A DNA stretch of 64,000 nucleotides. Origin: Eledone cirrhosa (lineage: Eukaryota). Positions 1 to 64,000 of this stretch are shown in pieces (the stretch's first letter is position 1; each line of letters starts with the position of its first letter). The translations under genes were made by a program, and so were the position numbers. Location: NCBI GenBank assembly GCA_964016885.1, contig OZ024740.1, positions 52,576,001 to 52,640,000 on the forward strand, written 5' to 3'. The notes under the pieces are model-generated. The model was not told the origin of the DNA. It made no database searches and saw only the letters and a program-made list of their open reading frames with translations.

Positions 1-39
1 GTAGCTTGCCAGTGTCTTGACACAATACTATGACTCTGT

Positions 40-750
<711 letters not shown>

Positions 751-1235
751 CTTCCTCTATAACTTGCACAGTTGTATTTGAAAACCCAAAGAGAAAAAAA
801 AATTTTTGTTTTCAAAGAGAATCTCATTTCTGACATATCTTTCCCCTCATTTGATTTACCCGTTTCCGATTTATAGAATGGCAGTTGTAATTTGGGAATT
901 CCTTACGTCGTATCAAGATTGTATGGAACATTCATAGTTCCCATAAAATATTATATATCACAATGTACTTTTGTTGTCATACTAAACTGGATTATTATTC
1001 TCCATTATTAAAGGGTCTATTTTACTAAATTGTGATTTCATTAATACCTATGTCCCCCTTACAATTGTTTTCCTTATATTCTTCTAATCCTGAACTGTGA
1101 ACATAGCTCTAGATTGTTGATGTTGTTGCCGTTGTTGCTGCTGATGTTGTTGTCGTCGTTGTTGATGTTTTAATTCTCCAGCATCCCTATTTTCCCATAT
1201 TGATTATTTATTATTATACAGGGCCACTCAGCTCC

Positions 1236-1325
<90 letters not shown>

Positions 1326-1371
1326 CTCTTTCTCGCTCTTCTGTCACCTGTCTCTCTATCTATCTATCCCC

Positions 1372-1427
<56 letters not shown>

Positions 1428-1869
1428 GGCGAGAAGAGAGAGCGGAGGAGTATGAGGGGAAGGAAGGGGGAGAGAAAAATGGTGATTTGTATATATATAT
1501 ATATTCTTAGATCAATAGAACTAAGTACCAATCAAGTACTAGGTTGATTTAATTGACTTCCCCATTTCCCCAAAATTACTGACCTTTTGCCAATGTTAGA
1601 AAGAATCATTATATCAACTTAGAGCAATCAAAAGCTTTTGCTAGGATCGGTTATCAGGACTAGGCAACTGCCTTGGGGAAGCCAGTTTCGATTCCGTCTT
1701 AAGGAGCGGGATCACCGTAATATACAGCAACATCTGCTCGCTGGTCAGAATAAATGGTTACCAATCGGAACCGTTCAGTATCATACGCTCAGTTCTTCAA
1801 GAGTGTCTTCTCTCGTATCTTCGATATGTACTGACTCTAAAGTTATTACTGCAGAAACTAGAAACGTCG

Positions 1870-1970
1870 AGGGGCATCCCTCAAAAGCCAATATTGGTAA
1901 AGCCTTCCTAGCATTAGCAGATAAGCACTTCACTATTAACCATATATATAGAAAGCTACTCAACAATTTA
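1870..1970 (+). mobile_element. Small degenerate Penelope-like RT C-terminal fragment
   Basis: Translates as KANIGKAFLALADKHFTINHIYRKLLN, resembling the PLE linker motif TNIGxxFLxLIDKHFPxxHxLxKIFN. Confidence 0.5.
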
Positions 1971-2303
1971 TGTCTCCTTATACAACTGATAAAACCGATT
2001 TTGGCACTGAAGTAACTACCGTGTAGTTTTCAATTTTATTTATTTTAAATGATCAAACAGTTTTTATATAAAAAGTAATATATAAAATGGAATCGATTTG
2101 TGTAGCATATATTCAACGCTTAAATCAACATAATTGCGATATAGGTCTTAAATATTTTTGCTTCGAATTGTATTGCTTTCTGTCTAACCTTTCTCTTAAA
2201 TCAAATGAAATCATGTAAATAACTGTCGGCTGTGTGTATGATAGAGTAATTTAATAGTGTCATTTTTATTTTGTTAGTAATTTATATTCCTGCATTCAGT
2301 GAT

Positions 2304-2605
2304 GAAGGTGCATGGCTTAGTGGTTAGAGCATTGGGCTTGCCATCAGTTTATGAGTTCGATTCTCGGACTGGGTGATGCGTTGTGTTCTTGGGCAAGACA
2401 CTTTATGACACGTTTCTCCAGTTTACTCAGCCGTAGAAATGGTGCCAAGCTGTATCGGCCATTGCCTTTGAACAACATTCGTGGTGTAAAGAGGGAGGAT
2501 TGGTATGCATGGGTAACTGCTGATCTTCCACAAACAACCTTGTTCGGACTCACACCTCGGAGGGGAGCTTTCTATTTGTAGATTCCATGGTCGTTGGTGA
2601 TACAC
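2304..2605 (+). mobile_element. tRNA-derived SINE (family 2)
   Basis: A box TGGCTTAGTGG and B box GAGTTCGATTC, followed by TGTGTTCTTGGGCAAGACACTTTAT. Related minus-strand copy around 33140-33590. Confidence 0.75.
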
Positions 2606-3646
2606 GGGAATTTTGATTTACAAGTGACATTAGTAGACAAAACTTTACTAAGGATTCTGTATGGTTTAGTATGAGTAGAGGCCCCGTGAATGTGGCGACA
2701 TCATCAGTTACTGCTCTTGATAATATCAGCTCTAGTAACACCACTGCGTTCGTACGTTCCATTTTTGGCATGGTTTCTATGGTTGGGGGCCTTTCCTAAT
2801 ACCAACTACTTATCAGTGTATTGGGTGCGTTTTATCGTGATATCAGCTCTAGAAAACATGTTTGATGGTTGTAGAGACGGTGTGATGGTTAACAACAACG
2901 ATGTATGACGGTATAAGAAAGTGGTAGATGTCAACTAAGAGTGAGAGAGGGGAAGAAAAATCGTGGTTAACGGTAGAAGCTAAATGAAGAGGGACTGAAT
3001 ATGGATAGATCTGATACTGTCACTCGTTTACCCAGTCGTCGTGATAGTCGAAGTACCAAGTAACAGAAAGGTGATCGAGAGAAAAGCAACCCGGTTAGTG
3101 GGTAATGTTGGATGAATTGAATATGGACAGATCAAATGTGATCTTTTGTGACTCGGGCAGTGTGATATATTGATTTAGATATTGCGTGAAAGGGTAACGA
3201 ATAGGAAAATAGATGGAGACATAACAGGAGTATAATGGACGAGACATCCAGTGATATATCATACATTCCAATCTCCATCATCCCTCCCATTATTTTAACT
3301 ATCAATTTTGTCATACTTGCACTAGTGGACGTGTCTTCTCCAACACATCCTATCGACAATTATCAGAGTTTTTGTTATCTCCTTTGTAATGTTCAGCTTC
3401 TTAAATTCAGTTTGTTCCTTGTCTTCATAGATCTCCCTCATCCATTTTGAGCGCTCCTTTATACAATTAACATCTTCTATGTGCATCAAATATCCTCCGT
3501 ACAGCACTGTCTTCTCTCTTCATATGATTCCTCTTAGAACCAGCTTTTCTCTCACCACATGCGTCATATTTAGCGCACGTTTTTTTACAATGAAAAATAG
3601 ATTAATATGTTGGGTATATAAGCGCCTTGGCGAACAAAGTGGACAG

Positions 3647-3717
3647 TATCGCCAGTGGGACTCGAACCCACATGAGCCGTATGCCATACGACCATGCTAC
3701 CATTACACCAAAGGGAC
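3647..3717 (-). tRNA. tRNA-like sequence (GGC anticodon), probably pseudo-tRNA or repeat head
   Basis: Reverse complement GTCCCTT TG GTGTAATGGTAGCAT G GTCGT ATGGCAT ACGGC TCAT GTGGG TTCGAGT CCCAC TGGCGAT. D, anticodon and T arms pair; the acceptor stem has two mismatches. Confidence 0.5.
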
Positions 3718-4449
3718 AGCGATCCTGTTTGGTTTTTTTCCCTTAAATTAAGCTTTATCAGTCACCAGAATAAACATACAGTCAAAATTAGTGCAGAAGC
3801 AAGAACACACACAAGGCGAAATGGCAAGCGTGCTTGAGAATAAAGAGCAAAACAGAGAAGCCTTATCTAACACCGATAATCCTTGATAAGCTGATTACAA
3901 TGAGGGTGAGGATGAGATAATCCTTGATAAGCTGATTAAAATGAGGGTGAGGACGAGAGCTCGGGTTCTTAGATCACTTAACCATACAGGTTGGTGTCAC
4001 AACTACAAAACTCCATTAGAGATAAGTATATAGCCATAGGAAGAAGATGGTATGCAATAGAATATGATGTTTCTGTGAGGATACTAAAGATTACAATTCT
4101 AACTTAGAACCACTGGGAGAAGTATATAAATATTTAAGTTGCATTCGTGGTGGTCACATAAGCTATTGAGTCGTAAAAGAACCAATGAATTGTACCACGA
4201 GGCAAAGAAAACCTTTACTGCCAGGTGCAAATTAAGACACAATAAAGCCACACTTGTAGAAAGTGTCCTCCCGTACAAAAGATTCGTCCTATCATTCATG
4301 TATCTATCTAAATTTATGATAAGCACTACGACTAAACGACAATAACAAACGGGCCAATATTGCAACTCAAAATAATATCTGGATACGAAAATTATTGGGG
4401 CTGACAAGTAGAGAATGTATCCTAAAGGTATATAGAAAATATTCAATGA

Positions 4450-4615
4450 GCGCAGGCATGTTTGCGAGGTTAAGAACTCGTTTCACAATTACGTACTTCC
4501 GGGTTCAATCCCATTACGTGGCACCTTAGATAAATGTCTTTTACCACAGCATGAAGTTGGTCAAAGCCTTATTAGTGGAATTTGATTGACGGAAACTGTG
4601 AAAGCCCATGGGAAG
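4450..4615 (+). mobile_element. Degenerate tRNA-derived SINE (family 3)
   Basis: B box GGGTTCAATCCC and tail GACGGAAACTG..AAGCCC. Confidence 0.5.
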
Positions 4616-5859
4616 CTTCGTACTTATTTTTATTTTGTATACTTAATACATCACCACCTAGCTCTTGAATGCCTTTAACGGAGTATATTCTGTGTCAAGC
4701 TGATTTCTTGTCTGAGGGTACCTTCCTCCTTTTCTCTCACCGGTCTCAGAGGTCTTCAAAAGGACCAATGTGCTAGTTTTCTCTTCTGACTAAGCAATTG
4801 AAAAACGGGAACATGCATCAAATGGGACAAGAAGGCATATTGTGGGGCAAGTCCATGCTGGTCAGAGGCAATTTCTGTCGCTGAACGGACGGACCTCCCG
4901 GTAGACAAGAAGTGAGAGAAGGTCACGAATAGGGGGAGGGGCAGTCTCACTCAGAAATTGACTGAGAAAACTTTCCCTGAAAATCGGGCTAAAGTGGCTA
5001 ATACCTACACCACGTGTGGGTGACGTGCTACTGCCTAAACGTCGTGTCATGTCCAAAAACCACTTGGCGAGACAAGTGATGGTTTCCGAATACTATCGGC
5101 GACGAAAGCGAAGGCTAATCAGTGTGGGCACCTTTCGTGTAATACGTCTTTCAGTAGCTCATCTACTTGACCAAGTTTCAATCCTCGGTTAAGCGCAAGC
5201 CGAGGTTGGGTGACTGGCTTCTAGAATGCTGTCAGGAACTCAGAGCACTTAACTGGCTGGAAAATATAATCGGGGCCGGGAAATAACGCTTGCTTTTTCT
5301 AAACTATTAGTGGAAGGAATGAGTGACTATGCTTTGATAAGCACAGTCTGAACAGGCGGTTCTGGAGAACTTTCAGGTCGGGGATTATGGCTAATTTCCT
5401 AACATCCTTGTATGACAGTAATAGAGTCCAGAACTACAGACACAGAAGTGTCAACAGGGATATGTCTATCAGCTGAAACTCGAACAGACATCTTACTTCG
5501 GCAAGGAAGGGCGGCAAGACTTTCTCTGTTTGGTGGCTATAGTGAACTAAGCTGTATAGTGGGCACGTCCAAAAGGTTTAAGGATAGGGATTTTCCTCCA
5601 TGGTCAAGGCCTCATCAACTTCTTCAAGTACCACTTGAAGAGAAAGGTAAGAATAGAGAGGGAGGTGCTGCTTTCTGATGGCTTTTGTGAAAGTTGAGTG
5701 AGTGAAACAAGATTGACGAGGTTGAATGGGCGGGTACACTTTCAATGTCCTTGATTGGACAGAGTAATCCGGGGTTAGAGGGTGGAATAACCCTAGAACA
5801 CCTTGCCTCCTATTAAAGAACTTTTTATGGCTGACTATATTTTTACATCATTATTATTT

Positions 5860-7280
5860 ATCCCGCCGAGATTGACTTTGCCTTTCATCCTTACGGGGTC
5901 GATAAAATAAAGTACCAGTAATGCACTGGGTAATTGCTGGTCTTGTGCCAAAAGTAGAAACAATTATTATTTATGGAGGGGCGGTGAATTGGCAGTATCG
6001 GTAGAGGGTCGGACAACATGCTTTGTCGCATAGAGTTACGGCCCTTGCCATTCTGAGTTCAAATCCCGCCGAGGTTAACTTTGGCTTTCATCCTTACGGG
6101 GTCGATAAAATAAAGTACCAGTAATGCACTGGGTAATTGCTGGCCTTGTGCCAAAAGTAGAAACAATTATTATTTATGAAGGGCGGTAACCCTTGTGGTT
6201 AATAAAGAAAGCATTATTTATGAAGGGCGTGGGTTGGTAGTATCGGTATATTTTAATTACCGCCTCTTATATCCTGATTTTAATTCCCACTGAGTTTAAC
6301 TTTGCCGTTTAACCTTCCTGGGTCGACAAAATAAGTAGCAGTCAAGTACTGGGTTGATTAAATCGACTTCTTTCTCCCCCAAATCGTTTTAGAAACAATT
6401 ATAATATTCATTGTGCTGTTACAGGACGGTGGATTGGTAGTATCGGTAGAGCTGTTCAGAGTTCAGATCCCGCCGAGGTTAGCTTTGCCTTTCATCCTTA
6501 CGGCGTCGATAAAATAAAGAACTAGTCTGGGTTGCACTGGGTTTGATTTAATCGACTTTCCCTCCCTCAAAATTGTTGGCCTTGTGTCTAAATCAGAAAC
6601 TATTATTACGGTGGATTGGCAGTATCGGTAGAGAGTCGGACGCCATGCTTTCCAGCATAGTTACGTCCCTTTACGATCTGAGTTCAAATCCCGCCGAGGT
6701 TGACTTTGCCTTTCATCCTTACGAGGTCGATAAAATAAAGTACCAGTAATGCACTGGGTAATTGCTGGCCTTGTGCCTAAAGTAGAAACAATTATTACTG
6801 TTATTTGAACTCAGGACGTAAAGATCCGGAATAATTGCCGCAACGCATTTTCACCGACGCTCTAACGATTCTGCCAATCCACCTTAATAATTGTTTCTAC
6901 TTTTGGCACAAGGCCAGCAATTACCCAGTACATTACTGGTACTTTATTTTATCGACCCCGTAATCCAGGTGAAGTGGGCTGAGGAGGGCGATGGCGTTGG
7001 GCATGAATTTGCAAATATTGCAGTGGGTTCGGGAACAAGAGAAAGACGTGGGCTGAGTATTAGAATAATAATGAAATTATTGTGTACAGTGCTCAGATGC
7101 ACTACAGCTCAGCAAAGGTGCATGTATAATATATAGAATAATTGTTTCTACTTTTTGGCACAAGGCCAGCAATTACCCAGTGCATTACTGGTACTTTATT
7201 TTATCGACCCCAGCGGGATTTGAACTCAGAATGGCAAGGGCCGTAACTCTATGTGTCAAAGCATGGCGTCCGACCCTCTA
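5860..7280. mobile_element. Cluster of about 8 copies of the dominant tRNA-derived SINE (family 1): + copies 5860-6797, - copies 6800-7280
   Basis: Repeated TGGCAGTATCGGTAGAG (A box), GAGTTCAAATCCC (B box), core GACTTTGCCTTTCATCCTTACGGGGTCGATAAAATAAAGTACC and tail AGTAGAAACAATTATT. The core resembles the Nin/Deu-type SINE domain (from memory). Confidence 0.92.
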
Positions 7281-7607
7281 CATATGCAGATGCTCCCAAA
7301 TTTGAGAGATGGTTATAGTCTTCTAGACCACCCGTGACCCGTTGGGACAGGTTCACTTAAAAATATTTCTTTATATTCATGTTCACTTAAAAATAATTTT
7401 TAAATAATTAACATATACACAGACATATATAATGGAAAATGAAATTGGTAGGCCCATATATATATGTGTGTGTATTTATATATATGGGTGTCTGTGACCT
7501 ATATACACTGATCACAGAAACACACATATACACACATACATATATATATATATATACACACACACATACATACAAACACACACATATATATATACATATA
7601 TATATAT

Positions 7608-7780
7608 AGGAAAATGTTCAAGAACCCGACGGCAGAGCTCAAGCCGTTTTGACGGCTTTTTCTGCTCTGAGCTCTGCCGTCGGGGTATTGAACATTTTCC
7701 TATTACCCACTCTACTACCCAAAGTATTGAGTACTCTGGTGCGTTATGGTCCACCTGCTTCCTTACCACACTTCCTTCGT

Positions 7781-7781
<1 letters not shown>
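7608..7781 (+). mobile_element. Short Penelope-like pLTR copy with inverted 5' end, in (TA)n
   Basis: 7665-7781 matches the reverse complement of 8283-8395; 7608-7655 is an inverted copy, forming a hairpin. Confidence 0.75.
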
Positions 7782-7830
<49 letters not shown>

Positions 7831-7834
<4 letters not shown>

Positions 7835-8166
7835 AAAATTGATGAGCAGAACAAACAAACATTAAACAATCCCTTAAATGGAAATAGAATGGAAATAGCT
7901 ATCTGAAGAAATCTACTTTCCGTTAGAAATTCTCTGAATTTCTAATCTTTTGTAAATGGAAACCGCCGGTAATAGCATTATGAACAGGTAGATATTTAAA
8001 TTATTTTTTAATTTATTTAAGGGATTGTTTAATGTTTGTTTGTTCTGCTCATCAATTTTTATAGTTCTGGTATCTCGAATTAGCCCCATAGAACAACAAT
8101 TATATTATAGACACCCTATATATCTCAGTGTGTACTTAGTACTCAGAGAGATATTTACCTCATTTT

Positions 8167-8168
<2 letters not shown>
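7831..8168. repeat. Inverted repeat (7831-7879 vs 8014-8062) within a (TA)n-flanked insertion
   Basis: TAAAAATTGATGAGCAGAACAAACAAACATTAAACAATCCCTTAAAT and its exact reverse complement. Confidence 0.85.
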
Positions 8169-8201
<33 letters not shown>

Positions 8202-8206
8202 GTATA

Positions 8207-8282
<76 letters not shown>

Positions 8283-8283
<1 letters not shown>

Positions 8284-10192
8284 CGAAGGAAATGTGGTAA
8301 GGAACCAGGTGGACCATAACGCACCAAAGTACTCAATACTTGAGGTAGTAGAGTGGGTAATAGGAACCAGTAAGACCCCGACAGCTGAGCTCAAGCCGTT
8401 TCGACGGCTAATTCTGGACTAAATGAACATTTATCCTGGTATTTAAATAGCCGATCTTCTCAAGGGGTAATTCCATATATGGTCAAAGTGATTGTCAAAA
8501 ATCAGTAGTAATTCTGTGGTTGCAAATTAGTAGGGGAGATGGTGGCTAAACCTGCCAGTAGGAGAAAGAGGGGAGGGGGTGGAGTAGACCCAATCAAGCG
8601 TTGGTAGTGCCAGCTACAGCTGGGCATGAGGTCAAAGAAGATACAGGGGAGGGGGAGGGGGAGGAAGTCGGAACGGTAGGTAGAACAATGGGGGGTAAAA
8701 ATAGGAAAGAAAAAATACTGAGAGTGAAGAAAAGCAAATAAGTGTAAAGAAAAAATTAAATTCTACGACCTAGGTGTCAGGCTATTGTTAGGCGAGAATA
8801 AAATAAAGAAAGAAAGAAAGAAGTAAATAAATAAATAAATAAATAAATAAGGAAATAAGTAAAAGAACTAGGTGGGACGAATTAGGCAAGGACCCTTTTA
8901 AGAGGTATAAGTACGTAAATGATACGGTGACTGGTCAACAAAAGGGGCCAAAATACTAAAGAGACTACCACGAAATAAACAATAAAGGTTTCCATCCCGG
9001 GCCAGCAACGACCCAGTGCAGCAAAGTGAACTTGTACGACATAATAATTCTGAGTCCCGGGAAAAATATATACTAATGCTAACTCTAAAAGATCTAAAAC
9101 AAGCTACATGAAAGTTCGTACGAAATAAAGGTAGAATACGGAGAAATAAGTTCAGAATCCACCCCGCCCAGAAGAAAAGCGAAGCAAGAAATACTGAAAC
9201 GAAAAAATAAGGCATAAGTGCCACTAAGAAATATAGAGGGCACAGAGAATAGTGGGAGCGGTCGGAAAAGGGGGGCAAGTATCCGGGGTCTAAGCCAACT
9301 GCTATAAAGGGCGGAGTCCGCCAAATCTATCAAGGACTAGGGGAGGGGGGAGTGGGGGTACTAAGGCTACATGGGGCCAAAGGGCAGCCTCGGGTGGGCG
9401 AGAAAAGACGCCGACAAAGGAGAAGAGCTGGGGTAGAAGGACAAAGGAGAGAGGGGGGAAGGAAATAAAGGATGCGATAAAAGAATACAAAGAAGATCTT
9501 ACGTCTTCCTTGGCAAGCAGGGGTTACCCATTGCAAAATCGGCAACTGGGGTGTTATAGCCCTAGTCTACCCCCCCGGGTCATTATGGGGTTTGAGGGCG
9601 AGGTAAGTCCTACGCAATCTATGTTTACATGCAGTAACCAGTTCATCTTTCTTGTTTAGGAGTTGGTCCGTCGAAAACAGCATTTGTAAAGTTTCCTCCG
9701 AGCATAAATTGCACGGACGGCGTCCTCCCGTGTAAGAATTGGCTCTGGACAGTAATCTCCAAGTGAGATCATAGGTGATGTTGTTGTCCTTGAGGTCCCA
9801 TATGTGGCCCGAAAGTGTAGTGGCGTGACGCCGGGCCGGGTTTCGGAAGGTATGTCTATGTTGGTATAGCCGGGTCTTGAAGTCACATGCGGTAAGTCCT
9901 ATATAGGCTTTGTTGGAGGTATCCGTCCTCACGTTGCACTGGTAGATCACATTACGGTCTCTGCATCTATTGTTATATATATATAACGAAGGAAATGTGG
10001 TAAAGAACCAGGTGGACCATAACGCACCAAAGTACTCAATACTTAGGATAGTAGGGTGGGTAATAGGAACAAGTAGGACCCTGACGGCTGAGCTCAAGCC
10101 GTTTCGACGGCTAATTCTGGACTAAATGCATTTAGTCCAGAATTAGCCGTCGAAACGGCTTGAGGTCAGCCGTCGGGGTCCTACTCGTTCCT
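8283..10192 (-). mobile_element. 5'-truncated Penelope-like retroelement with direct pLTRs (8283-8425, 9985-10128) and inverted pLTR end (10129-10192)
   Basis: GIY-YIG ORF, about 1.3 kb 3' UTR, ~145 bp direct repeat, palindrome centred at GGACTAAATG|CATTTAGTCC, (TA)n on both sides. Confidence 0.88.
9567..9968 (-). CDS. GIY-YIG endonuclease C-terminal fragment of a Penelope-like element (Naiad-like)
   Basis: VIYQC..AYIGLTACDFKTRLYQH..TTLSGHIWDLK..CNLCSEE..LLNKKDELVTACKH. The track's N-terminal extension to 10097 is read-through of pLTR/(TA)n sequence. Confidence 0.88.
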   Translation of the reverse strand, partial: RCRDRNVIYQCNVRTDTSNKAYIGLTACDFKTRLYQHRHTFRNPARRHATTLSGHIWDLKDNNITYDLTWRLLSRANSYTGGRRPCNLCSEETLQMLFSTDQLLNKKDELVTACKHRLRRTYLALKPHNDPGG

Positions 10193-10227
10193 ATATATAT
10201 ACATATATATAGAAAGAGGGAGAGAAA

Positions 10228-10266
<39 letters not shown>

Positions 10267-10268
10267 GG

Positions 10269-10340
<72 letters not shown>

Positions 10341-10410
10341 TGGTGTTGTGGATTTGGTGACTTCAAAGAATCAAATACAGTATTATTGTATTTAGCTCAA
10401 ATTTGGTGAC

Positions 10411-11591
<1,181 letters not shown>

Positions 11592-11674
11592 GGGGGTGTA
11601 ACTAGGAGTTACTGCAGGTTCACCCGATATTTAGGTTCACTTCTGTGATGAGGTGTAGAGCTATACAGAGTGTA

Positions 11675-12152
11675 ATATATTGAAAGGATAACAAGGACGA
11701 TTGATTATTCCTTCATTGCATTTATTGATAGGTGACGCGCGTTTCGCCACTGATCAGCTCAAGGTTCGATCTATACCGATCCTTCCGACTCAATAATCGG
11801 CAGCTCGACGGACCCTCTTAAAATGCTATAAGAAAATGAAATAATGCTATGTGGTAAAGTCAGAGTTTCAAGAGTTTGACAAAATGAGTTGTTTTGATTG
11901 GTGGGAAGGATCATCGCCTTGATCCTTCCCACCAATCAAAACAACTCATTTTGTCAAACTCTTGAAACTCTGACTTTACCACATAGCATTATTTCATTTC
12001 TTATAGCATTTTAAGAGGGTCCGTCGAGCTGCCGATTATTGAGTCGGGAAGGATCGGTATAGATCGAACCTTGAGCTGATCAGTGGCGAAACGCGCGTCA
12101 CCTATCAATAAATGCAATGAAGGAATAATCAATCGTCCTTGTTATCCTTTCA

Positions 12153-12158
<6 letters not shown>
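11675..12158. repeat. ~240 bp-arm near-perfect palindrome with 6-nt loop (11914-11919), PLE inverted-pLTR-like
   Basis: Arms are reverse complements. The right arm has CCAAT, CTGATCA..CGAAACGCGCGTC and AATAAA, and ends in (TA)n. Confidence 0.92.
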
Positions 12159-12223
<65 letters not shown>

Positions 12224-12232
12224 TATATACAC

Positions 12233-12324
<92 letters not shown>

Positions 12325-12343
12325 TATACATATATATATACAC

Positions 12344-12412
<69 letters not shown>

Positions 12413-12484
12413 GTCACACCAAATTTGAGCTAAATACAATAATACTGTATTTGATTCTTTGAAGTCACCAAATCCACAACACCA

Positions 12485-12558
<74 letters not shown>

Positions 12559-13130
12559 TCTCTCTCTCTCTTTCTATGTCTGTCTTTCAATCTACTCTCT
12601 CACAACTACTATCTTTTTCTCTCTATCCTTCTATCTCTCTATTTATGAAGATACCCGGAAAAAACCTGTATCTCGGGAACCCGTGTTCTGATTTACGCGG
12701 AATTTGTTTTATTCCATTTGTATTCCCATTTCAGGGGTAACTTCCTTTCAAAGTACTTTCCCATAACTGGTATTTAATATTCTGTGTAAATAATGGTGAT
12801 GGATTAGTGGAATTGGTAGAGCATCGGATAAAATGCCATTGTGGTAGTTGTTCTTGCTCTCTACATTCTGAGTTGAAATCCCACTGAAGTCAACTTTGCC
12901 TTTCATCTCTCTCAGATCAAATATAATATCTGTCAAGTACCAAGGTTGATTTAAGCAACTTTGCATATCCACTAAAATGTGTCTCTAAATTAGGTATCAA
13001 CATTTTATCCACTTTAAACAAAGGAATGTTTACAAGGTGTTACAACTGCTGAAAATAAAAGCCAAAATCTCCAGGCATACCTTCGACACCTTCTTATCTA
13101 ACATATTATAGTCAAAATTTCTTCTTTTGC

Positions 13131-14525
13131 TTCTTCTTCTTCTTCTTCTTCTTCTTCTTCTTCTTCTTCTAGTTAGGGTCGTGGGAGCAAAGTCCTCACA
13201 CACTCATTCTAGCGGATCCTGCCAGAAGCAACCATCTCTAATTCATCAGGCTGGATCCCCAAACGTGACTAGTTGAGTTCACGGTTGGTTTTGCTCGTAA
13301 AAATCTGTCCAGCGATTCTTTCTTGGGACATTCTAACCACATTCCTGTAGTTGAGATCTTTCAATTCGGAGAAGTAGCGGCTCTACCTGGAGCGACTCGC
13401 TGATCTCGGAGCTACGCACTCTATCGAGTAACGTCACTCCAAAGACCCTTCGGAGGAATCCCATTTCGGCCGTTTGTATTCGCGATCGTATTCTTTTGGT
13501 CATTACCTAAGAGTCATGACCATAGGTAAGTGTCTGTACGAATACCTAAGAGTCATGACCATAGGTAAGTGTCTGTACGAATACCTAAGAGTCATGACCA
13601 TAGGTAAGTGTCTGTACGAATACCTAAGAGTCATGACCATAGGTAAGTGTCTGTACGAATACCTAAGAGTCATGACCATAGGTAAGTGTCTGTACGAATA
13701 CCTAAGAGTCATGACCATAGGTAAGTGTCTGTACGAATACCTAAGAGTCATGACCATAGGTAAGTGTCTGTACGAATACCTAAGAGTCATGACCATAGGT
13801 AAGTGTCTGTACGAATACCTAAGAGTCATGACCATAGGTAAGTGTCTGTACGAATACCTAAGAGTCATGACCATAGGTAAGTGTCTGTACGAATACCTAA
13901 GAGTCATGACCATAGGTAAGTGTCTGTACGAATACCTAAGAGTCATGACCATAGGTAAGTGTCTGTACGAATACCTAAGAGTCATGACCATAGGTAAGTG
14001 TCTGTACGAATACCTAAGAGTCTGTACGTATACCAAATTAAAGATAGTGAGTTTGATGTTTACACTTACCTCCCTTCTGATTACCGAATGCTGAAGCTGG
14101 CGCATTACTGCACCAGATCCTGCAATTCTTGCACTTAACTCAGCCTCCTGCTTTCTATCACTCGTGAACACTGTTCCGTGATTCTTGAACTTCTCCACCT
14201 GCTTCAGTGTAACTCCACTCACATGTACCGGATCTTTCAGCCTAAGCTTCATGAGGCAAATCCTTCCTCCTAATGGTATACAGTCCATAACACATTCTGA
14301 CAGCCGGGACTTATGAGTATCCCCACTCCCGCCTGTGGAGTCATTTCTGGCGCCACACCTGAATAGTGGAGTTTCCATCTTCCATCCAAATCTACAGTAT
14401 CAGAGTCATGGAACTTTGTTGAAGAAACCCCGACTGTATCTAGCCGGTAGTATCTAGCCTCATCCACTAGTTCCTGCTCCTTACCTGTAAGAGTTGTGAT
14501 GTTCCAGGTTCCAATTTTTATGGTT
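13131..14525 (-). mobile_element. RTE-clade LINE, internally deleted, with (GAA)n tail
   Basis: EN start IGTWNITTLTGKEQELVDEA..HYSGV..AGVGIL joined directly to RT C-terminus LKQVEKFK..G..VQTLTYGHDS*VMT..IQTAEMGFLRR; tail at 13131-13170. Confidence 0.88.
13504..14022. repeat. 39-bp minisatellite, 13 identical units plus a partial unit
   Basis: Unit TACCTAAGAGTCATGACCATAGGTAAGTGTCTGTACGAA, no spacers. Confidence 0.97.
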
Positions 14526-15164
14526 TGCTCCTATTTGGGGTCTCGTGATACATAATCTTTGTGGGTTTATCCCATACCTCCAAGAACAGGTCGCAGGTCC
14601 ATCGCCAGTTTTTACAGCATGAGATGTAGACTACAATTATATGTCGGATTACTTTATCTGGTATATTATAATTTGAATTACTTTATCTGAGACATTCAAC
14701 CTTCTTTAAAACGGTGAGGCATAATTTGGCTATTAATTCTAGTTGATCGATCCATGACGTGGAGATTCCTACATGCTATTCATGGAACAGCAGATTGTAC
14801 GAATGGTGGTAGTACGAATGAGTCTTTACTTTTCTAAAATGATCTAATAAGTTCGAAACATGTTCGGAGTTTTCATCGCACTTACCAAAAATCAGGCTCA
14901 CTTTCCACTTCATGTTTTCATTCAATTTGTTTATCAATTTGAATTACGGAGTTGTCTCCCTCGCCCTTGATGAGAATTATCATTATCACTAACGATTTTT
15001 CTTTTCATTGTGGCTGCTATTTCAATTCATTAAACATCGGAGAAGGCTCACTATATTTAGAATGTTACACCTCCACTTAGATACTTGGAAAGATATTGTT
15101 TCCCAAAGGGAAGAGAATATTATTGGAATGTCTTCTTTCTCGGTATAACATTATTTCTAGCACA

Positions 15165-15355
15165 GGGCGGTGGATTGGCAGTATCGGTAGAGGGTCGGAC
15201 GCCATGCTTTGCAGCATAGTTACGGCCCTTTATGGTCTGAGTTCAAATCCCGCCGAGGTTAAATTTGCCTTTCATCCTTATGGGGTCGATAATATAAAGT
15301 ACCAGTAATACACTGGGATAATTGCTGGCCTTGTGCCAAAAGTAGAAACAATTAT
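15165..15355 (+). mobile_element. Family 1 SINE, full length
   Basis: A box, B box, core and tail present. Other dispersed copies: 12800-12990+, 21265-21420-, 22712-22900-, 34310-34470-, 37005-37190-, 44250-44435-, 53843-53946-, 58520-58680+, 61120-61243+, 63185-63345-. Confidence 0.92.
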
Positions 15356-15832
15356 TTCTAGCACACGTCACCATGTTGAACAGTTTTTCTTATGGTTCAT
15401 CCCCAGGGCGGATCTATAATCAAGGGTCACCCCGCCTTTAGTATACACAGGACTATATTACCCAACATATATTTTCTAAGGTGGTATAATGAGGTGTGGA
15501 GGAAATGTGACTGCTATTTCTAGCAAGTCAATTTACCACATATTGCCTCCCCCAAGTTGTGGTCCTATTGTTAGGAAGTCTCCATTGCATACCCAATGTA
15601 TTTGTGTGTGTGTATATACGTGTATGCATGTGTGTGTTGGTATTTGTGTGCATGTGTGCATATGTATGTGCCTTGCGTATGTTTGTGGGTGCATTTTTGT
15701 ATATGTGTGTGTTCGTATATGTTTGTGTGTGTATGCATGTTTGTGTGTCTTGTAGGTGCATTTTTGTATAAATGTGTGTTAATATATGTTTTTGTGTGTG
15801 TGTATGCGTGCTTGTGTATGTACGTATTTCTG

Positions 15833-15889
<57 letters not shown>

Positions 15890-16859
15890 CCATATATGCG
15901 ACTATGTGTGTGTGTGTGCATGTAACTCACGTAACCGAACAGAAACCAGTTAATGATACAAGGGAAATAACTCATACGGCTTCATTCCTTGATTTTTACG
16001 AAACGGGAAGGAAAGTTGACGTTAGAATATCTGACGATATAGATATTGAGTTCGCTCTTTTATTCCGCTATATACCTAACTAGATACTGAATTCACCCTT
16101 TTATCCCTATATACTCCATCTAAATAGATACTAAATCTTCCTGTTATACCTTTTACTCCATCTAACTAACTTGGTACTGAGTTTGTTCATTTACCCCTAT
16201 GCCTATTATCCATTAAATAAACATCAGTAGTCTATAAATTTAATTAAAATAATTCTATCCCCCCAACAAACACCATCCAACATTTCTGACATTCTAAAAA
16301 ATAACCTTTCCACTAATAAGTAAACCTTCTCTTGTTAATGCAGCAGTTGTGCTTAAAATCTAAAAACACAAGCATGGCAGATAACTCTAAGATTAGTTGA
16401 CCAACATTTTTTAATATGAACAATGTAGATTAGTGTGAATCTGGTCTTTAAAATCAACTGGTGAAACTGATGGACATGTTTCCATGGTTCTTCTATGACT
16501 ACTTCTATGGTTACTGTTCCTTACCAAAGTGCTCCCAATACATCTATATGTCTTCTTCCCATTATACGAACCATGTTTCCTATCTATAATAGCCCATTCT
16601 AAACTCACTGCCAAATCCTTCTTTCCCGTACCTGCTGCCAACAGGTGGCATGCATTTCGCTGCCATTATAGTTCAACAGCATCTGCTTATTTATACACAG
16701 ACACTAAGACAATGCTCGTCTGGGCACAAGTGGGTACTGGTGAACTGTAACAATAGTGACTTATATGCATCCCTCTCTTACACTGATGCTGAGGCAGCTG
16801 TGACATGATCATGGCTTAAAATACTCACAGTAAGATAAATGTATGTAAATATATTGTAT

Positions 16860-17125
16860 CATCATCTTTGTTTAACGTCCATCTTCCACGCTAGCATGGG
16901 TTAGACGGGAGTGGTCCCACTTGAGCCAAGGTTGGTCGGGTGACCGTGTCTCGCTCATATAGGACTATCTGGCAGGTTTTCTACGGCTGAATGCCCTTCC
17001 TAACACCAACCACATTTACAGTGTAGAAGTGGGGACTTTTTACCGTGTTATCTACACGGCCACATTACATCGGGGACTGTGTGTGTGTGTGTGTTTTTTT
17101 TTGTCGTGACACCTACACGATCTCG
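16860..17125 (-). mobile_element. Short interspersed repeat with (GAT)n tail (family 4)
   Basis: Shared motif GTGGTTGGCRTTAGGAAGGGCATCCAGC...CCCATGCTAGCGTGGAA..GACGTTAAA(TGA)n. Other copies at 29650-29820, 33930-34140, 37335-37582, 39038-39430, 44535-44890, 54415-54660. Confidence 0.75.
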
Positions 17126-17299
17126 ATCTCATTATATCATTTATTTGGACTGAATGTTGTGGTACCAACTTTACAGAGAGAGGGTGGTGTTGGTGGAAGT
17201 GTGAGGATAGGGGTGTATATTTGGTTAAGAGGTGTCTACTGACTGTAGGTTTCGCTTTGTACTTAGGCAAGGCGAGTCTTCTGTATTACTGCGTAGTGC

Positions 17300-18975
17300 C
17301 AAAGATCTCGGTCTAGTGACATTGTCTTAGAGAGGTGCAAGTGTGTAAGGTCGGAATTTATCAAATCGTCCCAGGTTTTTCTGAGTCTACCTACTCCGTA
17401 ACTACCATCAATTTTGATCGCCCTGCACTTTTTTTTATACAGCTGTCGTCTTTCATGCGCATCACGTGACCATACTAACGTAGTCTTCGCTCAAATAAAC
17501 AGCATCTGATCCCTCTTATTCCTGATTTCTCACTTAGTTCATTTATGCTTTGCCGTTCACTATATTACTATTACACATCCAACGGAGCATGCATGCTTCG
17601 TTCCTTTCCAGTCTGCGCAGGTCCTGTGCACGATAAGTCCCATTTCCATGTAGCATTGCTGTTCGTATACAGGCATCATACAATCTGCCTTTCATTTTCA
17701 AAGAGAAACCTTTTGTGGCCAACAGCGGTATAAGCTCTCTGAACTTTTTCCATTCCGTTCTGACTCTGGCTACTGTACTTTCAGAGCACCCTCCACCACT
17801 GCCGATTTTGTCACCCAAGTAACGGAAAGTGTCCACTATTTCTATAGAACCATCTGGGCAATAGAAGGAGCTAGTATCCTGTGGGCACTTGCTACTTATT
17901 GCACCTGAGCATCGGCCACATATAAAATCTACTTTCTTAGATAGTTTACTTGTAATCCCACTACATCTTTTATGTACCGATAGTTTGCATTTGGGACATA
18001 AAATGGAATTTCTGCCTACTCCTTTCCTACACACTGAGCATGGCCATTTCCCTGAGGGTACCTGTGCCCTATTTTCCTTTCTACAAACTAGAACTTTAAT
18101 ATTAGACAAGTTAACTTTAAGGCCTTTTGATTCTAGGCCATGCTTCCATATTTGGAATTTCTTCTCTAGTTCAGCCATAGATTCAGCTATGAGAGTTAGA
18201 TTATCTGCGTATAGAAGTTCCCATGGGCAGACGGTCTTAAACTCCTCTGTTATAGCCTGAAGGGCAATAATAAATAGGCGGGGGCTAAGGACAGAGCCTT
18301 GATGAACACCAACTTTTACACTAAATTCTTCACAATATTCATTGTTAATTCTAACCTTACTGACTGTTTCTTTATACATAGCTTGTATAGCTGTCACAAG
18401 CCATTCATCTACACCTAGTTTTCTAAGAGCCCACCAGATAATGGAGTGGGGTACTCTGTCAAAAGTTTTCTCCAGGTCTACAAAAGCTAAGTAGAGGGGT
18501 TTACTTTTAGCTAGGTACTTCTCCTGTAGTTGTCGTACAAGGAAAAGAGCGTCTGTGGTACTTTTACCTGACACAAACCCAAACTGCATTTCATCTAGAT
18601 CAATTCGCTCTCTGATTAGTTGCGCTATAACTCTTTCTGTGACCTTCATGACCTGGTCAACTAACTTAATGCCTCTATAGTTTCCCCTATCTAGAGCATC
18701 CCCTTTACCCTTGTAGCAGTTAATGATGATGCTGCTACGCCAGTCTTTTGGTATGACCCCATTCTGTATTACTTGGTTAACTATACGGGTGACCATTCCA
18801 GATGCCTTCAACATCTCAGCAACTATCTCCGAAGGCCTGGCTGCCTTGCCTGTCTTCATATCTTTGATTTCCTTACTTATTATACTACCTTTAACTTGCA
18901 CCGCTGATCCTTCTATTGGATCGATTTGGGGCAGACTATCTTTTTCCCATTTATTCTCCTCATTTAATAGTCTAT
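17300..18975 (-). mobile_element. RTE-clade LINE, 5'-truncated; RT ORF 17543-18901
   Basis: KGKGDALDRGNYRGIKL, QFGF..STTDA, AFVDLEKTFDRVP, GVHQGSVLSP, LLYADNL (second catalytic D mutated), Cys-rich insert CSVC..CPKC..HKRC..CGRC, FRYLG. Confidence 0.95.
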
Positions 18976-19329
18976 AGGTTCATATATGCATTTATTCTGA
19001 ATTACACTATATTAGTGCTATTGTTAATTAATACTAGCCAGTGAAGTCTGCAATATATGTATTAGCCTTCAAGAATAATTTGTAAAATCTATATGAATAT
19101 ATTATTTTTCATACCTCAGCTTCTGAGTGCAAGTAAGCAAGTGCTGATGAACTGAAATGACAGCGAAATACATGCATCCACCCACACCAATGCTGAACTA
19201 GCTTTGATATGATTACAGCTTAAAATACTCACAACAAATGTAAATGTATGTTTATTATACATAAACATTTTGAATATGGGCTCATATCATCCTCATTGTC
19301 ATCATTATACATCTGCTTTTCCATGCTTG

Positions 19330-20960
19330 AATGGGTTTGATGGGTCCTTTTCAGCACAGCATCTCTCCACTCATTGCGTTCCTTCGTCATCTCCTTTGTG
19401 AGTCTGTGTTTTGAGATCAGCTCTCACCATTTCCACCCAGGTCTTCCTTGGTCTACCTCTCCAGTGGTTTCCTTCCACTGGGATTTCCTGGCACTTCTTC
19501 ATCTAATGATTATCACTTATACAGATCAAAGGTCCATACCAATGGAGTCTTCTCTCTTGCATGCCACTTTTGATTCCTCTTAAACCAAGTTTCTCTCTCA
19601 GTTCATCTAAGTTTTTCCATTGTACATTCATTAAAGCATGATTGCTTCATTTCTCTCCAGCCTATGCATGTTCTCTGCAGTCTCTACCTATGTTTCACTA
19701 CCATGCAACATTGCACTTACAAACATCCTTTCATTCATAGGGAGAGACCTTTTGCTGTTAACAGAGGAAGTAGCTATCTAAAATTCTTCCATCCTATCCT
19801 TATTCTAGCTATTATGCTCTTAGAGAACCGTCCCCCACCACTAATTAGATTACCTAGATAACAGAAGTTATCAACTGCTTCTATGGATCCTTTCATGTGA
19901 TTGGAAAAGGTTTATATCACTGATGCTCTTTTCATTGATTACCCCTGTGCATCTATTACTTACAAAATCTTCCTTTCCTGTTAGTCTGCCTGTTATCCCA
20001 CTACAGCTCTAGTATACCCAAGATTTACATTATGTACATTGTATAGAGTTTCTGCCTACTCCTTTTCTGCATATCAAGCAGGGCCTGATAGGATCACAGT
20101 CCTGTCTTCTTTCCTACTTACTAACACTTGAGTTTTTTCTAAATTAACTCTCAGCCCTTTAGATTGTAAATTCTGTTCCCACAGTCAGAACTTATTCTCT
20201 AGTTCTTCTATAGATTTAACTATAAGAACCAGATCATCCATATAAAGAAGTTCCATGGACAGTCAGTCATCAACTCCTGTTATGGCCTGGGGAACTATAA
20301 TGAACAGAAGTGGGCTGACAACTGAATCCTGATGAACTCCTACCAGTTCCTTTGTTTCCTCACTAAACTCATTTCCTACTCTCACTTTACAGACAATGCC
20401 CATGAACATTGCTTGTACTGTTCTCACAAGCCATTCCTCTATATCTAATTCCCTTATATATTTAAGGAACTCAGTCAAAGGCCTTTTCTAGATCAACAAA
20501 AGCTAAATAGAGTGGATTATTCTTGGCTAGGAACTTTTTTTGTAACTGTCTCAGGTATAAAACCAAACTGCATCTCATCTATTTGAATCCTTCCTTAATT
20601 AGCTGTGCTAGAACCCTTTCAGTAACTTTAACTTAGTCCATTATTTTTATTCTTCTGTAGATGCTCCTTTCTAGAAAACCACCTTTTCCTGTATAGCAAT
20701 TTATGATTGCACTACTGTGCCAGCTATTGGGTATGACTTTGTACTGTATTACCTGATTGACTATGCAGGTTACTAGTTCAGTTCCTACTTCTCCAGATGC
20801 TTTTACCATCTGGGCAACTATCTCTGATAATCCCATGGCTTTTCTTCATCTTGATTGCTTCTTTAAACCTATAACTGTTGATTTCAATAGCTGGTCCCCT
20901 CTGATGAGTCAGCTAGGGGTAGTCTCTCTCTTCCTCAGCCTCACATAACATTTCCAGGCC
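19330..20960 (-). mobile_element. Older degenerate RTE LINE of the same type
   Basis: Fragments IVNQVIQYKVIPNSWHSSAIINCYTGKG and EWLVRTVQAMF..GVHQDSVVSPLLFIIV, with frameshifts. Confidence 0.88.
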
Positions 20961-23900
20961 TCTATCACAGCGTGGACTGTGTGCATTATTTGTGCCATCA
21001 GCACTCTATATTAGTTTTTATTCAGTGTGTCTACTCTCTGAGATGGATTGTTACAGAGCCCACATTACGGTTTCAGCTATGGTTTGTTACAGAGTCCACA
21101 TTAACCTTGAATATCCTTGTTAAACCTAAACATTCCTCTGCATACTTTGTATTGAACAATCTTGCTAACCTTAACCATTTCTTTCCATTTCTTCAAGATG
21201 TATCAAGTTTTTATCCAAAAATGGAAACTTTATTATTTATGGTTTTAGAAATAAATTAAGATAATTCTTTCTAGCACTGGAATAAGGTCAGAAATTTGGA
21301 GGAAAGAGAAATTTGAAAATACTATCAATACTTTACTGGTATTTGATTTTATCGACCCTAGGAGTATGAAAGGCAAAGTTGAGCTCAGCTGGATTCGAAC
21401 TCAATGTAAAGAGCTGGAGTAAATACCTTAAAAGATTGCCCCCAACATTAATTATTCTATCATTCCACAGCCTTATAATAAAGATAATAATTCTTTATTT
21501 CAATAAGGGGGACAGATGAGTGTACATTGCCAGGACAGTTTATTAAATGTGCAAGGGTTTGCAAAGAAATTGTTTAAATAAATGAATTTAAAAAATAATA
21601 ATTATATATGAGGTATACAAACATGTGACAACTAAAAGTTAAACAATGACTAGACTTATTTCAAACAAACTTATATACAATAAGGCAGTAAAAATGGTAG
21701 AGCATCAGATAAAATGCTTTGCAGTATCTATTTAGTTCAAGATTTTATATTCCGAGTTCAAATTTGCCTTTCATCACTCCAGGATTAATAAAATAAAATA
21801 GCAGTGAAATACATAAGTCAAGAGATACTGGTGATACTCAAACAAATTTTCTTGGTGTTGATTGTGATTTATGTGCAGATAAGGGTGTAAACTCCAATAG
21901 CTACTCTCTCTTTCTCTCTTCATTTTAATTACCATCGACTTCAGCCAAATCTTTGACTTCATTCTACAATTATCTGGTTATAAAAAAATACTTACCTTAA
22001 TAAACAACACAAAATGATAGGTTAGTAAATTATCTTTGAGGTCATTGTATTTTAAGTAGGTGAAAATAAACTCTTCACAGCATACAGCAATGATAAGCTA
22101 TAAGGTAGAAAAAATATGGATAGTGGACATGCTACTGTAGTGACCTACATTCTGAGGGCTCTTGAATACATTCTCCATACGTTGTTTGGCTCAGTTCAGC
22201 CAATCGCTATTAGCATAGGAAAATGTATTTCAACTTCTGCCGAAAGGGAAAAATTTCTGCTTCGCTTCGAAAATCTCTCTCTTGCAGCTCGACACCACCA
22301 AGGTAAACATCTCTTGATTTTGTTCCTCAAGGATAGACAATATGTAGCAACAAATATCACTACGGGTCTGGCTAACGCCTCAGCCAGTTGACCGTACCTC
22401 CTTAAACTCTTAATTTATCTATTTATTTCTCTTGGCATGCCAGCTAAACCTTTGTAATCAGTTTGTAAATAAATTATATATTATAATTATAAAGTTGTAT
22501 GATGATATTTTACACAACATTCCCTTGAACTGCTTCTTCAGTTACTCTCTGCGATACAAAGCACAAACAAATATTAACATTCTCAACACATATATAACTA
22601 TCCATTAACTCTCTCAATTAACTCACAACCAAAAATAACCTCTTCTAAACTACTTATCCTGTAGTTTATAGTATTTAATATAGTATTGTTCCATCTTTGT
22701 CTTTCAAAAGTAATAATTGTTTCTACTATTGGCACAAGGCCAGCAATTACCCAGCACATTACTGATACTTTATTTTATCGACCCCATAAGGATGAAAGGC
22801 AAAGTTAACCTCGGCGGGATTTGAACTCAGAATGGCAAGGGCCGTAACTATGCGTCAAAGCATGGCGTCCGACCCTCTACCGATACTGCCAATACCACCG
22901 TCCCTTTCAAAAGTAATGACTGGTGGTACTGCTCTTCACAAAAGTCAAAAATTTGGCTGAAGTCAATGGTAATTAGAATGCAGAGAGAGATTGTTGTTGA
23001 AAGCATCTATTCTACATGCTGAATTTGTTAGCACTGTAGTTGAGTTCAGTTTTGATAATATCACATGAGTATTTCAGAGATTTGTTAGTGTATGTATGGT
23101 GATGAGTATACAGTTGTTTGATCAATTGAACTACATTCTCATTAAATTAATGTAAATGTGGTTGTGTATTGTACAGACACATATACCCTTAACATCATTC
23201 TAAGGTGGAATCTGTAACATAACGTGACAAGGCTGGATATTTGAATTACAGGTACAATCTACTAATGAACTGCAAGTTTCTGTCTAATTTCACTCAGAAG
23301 ACTTGGATAGAACTGGGGGTATAATAGACACAGGTCCAATATATCATGCAGAGAGATCAAACTCAGAAATCTCATGACTGAAGTGATCTAGTTTGTATAA
23401 AAGGATGATGTCTGATACTGTTGTTGGATTTTAGAATTGTTAGCATTTTGTCTAATTTCCAGATTCTAGAGATTTGGCATTGTTGCTAAGTGTAATTATT
23501 ATTGCTGTTAACTCCATTTACCATATTAAAAATGGAAAGACATATTAGATGATGTTGGCCTGAATATACTGAAAAGAATGCCTTTGAGTATAGATTGGCT
23601 TAATCACAGCTGACCTGAGGTTAAACAAAAACAATATATAACACAAAAACAGATTTCTAATTTTTTCTTTATTAATCACCATAAACAAAGCTAATATAGA
23701 TCCCCAGTAGAGAAACAAAAATGTCATGAGCACTGCCCTTTCTCAAAAATTTAAAAAATTATTATTTTCCAAGATTTATAAGGCCTTTTCTTAAATATTT
23801 TTCCATTGTACATTAAGAGTCAACACCTAGAAAGTTAAAGTTTCTTTTTTAATTGAAGACTTCCATCCGTTAATGCTTTCATTATTAAATACTTTTGTTC

Positions 23901-24049
23901 TTTATTGTAGTCCAATATAAATTCAATCTTTTTATAATTTTGCTTTCATATTCATAAATAATATCAATCATGATAATTTTATTAAATTTCTATAGGAATT
24001 ACACCGTGTATGGTGTATGTGATGGTAATGCAGTAATTTAAAGATGGAT

Positions 24050-24600
24050 TTATATAGAAAATGCAACTGTACAAAAATAAAGAACATCAAATCTGGAACA
24101 TTTTTTGGTCACAGCAACATTGAATTTTGGAATTAATTCAATTGAGTGGTCATTTGAGTCATTTCTAAAATATGCCACCAGTATTTCTGAAAAGTTACTT
24201 CACATTGATAAGTTGTGTAAAAATGGTGCTGACCAGAAAAAAAAACATCCAGGTCATTTGGTTCAACAATTCTTGATCTTCAGAATATATAATAACAGTA
24301 GAAATAAGCTTTATCTCAGGTGTTCCAATGATTGTAGTGCAGTGACATTGATACAAATAGTTCAGCAAGGTGTTATGTCAGCAACTACATTGATTGCTGA
24401 CAAATGATGGGAATATTACTGACTAGCTTCACTGAATTATGCACATCTGACCATAAATCCTTCCCATGGTGTCAATGATCCTAAAACTAGTGCATGTACA
24501 ATGTTGAAGCTTTCTAACAATGGATGAAAAAGCCATTAAAAAGAATACATAGCAATTAGGGTAAAATAAAGTGAACTAGGATAAATACCTATTTAGGAAT
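24050..24600 (+). pseudogene. Decayed Merlin/IS1595 (ISXO2-like) transposase
   Basis: SAVTLIQIVQQGVMSATTLIADK*WEYY*LASLNYAHLTINPSHGVNDPKTSACT matches LxxIIxxxVxPGTTIxSDxWxxYxxLxxxxYxHxTVNHSxxFVDPxTGAHT. Confidence 0.7.
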
Positions 24601-24926
24601 AGGTCTGGTTTTCCTCAACCCCAATACAAACACAGTCATATCAAAAGAGATAAGGACACTTTTCTGTATAGGGTAAGTATTAAAAAATCGACAGTATTGA
24701 AATATATAAGTATTGTCCCTTTGTTCATTTTCCTATTTGTTTCTTAATTTCCATGTAATCAAAACACTTTCACTTTCTATGTGATGAACCTTACAAACTC
24801 ATTTTTTTTCAAGTCATTTTCATTATATAATTAAAAACAGAGATTAATGCAAGACTGCTGCAAAGACATTTAATAATATATATTTCAAATGAATGAAATA
24901 AAATGCCAATGAATTCTTTGGATATT

Positions 24927-25592
24927 TTACTTTGCTTTTACATAACGTTTATAGCGGTGAATTAGTTTATCTGTATCAGCAACAGTAGGCTTCACACACT
25001 CCCTGTCAGAACAAGCAGTGAGCCACTCCTGGTAACGAGGATACCAATCAGTATCAGATGGCATTTCAAAATTTTTAAAGTGTTTTAACACTCCTAATCT
25101 TTGCATCCATGGAAAAAGCATAATATCAACATATGAAAATGTGTCCCCCATGAAAAACTTTCCAGTTGGGGACATGGCTTTCACAAAAACTCCAACATTT
25201 TCAACAAAAGATTTCTGTACTTCATCCAGCTTATCAGGCTCTGATTTCAGAATAGAAAGAAATAATGGAATTATTTTAGTTGTAGCATAGTCACCCCAGA
25301 TGCGACCCAGAGCTTTGTCAAAAGGTTTTTCCATCATAATTTTAGGATTTTGTGGCCAAACATCATCAATGTATTCCATACATACAGCTGATTCATAAAT
25401 AACTTTATCATCATGTATCAGCACTGGCACCAAGCCTCTTGGATTCAATCTTAAAAATTCTTCAGTTTTGTTGTAAGGGTCAATTTCTTCATATCTAAAA
25501 GGAATTCCTTTCTCCAAGAGAGCAATCCAGAGTCTTTGAGCAAATGGGCAGTACCAGGCACTCATAAAACGAAGTTTAGTACTATCAGACAT
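24927..25592 (-). CDS. Glutathione S-transferase, omega-class-like (221 aa, single coding exon)
   Basis: Active site WYCPFAQR, NPRGLVPVL (cis-Pro), ESAVCMEYIDD, C-terminal FFMGDTFSYVDIMLFPW. Intact ORF; splice acceptor TTCTTCTTCTAG ends at 25608, 15 nt before the ATG. Confidence 0.93.
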   Translation of the reverse strand: MSDSTKLRFMSAWYCPFAQRLWIALLEKGIPFRYEEIDPYNKTEEFLRLNPRGLVPVLIHDDKVIYESAVCMEYIDDVWPQNPKIMMEKPFDKALGRIWGDYATTKIIPLFLSILKSEPDKLDEVQKSFVENVGVFVKAMSPTGKFFMGDTFSYVDIMLFPWMQRLGVLKHFKNFEMPSDTDWYPRYQEWLTACSDRECVKPTVADTDKLIHRYKRYVKAK

Positions 25593-25775
25593 ATTTAAAC
25601 AGAATACCTAGAAGAAGAAAAAAAATGATTAAATATGTATCCAGAAAATATTGACAAATCCTATCCTTAACAGACAAGCTACTAAGAGTGGCTTTACATG
25701 TTAACTTATCCTGCAAGAATGAGTAATCTCAAATCACATCCTACTGTCTAAAAAAAATAGACACTATAAACAGCC

Positions 25776-26508
25776 TTAACCCTTTTGAAAATAACAAGCC
25801 TGAAACCACCCATGATACTAAGATGTTTATTTTAAGGTATTTATATTTATCTAAAAACCTTTTATAGTAATATTATTGAAGAGCCAAGGCGGTGGTGGAT
25901 TGGCAGTATCGGTAGAGGGTCGGACGCCATGCTTTCCAGCATAGTTACGTCCCTTTACGATCTGAGTTCAAATCCCGCCGAGGTTGACTTTGCCTTTCAT
26001 CCTTACGGGGGTCGATAAAATAAAGTACCAGTAATGCACTGGGTAATTGCTGGCCTTGTGCCTAAAGTAGAAACAATTATTGAAGAGTCAAGGTTGACTT
26101 TGCCTTTCATCCTTACGGGGTCGATAAAATAAAGTACCAGTAATGCACTGGGTAATTGCTGGCCTTGTGCCTAAAGTAGAAACAATTATTGAAGAGCCTT
26201 TATGTTCCAAACACTAGCTTAATAATTGTTTCTACTTTAGGCACAAGGCCAGCAATTACCCAGTACATTACTGGTACTTTATTTTATCGACCCCATAAGG
26301 ATGAAAGGCAAAGTCAACCTCGGCAGGATTTGAACTCAGATCGTAAAGGGACGTAACTATGCTGGAAAGCATGGCGTCCGACCCTCTACCGATACTGCCA
26401 ATCCACTAATAATGAAAAAGTTAGCTATATTACTAAATCCCTCAAAATTCTTAGTTATTTTTAAAATTAATTGAAAATTACAAGAAATATGGTGATGAAA
26501 AGGTTAAA
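25776..26508. mobile_element. piggyBac-like MITE remnant containing three family 1 SINEs (25890-26080+, 26090-26190+, 26221-26407-)
   Basis: TTAA-CCCTTT at the left end and AAAGG-TTAA at the right end. The SINEs are clear; the MITE call is tentative. Confidence 0.55.
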
Positions 26509-27419
26509 TATATGTTTGGAAAAATAAACAGGGTGGTTACAGCTGGGATGTCTAATTATAAGTCAGCTTAATCAGAACTGAACTTGGTACATTTATTAAG
26601 GCACTAGCACAACCACTTTACAGAGTGTAGTGGGTGCATTTTATCATGGCACTAGCACTAGAAATGTTGTCATATGCTTGGCCCAAGTTAGAGAGGCTTT
26701 TCTACCCTATATTGTCTTCATTTGATTGCCAGTACAGAGTGTACTAGATGCATTCTATTGTGACAACACTCGAGGGAATTATCAGGTACTTGACATGGCC
26801 AGAAGGTCCCCTCTATGTTGTCTCAATCTGGTCACCCACCAAATTATGGGTAATGGGGTGCTGAGTATGTTCCATTATGACGTACCCTCCAGCACAGTTC
26901 TTGTGTTGGTGGGTAAGTCTTTTGTATTATGGCATAGTGCTAGTCATCTTGGTGAGTTTCAATTTCTTGAGATCATTCTTCATAACTTCATCCCATATTT
27001 TCTTTGGTTTCCTTCTTCCACAAGTTCCATCCACTTTTTTATATAACTCTTACCCTCCTTCTGCAATACATGATCATACCAATACAATTGTCTCTCCTGC
27101 ATGCTACAATCAATTCCTCTTATATGCATCTTTTCTTACAGTTCACTTGTGCTTTTTTTTTATTTTTTTTTTTTAAATCAAACTGTTGTCATATTTACAA
27201 AAATGATACGCGATGGAGCCCACCCACAGCCCCGGCGGACAGAATGGAGAAGGTGTTTCCCTGAAGGACGGCAAGAGAGATGCACTGGAAAAGACACTCC
27301 AACTCGCGAGGCTCACACCTGCGGTTGGCCAACTCAGTGCCTATGGTGGTGAGTGAGGAGGTAGCCCTGACATTCATATTACATACCCAGTGAGATACAA
27401 ATGCCTCATTTCTTTTTAA

Positions 27420-27815
27420 TTATTGCAAATCTTTTGCACTCAAGGTTCATGTCACACTGCTATACAAGAACAGTTTTATCACACGCATCATATACCTAGC
27501 CCTTCACTCTGAGAGAGAAGCCCTCTGTTGCTAACAGAGGAAATAGTTCCCTGTTCTAACTCTAACTAAAACATTTTCAGCATCCTCCTCCACTGCTAAT
27601 GAACTCAATTAAGTAGATTTCTCTAATGAGCAGTCTAAATATTCAAGAGAGTCTATTTCAGGAGTAAACTTACTATCGACTACTTCTGTGCACCTGTCAC
27701 ATAAGAAATTTACCTTTTCTAACAGCCTTGCAGTGATCTCAATATATCACTTGTGTATCTGCTGTCCACACAGGGTACACTGTATGGAGTGCCTGCCCAC
27801 TCCTTTTCAGCATAT
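27420..27815 (-). mobile_element. Degenerate RTE LINE fragment (similar one at 30060-30470)
   Basis: Nucleotide similarity to 17600-18030 (LLATRGFSLRVKG region and Cys-rich insert). Confidence 0.65.
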
Positions 27816-28096
27816 TCATTTACTTACTAGCATAGAACCCATAAAAAATGATGTTTATTTTTCAAAATATATAATTTAATAATTCCTTGATTACATGTAA
27901 AGATACTTGAATCCTTGCCCTTCTCCCTCTTGTCATGGATAATTATCTGTTTTCATTTAATTTAATAGAAATTTTATTTAGTCATTAAACATATATCCAC
28001 TAAATTACAATGGCTTTGACCTGCCTAACAACCGTTTTCAGACTGCTTTTGAGATTTGGACTGTCACTATTGTCCAAAGATAAATACATTAATGTA

Positions 28097-28393
28097 CAGT
28101 TGTCCCCTGGTATTTGCAAGGGTTACATTCCTACAGCACCTATGAATATTGGATGTGGTCCATAAAAATGCCTATGAATGTCAAAATACAATGTAAAATA
28201 TAATTTAAAAAAGAGGGAGTGTCTTATGCGAAGGGGTGTTCAACAGGCTGGCAAATACGGTATATTGTTATTAATTTAGCATTAAAAAAATAGTTATTGC
28301 CATGAAAAACGCCATTAAAAAATAGTGGAAGCTATTTACGATTCCATGAATATGCAGTTGTTTTCCACGAATAACTGAGGGGGGGGGGCACTT
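28097..28393. mobile_element. Possible Tigger/pogo-type MITE remnant
   Basis: TA-CAGTTGTCCCCTGGTATTTGC left end and GAATAACTGAGGGGG..CACTT-TA right end form an imperfect TIR. Confidence 0.35.
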
Positions 28394-31300
28394 TATATGC
28401 ATAAATAGAAAAAGGGAAGATAAATTACCATTTCTCTAAGTTAGCACAAAGAGGTTGTCACATAACCTTGTGTTTTCTTATTAAAGATTTTTCATATATT
28501 TATACATTTCTTAACGGAAAAAATGAAACGAAATTTCATTTCCCACTCTTAGTACGGCTGTTACTTAAATATAAGTGTGTACACGTACATACATATATGT
28601 ATACAGACGTACAGTAGTATGTATATATATATACATACATGCACACATATATATACGTACGTATGGATTCACCAAACATTTATTATAATGCTCTGTGTGT
28701 TTGTAAACAAACATCCCGTATTAAGCCGTAGTGTCTAGCAACCATCGTTGCTCGTTTGTTCAACACTGACAAAGGAACGCTGTACTAGTTTCAAGCTTAT
28801 TAGCTATTGTCAGCAACGTATACCTTCCTGCCAGATTGTTGACCGTATATACTTACCTTATGCATATTAACGGCTGAGTAGCCCAATTTGCATATCGAGT
28901 GGGTTAATCGGCCGGGTGCACCGAAAACGATAAACATACTTATACATTCCTATTTATCTACCAAATATATGTATACTCTCAAAATTTACTAGTTTTACTA
29001 GTCTTATGACTAGTAAAACTCTATATGCAAACACTTCTACAATTACATTATGTACCAGTTTCACTTCACAGCTTTGTCCTCAGTAGGTTTTATTTCAGGC
29101 AAGTAGACTTACAGTCACAGTGTGTGAGGTTATAGCTTTATCTTATTACAATGGATGGTAATGTTCTCTATTGTGCAGTTGAACTGGGACAAGTGAATAA
29201 TAAAAAAAAAATAGATTATAAAACTAAGTAATAGGACAGGGAGGATAAAATGTGTAGTGACTGCTCACATTAATAGCTGGGAGGGTGGCATCTGAGTGAC
29301 AAGCTCCATATTCTATGTCTCCTATCTCCTTTACTTATTTTACCCTCTCTCTTTTTTTAGCAACATAAAAACAAAAATACACACACACACACACTCACCA
29401 CCTACTGCATCCCCTCTATAAACTCAGCTGAATACATCATAAGCAAACTAATGTCACATATTCAACAAATCCTCTGGAAAATTACCTTAATAAAACAAAA
29501 TTCCAAAGTATTTTTCCACCAGGATCTCTTGACAAGAAGAGTAACAATAATAGAGTATATTTTAGAAAATGAAACCACTGAGGTTAATTATTGAGATGCC
29601 ATCTATATGGCAACAGTGAAATAAACATTTAATGTAGTGGGCACCATCACTGTTTAACATCTATTTTTCAATGCTTGTATGGGTTAGACGCTTGTCAAAT
29701 TCTGAGGTTAGGTGACTATATCTTATTCGTACATTCCAATTTCGGGTTTGTTTCTATGGTTGGGCGTCGTTCATAACACCACCCACTTTACAGCGAGTAC
29801 TGGGAGCATTTTATTATGACTCTAGCACCACAATTAGAAATTTTTAAATGATGAGGAAAGGAGAACTTCAGCTCAATAATTAATATTGCTTTAATCATTT
29901 TGGTAAGTTGGTAGATAACTCTAAGATATGTTTCAGTCTTATTAAACCTCCTCAGCAAAGCCTACACAGTTTTAATTTTCTAAACATGCTAATTCCCCAC
30001 CACTCACCCAGTATTTCAGTTACCATTATAATCCTACTTCATGAACTCTCACTCATTAACATACAGCATTGATGTTTATACACAAGCATCATATAATCTG
30101 CCTTTCACTTTGAGATAAAACACCTTTTGTTACCAGCAGAGTTAACAGCTCCCTGGAATTTTTCTATCCAGTTCTCTCTGGTGTTAATGCTTTCAGTACA
30201 CCCACTTTCACTACTTAATAAATGCAATCAACTACTTCAAATGACACTTCCAAGCATTAAAACAAATTTATTTCATGTGTATTCTTACTGCTAATCTCTC
30301 CTGTGTATCTGCCACATGAAATCTACCTTCCCATTCATCCTGCCTATAATCCCATCAAATGCCTTAAATATCCTTAGTTTACATTGAACATACTGTATAG
30401 AGTTTCTACCTAAGCCTTCTCTGTATATTGAGTCTTGTCATTTCCCTGATGGCAGCAGGGTCCAGTCTTCTTACTTTAATCTATACCGAGGCCTCTCGAT
30501 TCTATGGAATTTCTTCTTTGTATTATCTATAATTTAACAATTACTGCAACCTTTTCACTTCTGATATTCTCTATGTATGCCAATAATAATTATTTATACA
30601 ATTATCATTTTAGGTCCATTTTCTATGCTGGCAAGGGCTGGATAGAACATAATGGGTTATTCAGCACTACTGCCATCCTGGATAGAGTAGTGAAATACAT
30701 CTGGCTCATAAGTTCCATTTTTGGCAAGGTTTTTCCAGCTGGGTGTCTTTCTTTAAAACCAACCATTTTTCAGAATGTACCGGGTGTATTTTATCATAGC
30801 ACCAGAACTAGAAAGGTTGTAATCCCTTGGCCAGATATTAGGGCCCACTCAACTATACGTTGAGTACACTTATTTGTTGACTATATTACAGAGTGTACTG
30901 GGTGCATTTTATCATGGCATCAACACGAGTGAGGTTTCCTTCTACCTCAGAAGATTTTTTAAAAAAATCTTCACCATTTTACAGTGTCTCAACTATATAT
31001 TTGTTGTAAATATAACAAAAAAATAAAACAGTTTCTTCAAATAATCCTCTAAACTTTGAACAATTATCTCACCTTCCACGTTAACTTTAAGCTACATGGC
31101 AGGGATAGATTAAGTCCTTTTGAGGCCCCAAGCATATAAAAGATTATGGGATGTGTCTCCAGCCCCCCTATATAAAGTCTGTAAAAAAAATTTTGTGGGG
31201 AATAACAAATACATTTAATTTGTATAAAATGGTGTCGCTCTTCCCTTGATACTCTAAGAATTTGGTTATTTTGCTAAATGGTTACGCCAGTCTTGGTATT

Positions 31301-31599
31301 TTATTGCTTTTCATGCCACATCCTGTCAGCAAATATAGTTTCGTAATTCGTTATGTACATCTCTTTAGTATTGTCTTTTTTTTTTAGATAAATATGTAAA
31401 TCATATTTATTATTTAAGATGTGTTCATAAATACATTACAAATCTTTTGCAATTCTTTCAGAATGAAAATATAAACAGAGCATATAAATAAATTTACAGT
31501 AGAATAACAAATATGTTTTAAATATATACATAAATAACATTACAAATGCTTAGACAACATTATAAATAGCTCGCGATTCATTCAGAAAGATACATTCTT

Positions 31600-31795
31600 T
31601 TAATGTTACAATATTAAAGAAAATGTAAAGGAAGGGGTGAACAACGGAGCCAACACCAGAGCAAAAGACAGCAACGTTGCGAGTATTGAGCAACCTCTAA
31701 TGATTTTTGAGGCAAGCCAGCACACTCGCAGCGTTGCCTCGGGTGATGGCGAGGCTGATGCGCTGAAACAGCCAAGCGCCCTCGCAAATCCCCAC
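31600..31795 (-). mobile_element. CRE-like (restriction-like endonuclease) non-LTR retrotransposon 3' end
   Basis: Reverse strand translates EGAWLFQRISLAITRGNAASVLACLKNH*, matching the CRE C-terminal LFQRLSxAxQRGNAA motif. Confidence 0.78.
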
Positions 31796-33090
31796 CAACC
31801 TGAACCAATGATATTTCGTTGAATTCTCTGCTTCGGAGCCTACTTCGTCTTTAGCATTTCTTATTCTAAGATTTTATTTTAAAATTCGCATTTTTCATTA
31901 CGTGTAATTGTGTATGGGTGTAAATCTGGAGTAAAAAACGAAATTATTTTGGTGAAAAGCGAAACATTCTAAATGCGAATCGAGCTAGCACCGGGAGGGT
32001 TAACCAACACGAAACAAACCAATAGAGTAGTCATTATGAAAAACCGCTCGACATACTAAGAATACAATCCAAATCTCCATCAAATATCACTTTACTATCT
32101 TATATATAAAAATAGTACTTTGAATAATTGTTGGGGGAAAACTGTTGCATTGCCTTTGATTATCGGCTGATCTGGGACGAAATGTAGCAGAATTTCCATA
32201 AAACACATCCTACAGTCTTGAAAAAAAAACAAGGGCACAGTGTATAATGTATTTCTCGGCAGGATAAAAAAGATGAGATGGTCTGGGATGGAACACTCTT
32301 GAGCATAATTCGGTAAATCGGCGCTGACATAGCTAATAACAACTTATAACTAATTTAGTGAGTATGGAGACAAAAACTCCACGTAAAAGTGATTAGAATC
32401 CCAAAACAACTCACTTAATCGAAGTTTGTAAACTCACTATATTAAATATGTATTGTATGTATATATTGTACGCAGAGAGAGCTACACTCAATTACTTTAT
32501 AAGTTCTACTTACCTCGCCACTAACAGGTACTCACCATACATAGGCGATATTTAAACAAAGCACGATTTACTACTTACATCGCCTTATATAGTCAGAGCA
32601 TCTGTTCCACTATTTATGCATATGAGTTTAAATATGAATTGTGTTTAGTTACTCAATAAACACATGACCTCACGTGTGTGTGTATGCAAGTATAAATATA
32701 TATATATATATATATAACTATATATACATACACGCACACATACATATATACACATATATATACACACACACACATTACTATAGATTTATTTTCACATAAA
32801 TACTATAATAAAAATCAAATGAACCATAAATATTAGAAAAATAAGCCATGCATGCTCCCTCAATTACAAGTACAGTAGCGCATGATGGTATTAACTAAAA
32901 AAAAATGTTTGAGATTAACTCAAAACATTCGTGGAATTAACGAAGAGTGATAGTGAGGCTAAGGAGCTGGAACAGCCAAGTACAAGCATTGCCTGATGTT
33001 TTTAATTATATATAAAAACAACAAACAGTAACTGAATACGGAATTTTATACGGGAAGTAGAACTAAGTATATGTGTATGATGTGTGTGTG

Positions 33091-33144
<54 letters not shown>

Positions 33145-34494
33145 GTAAGTTTGATACACAGAAGAAGAGTACTGGTATCCAAAAAGAGCTCTATACGTAA
33201 TATATGAATGATTGAAGGTATGAACACCCGCTGTCGAGTATAAATACCATAACTTTATTAGTACCGTTCCATACGATCGTTTAAATGTTGCACAGTATCT
33301 CTCTTCTGGCACTCCGTCGGTTACGACGACGAGTGTTCCAGTTGATCCAATCAATGAAACAGTCTGTTCGTGAAATTAGCGTGCAAGTAGCTGAGCATTT
33401 CACAGACACGCGTACCCTTAACGTATTTTTAAGGGAGATTCAGCGCGACACAGAATGTGACAAGGCTGGCCCTTCGAATTACAAGTACAACTCATTTTTG
33501 TCAGCTAAGTGGACTAGAGCAACGTGAAATAAAGTGTCTTGCTCAAGGACCCAATGCGCCGCCGGGAATCGAACTCACGATCGTAAGCTAAATATCCACA
33601 AAGCACAGTATATGACTTGTGTATTTGTCTAAACATATCTACAGTAGAACAAATAGGGTGGTCATTTGCAATCTCCCAAAACGTCACAGCCACTAATATT
33701 TTTATTCTTTTAGTGTGATTTCCAGAGTTTGATTGAGGAGATGGAACTGTCTGTCTTTCCACTATTTTTTCCATTGCCTTTGTCCTGTACACCCCCTATT
33801 TTGAATATATATATACATATATATATACATACCTCCCTAATCCATCCATCACCATAAGCTTCTTCCCCCACACTTATTAGATCTCATCCCACACCATGTA
33901 GTGGCTCCCCAGGTGTCAATACAAAAGCGTTCTGTCCACACCGTAAAGTAGTCATGTAGGTGACACGACGAAAAGCACCTAGCACACACTATAAATGTGG
34001 TTGGCATTAGGAAGGGCATCTAGCTGTAGAAACCAAGCCAAAATCGGCCCCGGGTTAGCGAAACATGACCCTCTGACCTGATTCTCTCCCAAGAGGTCAA
34101 CCCGTCATTGCGTGGAAAATGGATGTTAAACGATGATGATTATGATTAATTCTTATATATATATATATATGCATTTTTACGTCATAATAACAAGGACACA
34201 CATATTACAAATTAAAGTACTTGAATTAATTACAAAAGTCTTAAGCCTGAAGATTAAACCTAAATCAAACATGTTTTATCATGAGTTGAAGCATGTAAAA
34301 CCTGTAGAAAATATACTTGATTCTCGTTCTTAACTGGTCTTATATTTTATTGAACTCAGAAGGATGAAACGCGAAGTTGACTTCAACAAAATTTGAACTT
34401 TGATAGTAATGAGCTATAACAAAATAGCGAAAAGCATTTTGTACAACACTCTCATGGTTCTACCAATCCATTGCCCCTTCGACAAATGAATAAT

Positions 34495-34970
34495 TTAAAC
34501 TATAATAAAGTAAGAAGCGCAGGACTGCGTACGGTTTATATTTTTTTATCCCCTTAGTAAAATAAGTTGAATTACTTTGAATAAATAATGAATGAATATT
34601 ACATAATTTATCTACTAAATTTCGTGGCTGTTCATTAAATATATTTTATTACTTATTTAAAGATTCACTTCTTTAAAATTTTCAAATGTCAACACTTCCG
34701 GTTACTGATCGTTTAAATAAATATTCATATATTTCTGTCACTAATTTTCTCCTAATGCAGTTTATATACAATATCGTCTTTTTTAATGTAACATGGATTA
34801 CGTTACCGATTAGATAAGACAGTATAACACAGTCTTCGTTCAATTTCTGTGTATATTGTCAATTACGATTTTATTTGATCATATCTACATGCATATATAC
34901 TTGCGTATAATATCAATATACACACTACACACGCTAGCAGAAAACCACCCGAAGGGTGGTTTTCTGATAG
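34495..34970 (+). mobile_element. Helitron-like 3' segment, copy 1
   Basis: Ends in hairpin AGAAAACCACCC-GAA-GGGTGGTTTTCT followed by GATAGT. Paralogous to 35565-36957 and 43385-44245. Confidence 0.7.
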
Positions 34971-34975
34971 TGATA

Positions 34976-35805
34976 ATAATTGTTTCTACTTTTGGTACAA
35001 AGCCAGCAATTACCCAGTGGTACTTTATTTTATCGACCCCGTAAGGATGAAAGGCAAAGTTAACCTCGGCGGGATTTGAACTCAGAATGGCAAGAGCCGT
35101 AACTCTATGCGTCAAAGCATGGCGTCCGACCCTCTACCGATACTGCCAATCCACCAGTGATAATAATGGTTTCTGATTTACGCACAAGGCCGTCAATTTT
35201 GGGGTGAGGGGAATGACAATTAAATCGACCCATGTGCTTTATTTTATAGACCCCCATATGGGTGAAAGGCAAAACTAACTTCGGCAGAATTTGAACTCAG
35301 ACCATAAAGGGCCGTAACTCTACGCCACAAAGCTTGTTATTTGATGGCCAACCGATACTGCCAATCCACTACCATTTCAAATAATAATTGTTTCTACTTT
35401 TGGCACAAGGCCAGCAATTACCCAGTACATTACTGGTACATTATTTTATCGACCCCGTAAGGATGAAAGGCAAAGTTAACCTTGGTGGGATTTGAACTCA
35501 GACCATAAAGAGGTGTAACTCTATGCTGCAAAGTATGGCGTCCGAATCCTAATAATAATAATCTAAACAACTATAATAAAGTAAGAAGTGCGGGACTGCA
35601 TATGGTTTATAATTGTTTATCCCCTTAGTAAAATAAGTTGGATTACTTTGAATAAATAATTGTTTCTAAATTTGGCACAAGGCCAGCAATTAATCAGTAC
35701 ATTACTGGTAGGTACTTTATTTTATCGAGCCTGTAAGGATGAAAGGCAAAGTTAACCTCGACGGGATTTGAACTCAGACCGTAAAGGGACATAACTATGC
35801 TGGAA
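34976..35805 (-). mobile_element. Four family 1 SINE copies
   Basis: Core and tail motifs at 34976-35156, 35165-35372, 35383-35548 and 35657-35805. Confidence 0.9.
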
Positions 35806-36957
35806 TGAATGAATATTACATAATTTATCTACTAAATTGCGTGGTTGTTCATTAAATATATTTATTATTTATTTAAAGATTCACTGCTTTAAAATTTTCA
35901 AATGTCAACACTTCCAGTTAGCGATCGTTTAAATAAATATTCATATATTTCTGTCACTAATTTTCTTCTAATTCAGTTTATATATAATACTAGCAGTAAA
36001 GCCCGGCGTTGCTCGGGGTCGCTCAGTAGCTGTGTTAAAGTTACAATGTTAAGTTTCTTTTTTGGCTTAAAAACTGTAGTGTCTACTGTGCAGACTTGCA
36101 TGTGGTGTTTTTGATTAATATTTCCTCAACCAACAATATGCCTTATGAAGTTAAGAAAACATAACGATAACCCGAATGTTATAACAAAAGAGGATGCTGG
36201 GGATAAAAACTGCACTGGTTACTTATTAACAAAGATCGAAAATGTAAACACTGCAACGCAGAGAAAAACATTAGCGTAACCAAATTATCAGTTATGTCTG
36301 TCTGCACGCCTATATCACCTCTCTGCACGACTATCTGTCTGCATGCCTGAAATATTTGCTTGTTTTACGTAGTCTTTAAATAGACTTGTTTTCAAGTAAA
36401 AATATTGTTTTAAAATGCTTTTAAATGGAAATGAAGCCAAACGGAAGCTTAGTGTTCGAATGTTCGTGTATTGTGTTAATGTCATTTTAAACGCTGAGAA
36501 AGCCAGCGTAATTTTTTACGTAAGACGCTCAATGTAAACAGAACAAAGGGAAATAACTGATAACTTACGCTCAAAAATCGATACATTATATTCGATTTCG
36601 TCACATAGGGTGGGTCAATTTGAAATTTTTTTTTTTCCGATGTCTTCGCTAGGGCTCAATGTACAAGTCTAGCAATTTCGGTGCAATTCCGTGAGAGATT
36701 CTAAGAGGAGATGTGTGCCAAAAATCGATAGACAGACAGACAACCACAGTTTTATATATAGAGATTGTCTTTTTTTAATGGATTATGTTACTGATTACAG
36801 AAGACAGTGTAACACAGTCTTCGTTCAATTTCTGTGTATATTGTCAATTACGATTTTATTTGATCATATCTACATGTATATATACTTGCATATAATATCA
36901 ATATACACACTACACATGCTAGCAGAAAACCACCCGAAGGGTGGTTTTTCTGCTAGT
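35565..36957 (+). mobile_element. Helitron-like 3' segment, copy 2, interrupted by a SINE and another Helitron
   Basis: Colinear with 34495-34970 once the inserts are removed; ends in hairpin + GCTAGT. Confidence 0.72.
35990..36764 (-). mobile_element. Complete non-autonomous Helitron (775 bp)
   Basis: On the minus strand: 5' TCTCTATATATAAAA, 3' CCCGAGCAACGCCGGG hairpin + CTAG, inserted between A and T with no TSD. Empty site visible at 34773/34774. Confidence 0.88.
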
Positions 36958-38325
36958 GATAATAATAATAATAATGGTTTCTTTATTGGCCACAAGGGCT
37001 AATAATAATTGTTTCTACTTTTGGCACAAGGCCAGCAATTATCAGTACATTACTGATACTTTATTTTATCGACCCCCGTAAGGATGAAAGGCAAAGTTAA
37101 CCTCGACGGGATTTGAACTCAGTGCGTAAAGGGATGTAACTGTGCTGCAAAGCATGGCGTCCGACCCTCTACCGATGCTGCCAATCCACAAGGGCTAATA
37201 ATAATGATGATAATAATAATAATAATTTCTTTATTGGGCATAATCATCAGAAGTGAGTTCTTGTATTAGCTTTCTCGCCTATGTATAATATATATATATT
37301 ATATATGTATAATATATATATATATTATACATGTAGCTGTCACGACAAAAAGCACCCTGCCCACACTGTAAAGTGGTTGAGTAAAAGACACAACAAAAAG
37401 CACCCAGCACACACTGTAAATGTGGTTGGCGCTAGGAAGGGCATCCAGCCCTAGGAAAACAAGCCAGAAACAGTCCTATACGAGCGAGACACAGTCACCC
37501 GACCCAACTTGATTCTAAATGGGCAAACCCATCTAACCCATGCTAGCGTGGAGGATAGACCATAAATGATGATGATGATGATATGTATATATATATGTGT
37601 AGCAAATCTAAGCAGAGGGATTTGACCTTTTGTTCCTAAGTTAGCTAAATAGGTCACTGTGACCACACATGCAGACCGTTTTAATTCCTTGTCACCAAAT
37701 TGTCTGGAGGAATGGTTTTCTAGAGGCCATCAGCTTATTGTCATAAGATAACAGCATCCTCATAAAATAATCTACCCATGGTTGTCAACAAAGTTTAGTT
37801 ATATACAATTTATAAATTTTAACACATTTACTACAAACATCCATGCCAAACTATCATACAATCACTCATACAATTTTACTGTGAATATCTTTATTTTCCT
37901 ATATTGTCACAATAACTTTGAAGCAAGTTATCACCTAATAAAAGTATTAAAGTAGCAGCTATTTTTATCATTCATTCACTACAGTATTCCATACAGTGCT
38001 TTATATGGGAAAGATCAATTTACACATTCTCTCATCAAGCCAACGTTTCCTACTACTATTCCTGCCACACATTAAATTGAACCTCTGACCAATTTCTTTG
38101 ATAAGAAATCAACATCAAATTCATTTGGTTAATAACCAACAATTAATAGTCTATCTTATAGATATTGTTCAATAATTATTTCTAGTCTAGATGTTAAAGT
38201 TATGTTTGAGACTTTTGAGTTTGGGAATTTTCATATTGCTTTCTAAGTGTCGGATTTTGTTTAACCCAGTTGATTTTTGGTGAGGCTCTGGTGCTTGTGG
38301 CCCCCTTCTGAATCCAACTAACCTT

Positions 38326-38416
<91 letters not shown>

Positions 38417-39189
38417 CATCCTCATAGATTACATTAGTTGAAAAATATAGTTTACTATTTGCAATAATATTAAAAGTATTATTATTGCCCTATGTGGGGA
38501 ATTGGGTAGACAGAAACTGTTTAGAAGCCCTTTGAAAGGAGAGTATCTCTAATTCAGAACACCAGCCTTGACACACACTGTATCATGGTGAATCACCAAG
38601 AATCACATTAAGGTTACATGTGCCTGTGGAATGCTCAGCCATTTACTCGTTTATTTCTTGAGCAGGCTGTTTTGTTGATCATAAAACTGGAACCCTAACC
38701 ATCGATGCTGACATAAGTCCAGCCTGTCATATAAAAACAATGTTAATAGTAGATTACAAAGACGACCAATTCTTGACAGATATAATTATGTATGAGCAAA
38801 CAAAAAATGCTATACAGACTTAATAATGTGACTGGCATTTAGCCCATTGAGATCTAACATTTTGGATTGCAGTTTTTTTTTTAACTAACAATAAACCACA
38901 TCATGCTATAACAACTAGATTGCTTTTTATTTTATAGTCATACACAATCTTTAAATAATTGACCAACTGTATATATTTCTGGCTCTTATATGTGTCAGCT
39001 TTATCGATGTCAATTGAATTTGTAACTTCTTTTTCTATCATCATCATCATCATCGCTTAACATGCATTTTCCATGCTAGCAAGGGTTAGATGGGTTGTCC
39101 AGTTTGAAGCAAGTCAGGTCAGGTAACCATGTCTTGCTCATACAGAACTGTTTCTGGCTTGGTTTCAACAGCTGGATGTCCTTCCTAAT

Positions 39190-39430
39190 GTCAACCACAT
39201 TTACAGTGTGGGCTGAGTGCTTTTTGTCGTGACAGCTACATGACCACCCTACAGTGTGAACTGGGTGCTTTTTGTCATGACACCTACACGACCACTTTAC
39301 AGTATAGGTTGGGTGCTTTTTATTGTGACACTTACCCAACCACTTTACAGTGTGGGCTGAGTGCTTTTTGTTGTGACACCTACACGACCACTTTACCGTG
39401 TAGGTTGGATGTTTTTTCTTATGATACCAA
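39190..39430. repeat. Diverged ~45-bp tandem repeat (about 5 units) inside a family 4 element
   Basis: Repeated ACCACTTTACAGTGTGGGCTGRGTGCTTTTTGTYRTGACACCTAC. Confidence 0.8.
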
Positions 39431-39619
39431 CATGATACCATGCATATTTTTTTTAATGTCTGTATGTGTGTTTGTTTTGAGATGCCAGTATTGGTAAATC
39501 TTCAAAGTTAACCGTCACTAACCTTTCAAATTTGAGCGCAAGACTAGCAATTTGGGGGAGGGGAAGCCAATTAAATCAATCTCAATACTTGATTCATATT
39601 TTATTTTATTGACTGCTAC

Positions 39620-42150
39620 AAGGGCAAATGAGATGCACTAGACAGAGGAAATTATAGAGATATCAAGTTAATGGACCAGGTCATGTAAGTTACAGAAAGA
39701 GTTATTGCATAACTAATTTAGGATAGAATTAACAAAGACGAGATTTAGTTTGACTTTATGCCGGGTACAGGTACTATAGATGACCTCTTCCTTGTGAGAA
39801 ATATCTAACTAAGGAGAAATATCTAACTAAGAATAAGCCCCTCTACCTAGCGTTTGTTGATCTGGAAAAAGCTTTTGACAGTTCCCCACTTCAGAATCGT
39901 GGGCTCATAGGGGAAACTAGTGGTAGAGGAATAGCTAGTAAGGGTAGTACAAACCATGTACAGAGGTGCAGTAGTAAGGTAAGAGTCAACAATGAATATA
40001 TCGTGACGAATTTAGTGTGCAGGTGGGGTCCACCAAGGGTCTGCCTTCAGGCCTCTCCTGTTTATTTTTGTCTTTCAGACCATAACAAAGGAGCTTAAAA
40101 CTGATTGCTCATAGGAACTCTTATATGCCAATGATCTAGTCATCTTAGCTGAAGCTGCTGCAGAACAAGAACAAAAAAATTCTAAGCATGGAATCAAAAT
40201 GCTTCAGAGTCAACCTAGCAAAGACCAAAGTCCTGATAAATAAAAAAGAAAACAAGGCCCTGATTCCTTTAGGGAAATGGTCTTCACAGCCCCACCTTCA
40301 AATGAAAAGTGCTGGTAGTAATATGTTGTTCATGTGCTTTGCACAGGATCATGGTAAAATCGTTAATGCCAGATATAAAAACGGTAAAGTTTTAGTAAAT
40401 TTTAAATTTAATTTCATGTGTGCTTTGTGTTGATTTTTTGGGGGGATGGGGTGGGGGTGGGGGTTGTTTATTGCTATTAGTAAAACTTCCTGATTTTTTG
40501 GGGGGAGGGATTCTATATAGAATTGTAGAGTTGTCAGATAATATTAAATATATGGACTCTAGGGTGTTTGTTGGTGATCATGGTGGTGCTGAATTCTGCA
40601 AACATTAATTCTATTTCTTGCTGGAATTAGTTCTACTGAGTTTTTTAAAAGTCTATGTCTTCATTTATATGTGAGTGTGTTCTAATAATTGTGAGTTAGG
40701 AAATCATGTGTTATATATTTGTGGTAGCTAGCTGTATTCAATAGAAAGAAATGCTTGATGAGTAGTTGTACTTAGCTTGGTGAGATATTCAGGTGTGTTG
40801 GTGTATTGTTAAGGATGTAAAGGAAGTTTAGTTGTGATATTATTGTGACACTTCTAGTGTTGATGGGTTTATTTCTTACTATACAAATTTTTGTTGTCAT
40901 TGTCTTGTGTTATGTTCTTTGAGAACTAACTCTACAAATTGATTTTGATTACTTATAATTGCTTATAATTATGTTCACCCTGGCATATGCATGTATATAA
41001 TTAAATTACTACATTAGTTACCCACCTAAAATATGAGTCTTCATTCCTATGGAAAATTTCATTATTATCATTATAGGTACCTGTATTGTCTGCTGAATGG
41101 GCTAAATATCCTCAAATTTACCAGATTGAATAAAGAATATATACTCATGAATATATAGATTACAGTTACCTAAGTGATTGACAATCTACACAAGTGATAT
41201 TGACAGGACATGGCTGAAAATTAAGAGAAAATTGCGACAAAAACACGTATAGCACAGAATTATTCCAGTTATATTTATGTGGAGGTCTTGTTTCATGAAT
41301 ATTGATAAATTTACTGTGTCAATTTCTTCTATAGCGAAGAATTTAGTGTACAGGTTGGGGTCCATCATGACTCAGTTCTTAGCCCTCTCCTGTTTAAAGG
41401 AGTAGGTAGAAATTCCCTCTTATGTCCCAAATGCAAACTGTGGGTACACAAGAGAAGTAGTGGGGTCTCAGGCAGGCTACCAAAGAACGCAGGTTTTACA
41501 TGTGGTCAGTGCACAGGGGCAGTAAGTATCAAGAGCTCGCAGGATACAATCTCCTTAAAATGCCCAGAGAGCTCTGTAGAAGTAGTAGATTGTCTGTGTT
41601 ACCTGGGTGACCAAATTAACAGTGGAGGGGGGGGGGTGTTCCAAAAGCACAGTAGCAAGAGTGAGAACAGATTGAAGAAAGTTCAGGGAGTTACTACTGC
41701 TGCTAACTACAAAAGGTTTTTCCCTCAAAATGAAAGGCAGACTACATGGTGCATGTATACAAACAATGTTGCACGGTAGCGAGACCTGAGCACTGTGTGC
41801 AGAGGACCTGCAAAGATTAGAAAGAAATGAAGCTTCCATGCTTCGATGGATGTGCAATAATAATATACATGAATGGCAATGCATAAATGAACTGCATGAG
41901 AAATTAGGCATAAGAGAGATCAGATGCAGTGTGCAGAAGAGGAGATTGTGTTGGTATGGACATGTGTTACATGTGAAAGATGACAGCTGTATAAAAAGGT
42001 GCAGAACGCTAAAAGTCGATGGAGTGGGCAGGCCTAGGAGGACTTAGGATGAAGTGATAAAAGCTGACCCTGCAAAATTGCACCTCTCTAAGGTGATGAC
42101 ACAGGACCGTGATCTCTAGCACGTTGCAGTAATACAGAAGACTCGTCTTC
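39620..42150 (+). mobile_element. Degenerate RTE LINE fragments (39620-40285 and 41330-42150)
   Basis: PLYLAFVDLEKAFD, VNLAKTKVLI..GKW, LERNEASMLRWMCN..RRLCWYGHV..GRPRRT. Confidence 0.85.
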
Positions 42151-43384
42151 CCATATGCAGGAGCTGAAGCATACATCTAGTATGCACCACCTTCCCTCCC
42201 ATCTACCTCCCCGATCTTTTTTTCTTAACCTGTTTGTTACCCATCAGAAAATTAAATGTTTATCTTGATGCTTTGATGCATACATCTTTTTTATGTTATT
42301 TTACATAAATAGATAATAAGAGTGTATTCATTTAGTGTTTGGAAAAGAGTTGTTTTTGTCTGGTCCAAGGCAGCTCTGATCAAGCAGACCTGTAATCAAA
42401 GATATTCTAGCCATGATCACCCCGTCATTTTCCTCATGTGTAGGGAATCTAGGCCATGACATGGTAGTGTGTGATATGAGAAGGGTGTGATTGCTATTTC
42501 TAACAGGCTGAACAACCACAGAGTGGCTCCTTCACTGACTTTACTGATGTTTCAGGATCATTTTCCTTATCATATTTTGGAGTTATATTCCTGAGCTCAA
42601 TCAGAGCTTGAAGCAAGAACCATTATTTTATGAATGAGCCAGTTCTTTCTCTTCTACTTGCATATTGCCCTGGAGGATAGCAGGCCCAGTTCGAATACTA
42701 AAGGTTCTTGGTTCAATCCCTAGCTTAGCTCAGGAATATTGCCTGACGAGGATCAAAGAAAATGCCCATCGAAATGTATCAATAACATATTCAATATAAA
42801 GAAAACAATGCAAAAACAAACATAATCATCATCATCGTTTTTAGGTCCATTTTTCCTGGCTAACATGAGTTGGAGAAGACATTTTGGAAGCAATATTCTA
42901 TTTTGTTTTGTTTTATATTGGATATAAATAACCATCACCATTGGTGTTGTTAGTAGAAAGAATGTGGAGCAAGTGTTAAAAATGCAAATACTGCTGAAAT
43001 AGTAGCACTAAGTACTATTTGATTTTCAGAGTATTGATCCTTCTGACTATCAATCCAAACAAGCATTCCTTGTTTCAACAAAATAGGTGTGCATGACTTA
43101 TTGATATCAAACATAGCAATTTGATCTCAAGTTATCTGTATTGTTCTAATTCAGAGAATCGATTTTAATGAATGTTATGATGCAATAGCTTACACATTAT
43201 TTGCTTACAAAGCAAAACAAAGGTTGAGAATTGAAATGATGGCTAGTAAGAACTCTAAAGAACAATAAATAAATAAGTAAATAATAAAAAAAAAACCAGT
43301 AAAGTAAAAGAGCACTATAGTGAATCAATGCTAAGCGAGGTGGTATGTGCCAATTTACTATATGCATCTTTATCTTATATATAA

Positions 43385-44245
43385 TGTGGAGAACTGTGAG
43401 ACTGTGTCATATTTATTTTTTTAATCATGTTATTAAAATAAGTTGGATTACTATGAATAAATCATGAATGAATATTATGTAATTTATCTACTAAATTCCA
43501 TAGCTCTTGATTAAACATAAATAATCTTATATATAAAATGTATTGCTTACTTCAAGATTCATTTCTGTTAAAAATTTTAAATGTCAACTTCTGTTAGCGT
43601 TCATTATATCATTTTCATAACATTTCGCTGCCATTTAAATATAATTCATCTGTTTTAAATGTATCATGGATTACTTTACTGATTACAGAAGAAAGTGAAA
43701 CATAGTCTTCATTCAATTTTTGTGCTTATTGTCAATTACGATTTTATTCACAGTTGTGTAAATACTGTTACAAATGTAGTTTTATTTCATTGTTTTACAA
43801 ACATAAGAAAAAAAAAAGAAAATCATCATCATTTTACGTCCACTTTTCCCTGCTTGCAAGGGTGGGACAAGAGAAAGGAAAAAAAATAAAATGCACAAGT
43901 AGGTAGTACGCACATCTAGGACCACATACAACAAAAGGCAGGCAAAAGGGATGCTAGAACAAAAGATAACGATAATGCAAGGAGCACTGGCAAACCTCTA
44001 ATAAGTTTTGAGGCAAGTCAGAATGTTTACAGTGTTACCTTGGGTGATAGCAAGGCTGATGCACTGGAACAGCCAAGCACCCCCACGAGCATCACCAGTT
44101 ACCTCGGTTAGGTGAGCTGCCAGTGAAGACAATTTACTTTTCAATTTATGTATCACATCTATATGCATATGTATTTGCGTGTAATATCAATATGTACACT
44201 AAATATGCTAGCAGAAAACCACCCGCAGGGTGGTTTTTCTGTTAG
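43385..44245 (+). mobile_element. Helitron-like copy 3, older, interrupted by a CRE 3' fragment
   Basis: Similar to 34520-34970; ends AGAAAACCACCCGCAGGGTGGTTTTTCTGTTAGT. Confidence 0.65.
43880..44126 (-). mobile_element. CRE-like retrotransposon 3' fragment
   Basis: LAAHLTEVTGDARGGAWLFQCISLAITQGNTVNIL; paralogous to 31600-31795. Confidence 0.75.
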
Positions 44246-44631
44246 TATAAATAATTGTTTCTACTTTTGGCACAAGGCCAGCAATTATCCCAGTGCATTA
44301 CTAGTACTTTATTTTATCGACCCTGTAAGGATGAAAGGCAAAGTTAACCTCGGCAGGATTTGAACTCCGATCAAAAAGGGGCGTAACTCTGTGCTGCAAA
44401 AGCATGTTGTCCGACCCTCTAACGATACTGCCAAATAAATAATGTTCAAAGCAAGTAATGATATCCTGTATAAATAATACATCCTGTAGCATAGCAGTTC
44501 AAGGAGTGGCATAAACCATACTTATAAATACAGTATGGCTTGGAGTAAGGAAAGGAATCCAGCTGCAGAAAACCATGCTAGCATGGAAAAACAGACATAA
44601 AAACAAGAATGATGAAATGTGTAAGTGTGTG

Positions 44632-44720
<89 letters not shown>

Positions 44721-45163
44721 TAAATGTGGTTGGCATTAGGAAGGCATCCAGCCATAGAAATCGAGCCAGAAACAATTCTGCATGAGCAAGACATGGTCAC
44801 CTGACCTGACTTGTCTCAAATGGAACATCTCATCTAAACCATGCTAGCATGGAAAAATGGATGTTAAATGGTGTTGATGATGATGATATACATATATCAT
44901 CATCACCTCCATTTAACGTCTGTTTTCTCTGCTAGGAGGGGTTGGATGAATCATCACAGATCACGTCAGTATTAACGCAGAGCAACAGACCAGGGGCCTC
45001 GCATGTCACATATATTTCCCCATTCTCCCAAGTGCATATTATCCTAGCATCAACACTAGAGATGTTATCGTTTTTTTTTTTGTTTTTGTTTTTTTGACAA
45101 CTGAAGGAGGGCCCTCCTGACTCTTTGTTTGGCAAGTTTTCTAAAGCTGAATACCCTTCCTAT

Positions 45164-45245
<82 letters not shown>

Positions 45246-45269
45246 TATATGTGTGTGTGTGATATATAT

Positions 45270-45520
45270 GATAATAAGGACGCTGCGGAGTTGCAAATGG
45301 GTTACATATGAAAAAAGTGTGTCCTTCATCAGTGGTCTTCCAACCATCATAGGCATTTCATCGCTTTAAAGACCATATACCTCCGGTTGGTGCGAGCAAC
45401 GGCTAAAAAAAGTCGTTGGGACACGTAAATAAAGGGGACGCGAGGGTAAACAAACAAAATGGTGAAGCAACAGAAAGTGATGAAGAAAGAGACAAGTCCC
45501 AGATTTCTATGAATTTAAAT
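45270..45520 (-). mobile_element. Diverged third copy of the 10490/11236 repeat
   Basis: Reverse complement aligns along its whole length; (TA)n flanks. Confidence 0.85.
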
Positions 45521-45532
45521 TCGATATATATA

Positions 45533-48500
45533 TCTGTATATATATAAAAATGTAGTTTTCTGTATGTTTGTGTGTGTGGACAATTTTTAATGAGGGCTCA
45601 TATATTCTAAACCATTCATGCGATTTCTTTGAAATTTTTTACAGAGTTTCTCCTTGCACAAAACTTGTACATGATCTACAAAGGCTTTCAAAAATCGATA
45701 TTGGGGCCTTTGGAGACATTAAAAAAGTTTCGGTTTTTTGTGTCAATTTTCGTGATTAAGTAAGACAAGAGTTATCTTTCGTCAATATTTCTTGATTAAG
45801 TAAGATAAGAGTTATCTTTCGTCAATACAATAGGAACTCATTTTTGATGTTGTCGAAAATTTTGTTTGGGGATTTTGATTATTACAATTCGGCTCATTCG
45901 GATTTTACTTTACTCTTTGTACTTGAAACAAAAGGTTTTACTGTTGTCAAAAAAATTTATACCTAGACTGGATTTCTGTTGTTACATGTGAAAAGTGCAA
46001 ACGATTTCCTTGAGCTAGTGCTGGACTCAAACTGGTCACAAGTAGTCACCTCTCCAACAAGAGGTGACAACACTTTGGACCTGATCTTCACCACTACTCC
46101 TGAAGTGGTTATAAGTTGTACTACTGAGGAACCTCTAGGCGACTCTGATCATGCTATGATCATTGCCAATCTGGCTCTTGCGGACAGCAACAAAAACCAG
46201 AACCATCTCCAGTCTGCTTGCTTTGATTGGAAGAAAGCAGATTGGAATTTGTACTGCACTGAGCTACAGCGCCCAAACTGGCATGAGTTCTATAACTCTG
46301 GAGATGTGAACACTATACTCCAGAGCATCCTGGATTCAATATAGATAGCGTGTGCAGCATCGGTGGCACGTAAGCAGAAAAAAACCCACCCCAAAAGTGC
46401 AATTTGGGAAACTTCAGCGGTCCGACTTGCCAGGAAAGAACGTCGGAACACTGAACGGGAATATAAACTGCATAAATCAGATGCCAACAGAAAAAAGCGG
46501 AATAAATCTTCCAACCATCTCAAGCAAGTGACAAAAAAGGCAATGCTTGAATTTGAACAGTGCATAGCAACCAATCCTGACAGTAAAGTGTTCTGGAAAT
46601 ATGTTCATTCAAAGCAGAGACCTCACTCTCCAGTTGGTCCTCTTCGCAATCCCCACATAAACCAGATCACTGACGATCCTAAATAATGCGCAGAACTCAT
46701 TGCTGAGTGCTATGCAAGCATTTTTACTGTTGAAAACCAGAATGTACCATCTCCACCATCAAATTCCATAACAACTGTCGAATTTACACCTGTTATGTTG
46801 CGACGTCACCTTAAGAATAAGCGCAACTATGCCTCCCCTGGTCTTGATGGTGTTACATATCTGCTTTTCAAACGTGGCGGGTACTTCTTTTTGCATCAGC
46901 TTTCCTTCTTCTTTCAATACTGTCTCAACAATGGTGCTACTCCGGGGCAGTGGAAAACTGCCAGTGTCATTCCCCTGTTTAAAAAGGGCGACCGCACATC
47001 ACCTGTCAACTATCGTCCAGTCAGTCTTACTAGTTATATTGCCAAACTGATGGAATCCTGTGTCTGAGAAACACTTTGGAACTTCTGGAGCTCTCACAGC
47101 CTCATCTGGCCCTCCAGCTGCTGTGATCAGCTTATCGAGTTCCTTGAAGACATTACCCGGATCACTGACAGCGGCTCATGGGTGAATATTGTTTACCTTT
47201 ACTTCGCTAAGGCTTTTAATTCTGTGCCTCACAAAAGACTTATGGCGAAACTCTCTGCAATCGGTGTGAGGGATGATCTTTTTAACTGGTTGAAATCCTT
47301 CATTCTCAGCCGAAAAGCGGTAGTCACGGTTCTAGGACAGCATTCTTCACCATATGAGATGTCATCTGGTGTACCACAAGGATCTGTTCTTGGTCCCCTT
47401 TTGTTTGTGGCATATATTAATGACATAGATGCCAACTTAAAGAATGCCACGGTACTGAAATATGCAGATGACATCAAGCTGTACCTTGAAATCAAAAGGA
47501 CTGATCCTGAAATCTACAACTCTTTCCTACAATCAGACCTGGACACAATGCAGCAATGGATCACAGACTGGCAACTGAAGCTGGCTGTGGACAAGTGTAC
47601 TACCATGCATTTTGGGAGGAGAAATCCAGTGTCCACATACTCCCCCCACAACACTGATATCAAGAAGTCCTCTTGTGAACGTGACCTGGGCATTACTGTC
47701 AGCAGCGATTTGCGTTGGACAAAGCATGTCTCTAAGATAGTCAAAAAGGCCGAAGGTGTTTTGGCATCACTCAGCAAGACCTTTGTTAGCCGCTCTGCAG
47801 CCATCTATTTAAAGCTGTATACAGCTATGGTACGACCACACTTGGAATTCGCATCATCAGTCTGGAACCCCTATCTTGCTCAGAACATTGACCTCCTGGA
47901 AACTGTTCAGAGACGTGCAACCAAGCACATACCCTCCATCAGACACCTATCAAACTCTGAACGCCTTACTTCCCTGGGCATGGATTCATTGAAGCTCCGA
48001 TGTCTGGCAATGGACTTGGTAAACACCCACAAAGTTATTAACCATCTCGCCAACAACAATCCCAAGCACTTTTTTTATCTCCATGTGTCTAACACACGTG
48101 GACATGCCTACAAAGTCAGAAAACAGCACAGCTCCCATGACTTTCGGAAACATTTTTTCAAGCTTAGAGTTGCTGAAGCATGGAACAAACTGCCTGCGTC
48201 AGTTGTTAGCTGTCGAGACACTGCATCCTTTAAAACCCTCATGCTTCCCGAAATTCGCCAAAACTACACTTGATGTACCCCTTCCATACACATGCACACA
48301 TGTATATATCATGACTCATGCACTGTTCATTTTCCTGACGTTTGTGCATTACCCTATGTACTATACATACACTTTTTGATGAGTTGTAGTGCACCTGAGC
48401 ACTGTACACAATATTTTCATTATTATTATTATTATAACGGATGACACCGAGCTCACATATTAATTATTTCGCTGGAATTGTGCCTTAGGTTTTCATGTTT

Positions 48501-48604
48501 ACATAAAGTACGTTTTTCTTCTATGTATTCAAATTTACTTTGTTTAGTTTAATGAGCTACATCTAAAGCTACTTGAACCGTCCAAAGGACGGGTACTTTA
48601 GCTA

Positions 48605-48605
<1 letters not shown>
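45533..48605 (+). mobile_element. Non-autonomous Helitron with nested CR1-like LINE
   Basis: 5' A|TCTGTATATATATAAAAATG; 3' hairpin CCGTCC-AAA-GGACGG then CTAG|T at 48602-48606. Confidence 0.72.
45979..48436 (+). mobile_element. CR1-like LINE, 5'-truncated, with stops and a deletion
   Basis: EN end PTRGDNTLDLIFT..SDHAMI; RT SPGLDG, NYRPVSLTS, SGVPQGSVLGPLLF, KYADDIKLY, ERDLG, RPHLEFASSVWNP, TRGH..FF..RV..WNKLP; (ATT)n tail. Confidence 0.95.
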
Positions 48606-48649
<44 letters not shown>

Positions 48650-48744
48650 AAATTTAAATTAAATTAAGGGTGTCATGTCAGAGAGACATGCACCATATCC
48701 ACTCTAAAATATGCTCCAAGATTCCAATGAATAGATCCAAGCAT

Positions 48745-49497
<753 letters not shown>

Positions 49498-51388
49498 TAT
49501 ATATATATATGATGGCTGTGAAGTATATCTACATTTGGGTTTTCCACCCAATATGTCTCTTTGAAGTCTCTGCACCTATACTTTTTGATCCCCTCTCATC
49601 TTCTTTACTCACACTCACTATCTCTTATATTCATCATACTGCCCATGTAATCAGGGATGTCATTGGAGCTGCCTAATCCTCTTCTTCCCATCAGATTCTC
49701 CTATTCACTGCACCATGCTGTCCATGTAACTAAAAATGTCTTTAGTTCTGTCTATTCAATCCCATCCCTGCTGCCACTAAACTCACCAGTCTATTTCATT
49801 CCCTACCCACTATTATGATGATTACATATGATCATATTGCATTAGATCTGTATATATCCCATACATCCTACCATCATCTTCTCTGTGCAACCAACCATCA
49901 TTCCCTCTCACAAAGACAACTTCACATTATCATCCATCACTCCTTCCAACCACTCATCACGTTCTCTCTATCTCCAGCAAACATGCATTACTATCTCAAC
50001 ATTGCATCTCCGTTATACTCTCAGTCCCTTATCTCATTAGTCTCCTTTCTATTACTCCCACCAATACTGCCTCTCTCTCTCATGTCTCTGTCTTCCCTCA
50101 CTCCATTGTCTCTCTCATCATACTCCTGCATACCTCATTTATTTTCTCTAGGCCGTCTTCTGTCATTACTCTTTCTGCTATCACCTCTTGGTCATGGAAA
50201 TCCTTTGCAGCATGTTCGGAAGTAAAATTAGCTGGTAGCACACGAAACCCCGAGGGTAAAAGAAATGGTAAAAAAAACCAGGGCGGGGTGGCAGTTCTCT
50301 GCTGGTCCCCCTCCCCTTTTCGGGGAAAAAGTTCTTTGCGGCATATTAGGAGATAAGTTTAATTGAGAACACAAGAAAAAAAAAACGAAGAAAAACAAAA
50401 TCATTATTTCCCACTGAAATCGGTGGAGATGTTTTCCTATAATAATACCAAAGTTCCTTCTAAAGTTGACGGAATTTCAGATAAATTCCTAATTTCCAAG
50501 TACAAGCTTTCCTTACTTATCTCCTGTCTGTTGAATGCTTTTCAATTTTCACGTAAAATAGATGTTTGTGGGTTTAACATCGTGATAAACGTCGACAGCC
50601 TTCCCGATATCTTCCTGAGTGTTTGTGCATAATATATATATAGATGTGAGTTGTGTCCCTTTCCATAAAAAAAATAACACTTGCCAGACAACCTACAGGA
50701 GTCGGTTGATATACCATATTTGGCGGCTGAAAAGGTACCTCAGTTTTGTCGAGTCTTTCGTTGAAACACCAGTTTCCATTAACTCAAACATCGAGCTTTT
50801 GTTTATAAAACAGACTGGTTTTCTAAAACATTTTCGGGCGAAGAAAAATGCATCTATTAAGCTGTCAAACACGGTAATCGACTATAAATCTCTCTCTCTC
50901 TATATATATAAAATATTATGTATTTTTTTACCTAAACATCGTGTGGTTTTTTTTCTCTAAGACAGCTACTTCATATCAAAACGATATTTTGGGTTGTGTT
51001 GAATAAATTATTAAAACACAATAGAATAGTAACTTTAATTTTATTTTGTATAGTGAATTATTTGAATTGATATTCTAATATTTGAACTTAATACTTGCAA
51101 GGCAGACAGGTGATATGCTATCATGAAGGTAACGAATTTAAATGACATTCCAATTTCTATAGTGAAACGACAGTTGTATAATTATGAAGGGGAATTTAAC
51201 AACAGTTATTTTATACGAACAAAATAAAAGAACCTGCAATTAGATTTCAATAAGATTATTAATGAAAAGCTATGTTTTTGTTTTACAACGGAAAACATTT
51301 TCTACGAAACTAACACTTTCGTCGGAGTATAGGTTTCGTATAAAGTCTGTGTGTTCCCCCTCTCCCTCGTTGTTTTATTACTATCACA

Positions 51389-54300
51389 ATGTCACGCCGC
51401 CGGGGACCAAGTCCTAAAATGATAAGCACTGATATTGTTGAAGACGAAAAAATTAGGCATGAGATTTGGACATTTTCTGATCTCTTTCAACAAACTTCCA
51501 CAAATGATAAAGCAATTGCGTGGTTAGCGAAATATAAGCTTATAAGCAATTCTGTTACATGCCCCACTTGTGGGAACCCATGTACAGTTAACGGATACAA
51601 GAAAGGTATTGATGGAAAACGATGGAGATGCCCTAAACATAACTATTGTCGGTCAATCCGCAAGGGATCATTTTTCGAGAATAGCCGTCTGTCGCTGACA
51701 ACATTCATATGGCTTATGTATATGTGGTCAAGAGAATATTTTCATTCTGAGATAGCTCATGAGACAAACGTCAGTAAAAAGTCAACGATTGATCTCTTTT
51801 GTCTCATCCGGGAATTACTGGAACGTTTCCTGGAAGACCACCCGACTGAATTAGGACTCGACCCTCCTGAGATTGGAGGGTTCGATTTACAGACAGGTGA
51901 ACCAAAAGTCGTTGTAATAGACGCAACCACAAATTTCAAATCTACACCCCATGAAAAAAAGCAAATGAAAAGATTCTGTGTTTTTGGTGGAATTGAACAT
52001 GAATCTGAGAAATGTTTTCTGGTCCCTATTGAGCATCAAAATAAAGACGCTTTCGAAGCTGCAATTATCCGGTGGATTTTACCAGGTATAGTTAATAAAA
52101 TCCGTAACTTTCTTTTATCTGTAGCGTCTTCAGTCTATTTTCTTTAAATTCAACTTTACGAGCACCTTCCTTTATTTCTCTTTTTTTCCCCACTTTCTTC
52201 CATATTTCAATTGAGATTATAGTGTCTCTACGCTACATTTTCATATTTGTAGCTCTGTGTCTGAGTTAGAACCCAGTGTTGGCGAAACTTCCACTATTGG
52301 CAATAAAAACATGTTTACTCTAAGTCCCTCATCGGTGTTTTCAAAATATTTGGTTAATCTCATTTTAATTTTCATATGCATCGAACACAAATGAGGAAAC
52401 AAATCAAAACAAATAGTTGACAGTTCGATTGATTTCAATTTTGGTGCCTGTGTTAAAAATATGTCATGCACAATGCAACTACAGCTTTCCAACCGAAACC
52501 CTATCACTAACCAATAATATGTAGAATAAATTGACCGAAATTCATAGTATATTGATATATACGCTTTAGTGCATGCATAAAACCTAAATTTAATCTATTT
52601 GTTTTGAAAATTTTCTATTTCAGACCTTAAAGCCCGGGGTTTCCGAATTTTTCGTTTATTGCACTTAAATGTTGTTTACTGCAGTGAATCAACAACAAGC
52701 ACGTGTAGAATATCATACTACATATAAATTCGTTATTTCAAGTATTAGTAGAAAATTTGCTCAACCCCAGCTTTGGTTGTTTGCTGGTATTTCAACAGTA
52801 AGTAAACGTAGTGATGAGTCCAAAATATCCAAAATATATTTCCAAGACAAAAGTTGAAGTTTAGCATCTGTCCTTAATTGATTTTCAGAAGTTGAAAAAA
52901 TAAAACAATAGTTAAAGGAAATAAATTTGCCCCCCCCCCCCCCCCCCCGCGTACTTTTTAATATTGTTATCATTAATAAACAGAAATATGGTGACATCTG
53001 TGCTACTAAAATGATTAAAATAATATTAGTCATTAAACTACTGTTGTATTTTCCTCCCATATAAGTATTTCTAATTAAATTTTAAGAAATATAATTTAAT
53101 CTAAAGTACATAATTTGTGTGTGAAGAGGAATGCAAAAGTTGTTTTTGAAACTGAATTGTTTGAAATACAGGTATGATTTTGAAGACGAAAGATTATTTT
53201 ACAAAATAAAAATAAACTTTCAACAAGCATGAGACAGCTAATTAAAGTTTAAGTATCTGAGAAAACTTGTTAGTATAATGTAATTTTTCAGTAATTTCAG
53301 TAATTTTTGAGATGAGTATTTTTAAAAATAATATGCATGTATGTAATATATGAAGCATGCATCAGTGGCCTAATGGATGAGAATGTTACAGGCCTTCTGT
53401 GTTATGGCTTAGTTAAAAAAAGGAAGGGGGATATCTATGACTATTTTCAGGACCATCAAAATTAGTAGGAGGAATGAAGTAAGTTATCATCAGACCAGAG
53501 ACCAGACCCGGATGATTGCAACAGAGTGGATTCTATTAAAAGCACACTTGGACCAGGTCATTTCACTTTATTTTCTTCTTGACCCTTTGGAGTCATGGTA
53601 GCATAGTTTATCCAGCATTACTTGGGCAAATACAGCCTTCCAGAGCCTTTCCCTCTCCTGGCTTCATGGGCCAGATAGTGGAGTTAAACCAGGCGACAGA
53701 GATAGTTTACTATATAAAACGGGACAATTTCTCCAACATGCTACATATTACTTCTGTCTACCAAATTTCACTCACAATGTTGTGGTCAGTCTGTGGTTAT
53801 TTTTCTCTCTGAAGATGATATCAACGGTTTGTAAAATAATACTTGTTTCTACTTTAGGCACAAGGCCAGCAATTACCCAGTGCATTACTGGTACTTTATT
53901 TTATCGACCCCGTAAGGATGAAAGGCAAAGTCAACCTCGGCGGGATTAATACTACCAGATATCTAGTAGTAAAATCGTTTTTGTGTATGTATTGTACAAT
54001 AGGACCTACCCTTATTTAGTAATTCAATTTTGGAGGATTTGCTTTGACCACCCTGTCATTTTTTTTTTTTTTTTTTTTTTTGCATACTGTATTCATTTGC
54101 ATCTGAAATATATTATAAAACAAATTAGAGAGCTTCTATGGGGCCTCAACATGCTGGAGATAGCAAATCACCATTTGACACCCAACTGTTTAAAAAAAAA
54201 ATACAAATACATTGGATGAGGTTGTCCTAGATTTCCAAAATGACAAAGGAGTCACAACTGAAACACCTTTGATAATTCTATAAAAAAAAGTTGAGCCATA

Positions 54301-55345
54301 CATAACTGATTAAGCTTTAAAAGGTCAAGTATCAGTGAAAATAATTCACAACATTAGCAAGGATGTAAGATCATTTCGCTGCATTAAGCAAAACAGAACA
54401 AATATATATCTATTTCATCATCATCGTTTAACGTCCATTTTCCCTACTTGCAAGGGTTGAACATGTCTTCAGAGACTGGTCAGTATTCAAGCAAAGTTTC
54501 TGACCTCCAGATGAGCCAGACGCCCAATATATGATCATACTGAGAGCATTTTATCATTGCACCAACACTAGGGAAGTCCTCCCAGCCCTTTGACAAGATT
54601 CTTATGGCTAGATGTCCTTCCTGTCCCCAACCACTTTACAGAGTGTACTGGGTGTGTTTATAATGTAGTTCATTAACAGGACAGGTTGTCAACAAGAAAT
54701 ACTTTAACACACACCACTATACTTGAAAGGCTTATGAAGTGAAGACAATGAATGGAAGCCATGACTGAAGTTGAATACAATTGCTATTTTAGAATATAGA
54801 ATCATTTCACTATGTTGACATTTACACTCACAGTTAGTCATACCTTTCTGCAAAAAAACTACTGCTAACATGATTTAATATTTTCCCCCATTCTTAATGT
54901 AGTCACTATAATGTAGTGGTAAGCCAAGTTCAGGATTAGAATTTCATCCTCCATCAAAACAATTTTCATTCTTGCACTCTTGGAAATAGCATGAATATCA
55001 CAACCTTTCATTTCTCTTCTATAAATATAATAATTCATAACAGTTATTTTTTTTGTAGGTACCCATATTGTGTCTGATATATGGGCAGAATATCTTCAGA
55101 TTGACCAAATCGAACAAGGTATATATACTCAGGAATATTTAGATTATGATTATCCAGATGATACAGAAACACACACCAGAAATATAGAGAGAATGTGGTT
55201 GAGAGTAGAAAAGCATTTTCAACGAAAGCATAAAACATATTTATTTCAATCATTTCTAACAGAATTTATGTGGAGATCTCATTTTAAGAATAATGATAAA
55301 TTTGCTGCTCTAATTTATTGTATCAAACACTTATATAAAGTTTAA
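51389..55345 (+). CDS. Two-exon Merlin/ISXO2-like transposase-derived protein, 327 aa (exons 51389-52085 and 55059-55345)
   Basis: Zn ribbon CPTC..WRCPKHNYC, SIRKGSFFE, VVVIDAT, VFGGIE. Donor CCAG|GTATAG and acceptor TTTTTTTTGTAG|GT join in frame to give ILPGTHIVSDIWAEY..THTRNIERMW..FLTEFMWR (697+287=984 nt). Confidence 0.88.
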
Positions 55346-55744
55346 TAAAGTTAATATTGTATTTTTATTTGTAATTAAATATTAAGCTGAAACATCACAA
55401 TATTGAACTATGGTTTTTGGTAGAAATGCGTTGCACTTTAAATGAGTATAACATTCAACTGATTAGTATGGGGTGGGAACATAAGTCAGCAAGATGTGGG
55501 TCTCCAGCCCATTTGAAAAGTCAGTGACTCTGTTTGAGTACTGACTCAGTTTGTGATGACCTGTCGAACCCTATCTAATAGGGAAAACAGACGTTAAATG
55601 TGATGAGGATGTGAGTAGATAACGTACTTTGCTGGATTGAAATATTCCTCACTCTAACAACTTGAATATACTTTCACTCAATTATCTCCCCTACATTATG
55701 CTAGTTCACTCCGAAATTCCCTTCTAATACATTTACAGTTAGCA

Positions 55745-55817
55745 GCCCAAATATCTCAGTCAATAGAGCATGAGACTCTTAATCTCGGGGTCGTGGGTTC
55801 GTGCCCCACATTGGGTG
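55745..55817 (+). pseudogene. tRNA-Lys(CTT) pseudogene
   Basis: Near match to metazoan tRNA-Lys-CTT with intact anticodon arm GAGACTCTTAATCTC, but the D-loop GG is AA, the T-loop is TTCGTGC, G10 is T, and pair 7-66 is mismatched. Confidence 0.85.
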
Positions 55818-56598
55818 AATTCAGTTACACTTACAAATATCATCACCCTGGAACTGTATCTGTAAATTCATTGTTACATAGTGTCATGTTGATCTAGCCT
55901 GGGAGTTATGTTAACTGTATAAATGTCTGGAATACTAAAAGAGAATCAACCATAAAACAAAATCAAAGTATCATTAAATGGTTAAATGCAAGAAGATGGA
56001 ATTGCCTTAGCTGGGGAGATAGATAGTTTTGATATTGTCTCACCATACATGAATTCCATTATACCATCATTCTTGCATCATCATTTTTCATGTATTTGTG
56101 AAGATAAACGTTTCTGTTAGTAGGTTTTGTACAGAGAAATATCTCTATATAAAACAAGAGGAAAAGTTTAAAGAAAGTCAATTGGAAGGAAGGGAGCAAA
56201 ATGCCAGATGAAATATATTTCATTAGAGTACCAGAATAGGTCGGGTCTTAAGAAGTAAGCCTCGATAAAAATTCTGCTTGTCTCATAGTAAACAGTAGCT
56301 CATGCAATGATCATCAGTTTAATTAGATCACCTTGGCATCATGAACGCCAGTGGCTTTGCAGATGATCAATTATTAATTCGGCAATGGGTTGGCACAACT
56401 CCAGTTAGTGGAGAAATTTACGAGTATGTGGGTGTGGGGTGTCACATATATTCTAGCCGTTATAAAAAGCAAAATGAATGCTGTACCTTCTTAAGGGAAG
56501 ACTCAACAATCCTGCAAATCTAGTTGTTTTCACGTGTTTGCAAAGAGGATGCTGATTTCCTTTGTTAGCAATTGGATGTTTATCATCCATAGTCTTAT

Positions 56599-57299
56599 TC
56601 TATCTATATACTACTAAAATTCTGTGATTGCTTGCTTGTCTGTAATGTAATACAGTCAAAAGGGCGCATAATGTGAAAATACTTTGAAAGGAAGTTGCCC
56701 CTGAAATGGAATAAAACAAGTTTCGCGTAAATTGAAGCACGGGTTCCTGAGATATGGGGTTTTCTGGGTACCTTCATAAACGGATAGAGAGAGCTGGTGG
56801 TAGTTTTGTGTATATGTGTGTGTGTCTATGACCAGTGTATATAGATCACAGACACCCATATATATATATATACACACACGCATACATATATATATGTATA
56901 CAAGCACACACACATATATACATGCACACATGTATATATATGTAAGGGCCTTCCAGTTTCATTTAACATTATATACAGTCTGTGTATATTTTAATATTTT
57001 AAAAATATTTTGAAGTGAACATGACCCAATGGGTCACGGGTGACCTAGTATACTACTAAAACTCTGTGATTGTATGCTTGTCTGTAATTTAATACAGCCA
57101 AAATGGTGCATAATGGGAAAATACTTTGAAAGGAAGTTGCCCCTGAAATGGGAATACAATTGGAATAAAACAACTTTCACGTAAATTGGAGCATGGGTTT
57201 CCGAGATACAGGGTTTTTCCAGGTATCTTCATAAATAAAGAGAGAGAAAGAGATAGTGATTGTGAGAGAGTAGATTGAAAGAGAGAATATGTATACACG

Positions 57300-57334
<35 letters not shown>

Positions 57335-57426
57335 GGGCCTTCCAATTCCATTTCACATTATATACACGTCTGTATATTTTAATTATTTTTAAGTGAACAT
57401 GACCCATTGTGTCACAGGTGGTCTTG
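56599..57426 (+). mobile_element. Head-to-tail tandem of two non-autonomous Helitron units (56599-57048, 57049-57426)
   Basis: Both start (TCTA)TATACTACTAAAA.TCTGTGATTG. Unit 1 ends TGACCCAATGGGTCA hairpin..CCTAG; unit 2 ends in a degenerate TCTTG. Confidence 0.8.
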
Positions 57427-58675
57427 TCCTGAATAAAAAGCTACAAAAATCAATTATGAATACAATTAATGATCCATTGTTGAACTGATAAATGAATTTA
57501 TTCAATATTATTAAAAAGGAGTAACATTCATTACATCAGGAAGGACAATGTCACAGAGGAACATTAAATCGACTCACATTCCACACAGTTTCTTGTCAGT
57601 ATTTCTGTTGTGCAAGTAGTTTTTGTCAAGATATAGGATGAAGTCAAACAACTGGTAGCTCAGTTTCCACAGCAGTGATAAATGACAGCTCAAGATCTAC
57701 CATGTTTGGCCTCTATCAGTGCTATCCCTAGTTTGTCTCCAAGATTTTTAGCAATTGACTAATTGTTTTCCTGGTCACAAAAGGGAGATCTCTATCTGTA
57801 TTTACCATGGGTTGTGAAGAATACCTTGGAAGATGATAGACATGTTGGGAATGTACACATGTTGAAGCCTTTCCAAATTATGTCCATGGCAAATACAGCA
57901 ATGCCTCAGTCATTGACCAAGTGTAACAGGAACCTATCATATGCCTTGTATTGGTCCCTTCTTCCCCAAGTTTCACATAGGAAGATACTCAAGAGACTGA
58001 GGGCACACCCAGCTTGTATTAGTGTGCATACATTATGGAGCTCTGGAAGTTGCTCATCACCTAATTGCTTTTCTTAGTATGTTGCATCAAATAATATAGT
58101 TACATCTTCATGTATGACTTCTTTCAGTTAATGTATTGCATTGAACTTGGGGATTTTGTCATTGTCTTGCCCAAGTGGATCATGTAGTTTCTCCATAGTC
58201 ACTAAAATTATTTCTTTTAATACTTGCCTCATGTTTTCTACCAACAATGTCCATAGGTAATATTAATCATCCCTGTTTTGTAGTGTCTCAATCCTCTGTG
58301 AACTAATATTTTTTCACATTTGCCTTTAATTAAAGATACCATGGAACATAAACGTAGTATCACTGCAGGGTTAATCATTTTCTATTACACAGTTCACACT
58401 CCCCCATGCTAAATCATGTGACAAGCCATAACACCATTCTACCCTTTCCACTGCTTTGAATATTTCCACAATACTGCTAAGCAACAAAGATATTTAGCAA
58501 TTTCTTTATTGATTGCAGTAATGCACTGGGGTCGATATAATCGACTTTCCCCTCCCCCTTGTGCCTAAATCAGAAACCCAGATTGGCGGTATCCGTAGCG
58601 CATCGGACAATATGCTTTGTGGCATAGAGTTATAGCCCTTTCCGTTCTGAGTTCAAATCTCGCCGAGGTTAGCTA

Positions 58676-59005
58676 TGCCATCTGGTCTCTTCCAATCACT
58701 TCTAGGTAATCCAACCGGCTCCAGAGCTGAGGGATTATTTATCAGGTTCAGCTCGGTGTGGCAGGCGAAATGACCAGCATTCAGGTGGCAGGACAAGCCT
58801 TGTAGACCTGTGGAGTCCAGGGACCTACCACAGCGACATCTCAGACCCCCACAAAGGCTCCCACTGGAAGTGCAATGGAGATGCGGAGCTCGTCCTGACT
58901 GAGAAGGCCACCAATGTTGGTTACAGGCATGGCATCAATCCAGTCCCCCGAAAACCTTGCACTTGCAGAAAGTAAGTGGCACCTATAGACAGCATGTCCT
59001 GAAGC
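58676..59005 (-). mobile_element. CRE-like retrotransposon zinc-knuckle/RLE fragment
   Basis: SGDWIDAMPVTNIGGLLSQDELRISIAL..RCRCGRSLDSTGLQGLSC..CHTELN..LEPVGLPRSDWKRPDG. Confidence 0.8.
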
Positions 59006-59621
59006 ATGTGTTTAGTGGAATAATTTATGCTAATTAATATGTAGGTGACGTTTGTCTAAGTTTCTCGTATACTAATGATTTTTTTTTTAATGTGTAATTC
59101 ATGAACACCCATTGTAAACTTTTATATGCAAATCTCATGGTTTTATATAATAAAGGGATACTTTTCATCTCAAGTGCTTGTAGGGTTTTAGAGTGAGTGT
59201 CTGAGTTTTTCGATTGTTTGGCCATGTCAATCACCTTCATTTATGTCCGAATAACTTAAAAATAGCCTATAAAGCTGGCACATCTAGTTATGCGGTTTTA
59301 TAACGCTGTTTCGGTTAGTGTTGATATTTAGGAACTCAGCTGGAGCACTAACCAAGTATCGCTATATATTTAATTATAAAATGAAATAAATATCAGAAAT
59401 TCAAAACTTGATTTATTTCAAACATTCATAACGTATACTTAAAAATATATAACCCGACACATTTTCAGTTTTGGAAAAGCTTTCATTTTTGTGTTTGTGT
59501 GGCGGGGTCAGTTTCGCACAAGTTTTCAATTTTGTTGAGGATTTTTAATTCCTGATATCGTCTTTACTTTTATACGAAACTAACACTTAATTCAGAGTAT
59601 TAGTTTGTTGTTCCTCCTGCA

Positions 59622-60318
59622 ATGTCACGCGGAAGACCACCAAATCCTAAAATTATATGTACAGATATCGTTGATGACGAAAATATCAGGAAAGAGATTT
59701 GGACATTTTATGATCTTTTTAAAAAGACTTCCACAAATGATATGGCGATTGCGTGGTTGGCGAAATATAAGCTTATAAGCAATTCTGTTACGTGTCCTGT
59801 TTGTGGAGACCCATGTACAGTTAACGGCTACAAGAAAAGTATTGATGGAAAACGATGGAGATGTCCAAAGCATAACTACTGTCGATCTATCCGAAAAGGA
59901 TCCTTTTTTGAGAAAAGCCGCCTCTCGCTGACAACATTTATATTGCATATGTATATGTGGGCAAGAGAGTATTTACATTCTGAAATAGCCCACGAAACAA
60001 ACATCTGTTCGACGTCAACTATTGATCTCTTTTACCTCATCCGAGAATTACTGGAACGTTTCATCGAAGACCACCCAACAGAATTAGCTGACAACCCACC
60101 TGAGATTGGTGGGTTTGATTTACAGACAGGCGAACCAAAAGTCGTTGAAATAGATGTAAACAAATTTGTTAAATCTAAATGTAAGGATAAAAAACATGCA
60201 AAAGGATTTATGGTTTTTGGTGGGATTGAACGTGGAACTGAGAAATGTTTTCTGGTCCCTATTGAGTATCAAAATAAAGATGCTTTTGAAGCTGCAATTA
60301 TCCGGTGGATTTTACCAG
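59622..60318 (+). CDS. Exon 1 of second Merlin/ISXO2-like transposase-derived paralogue; exon 2 not found in the window
   Basis: Colinear with 51389-52085, same length (697 nt), same donor position CCAG|GTATGG; VVEIDVN..VFGGIERG. Confidence 0.88.
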
Positions 60319-61599
60319 GTATGGTTAATAAAATCGATGATTTTCATTCATTCATGTCATGCGGGTACCTTTCGTTATTTCTTCTTGTCTGTTGTTTTAA
60401 TGTCTCTTAATCTTTAATACATCTTTGCACTTATAGTTTGTAATGCTTTTTTTCTCTTGCGCCTAAAATTGTAATCACACCAGCATTTGTATTTTCTTAA
60501 ATTAGTTATACCTCAACCAAATGACCTAACTGCCTACCTCCCTATTTTCAACTTTCAATTTGAAAGAACATTAATTGATTTGTCACCACAGTGCTCAATG
60601 GGAGAAAAGCAGCGTAAATGCAGCACTGCTAGGTTGAAAACTGAGACAAGACTCATATATTAGTAAGAGATCTTTGTTATCGTTGTAATTACTTGCACGT
60701 GTACATAAGTGATATATTTATGAACTATTTTCCGAATTTATTTTAACCCAAATTAAATACTATATATGTGACAGAACGCAATAATTGACAAAAAGGCCCA
60801 GTATTTGCACATACCATTAAAGTGAAAGATATTTCTAAACAAAAACCGAAACGAAAACAATAGAACGTAATTAGTTTTTGTATGTATTTAGAATAGACCG
60901 TTACATGTTATGGAATGTATGAGGGGGGGGGGGCTCGCTTTAAGATTAGACAGAGGAAAATAAATTAAAGTGAAGGGTTTCCGACTGCATCAGTCAGTCA
61001 GTTGTGAGAGAACAGATTAGTATGGGAGAAGCAATAGCGAATTGATTTCAACGATATTTGTATAATGACTGGCGTAAAATAATTGTAAAGGTGAACATTT
61101 ACAACGAATAAGCTGGTTGCCATTCTGAGCTCAAATCCCGCCGAGGTTAACTTTGCTTTTCATCCTTACGGGGTCGATAAAATAAAGTACCAGTAATGCA
61201 CTAAGTAATTGTTGGCCTTGTGCCAAAAGTAGAAACAATTATTTTAATTCACTTTCATTTTCTAGTCTGCGATTTTACATGTCTAAAAATGAAATAATCT
61301 CCCCTCTTTCTTTATATATGTATATATATATATATAGTCGAAAAAATCTGGAAAAGATAAAGGATTCTCACCGAAGAGATCTCCGAGACCCCATTCCGTT
61401 TTCGGTGAAAAAAAGTTAATTGCGAGCATGTCGGTGGTCAGATTAGTTGAAAACTCGAAAAAAACCTAGATTTTCCCAACCTCGGAAATTTCTTATTATT
61501 CACCCACTTATTCCTGTGAGTAGAATAACATAACAAATATGTTTTAAATATATACATAAATAACATTACAAATGCTTAGATAACATTATAAATTGCTTC

Positions 61600-62405
61600 A
61601 GTTCGAATAACAGAGGCGGGAAGACACTTAAGAGTTACAGATAAACGCCTATCAGTCGTTTAAATTTATAGAAAACAATCCCTTTTCGATCCTTCATCAT
61701 TTTGTACTGTTGTGGAAAACGTTTAAGTGTTCCCCAGTTTACAAACCCACCATTCCAATGAGGAGTGGCTGTGTGAAAGAGCAATCCTTTCCCACCAAAA
61801 CATCACAGTGAATGCTATAAAAAAATCTCTCACAAATGATACCAGTCTCCATCTAGAAGAGGGATGTTTCTCACATGGTCAAATGTAGGTAGGTTATTCC
61901 AGGGTAGGAAGACCCTTCAAACTCTTCATATGTGACATTGTATATCCTGAAGTTCTGTAAATGTTTTATAATTTTTGTAGAATACATTTTTCCATTATTT
62001 TCATTTTGTATTATATATCCCCTTCTTTTCCGAAAACCGAATGAGTGGGTGAACCCTCGGATATTTCAGTGCGAATAACGGAAGCGGGAAGGGAGGGAGA
62101 CACTCGGAGTAACAGATAAGCACCTCTCAGCCATTTAAATTTATAGAAAAGCAATCCCTTGATACTGAAGGTTTTGATCAGTCATCATTTTGTACTGTTG
62201 TGGAAAGCGTTGTAAGCCTAAGTGTTTCCCAATTTACAAATCCACCATTCCAATGAGGAGTGGCTGTGTGAAAGAGCAATCCTTGCACCCCAAAATATCA
62301 ATAAATGCCATTAATCTCTCTCAAATGATCCTTGGAGGTATCCAGACCTATAAATTTATTGGTGCTAAAAACATTGTATATACTGAAGTTCTTAAAATGT
62401 TTTAA
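61600..62405. repeat. Diverged ~340 bp direct duplication (61600-61970 vs 62070-62405), unclassified
   Basis: Shared blocks such as TTTAAATTTATAGAAAA and CCACCATTCCAATGAGGAGTGGCTGTGTGAAAGAGCAATCCTT. Confidence 0.75.
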
Positions 62406-64000
62406 AATTATGCTATGCAATATTTAAATACCTTTTATTTAAAAGAAAACGGACATTACAACAGATGATAATAGGTGCCTTATGAATAGATTTGAACACA
62501 GCATGGGGCGAAAGCCGGGAGGATGCTAGCATATATATATAACGAAAAATTAACAAGTATTATGATTATAGCATTTAATAAATTTACGACCGTTTCGTTG
62601 AACTAACAAGAATATTAATTCCTGCAAGAATAAATCCTCCGAATTGATCATATACATATATTCATTTAAGTTTAGTGGTTCACCACTGGATAGAACTGGT
62701 CATTCTGTATAGTTAACCATGATATAAAAGTAGGAAAAGCACTCAACATTACGCAACTCATCCATCATTGATGTTGAATCCTGTGGGTGGTGCAGGAACG
62801 GAGTTAAATATTAGTTTCATATATATATCAACTGAATATGGCCTCCGATCTTTTATATATATGTACGTTTATGTAATTGTTTTGCAAGATTCTTTATGTG
62901 AAATCATTGTTCTATTTGGGGATGATCATTTTGCCAATAAAACAAACGCACTATTGACTTTCACTTCAACTTTATTATTACTAGTTATTGGTTATTTTAA
63001 AACATCTTAAAACACACCCTGCCTCATATGTAGATGACATGATACTCCCAAACCTCTCACCTTTCTATAGACACTCGTGTATATCTACCCTAACCCTACA
63101 TAAAGCACATAGAAACCTGACTGAAATAAATAAATAATTAAAACACACAAAATAGCACACCCTAAATCCACTATCTCCCTTCTTGCCAGCAATTACCCCA
63201 GTGTATTACTGGTACTTTATTTTATCGACTCCGTAAGGATGAAAGGCAAAGTTAACCTCGGCGGGATTTGAACTCAGAATATAAAGGACCATAACTCTAT
63301 ACTACAAAGCATGGTGTCTGACACTACTGATACTGCCAATCCACCATATTACATCAAATAATACTGATCAATACACATAAACATAAATATATGAGATACA
63401 CATCAAAAGAGAGCTCACAAAGAAGATATAATGTGGAAAGGAAAATGTCACCAACATACTAATGCCACATTTAGTCAATGGAAAGAAACAATAACAATGG
63501 TGCACAAACAGTACATTACATCTAGTATTGACAATGCTACTTATACCAAGAATCTAGTCTCTTCACAACAAACCAACTTAAAATAACTTGTACACAAAAC
63601 TGCACTCTATGCATACTCACTGGTTCTACACAGATCACAGGATATGTAAAGGCCATAGTTCATTGACACAGCAAACTTCAACCCATACAAGTCCTACTCC
63701 TACATGAAAAAAAATCACCTCTAAATGCTCAGACATATACAACTTGTCAGAACACTGCTATAACATCATCCCAAATTCATAATCTCTCTCACTCAGACCA
63801 GACACATATACACAGAAAATTGCTAGAACACCAATACCCTCAACAACCCTAAACACTGCTGGGATGCACTCAACCAAAAGTGAATACAGAAAAATAACAA
63901 CTGATGTCTTCTTACTGAGTTCACCTTGCTTACTTCTGCTGAGGCACCTCTAGAATCTGTGAGTGTACAGAAATATAGAGGATAGAGTGCAACATGTCTA

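What the first reader, a model, noticed from the sequence alone, without database searches (positions are those of the whole stretch)
51389..60318. Tandem pair of intron-containing, apparently domesticated Merlin/IS1595 transposase genes under purifying selection
Seen: two intact ORFs 8.2 kb apart with identical 697-nt exon 1 and the same phase-1 intron in the ILPG codon. The first splices over a ~3 kb repeat-laden intron to rebuild ILPGTHIVSDIW. In a 37-codon stretch (51569-51679 vs its paralogue) I count 12 synonymous and 2 nonsynonymous differences, while the introns stop aligning after about 20 nt. I recognised no shared TIRs or TSDs. Known: Merlin elements are short TIR transposons with DDE_Tnp_IS1595 domains. 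Inference: a host gene family exapted from Merlin, such as a DNA-binding regulator or transposon repressor. I do not know of such a family described in cephalopods.
Basis: partly seen in the sequence, partly recalled or inferred. Interest (0 to 1): 0.85.

Follow-up and report, generated by a model that had tools for sequence, protein, structure and literature searches.

The report
Octopus gene family tamed from Merlin
These two genes belong to a family of nine intact two-exon genes that descend from a Merlin 'jumping gene' enzyme, lack transposon ends, have counterparts in three Octopus species and share a short conserved DNA word in front of every copy, so they are likely a host-adopted family of DNA-binding regulators that our literature searches did not find described.

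Summary
The genome has nine intact genes (320-330 aa) on five loci, all with the same phase-1 intron, plus broken copies. They form one clade, far from the young intronless Merlin transposons of the same genome. None has TIRs. Three have orthologues in named Octopus species, and one cluster keeps its RPS10 neighbour. dN/dS is about 0.29, but true Merlin copies give 0.30, so that test is not diagnostic. Motifs around the active site are lost. The triad is DDD in 16 of 28 sequences and DDE only in this pair. New here: an exact 10-nt non-coding word sits in front of 9 of 9 genes, with a second copy in six. The predicted recognition helix and zinc-ribbon hairpin differ among paralogues but are kept among orthologues. 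Best reading: domesticated, probably non-transposing, dimeric DNA-binding regulators that likely bind this word. Against: splicing in this species is not shown by reads, and g1 sits away from its orthologues' locus. The scan noted single-copy Merlin domesticates in two other genomes.

The parts
51303..51312 (+). Conserved non-coding 10-mer (TACGAAACTA) upstream of g1; exact in 9 of 9 intact family genes
51330..51341 (-). Second, inverted copy of the upstream word (2 mismatches in 12)
51389..52085 (+). g1 exon 1 (697 nt, 232 codons + 1 base): N-terminal helices, zinc ribbon, HTH, first strands of the RNase H-like core
51560..51640 (+). Zinc-ribbon-like segment C58, C61, C81, H84 (Cys invariant in 28 of 28 family sequences; hairpin differs among paralogues)
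   Evidence: Pfam zinc-ribbon hit only marginal
51743..51838 (+). Predicted helix-turn-helix (residues 119-150); start of the second helix is paralogue-specific
   Evidence: helices in the model of the O. vulgaris orthologue; contrast test
51920..51922 (+). Codon for D178, first catalytic Asp position; the Glu that follows it in transposases is lost
52086..55058 (+). g1 phase-1 intron (2,973 nt, GT-AG), same position in 9 of 9 genes; absent from the Merlin transposons examined
54714..55380 (+). Tract 92% identical to g2 (intron end, exon 2, start of 3' UTR): likely gene conversion, with differences concentrated in codons 280-302
55059..55345 (+). g1 exon 2 with D239 (55076-55078), E276 (55187-55189) and stop; AATAAA overlaps the stop (55344-55349)
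59573..59582 (+). Conserved non-coding 10-mer upstream of g2
59622..60318 (+). g2 exon 1 (697 nt)
60319..64000 (+). First part of the g2 intron (6,640 nt in all); exon 2 lies beyond the window at G000:C1:52642959-52643245
41075..41332 (+). Degraded exon-2 relic of another family member; no exon-1 partner found in the window

Best explanation
This is a family of two-exon genes descended from a Merlin transposase and likely kept by the octopod host as non-transposing DNA-binding regulators, predicted to act as dimers and likely to bind the short conserved word in front of their own genes. Shown: nine intact genes with one shared intron, one clade, no TIRs, orthologues in other species, loss of conserved transposase motifs, the upstream word. 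Inferred: one ancestral Merlin copy lost its ends, gained the intron and was then multiplied by ordinary tandem and segmental duplication with gene conversion and gene death. Inferred: the zinc ribbon and HTH still read DNA, each paralogue with its own preference, while the RNase H-like core is kept as a scaffold. Inferred, weakest step: the upstream word is a relic transposase-binding site now used for auto- or cross-regulation. My odds: domestication about 0.9, non-catalytic DNA-binding regulator about 0.55, the word being bound by these proteins about 0.35.
For: Nine intact genes, same intron, intron lengths 690-10,028 nt; a search with a divergent member returned the same nine as its top hits. 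Single clade, support 1.0, stem 0.62, among 75 rows; profile score 654 bits for the family representative against 261 for the next of 1.84 billion representatives. Orthologue groups: g1 (100/98), g5 (91/96), g9 (100/100) with named Octopus proteins, g6 with an unnamed contig protein. RPS10 lies 39.5 kb downstream of the C3 cluster and next to the cluster in O. vulgaris (chimeric model CAI9726404 beside CAI9726405-6). No TIR motif in 9 of 9; inverted repeats of 49 nt or more in 7 of 8 transposon controls. Of 77 columns conserved in at least 70% of 147 outside homologues, 51 are kept and 26 lost or variable, 11 of them in 0 of 28 family sequences, mostly around the active site. A catalytic acid is lost in 9 of 28 sequences, the same loss being shared by orthologues. 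Upstream 10-mer exact in 9 of 9 (chance expectation 0.0009); 16 hits in 10 proximal windows against 2 in 100 control windows; 9 of 16 genome-wide hits of the 14-mer are at family loci. HTH 127-135: identity 0.33 among paralogues, 30/36 among orthologue pairs (expected 0.66, p 0.018); zinc hairpin 0.36 and 39/48 (p 0.031). Model of the O. vulgaris orthologue: pLDDT 82, integrase/transposase-like core, best Z 10.0, rmsd 3.8, 141 aligned. Homodimer prediction for that orthologue: score 0.33, best of 3 controls 0.00, mark 0.32, runs agreeing in at least 82% of contacts, pLDDT at least 71; the mark was reached by 21 of 30 solved homodimers and 0 of 23 monomers of microbes, and by 7 of 16 animal homodimers.
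Against: dN/dS does not discriminate: family median 0.29 (36 pairs), Merlin transposon copies 0.30 (21 pairs); private changes 0.295 against 0.306, Fisher p 1.0. g1 and g2 keep D-D-E and 16 of 28 sequences keep D-D-D; the core is the most constrained part (dN/dS 0.12), which also fits a nuclease. g1's orthologues lie beside RPS10, whereas g1 lies on another contig near a GST whose O. vulgaris orthologues are about 470 accession numbers away, so this locus is not shown to be syntenic. Five of nine genes have no orthologue found. Splicing and expression in this species are not shown by reads. The contrast test used segments chosen after seeing the alignment, four non-independent pairs and 16 regions; the post-E helix was not significant (p 0.27) and region 91-118 scored as well. 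The word is not enriched genome-wide (396 against 498 control hits), and its match to Merlin TIRs is 8 nt and post hoc (182 of 10,000 shuffles). The dimer score is borderline (one of three runs scored 0.27) and may reflect likeness to transposases.
Confidence: 0.55

Rival explanations
1. Host defence against Merlin: the proteins are domesticated but act mainly as repressors of the still-young Merlin transposons, by occupying TIRs or by forming dead mixed dimers with active transposase; the upstream word would tie their expression to transposase levels.
For: Young Merlin families with intact DDE, TIRs and a 9-bp TSD exist in the same genome. The upstream word shares 8 nt with a segment repeated in those TIRs. 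Several Merlin lineages coexist and paralogues differ in predicted DNA-contact segments. TE repression is a listed role of co-opted transposases (PMC8101967, section 15).
Against: Orthologues are 98% identical between O. vulgaris and O. bimaculoides and no segment has dN/dS above 1 (maximum 0.76), which is not an arms-race pattern. The TIR match is short and post hoc. Mixed dimers were not tested.
Confidence: 0.2
2. Domesticated nuclease or recombinase: the ancestral family site is D-D-D and still cuts DNA for a host purpose, with some paralogues as dead partners, as in PiggyMac-type systems (recalled).
For: D178 kept in 26 of 28, D239 in 25 of 28, an acid at the third position in 23 of 28. 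Core dN/dS 0.12, first strand 0.05. Fold is integrase-like.
Against: The Glu after D178, the R-K-Y-x-R-G loop and the H-x-x-x-F-V segment are absent in 28 of 28 although present in 76-93% of outside homologues. Orthologue groups with D-to-G or E-to-N/S changes persist across species. No host target ends were found.
Confidence: 0.15
3. Still selfish: an old intron-bearing Merlin lineage that spreads without recognisable TIRs, or transposon relics preserved by duplication and conversion with no host function.
For: dN/dS equals that of transposon copies; five loci on three contigs; broken copies beside intact ones; g1 not at the locus of its orthologues; this pair keeps DDE.
Against: No TIRs or TSDs; flanks unalignable except for the upstream word; 85% of tree length lies on terminal branches, each ending in an intact ORF; orthologue groups across species; introns up to 10 kb.
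Confidence: 0.07
4. The genes are domesticated, but the upstream word is an RNA or splicing signal (branch point of a 5' UTR intron) or a site for an unrelated transcription factor, not a site for these proteins.
For: The word ends in a branch-point-like CTAAC in most copies and an AG follows 2-13 nt later in 9 of 9 genes.
Against: Full second copies lie on the opposite strand in g3, g5 and g7, on either side of the main copy, and in tandem in g9, which fits a double-stranded DNA site better; the AG spacing is not fixed.
Confidence: 0.3

Closest known systems
Merlin superfamily transposons (IS1016/IS1595-related; Pfam PF12762 DDE_Tnp_IS1595)
   Same: About 325 aa, same domain order, 34-41% identity to Merlin transposases; 7 of 7 Octopus family proteins pass the Pfam cut-off (30-49 bits against 27); closest C-terminal similarity to a young Merlin family of the same genome.
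   Different: No TIRs or TSDs, one conserved intron, low copy number, orthologues across species, 7-residue insertion before the core, 4-residue deletion and loss of motifs around the active site, triad mostly DDD.
Putatively domesticated Merlin ORFs of Stentor, Symbiodinium, Perkinsela and Bodo (Lopes et al. 2021, PMC8101967)
   Same: TIR-less, preserved ORFs, DDE often not conserved, spread by segmental duplication, some synteny between species (passages).
   Different: Those are protists; the passages read give no shared intron, orthologue tree or conserved cis word (the word 'intron' has 0 hits in the main text). The same paper holds four O. bimaculoides members of this family in its supplement only as domain hits among 191 sequences.
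Transposon-derived transcription factor families of animals (ZBED, CENPB/pogo, THAP, HTH-Psq, FLYWCH, FHY3; PMC10027918)
   Same: Transposase DNA-binding domains kept and expanded by lineage-specific duplication, including in Octopus (passages).
   Different: Other superfamilies; Merlin, IS1595 and ISXO2 have 0 hits in that paper's main text. Here the whole transposase is retained.
SETMAR, PGBD3/CSB-PGBD3, PiggyMac and its partners (recalled; PMC3459987 and PMC5389696 seen only as search listings)
   Same: Full transposase domains adopted by the host, some still binding the ends of their parent element, some catalytically dead.
   Different: Mariner or piggyBac origin; SETMAR and CSB-PGBD3 are single fusion genes; no fusion partner is part of the 327-aa proteins here.

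Membership tests
Merlin transposon (mobile element) | DDE_Tnp_IS1595 domain | tested here: met
   7 of 7 full-length Octopus family proteins pass the cut-off; g1's two exons scanned apart stay below it (exon 2: 15.6 bits).
Merlin transposon (mobile element) | TIRs of 24-462 bp with terminal GG (PMC8101967) | tested here: not met
   0 of 9 genes within up to 3 kb of flank (1.9 kb and 1.4 kb upstream for g6 and g9); only 16-20-nt internal matches in 5 of 9; 7 of 8 transposon controls gave repeats of 49 nt or more.
Merlin transposon (mobile element) | 8- or 9-bp target-site duplication | tested here: inconclusive
   No element ends could be defined for the genes, so no TSD could be sought; a 9-bp TSD is clear at control L015.
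Merlin transposon (mobile element) | Intact DDE motif with its conserved blocks | tested here: not met
   DDE in 2 of 28 family sequences (g1, g2) against 86 of 116 complete outside homologues; flanking motif residues absent in all 28, g1 and g2 included.
Merlin transposon (mobile element) | Dispersed, near-identical copies | tested here: not met
   Nine intact copies at five loci, pairwise dS 0.29-1.13; control copies dS 0.03-0.17.
Domesticated transposase gene | Orthologues kept across species | tested here: met
   3 of 9 genes with named Octopus orthologues, a fourth with an unnamed contig protein; 5 of 9 without.
Domesticated transposase gene | Fixed, syntenic locus | tested here: inconclusive
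Domesticated transposase gene | Purifying selection on the ORF | tested here: met
   dN/dS 0.18-0.47 in 36 of 36 pairs; not diagnostic, since transposon copies give the same median.
Domesticated transposase gene | Expressed and spliced | tested here: inconclusive
   No reads were laid. Indirect only: RefSeq lists isoforms X1-X5 for the O. sinensis orthologue of g1, with the sequence changing at the same exon boundary in X3; canonical GT/AG kept in 9 of 9.
Domesticated transposase gene | Host function or phenotype | not testable with these tools
   Needs binding assays and knockdown.
Sequence-specific transcription regulator | Folded DNA-binding domain with measured specificity | tested here: inconclusive
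   HTH-like helices and Cys ligands predicted and conserved; no binding measured; fold searches mainly covered residues 164-311.

The most novel reading that the evidence does not exclude
An octopod-specific transcription-factor family born from one Merlin transposase: the paralogues have re-tuned their recognition helix and zinc ribbon to different DNA words, and they regulate one another through a relic TIR binding site kept in every member's promoter. It would be a whole self-wired regulatory circuit, protein and site together, taken from a single transposon, and the first multi-gene Merlin domestication in an animal.
Probability: 0.3. Interest if true: 0.85.

Novelty: new variant of a known kind. 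Interest (0 to 1): 0.7.

Why it matters
Transposase domestication is well known for hAT, pogo, piggyBac, P and Transib, but for Merlin I found only tentative protist cases in print. This is a multi-gene animal case with orthologues, a shared intron and living transposon relatives in the same genome as a built-in control. The conserved upstream word gives an immediate, cheap test of what the proteins bind. The genes are currently annotated as uncharacterised or ISXO2-like, and were counted as transposon hits, so an octopod-specific regulator family may be hidden in existing data.

Tried and rejected
dN/dS as proof of domestication: rejected, transposon controls match the family in pairwise and private-change tests (the controls were the best-scoring, near-intact copies, which biases them low); broken copies against their closest intact genes gave 0.24-0.47 and add nothing. 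RNA: no RNA holder listed; this is no evidence either way. A chromosome break inside one gene (complementary half exons on C1 and C3): rejected, the halves are closest to different paralogues and the C3 half abuts a LINE-like fragment. A second, N-terminal-only gene family among weaker hits: rejected, the 20 loci sampled of 151 matches are intronless Merlin copies or internal-deletion derivatives, most with inverted repeats. The upstream word as a general promoter element or repeat: not supported; 4 of the 7 non-family 14-mer hits were inspected and are lone sites without Merlin ORFs. Members in squid, cuttlefish or Argonauta: none named, although Argonauta proteins are in the collection; annotation masking or 50% clustering could hide them. 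No solved relative by sequence. ESM Atlas gave only PF12762 clusters. Region labels after residue 259 were off; one search replaces it. Literature searches that found no description of this family; subscription journals, Feschotte 2004 itself and bioRxiv supplements were not seen.
Full report
Observation. The window holds two ORFs with 697-nt first exons at 51389-52085 (g1) and 59622-60318 (g2), start codons 8,233 nt apart, 84% identical in DNA. Each ends at a GT donor one base into the Gly codon of ILPG. For g1 a 2,973-nt GT-AG intron leads to exon 2 (55059-55345) and a 327-aa protein. For g2 exon 2 lies past the window, after 6,640 nt, again giving 327 aa. The introns also align over their last ~345 nt, and exon 2 has dS 0.09, so part of the pair was likely homogenised by gene conversion. 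Inside that tract 15 of the 18 differing codons fall in or near 280-306, and g1 keeps the helix sequence of its Octopus orthologue there.

The family. Searching the window's own genome with each exon and reading the neighbouring DNA gave nine intact two-exon genes of 320-330 aa: g1-g3 on C1 at 52.63-52.68 Mb, g4, g7 and g8 on C3 at 148.90-148.92 Mb, g5 on C2, g6 on C3 at 38.46 Mb, g9 on C1 at 61.0 Mb. All nine have the intron at the same base, with lengths of 690-10,028 nt. Broken copies and orphan exons lie among them. A search with a divergent member returned the same nine on top; these searches score only the best 150 candidates.

Internal control. The same genome has young, intronless Merlin transposons with canonical motifs, TIRs starting GG and, at L015, a 9-bp TSD, matching the definition in PMC8101967 (passages). 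I examined 8 such loci closely and 20 weaker hits of the 151 matches; none of those that span the site has the intron. Long flanking inverted repeats were found for 7 of 8 controls and 0 of 9 genes (the fixed TIR motif itself hit only 4 of 8 controls, being subfamily-specific). The control also removes one argument: transposon copies have median dN/dS 0.30, the family 0.29, and private changes give 0.306 and 0.295. What differs is depth: the gene tree is star-like with 85% of its length on terminal branches, each ending in an intact ORF.

Other species. Named proteins of O. vulgaris, O. sinensis and O. bimaculoides fall inside the family. g1, g5 and g9 have orthologues in these species and g6 pairs with an unnamed contig protein; g2, g3, g4 and g7 form a weakly supported local expansion and g8 has no partner. 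The family is one clade and one 50% cluster with a gap from 654 to 261 bits to the next protein. No squid, cuttlefish or Argonauta member was named. RPS10 lies 39.5 kb downstream of the C3 cluster and next to the cluster in O. vulgaris, where a chimeric model joins the g1 orthologue to RPS10. So g1 has probably changed locus. It kept its intron and has no ends, so I infer rearrangement or segmental duplication; this is not shown and counts against a fully static picture.

Protein anatomy. A model of the O. vulgaris orthologue (pLDDT 82, pTM 0.79) has N-terminal helices, a Cys-containing hairpin, two helices arranged as an HTH (119-125, 130-150) and an RNase H-like core that matches integrases and transposases. 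Against 147 outside homologues, 51 of 77 conserved columns are kept, among them three zinc cysteines and the hydrophobic core. Lost in 28 of 28 family sequences are the Glu after the first Asp, R, Y, R and G of the following loop, and the His-Phe-Val segment before the third acid. The triad is DDD in 16, DDN 3, DGD 3, GDD 2, DDE 2, DDK 1, DDS 1 of 28; outside it is DDE in 86 of 116. The window's pair are the two DDE cases, and their Glu lies in the converted tract, so it is likely one secondary change. That orthologue groups persist without a catalytic acid argues that cutting is not the common function. The start of the second HTH helix and the zinc hairpin are the most variable segments among paralogues yet are kept among orthologue pairs more than expected (p 0.018 and 0.031; four segments pooled 180 of 223 against 159). 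These segments were chosen after inspection and the pairs are few, so this is suggestive. A homodimer prediction passed narrowly (0.33, best control 0.00, mark 0.32; 21 of 30 solved homodimers and 0 of 23 monomers reach it in the microbial test, 7 of 16 animal homodimers), with contacts among residues 28-37 and 108-126. It supports but does not show dimers.

The upstream word. Aligning 170 nt upstream of each start showed one island of conservation. The 10-mer TACGAAACTA is exact and in sense orientation in 9 of 9 genes, ending 39-91 nt before the ATG, and is also present at two broken copies. Second copies are inverted in g3, g5 and g7 (degenerate in g1 and g4) and tandem in g9. Nine of the 16 genome-wide hits of a 14-nt version lie at family loci; a 12-nt version is not enriched genome-wide. 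It is therefore family-specific and evidently constrained. It shares 8 nt with a segment of the young Merlin TIRs, which 182 of 10,000 shuffles and 137 of 10,000 genomic 70-mers also reach. I read it as a likely protein-binding site and possibly a relic transposase site. A branch-point reading remains open.

Mechanism. Shown: gene structure, clade, loss of ends and motifs, orthologues, the word. Inferred: one Merlin copy was fixed in an octopod ancestor, gained the intron and expanded by birth and death; its products bind DNA as dimers with paralogue-specific preference and likely regulate transcription, including their own. Rivals are Merlin repression, a residual DDD nuclease and a selfish lineage. 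Splicing and expression in this species are not shown by reads; RefSeq isoforms of the O. sinensis orthologue are indirect support only (that such isoforms rest on transcripts is recalled).

Prior knowledge. PMC8101967 (outline, passages, section 10 part 1, section 15, supplement search) proposes Merlin domestication in protists and lists four O. bimaculoides members only as domain hits. PMC10027918 (passages) covers TE-derived factors in Octopus without Merlin. PMC13282606 (one passage) lists 2 recently active Merlin families in O. vulgaris. 10.1101/2021.09.26.461848 (passages) names no Merlin domesticate in its main text; its dataset of domesticated elements was not seen. Searches found no description of the family. 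This scan has two unchecked notes on single-copy Merlin domesticates in other genomes and none with look-alike sequence. Verdict: real, very likely domesticated, a new variant of a known kind; interest 0.7.

Noticed in passing
window 24927-25607 (-): Single-ORF glutathione S-transferase (omega/tau-like), 78% identical to tandem GSTs of Octopus; used as a synteny marker.
   Followed up: partly
window 24192-24500 (+): Degraded fragment of an unrelated Merlin transposase lineage (35% to P0180, E 4e-10).
   Followed up: partly
window 45967-48273 (+), 17543-18979 (-), 9567-10121 (-): Broken LINE-like reverse-transcriptase and endonuclease ORFs, and a GIY-YIG-like ORF of Penelope type; labels are recalled resemblances, not tested.
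   Followed up: no
P0025 (O. vulgaris CAI9735743.1): Gene model that joins a family member to a C2H2 zinc-finger array; probably an annotation read-through, but a real transposase-zinc-finger fusion would be notable.
   Followed up: no
P0013, P0001, P0019 (O. sinensis LOC115214512): Isoforms suggest a tandemly duplicated exon 2 used alternatively in the g1 orthologue.
   Followed up: no
G000:C1:52672670-52672955 (L024): Intact orphan exon 2, 97% identical to that of g3, whose nearest upstream exon 1 is broken; could serve as an alternative last exon.
   Followed up: partly
L050-L055, L059: Merlin internal-deletion derivatives that keep TIRs and, in several copies, an open 160-196-aa frame with zinc ribbon and HTH only; possible natural repressors.
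   Followed up: partly
G000:C25:19.2-23.8 Mb (L060, L061): About 20 similar truncated Merlin copies clustered on one small contig, likely carried in a larger amplified unit.
   Followed up: no
L056, L057, L058, L062: Merlin copies embedded in long fold-back structures (arms of 0.9-1.9 kb), one a head-to-head palindrome of two copies.
   Followed up: no
G000:C2:318915347-318921007 (L005, L032): g5 has a head-to-head broken duplicate about 0.6 kb upstream that still carries the upstream word.
   Followed up: partly
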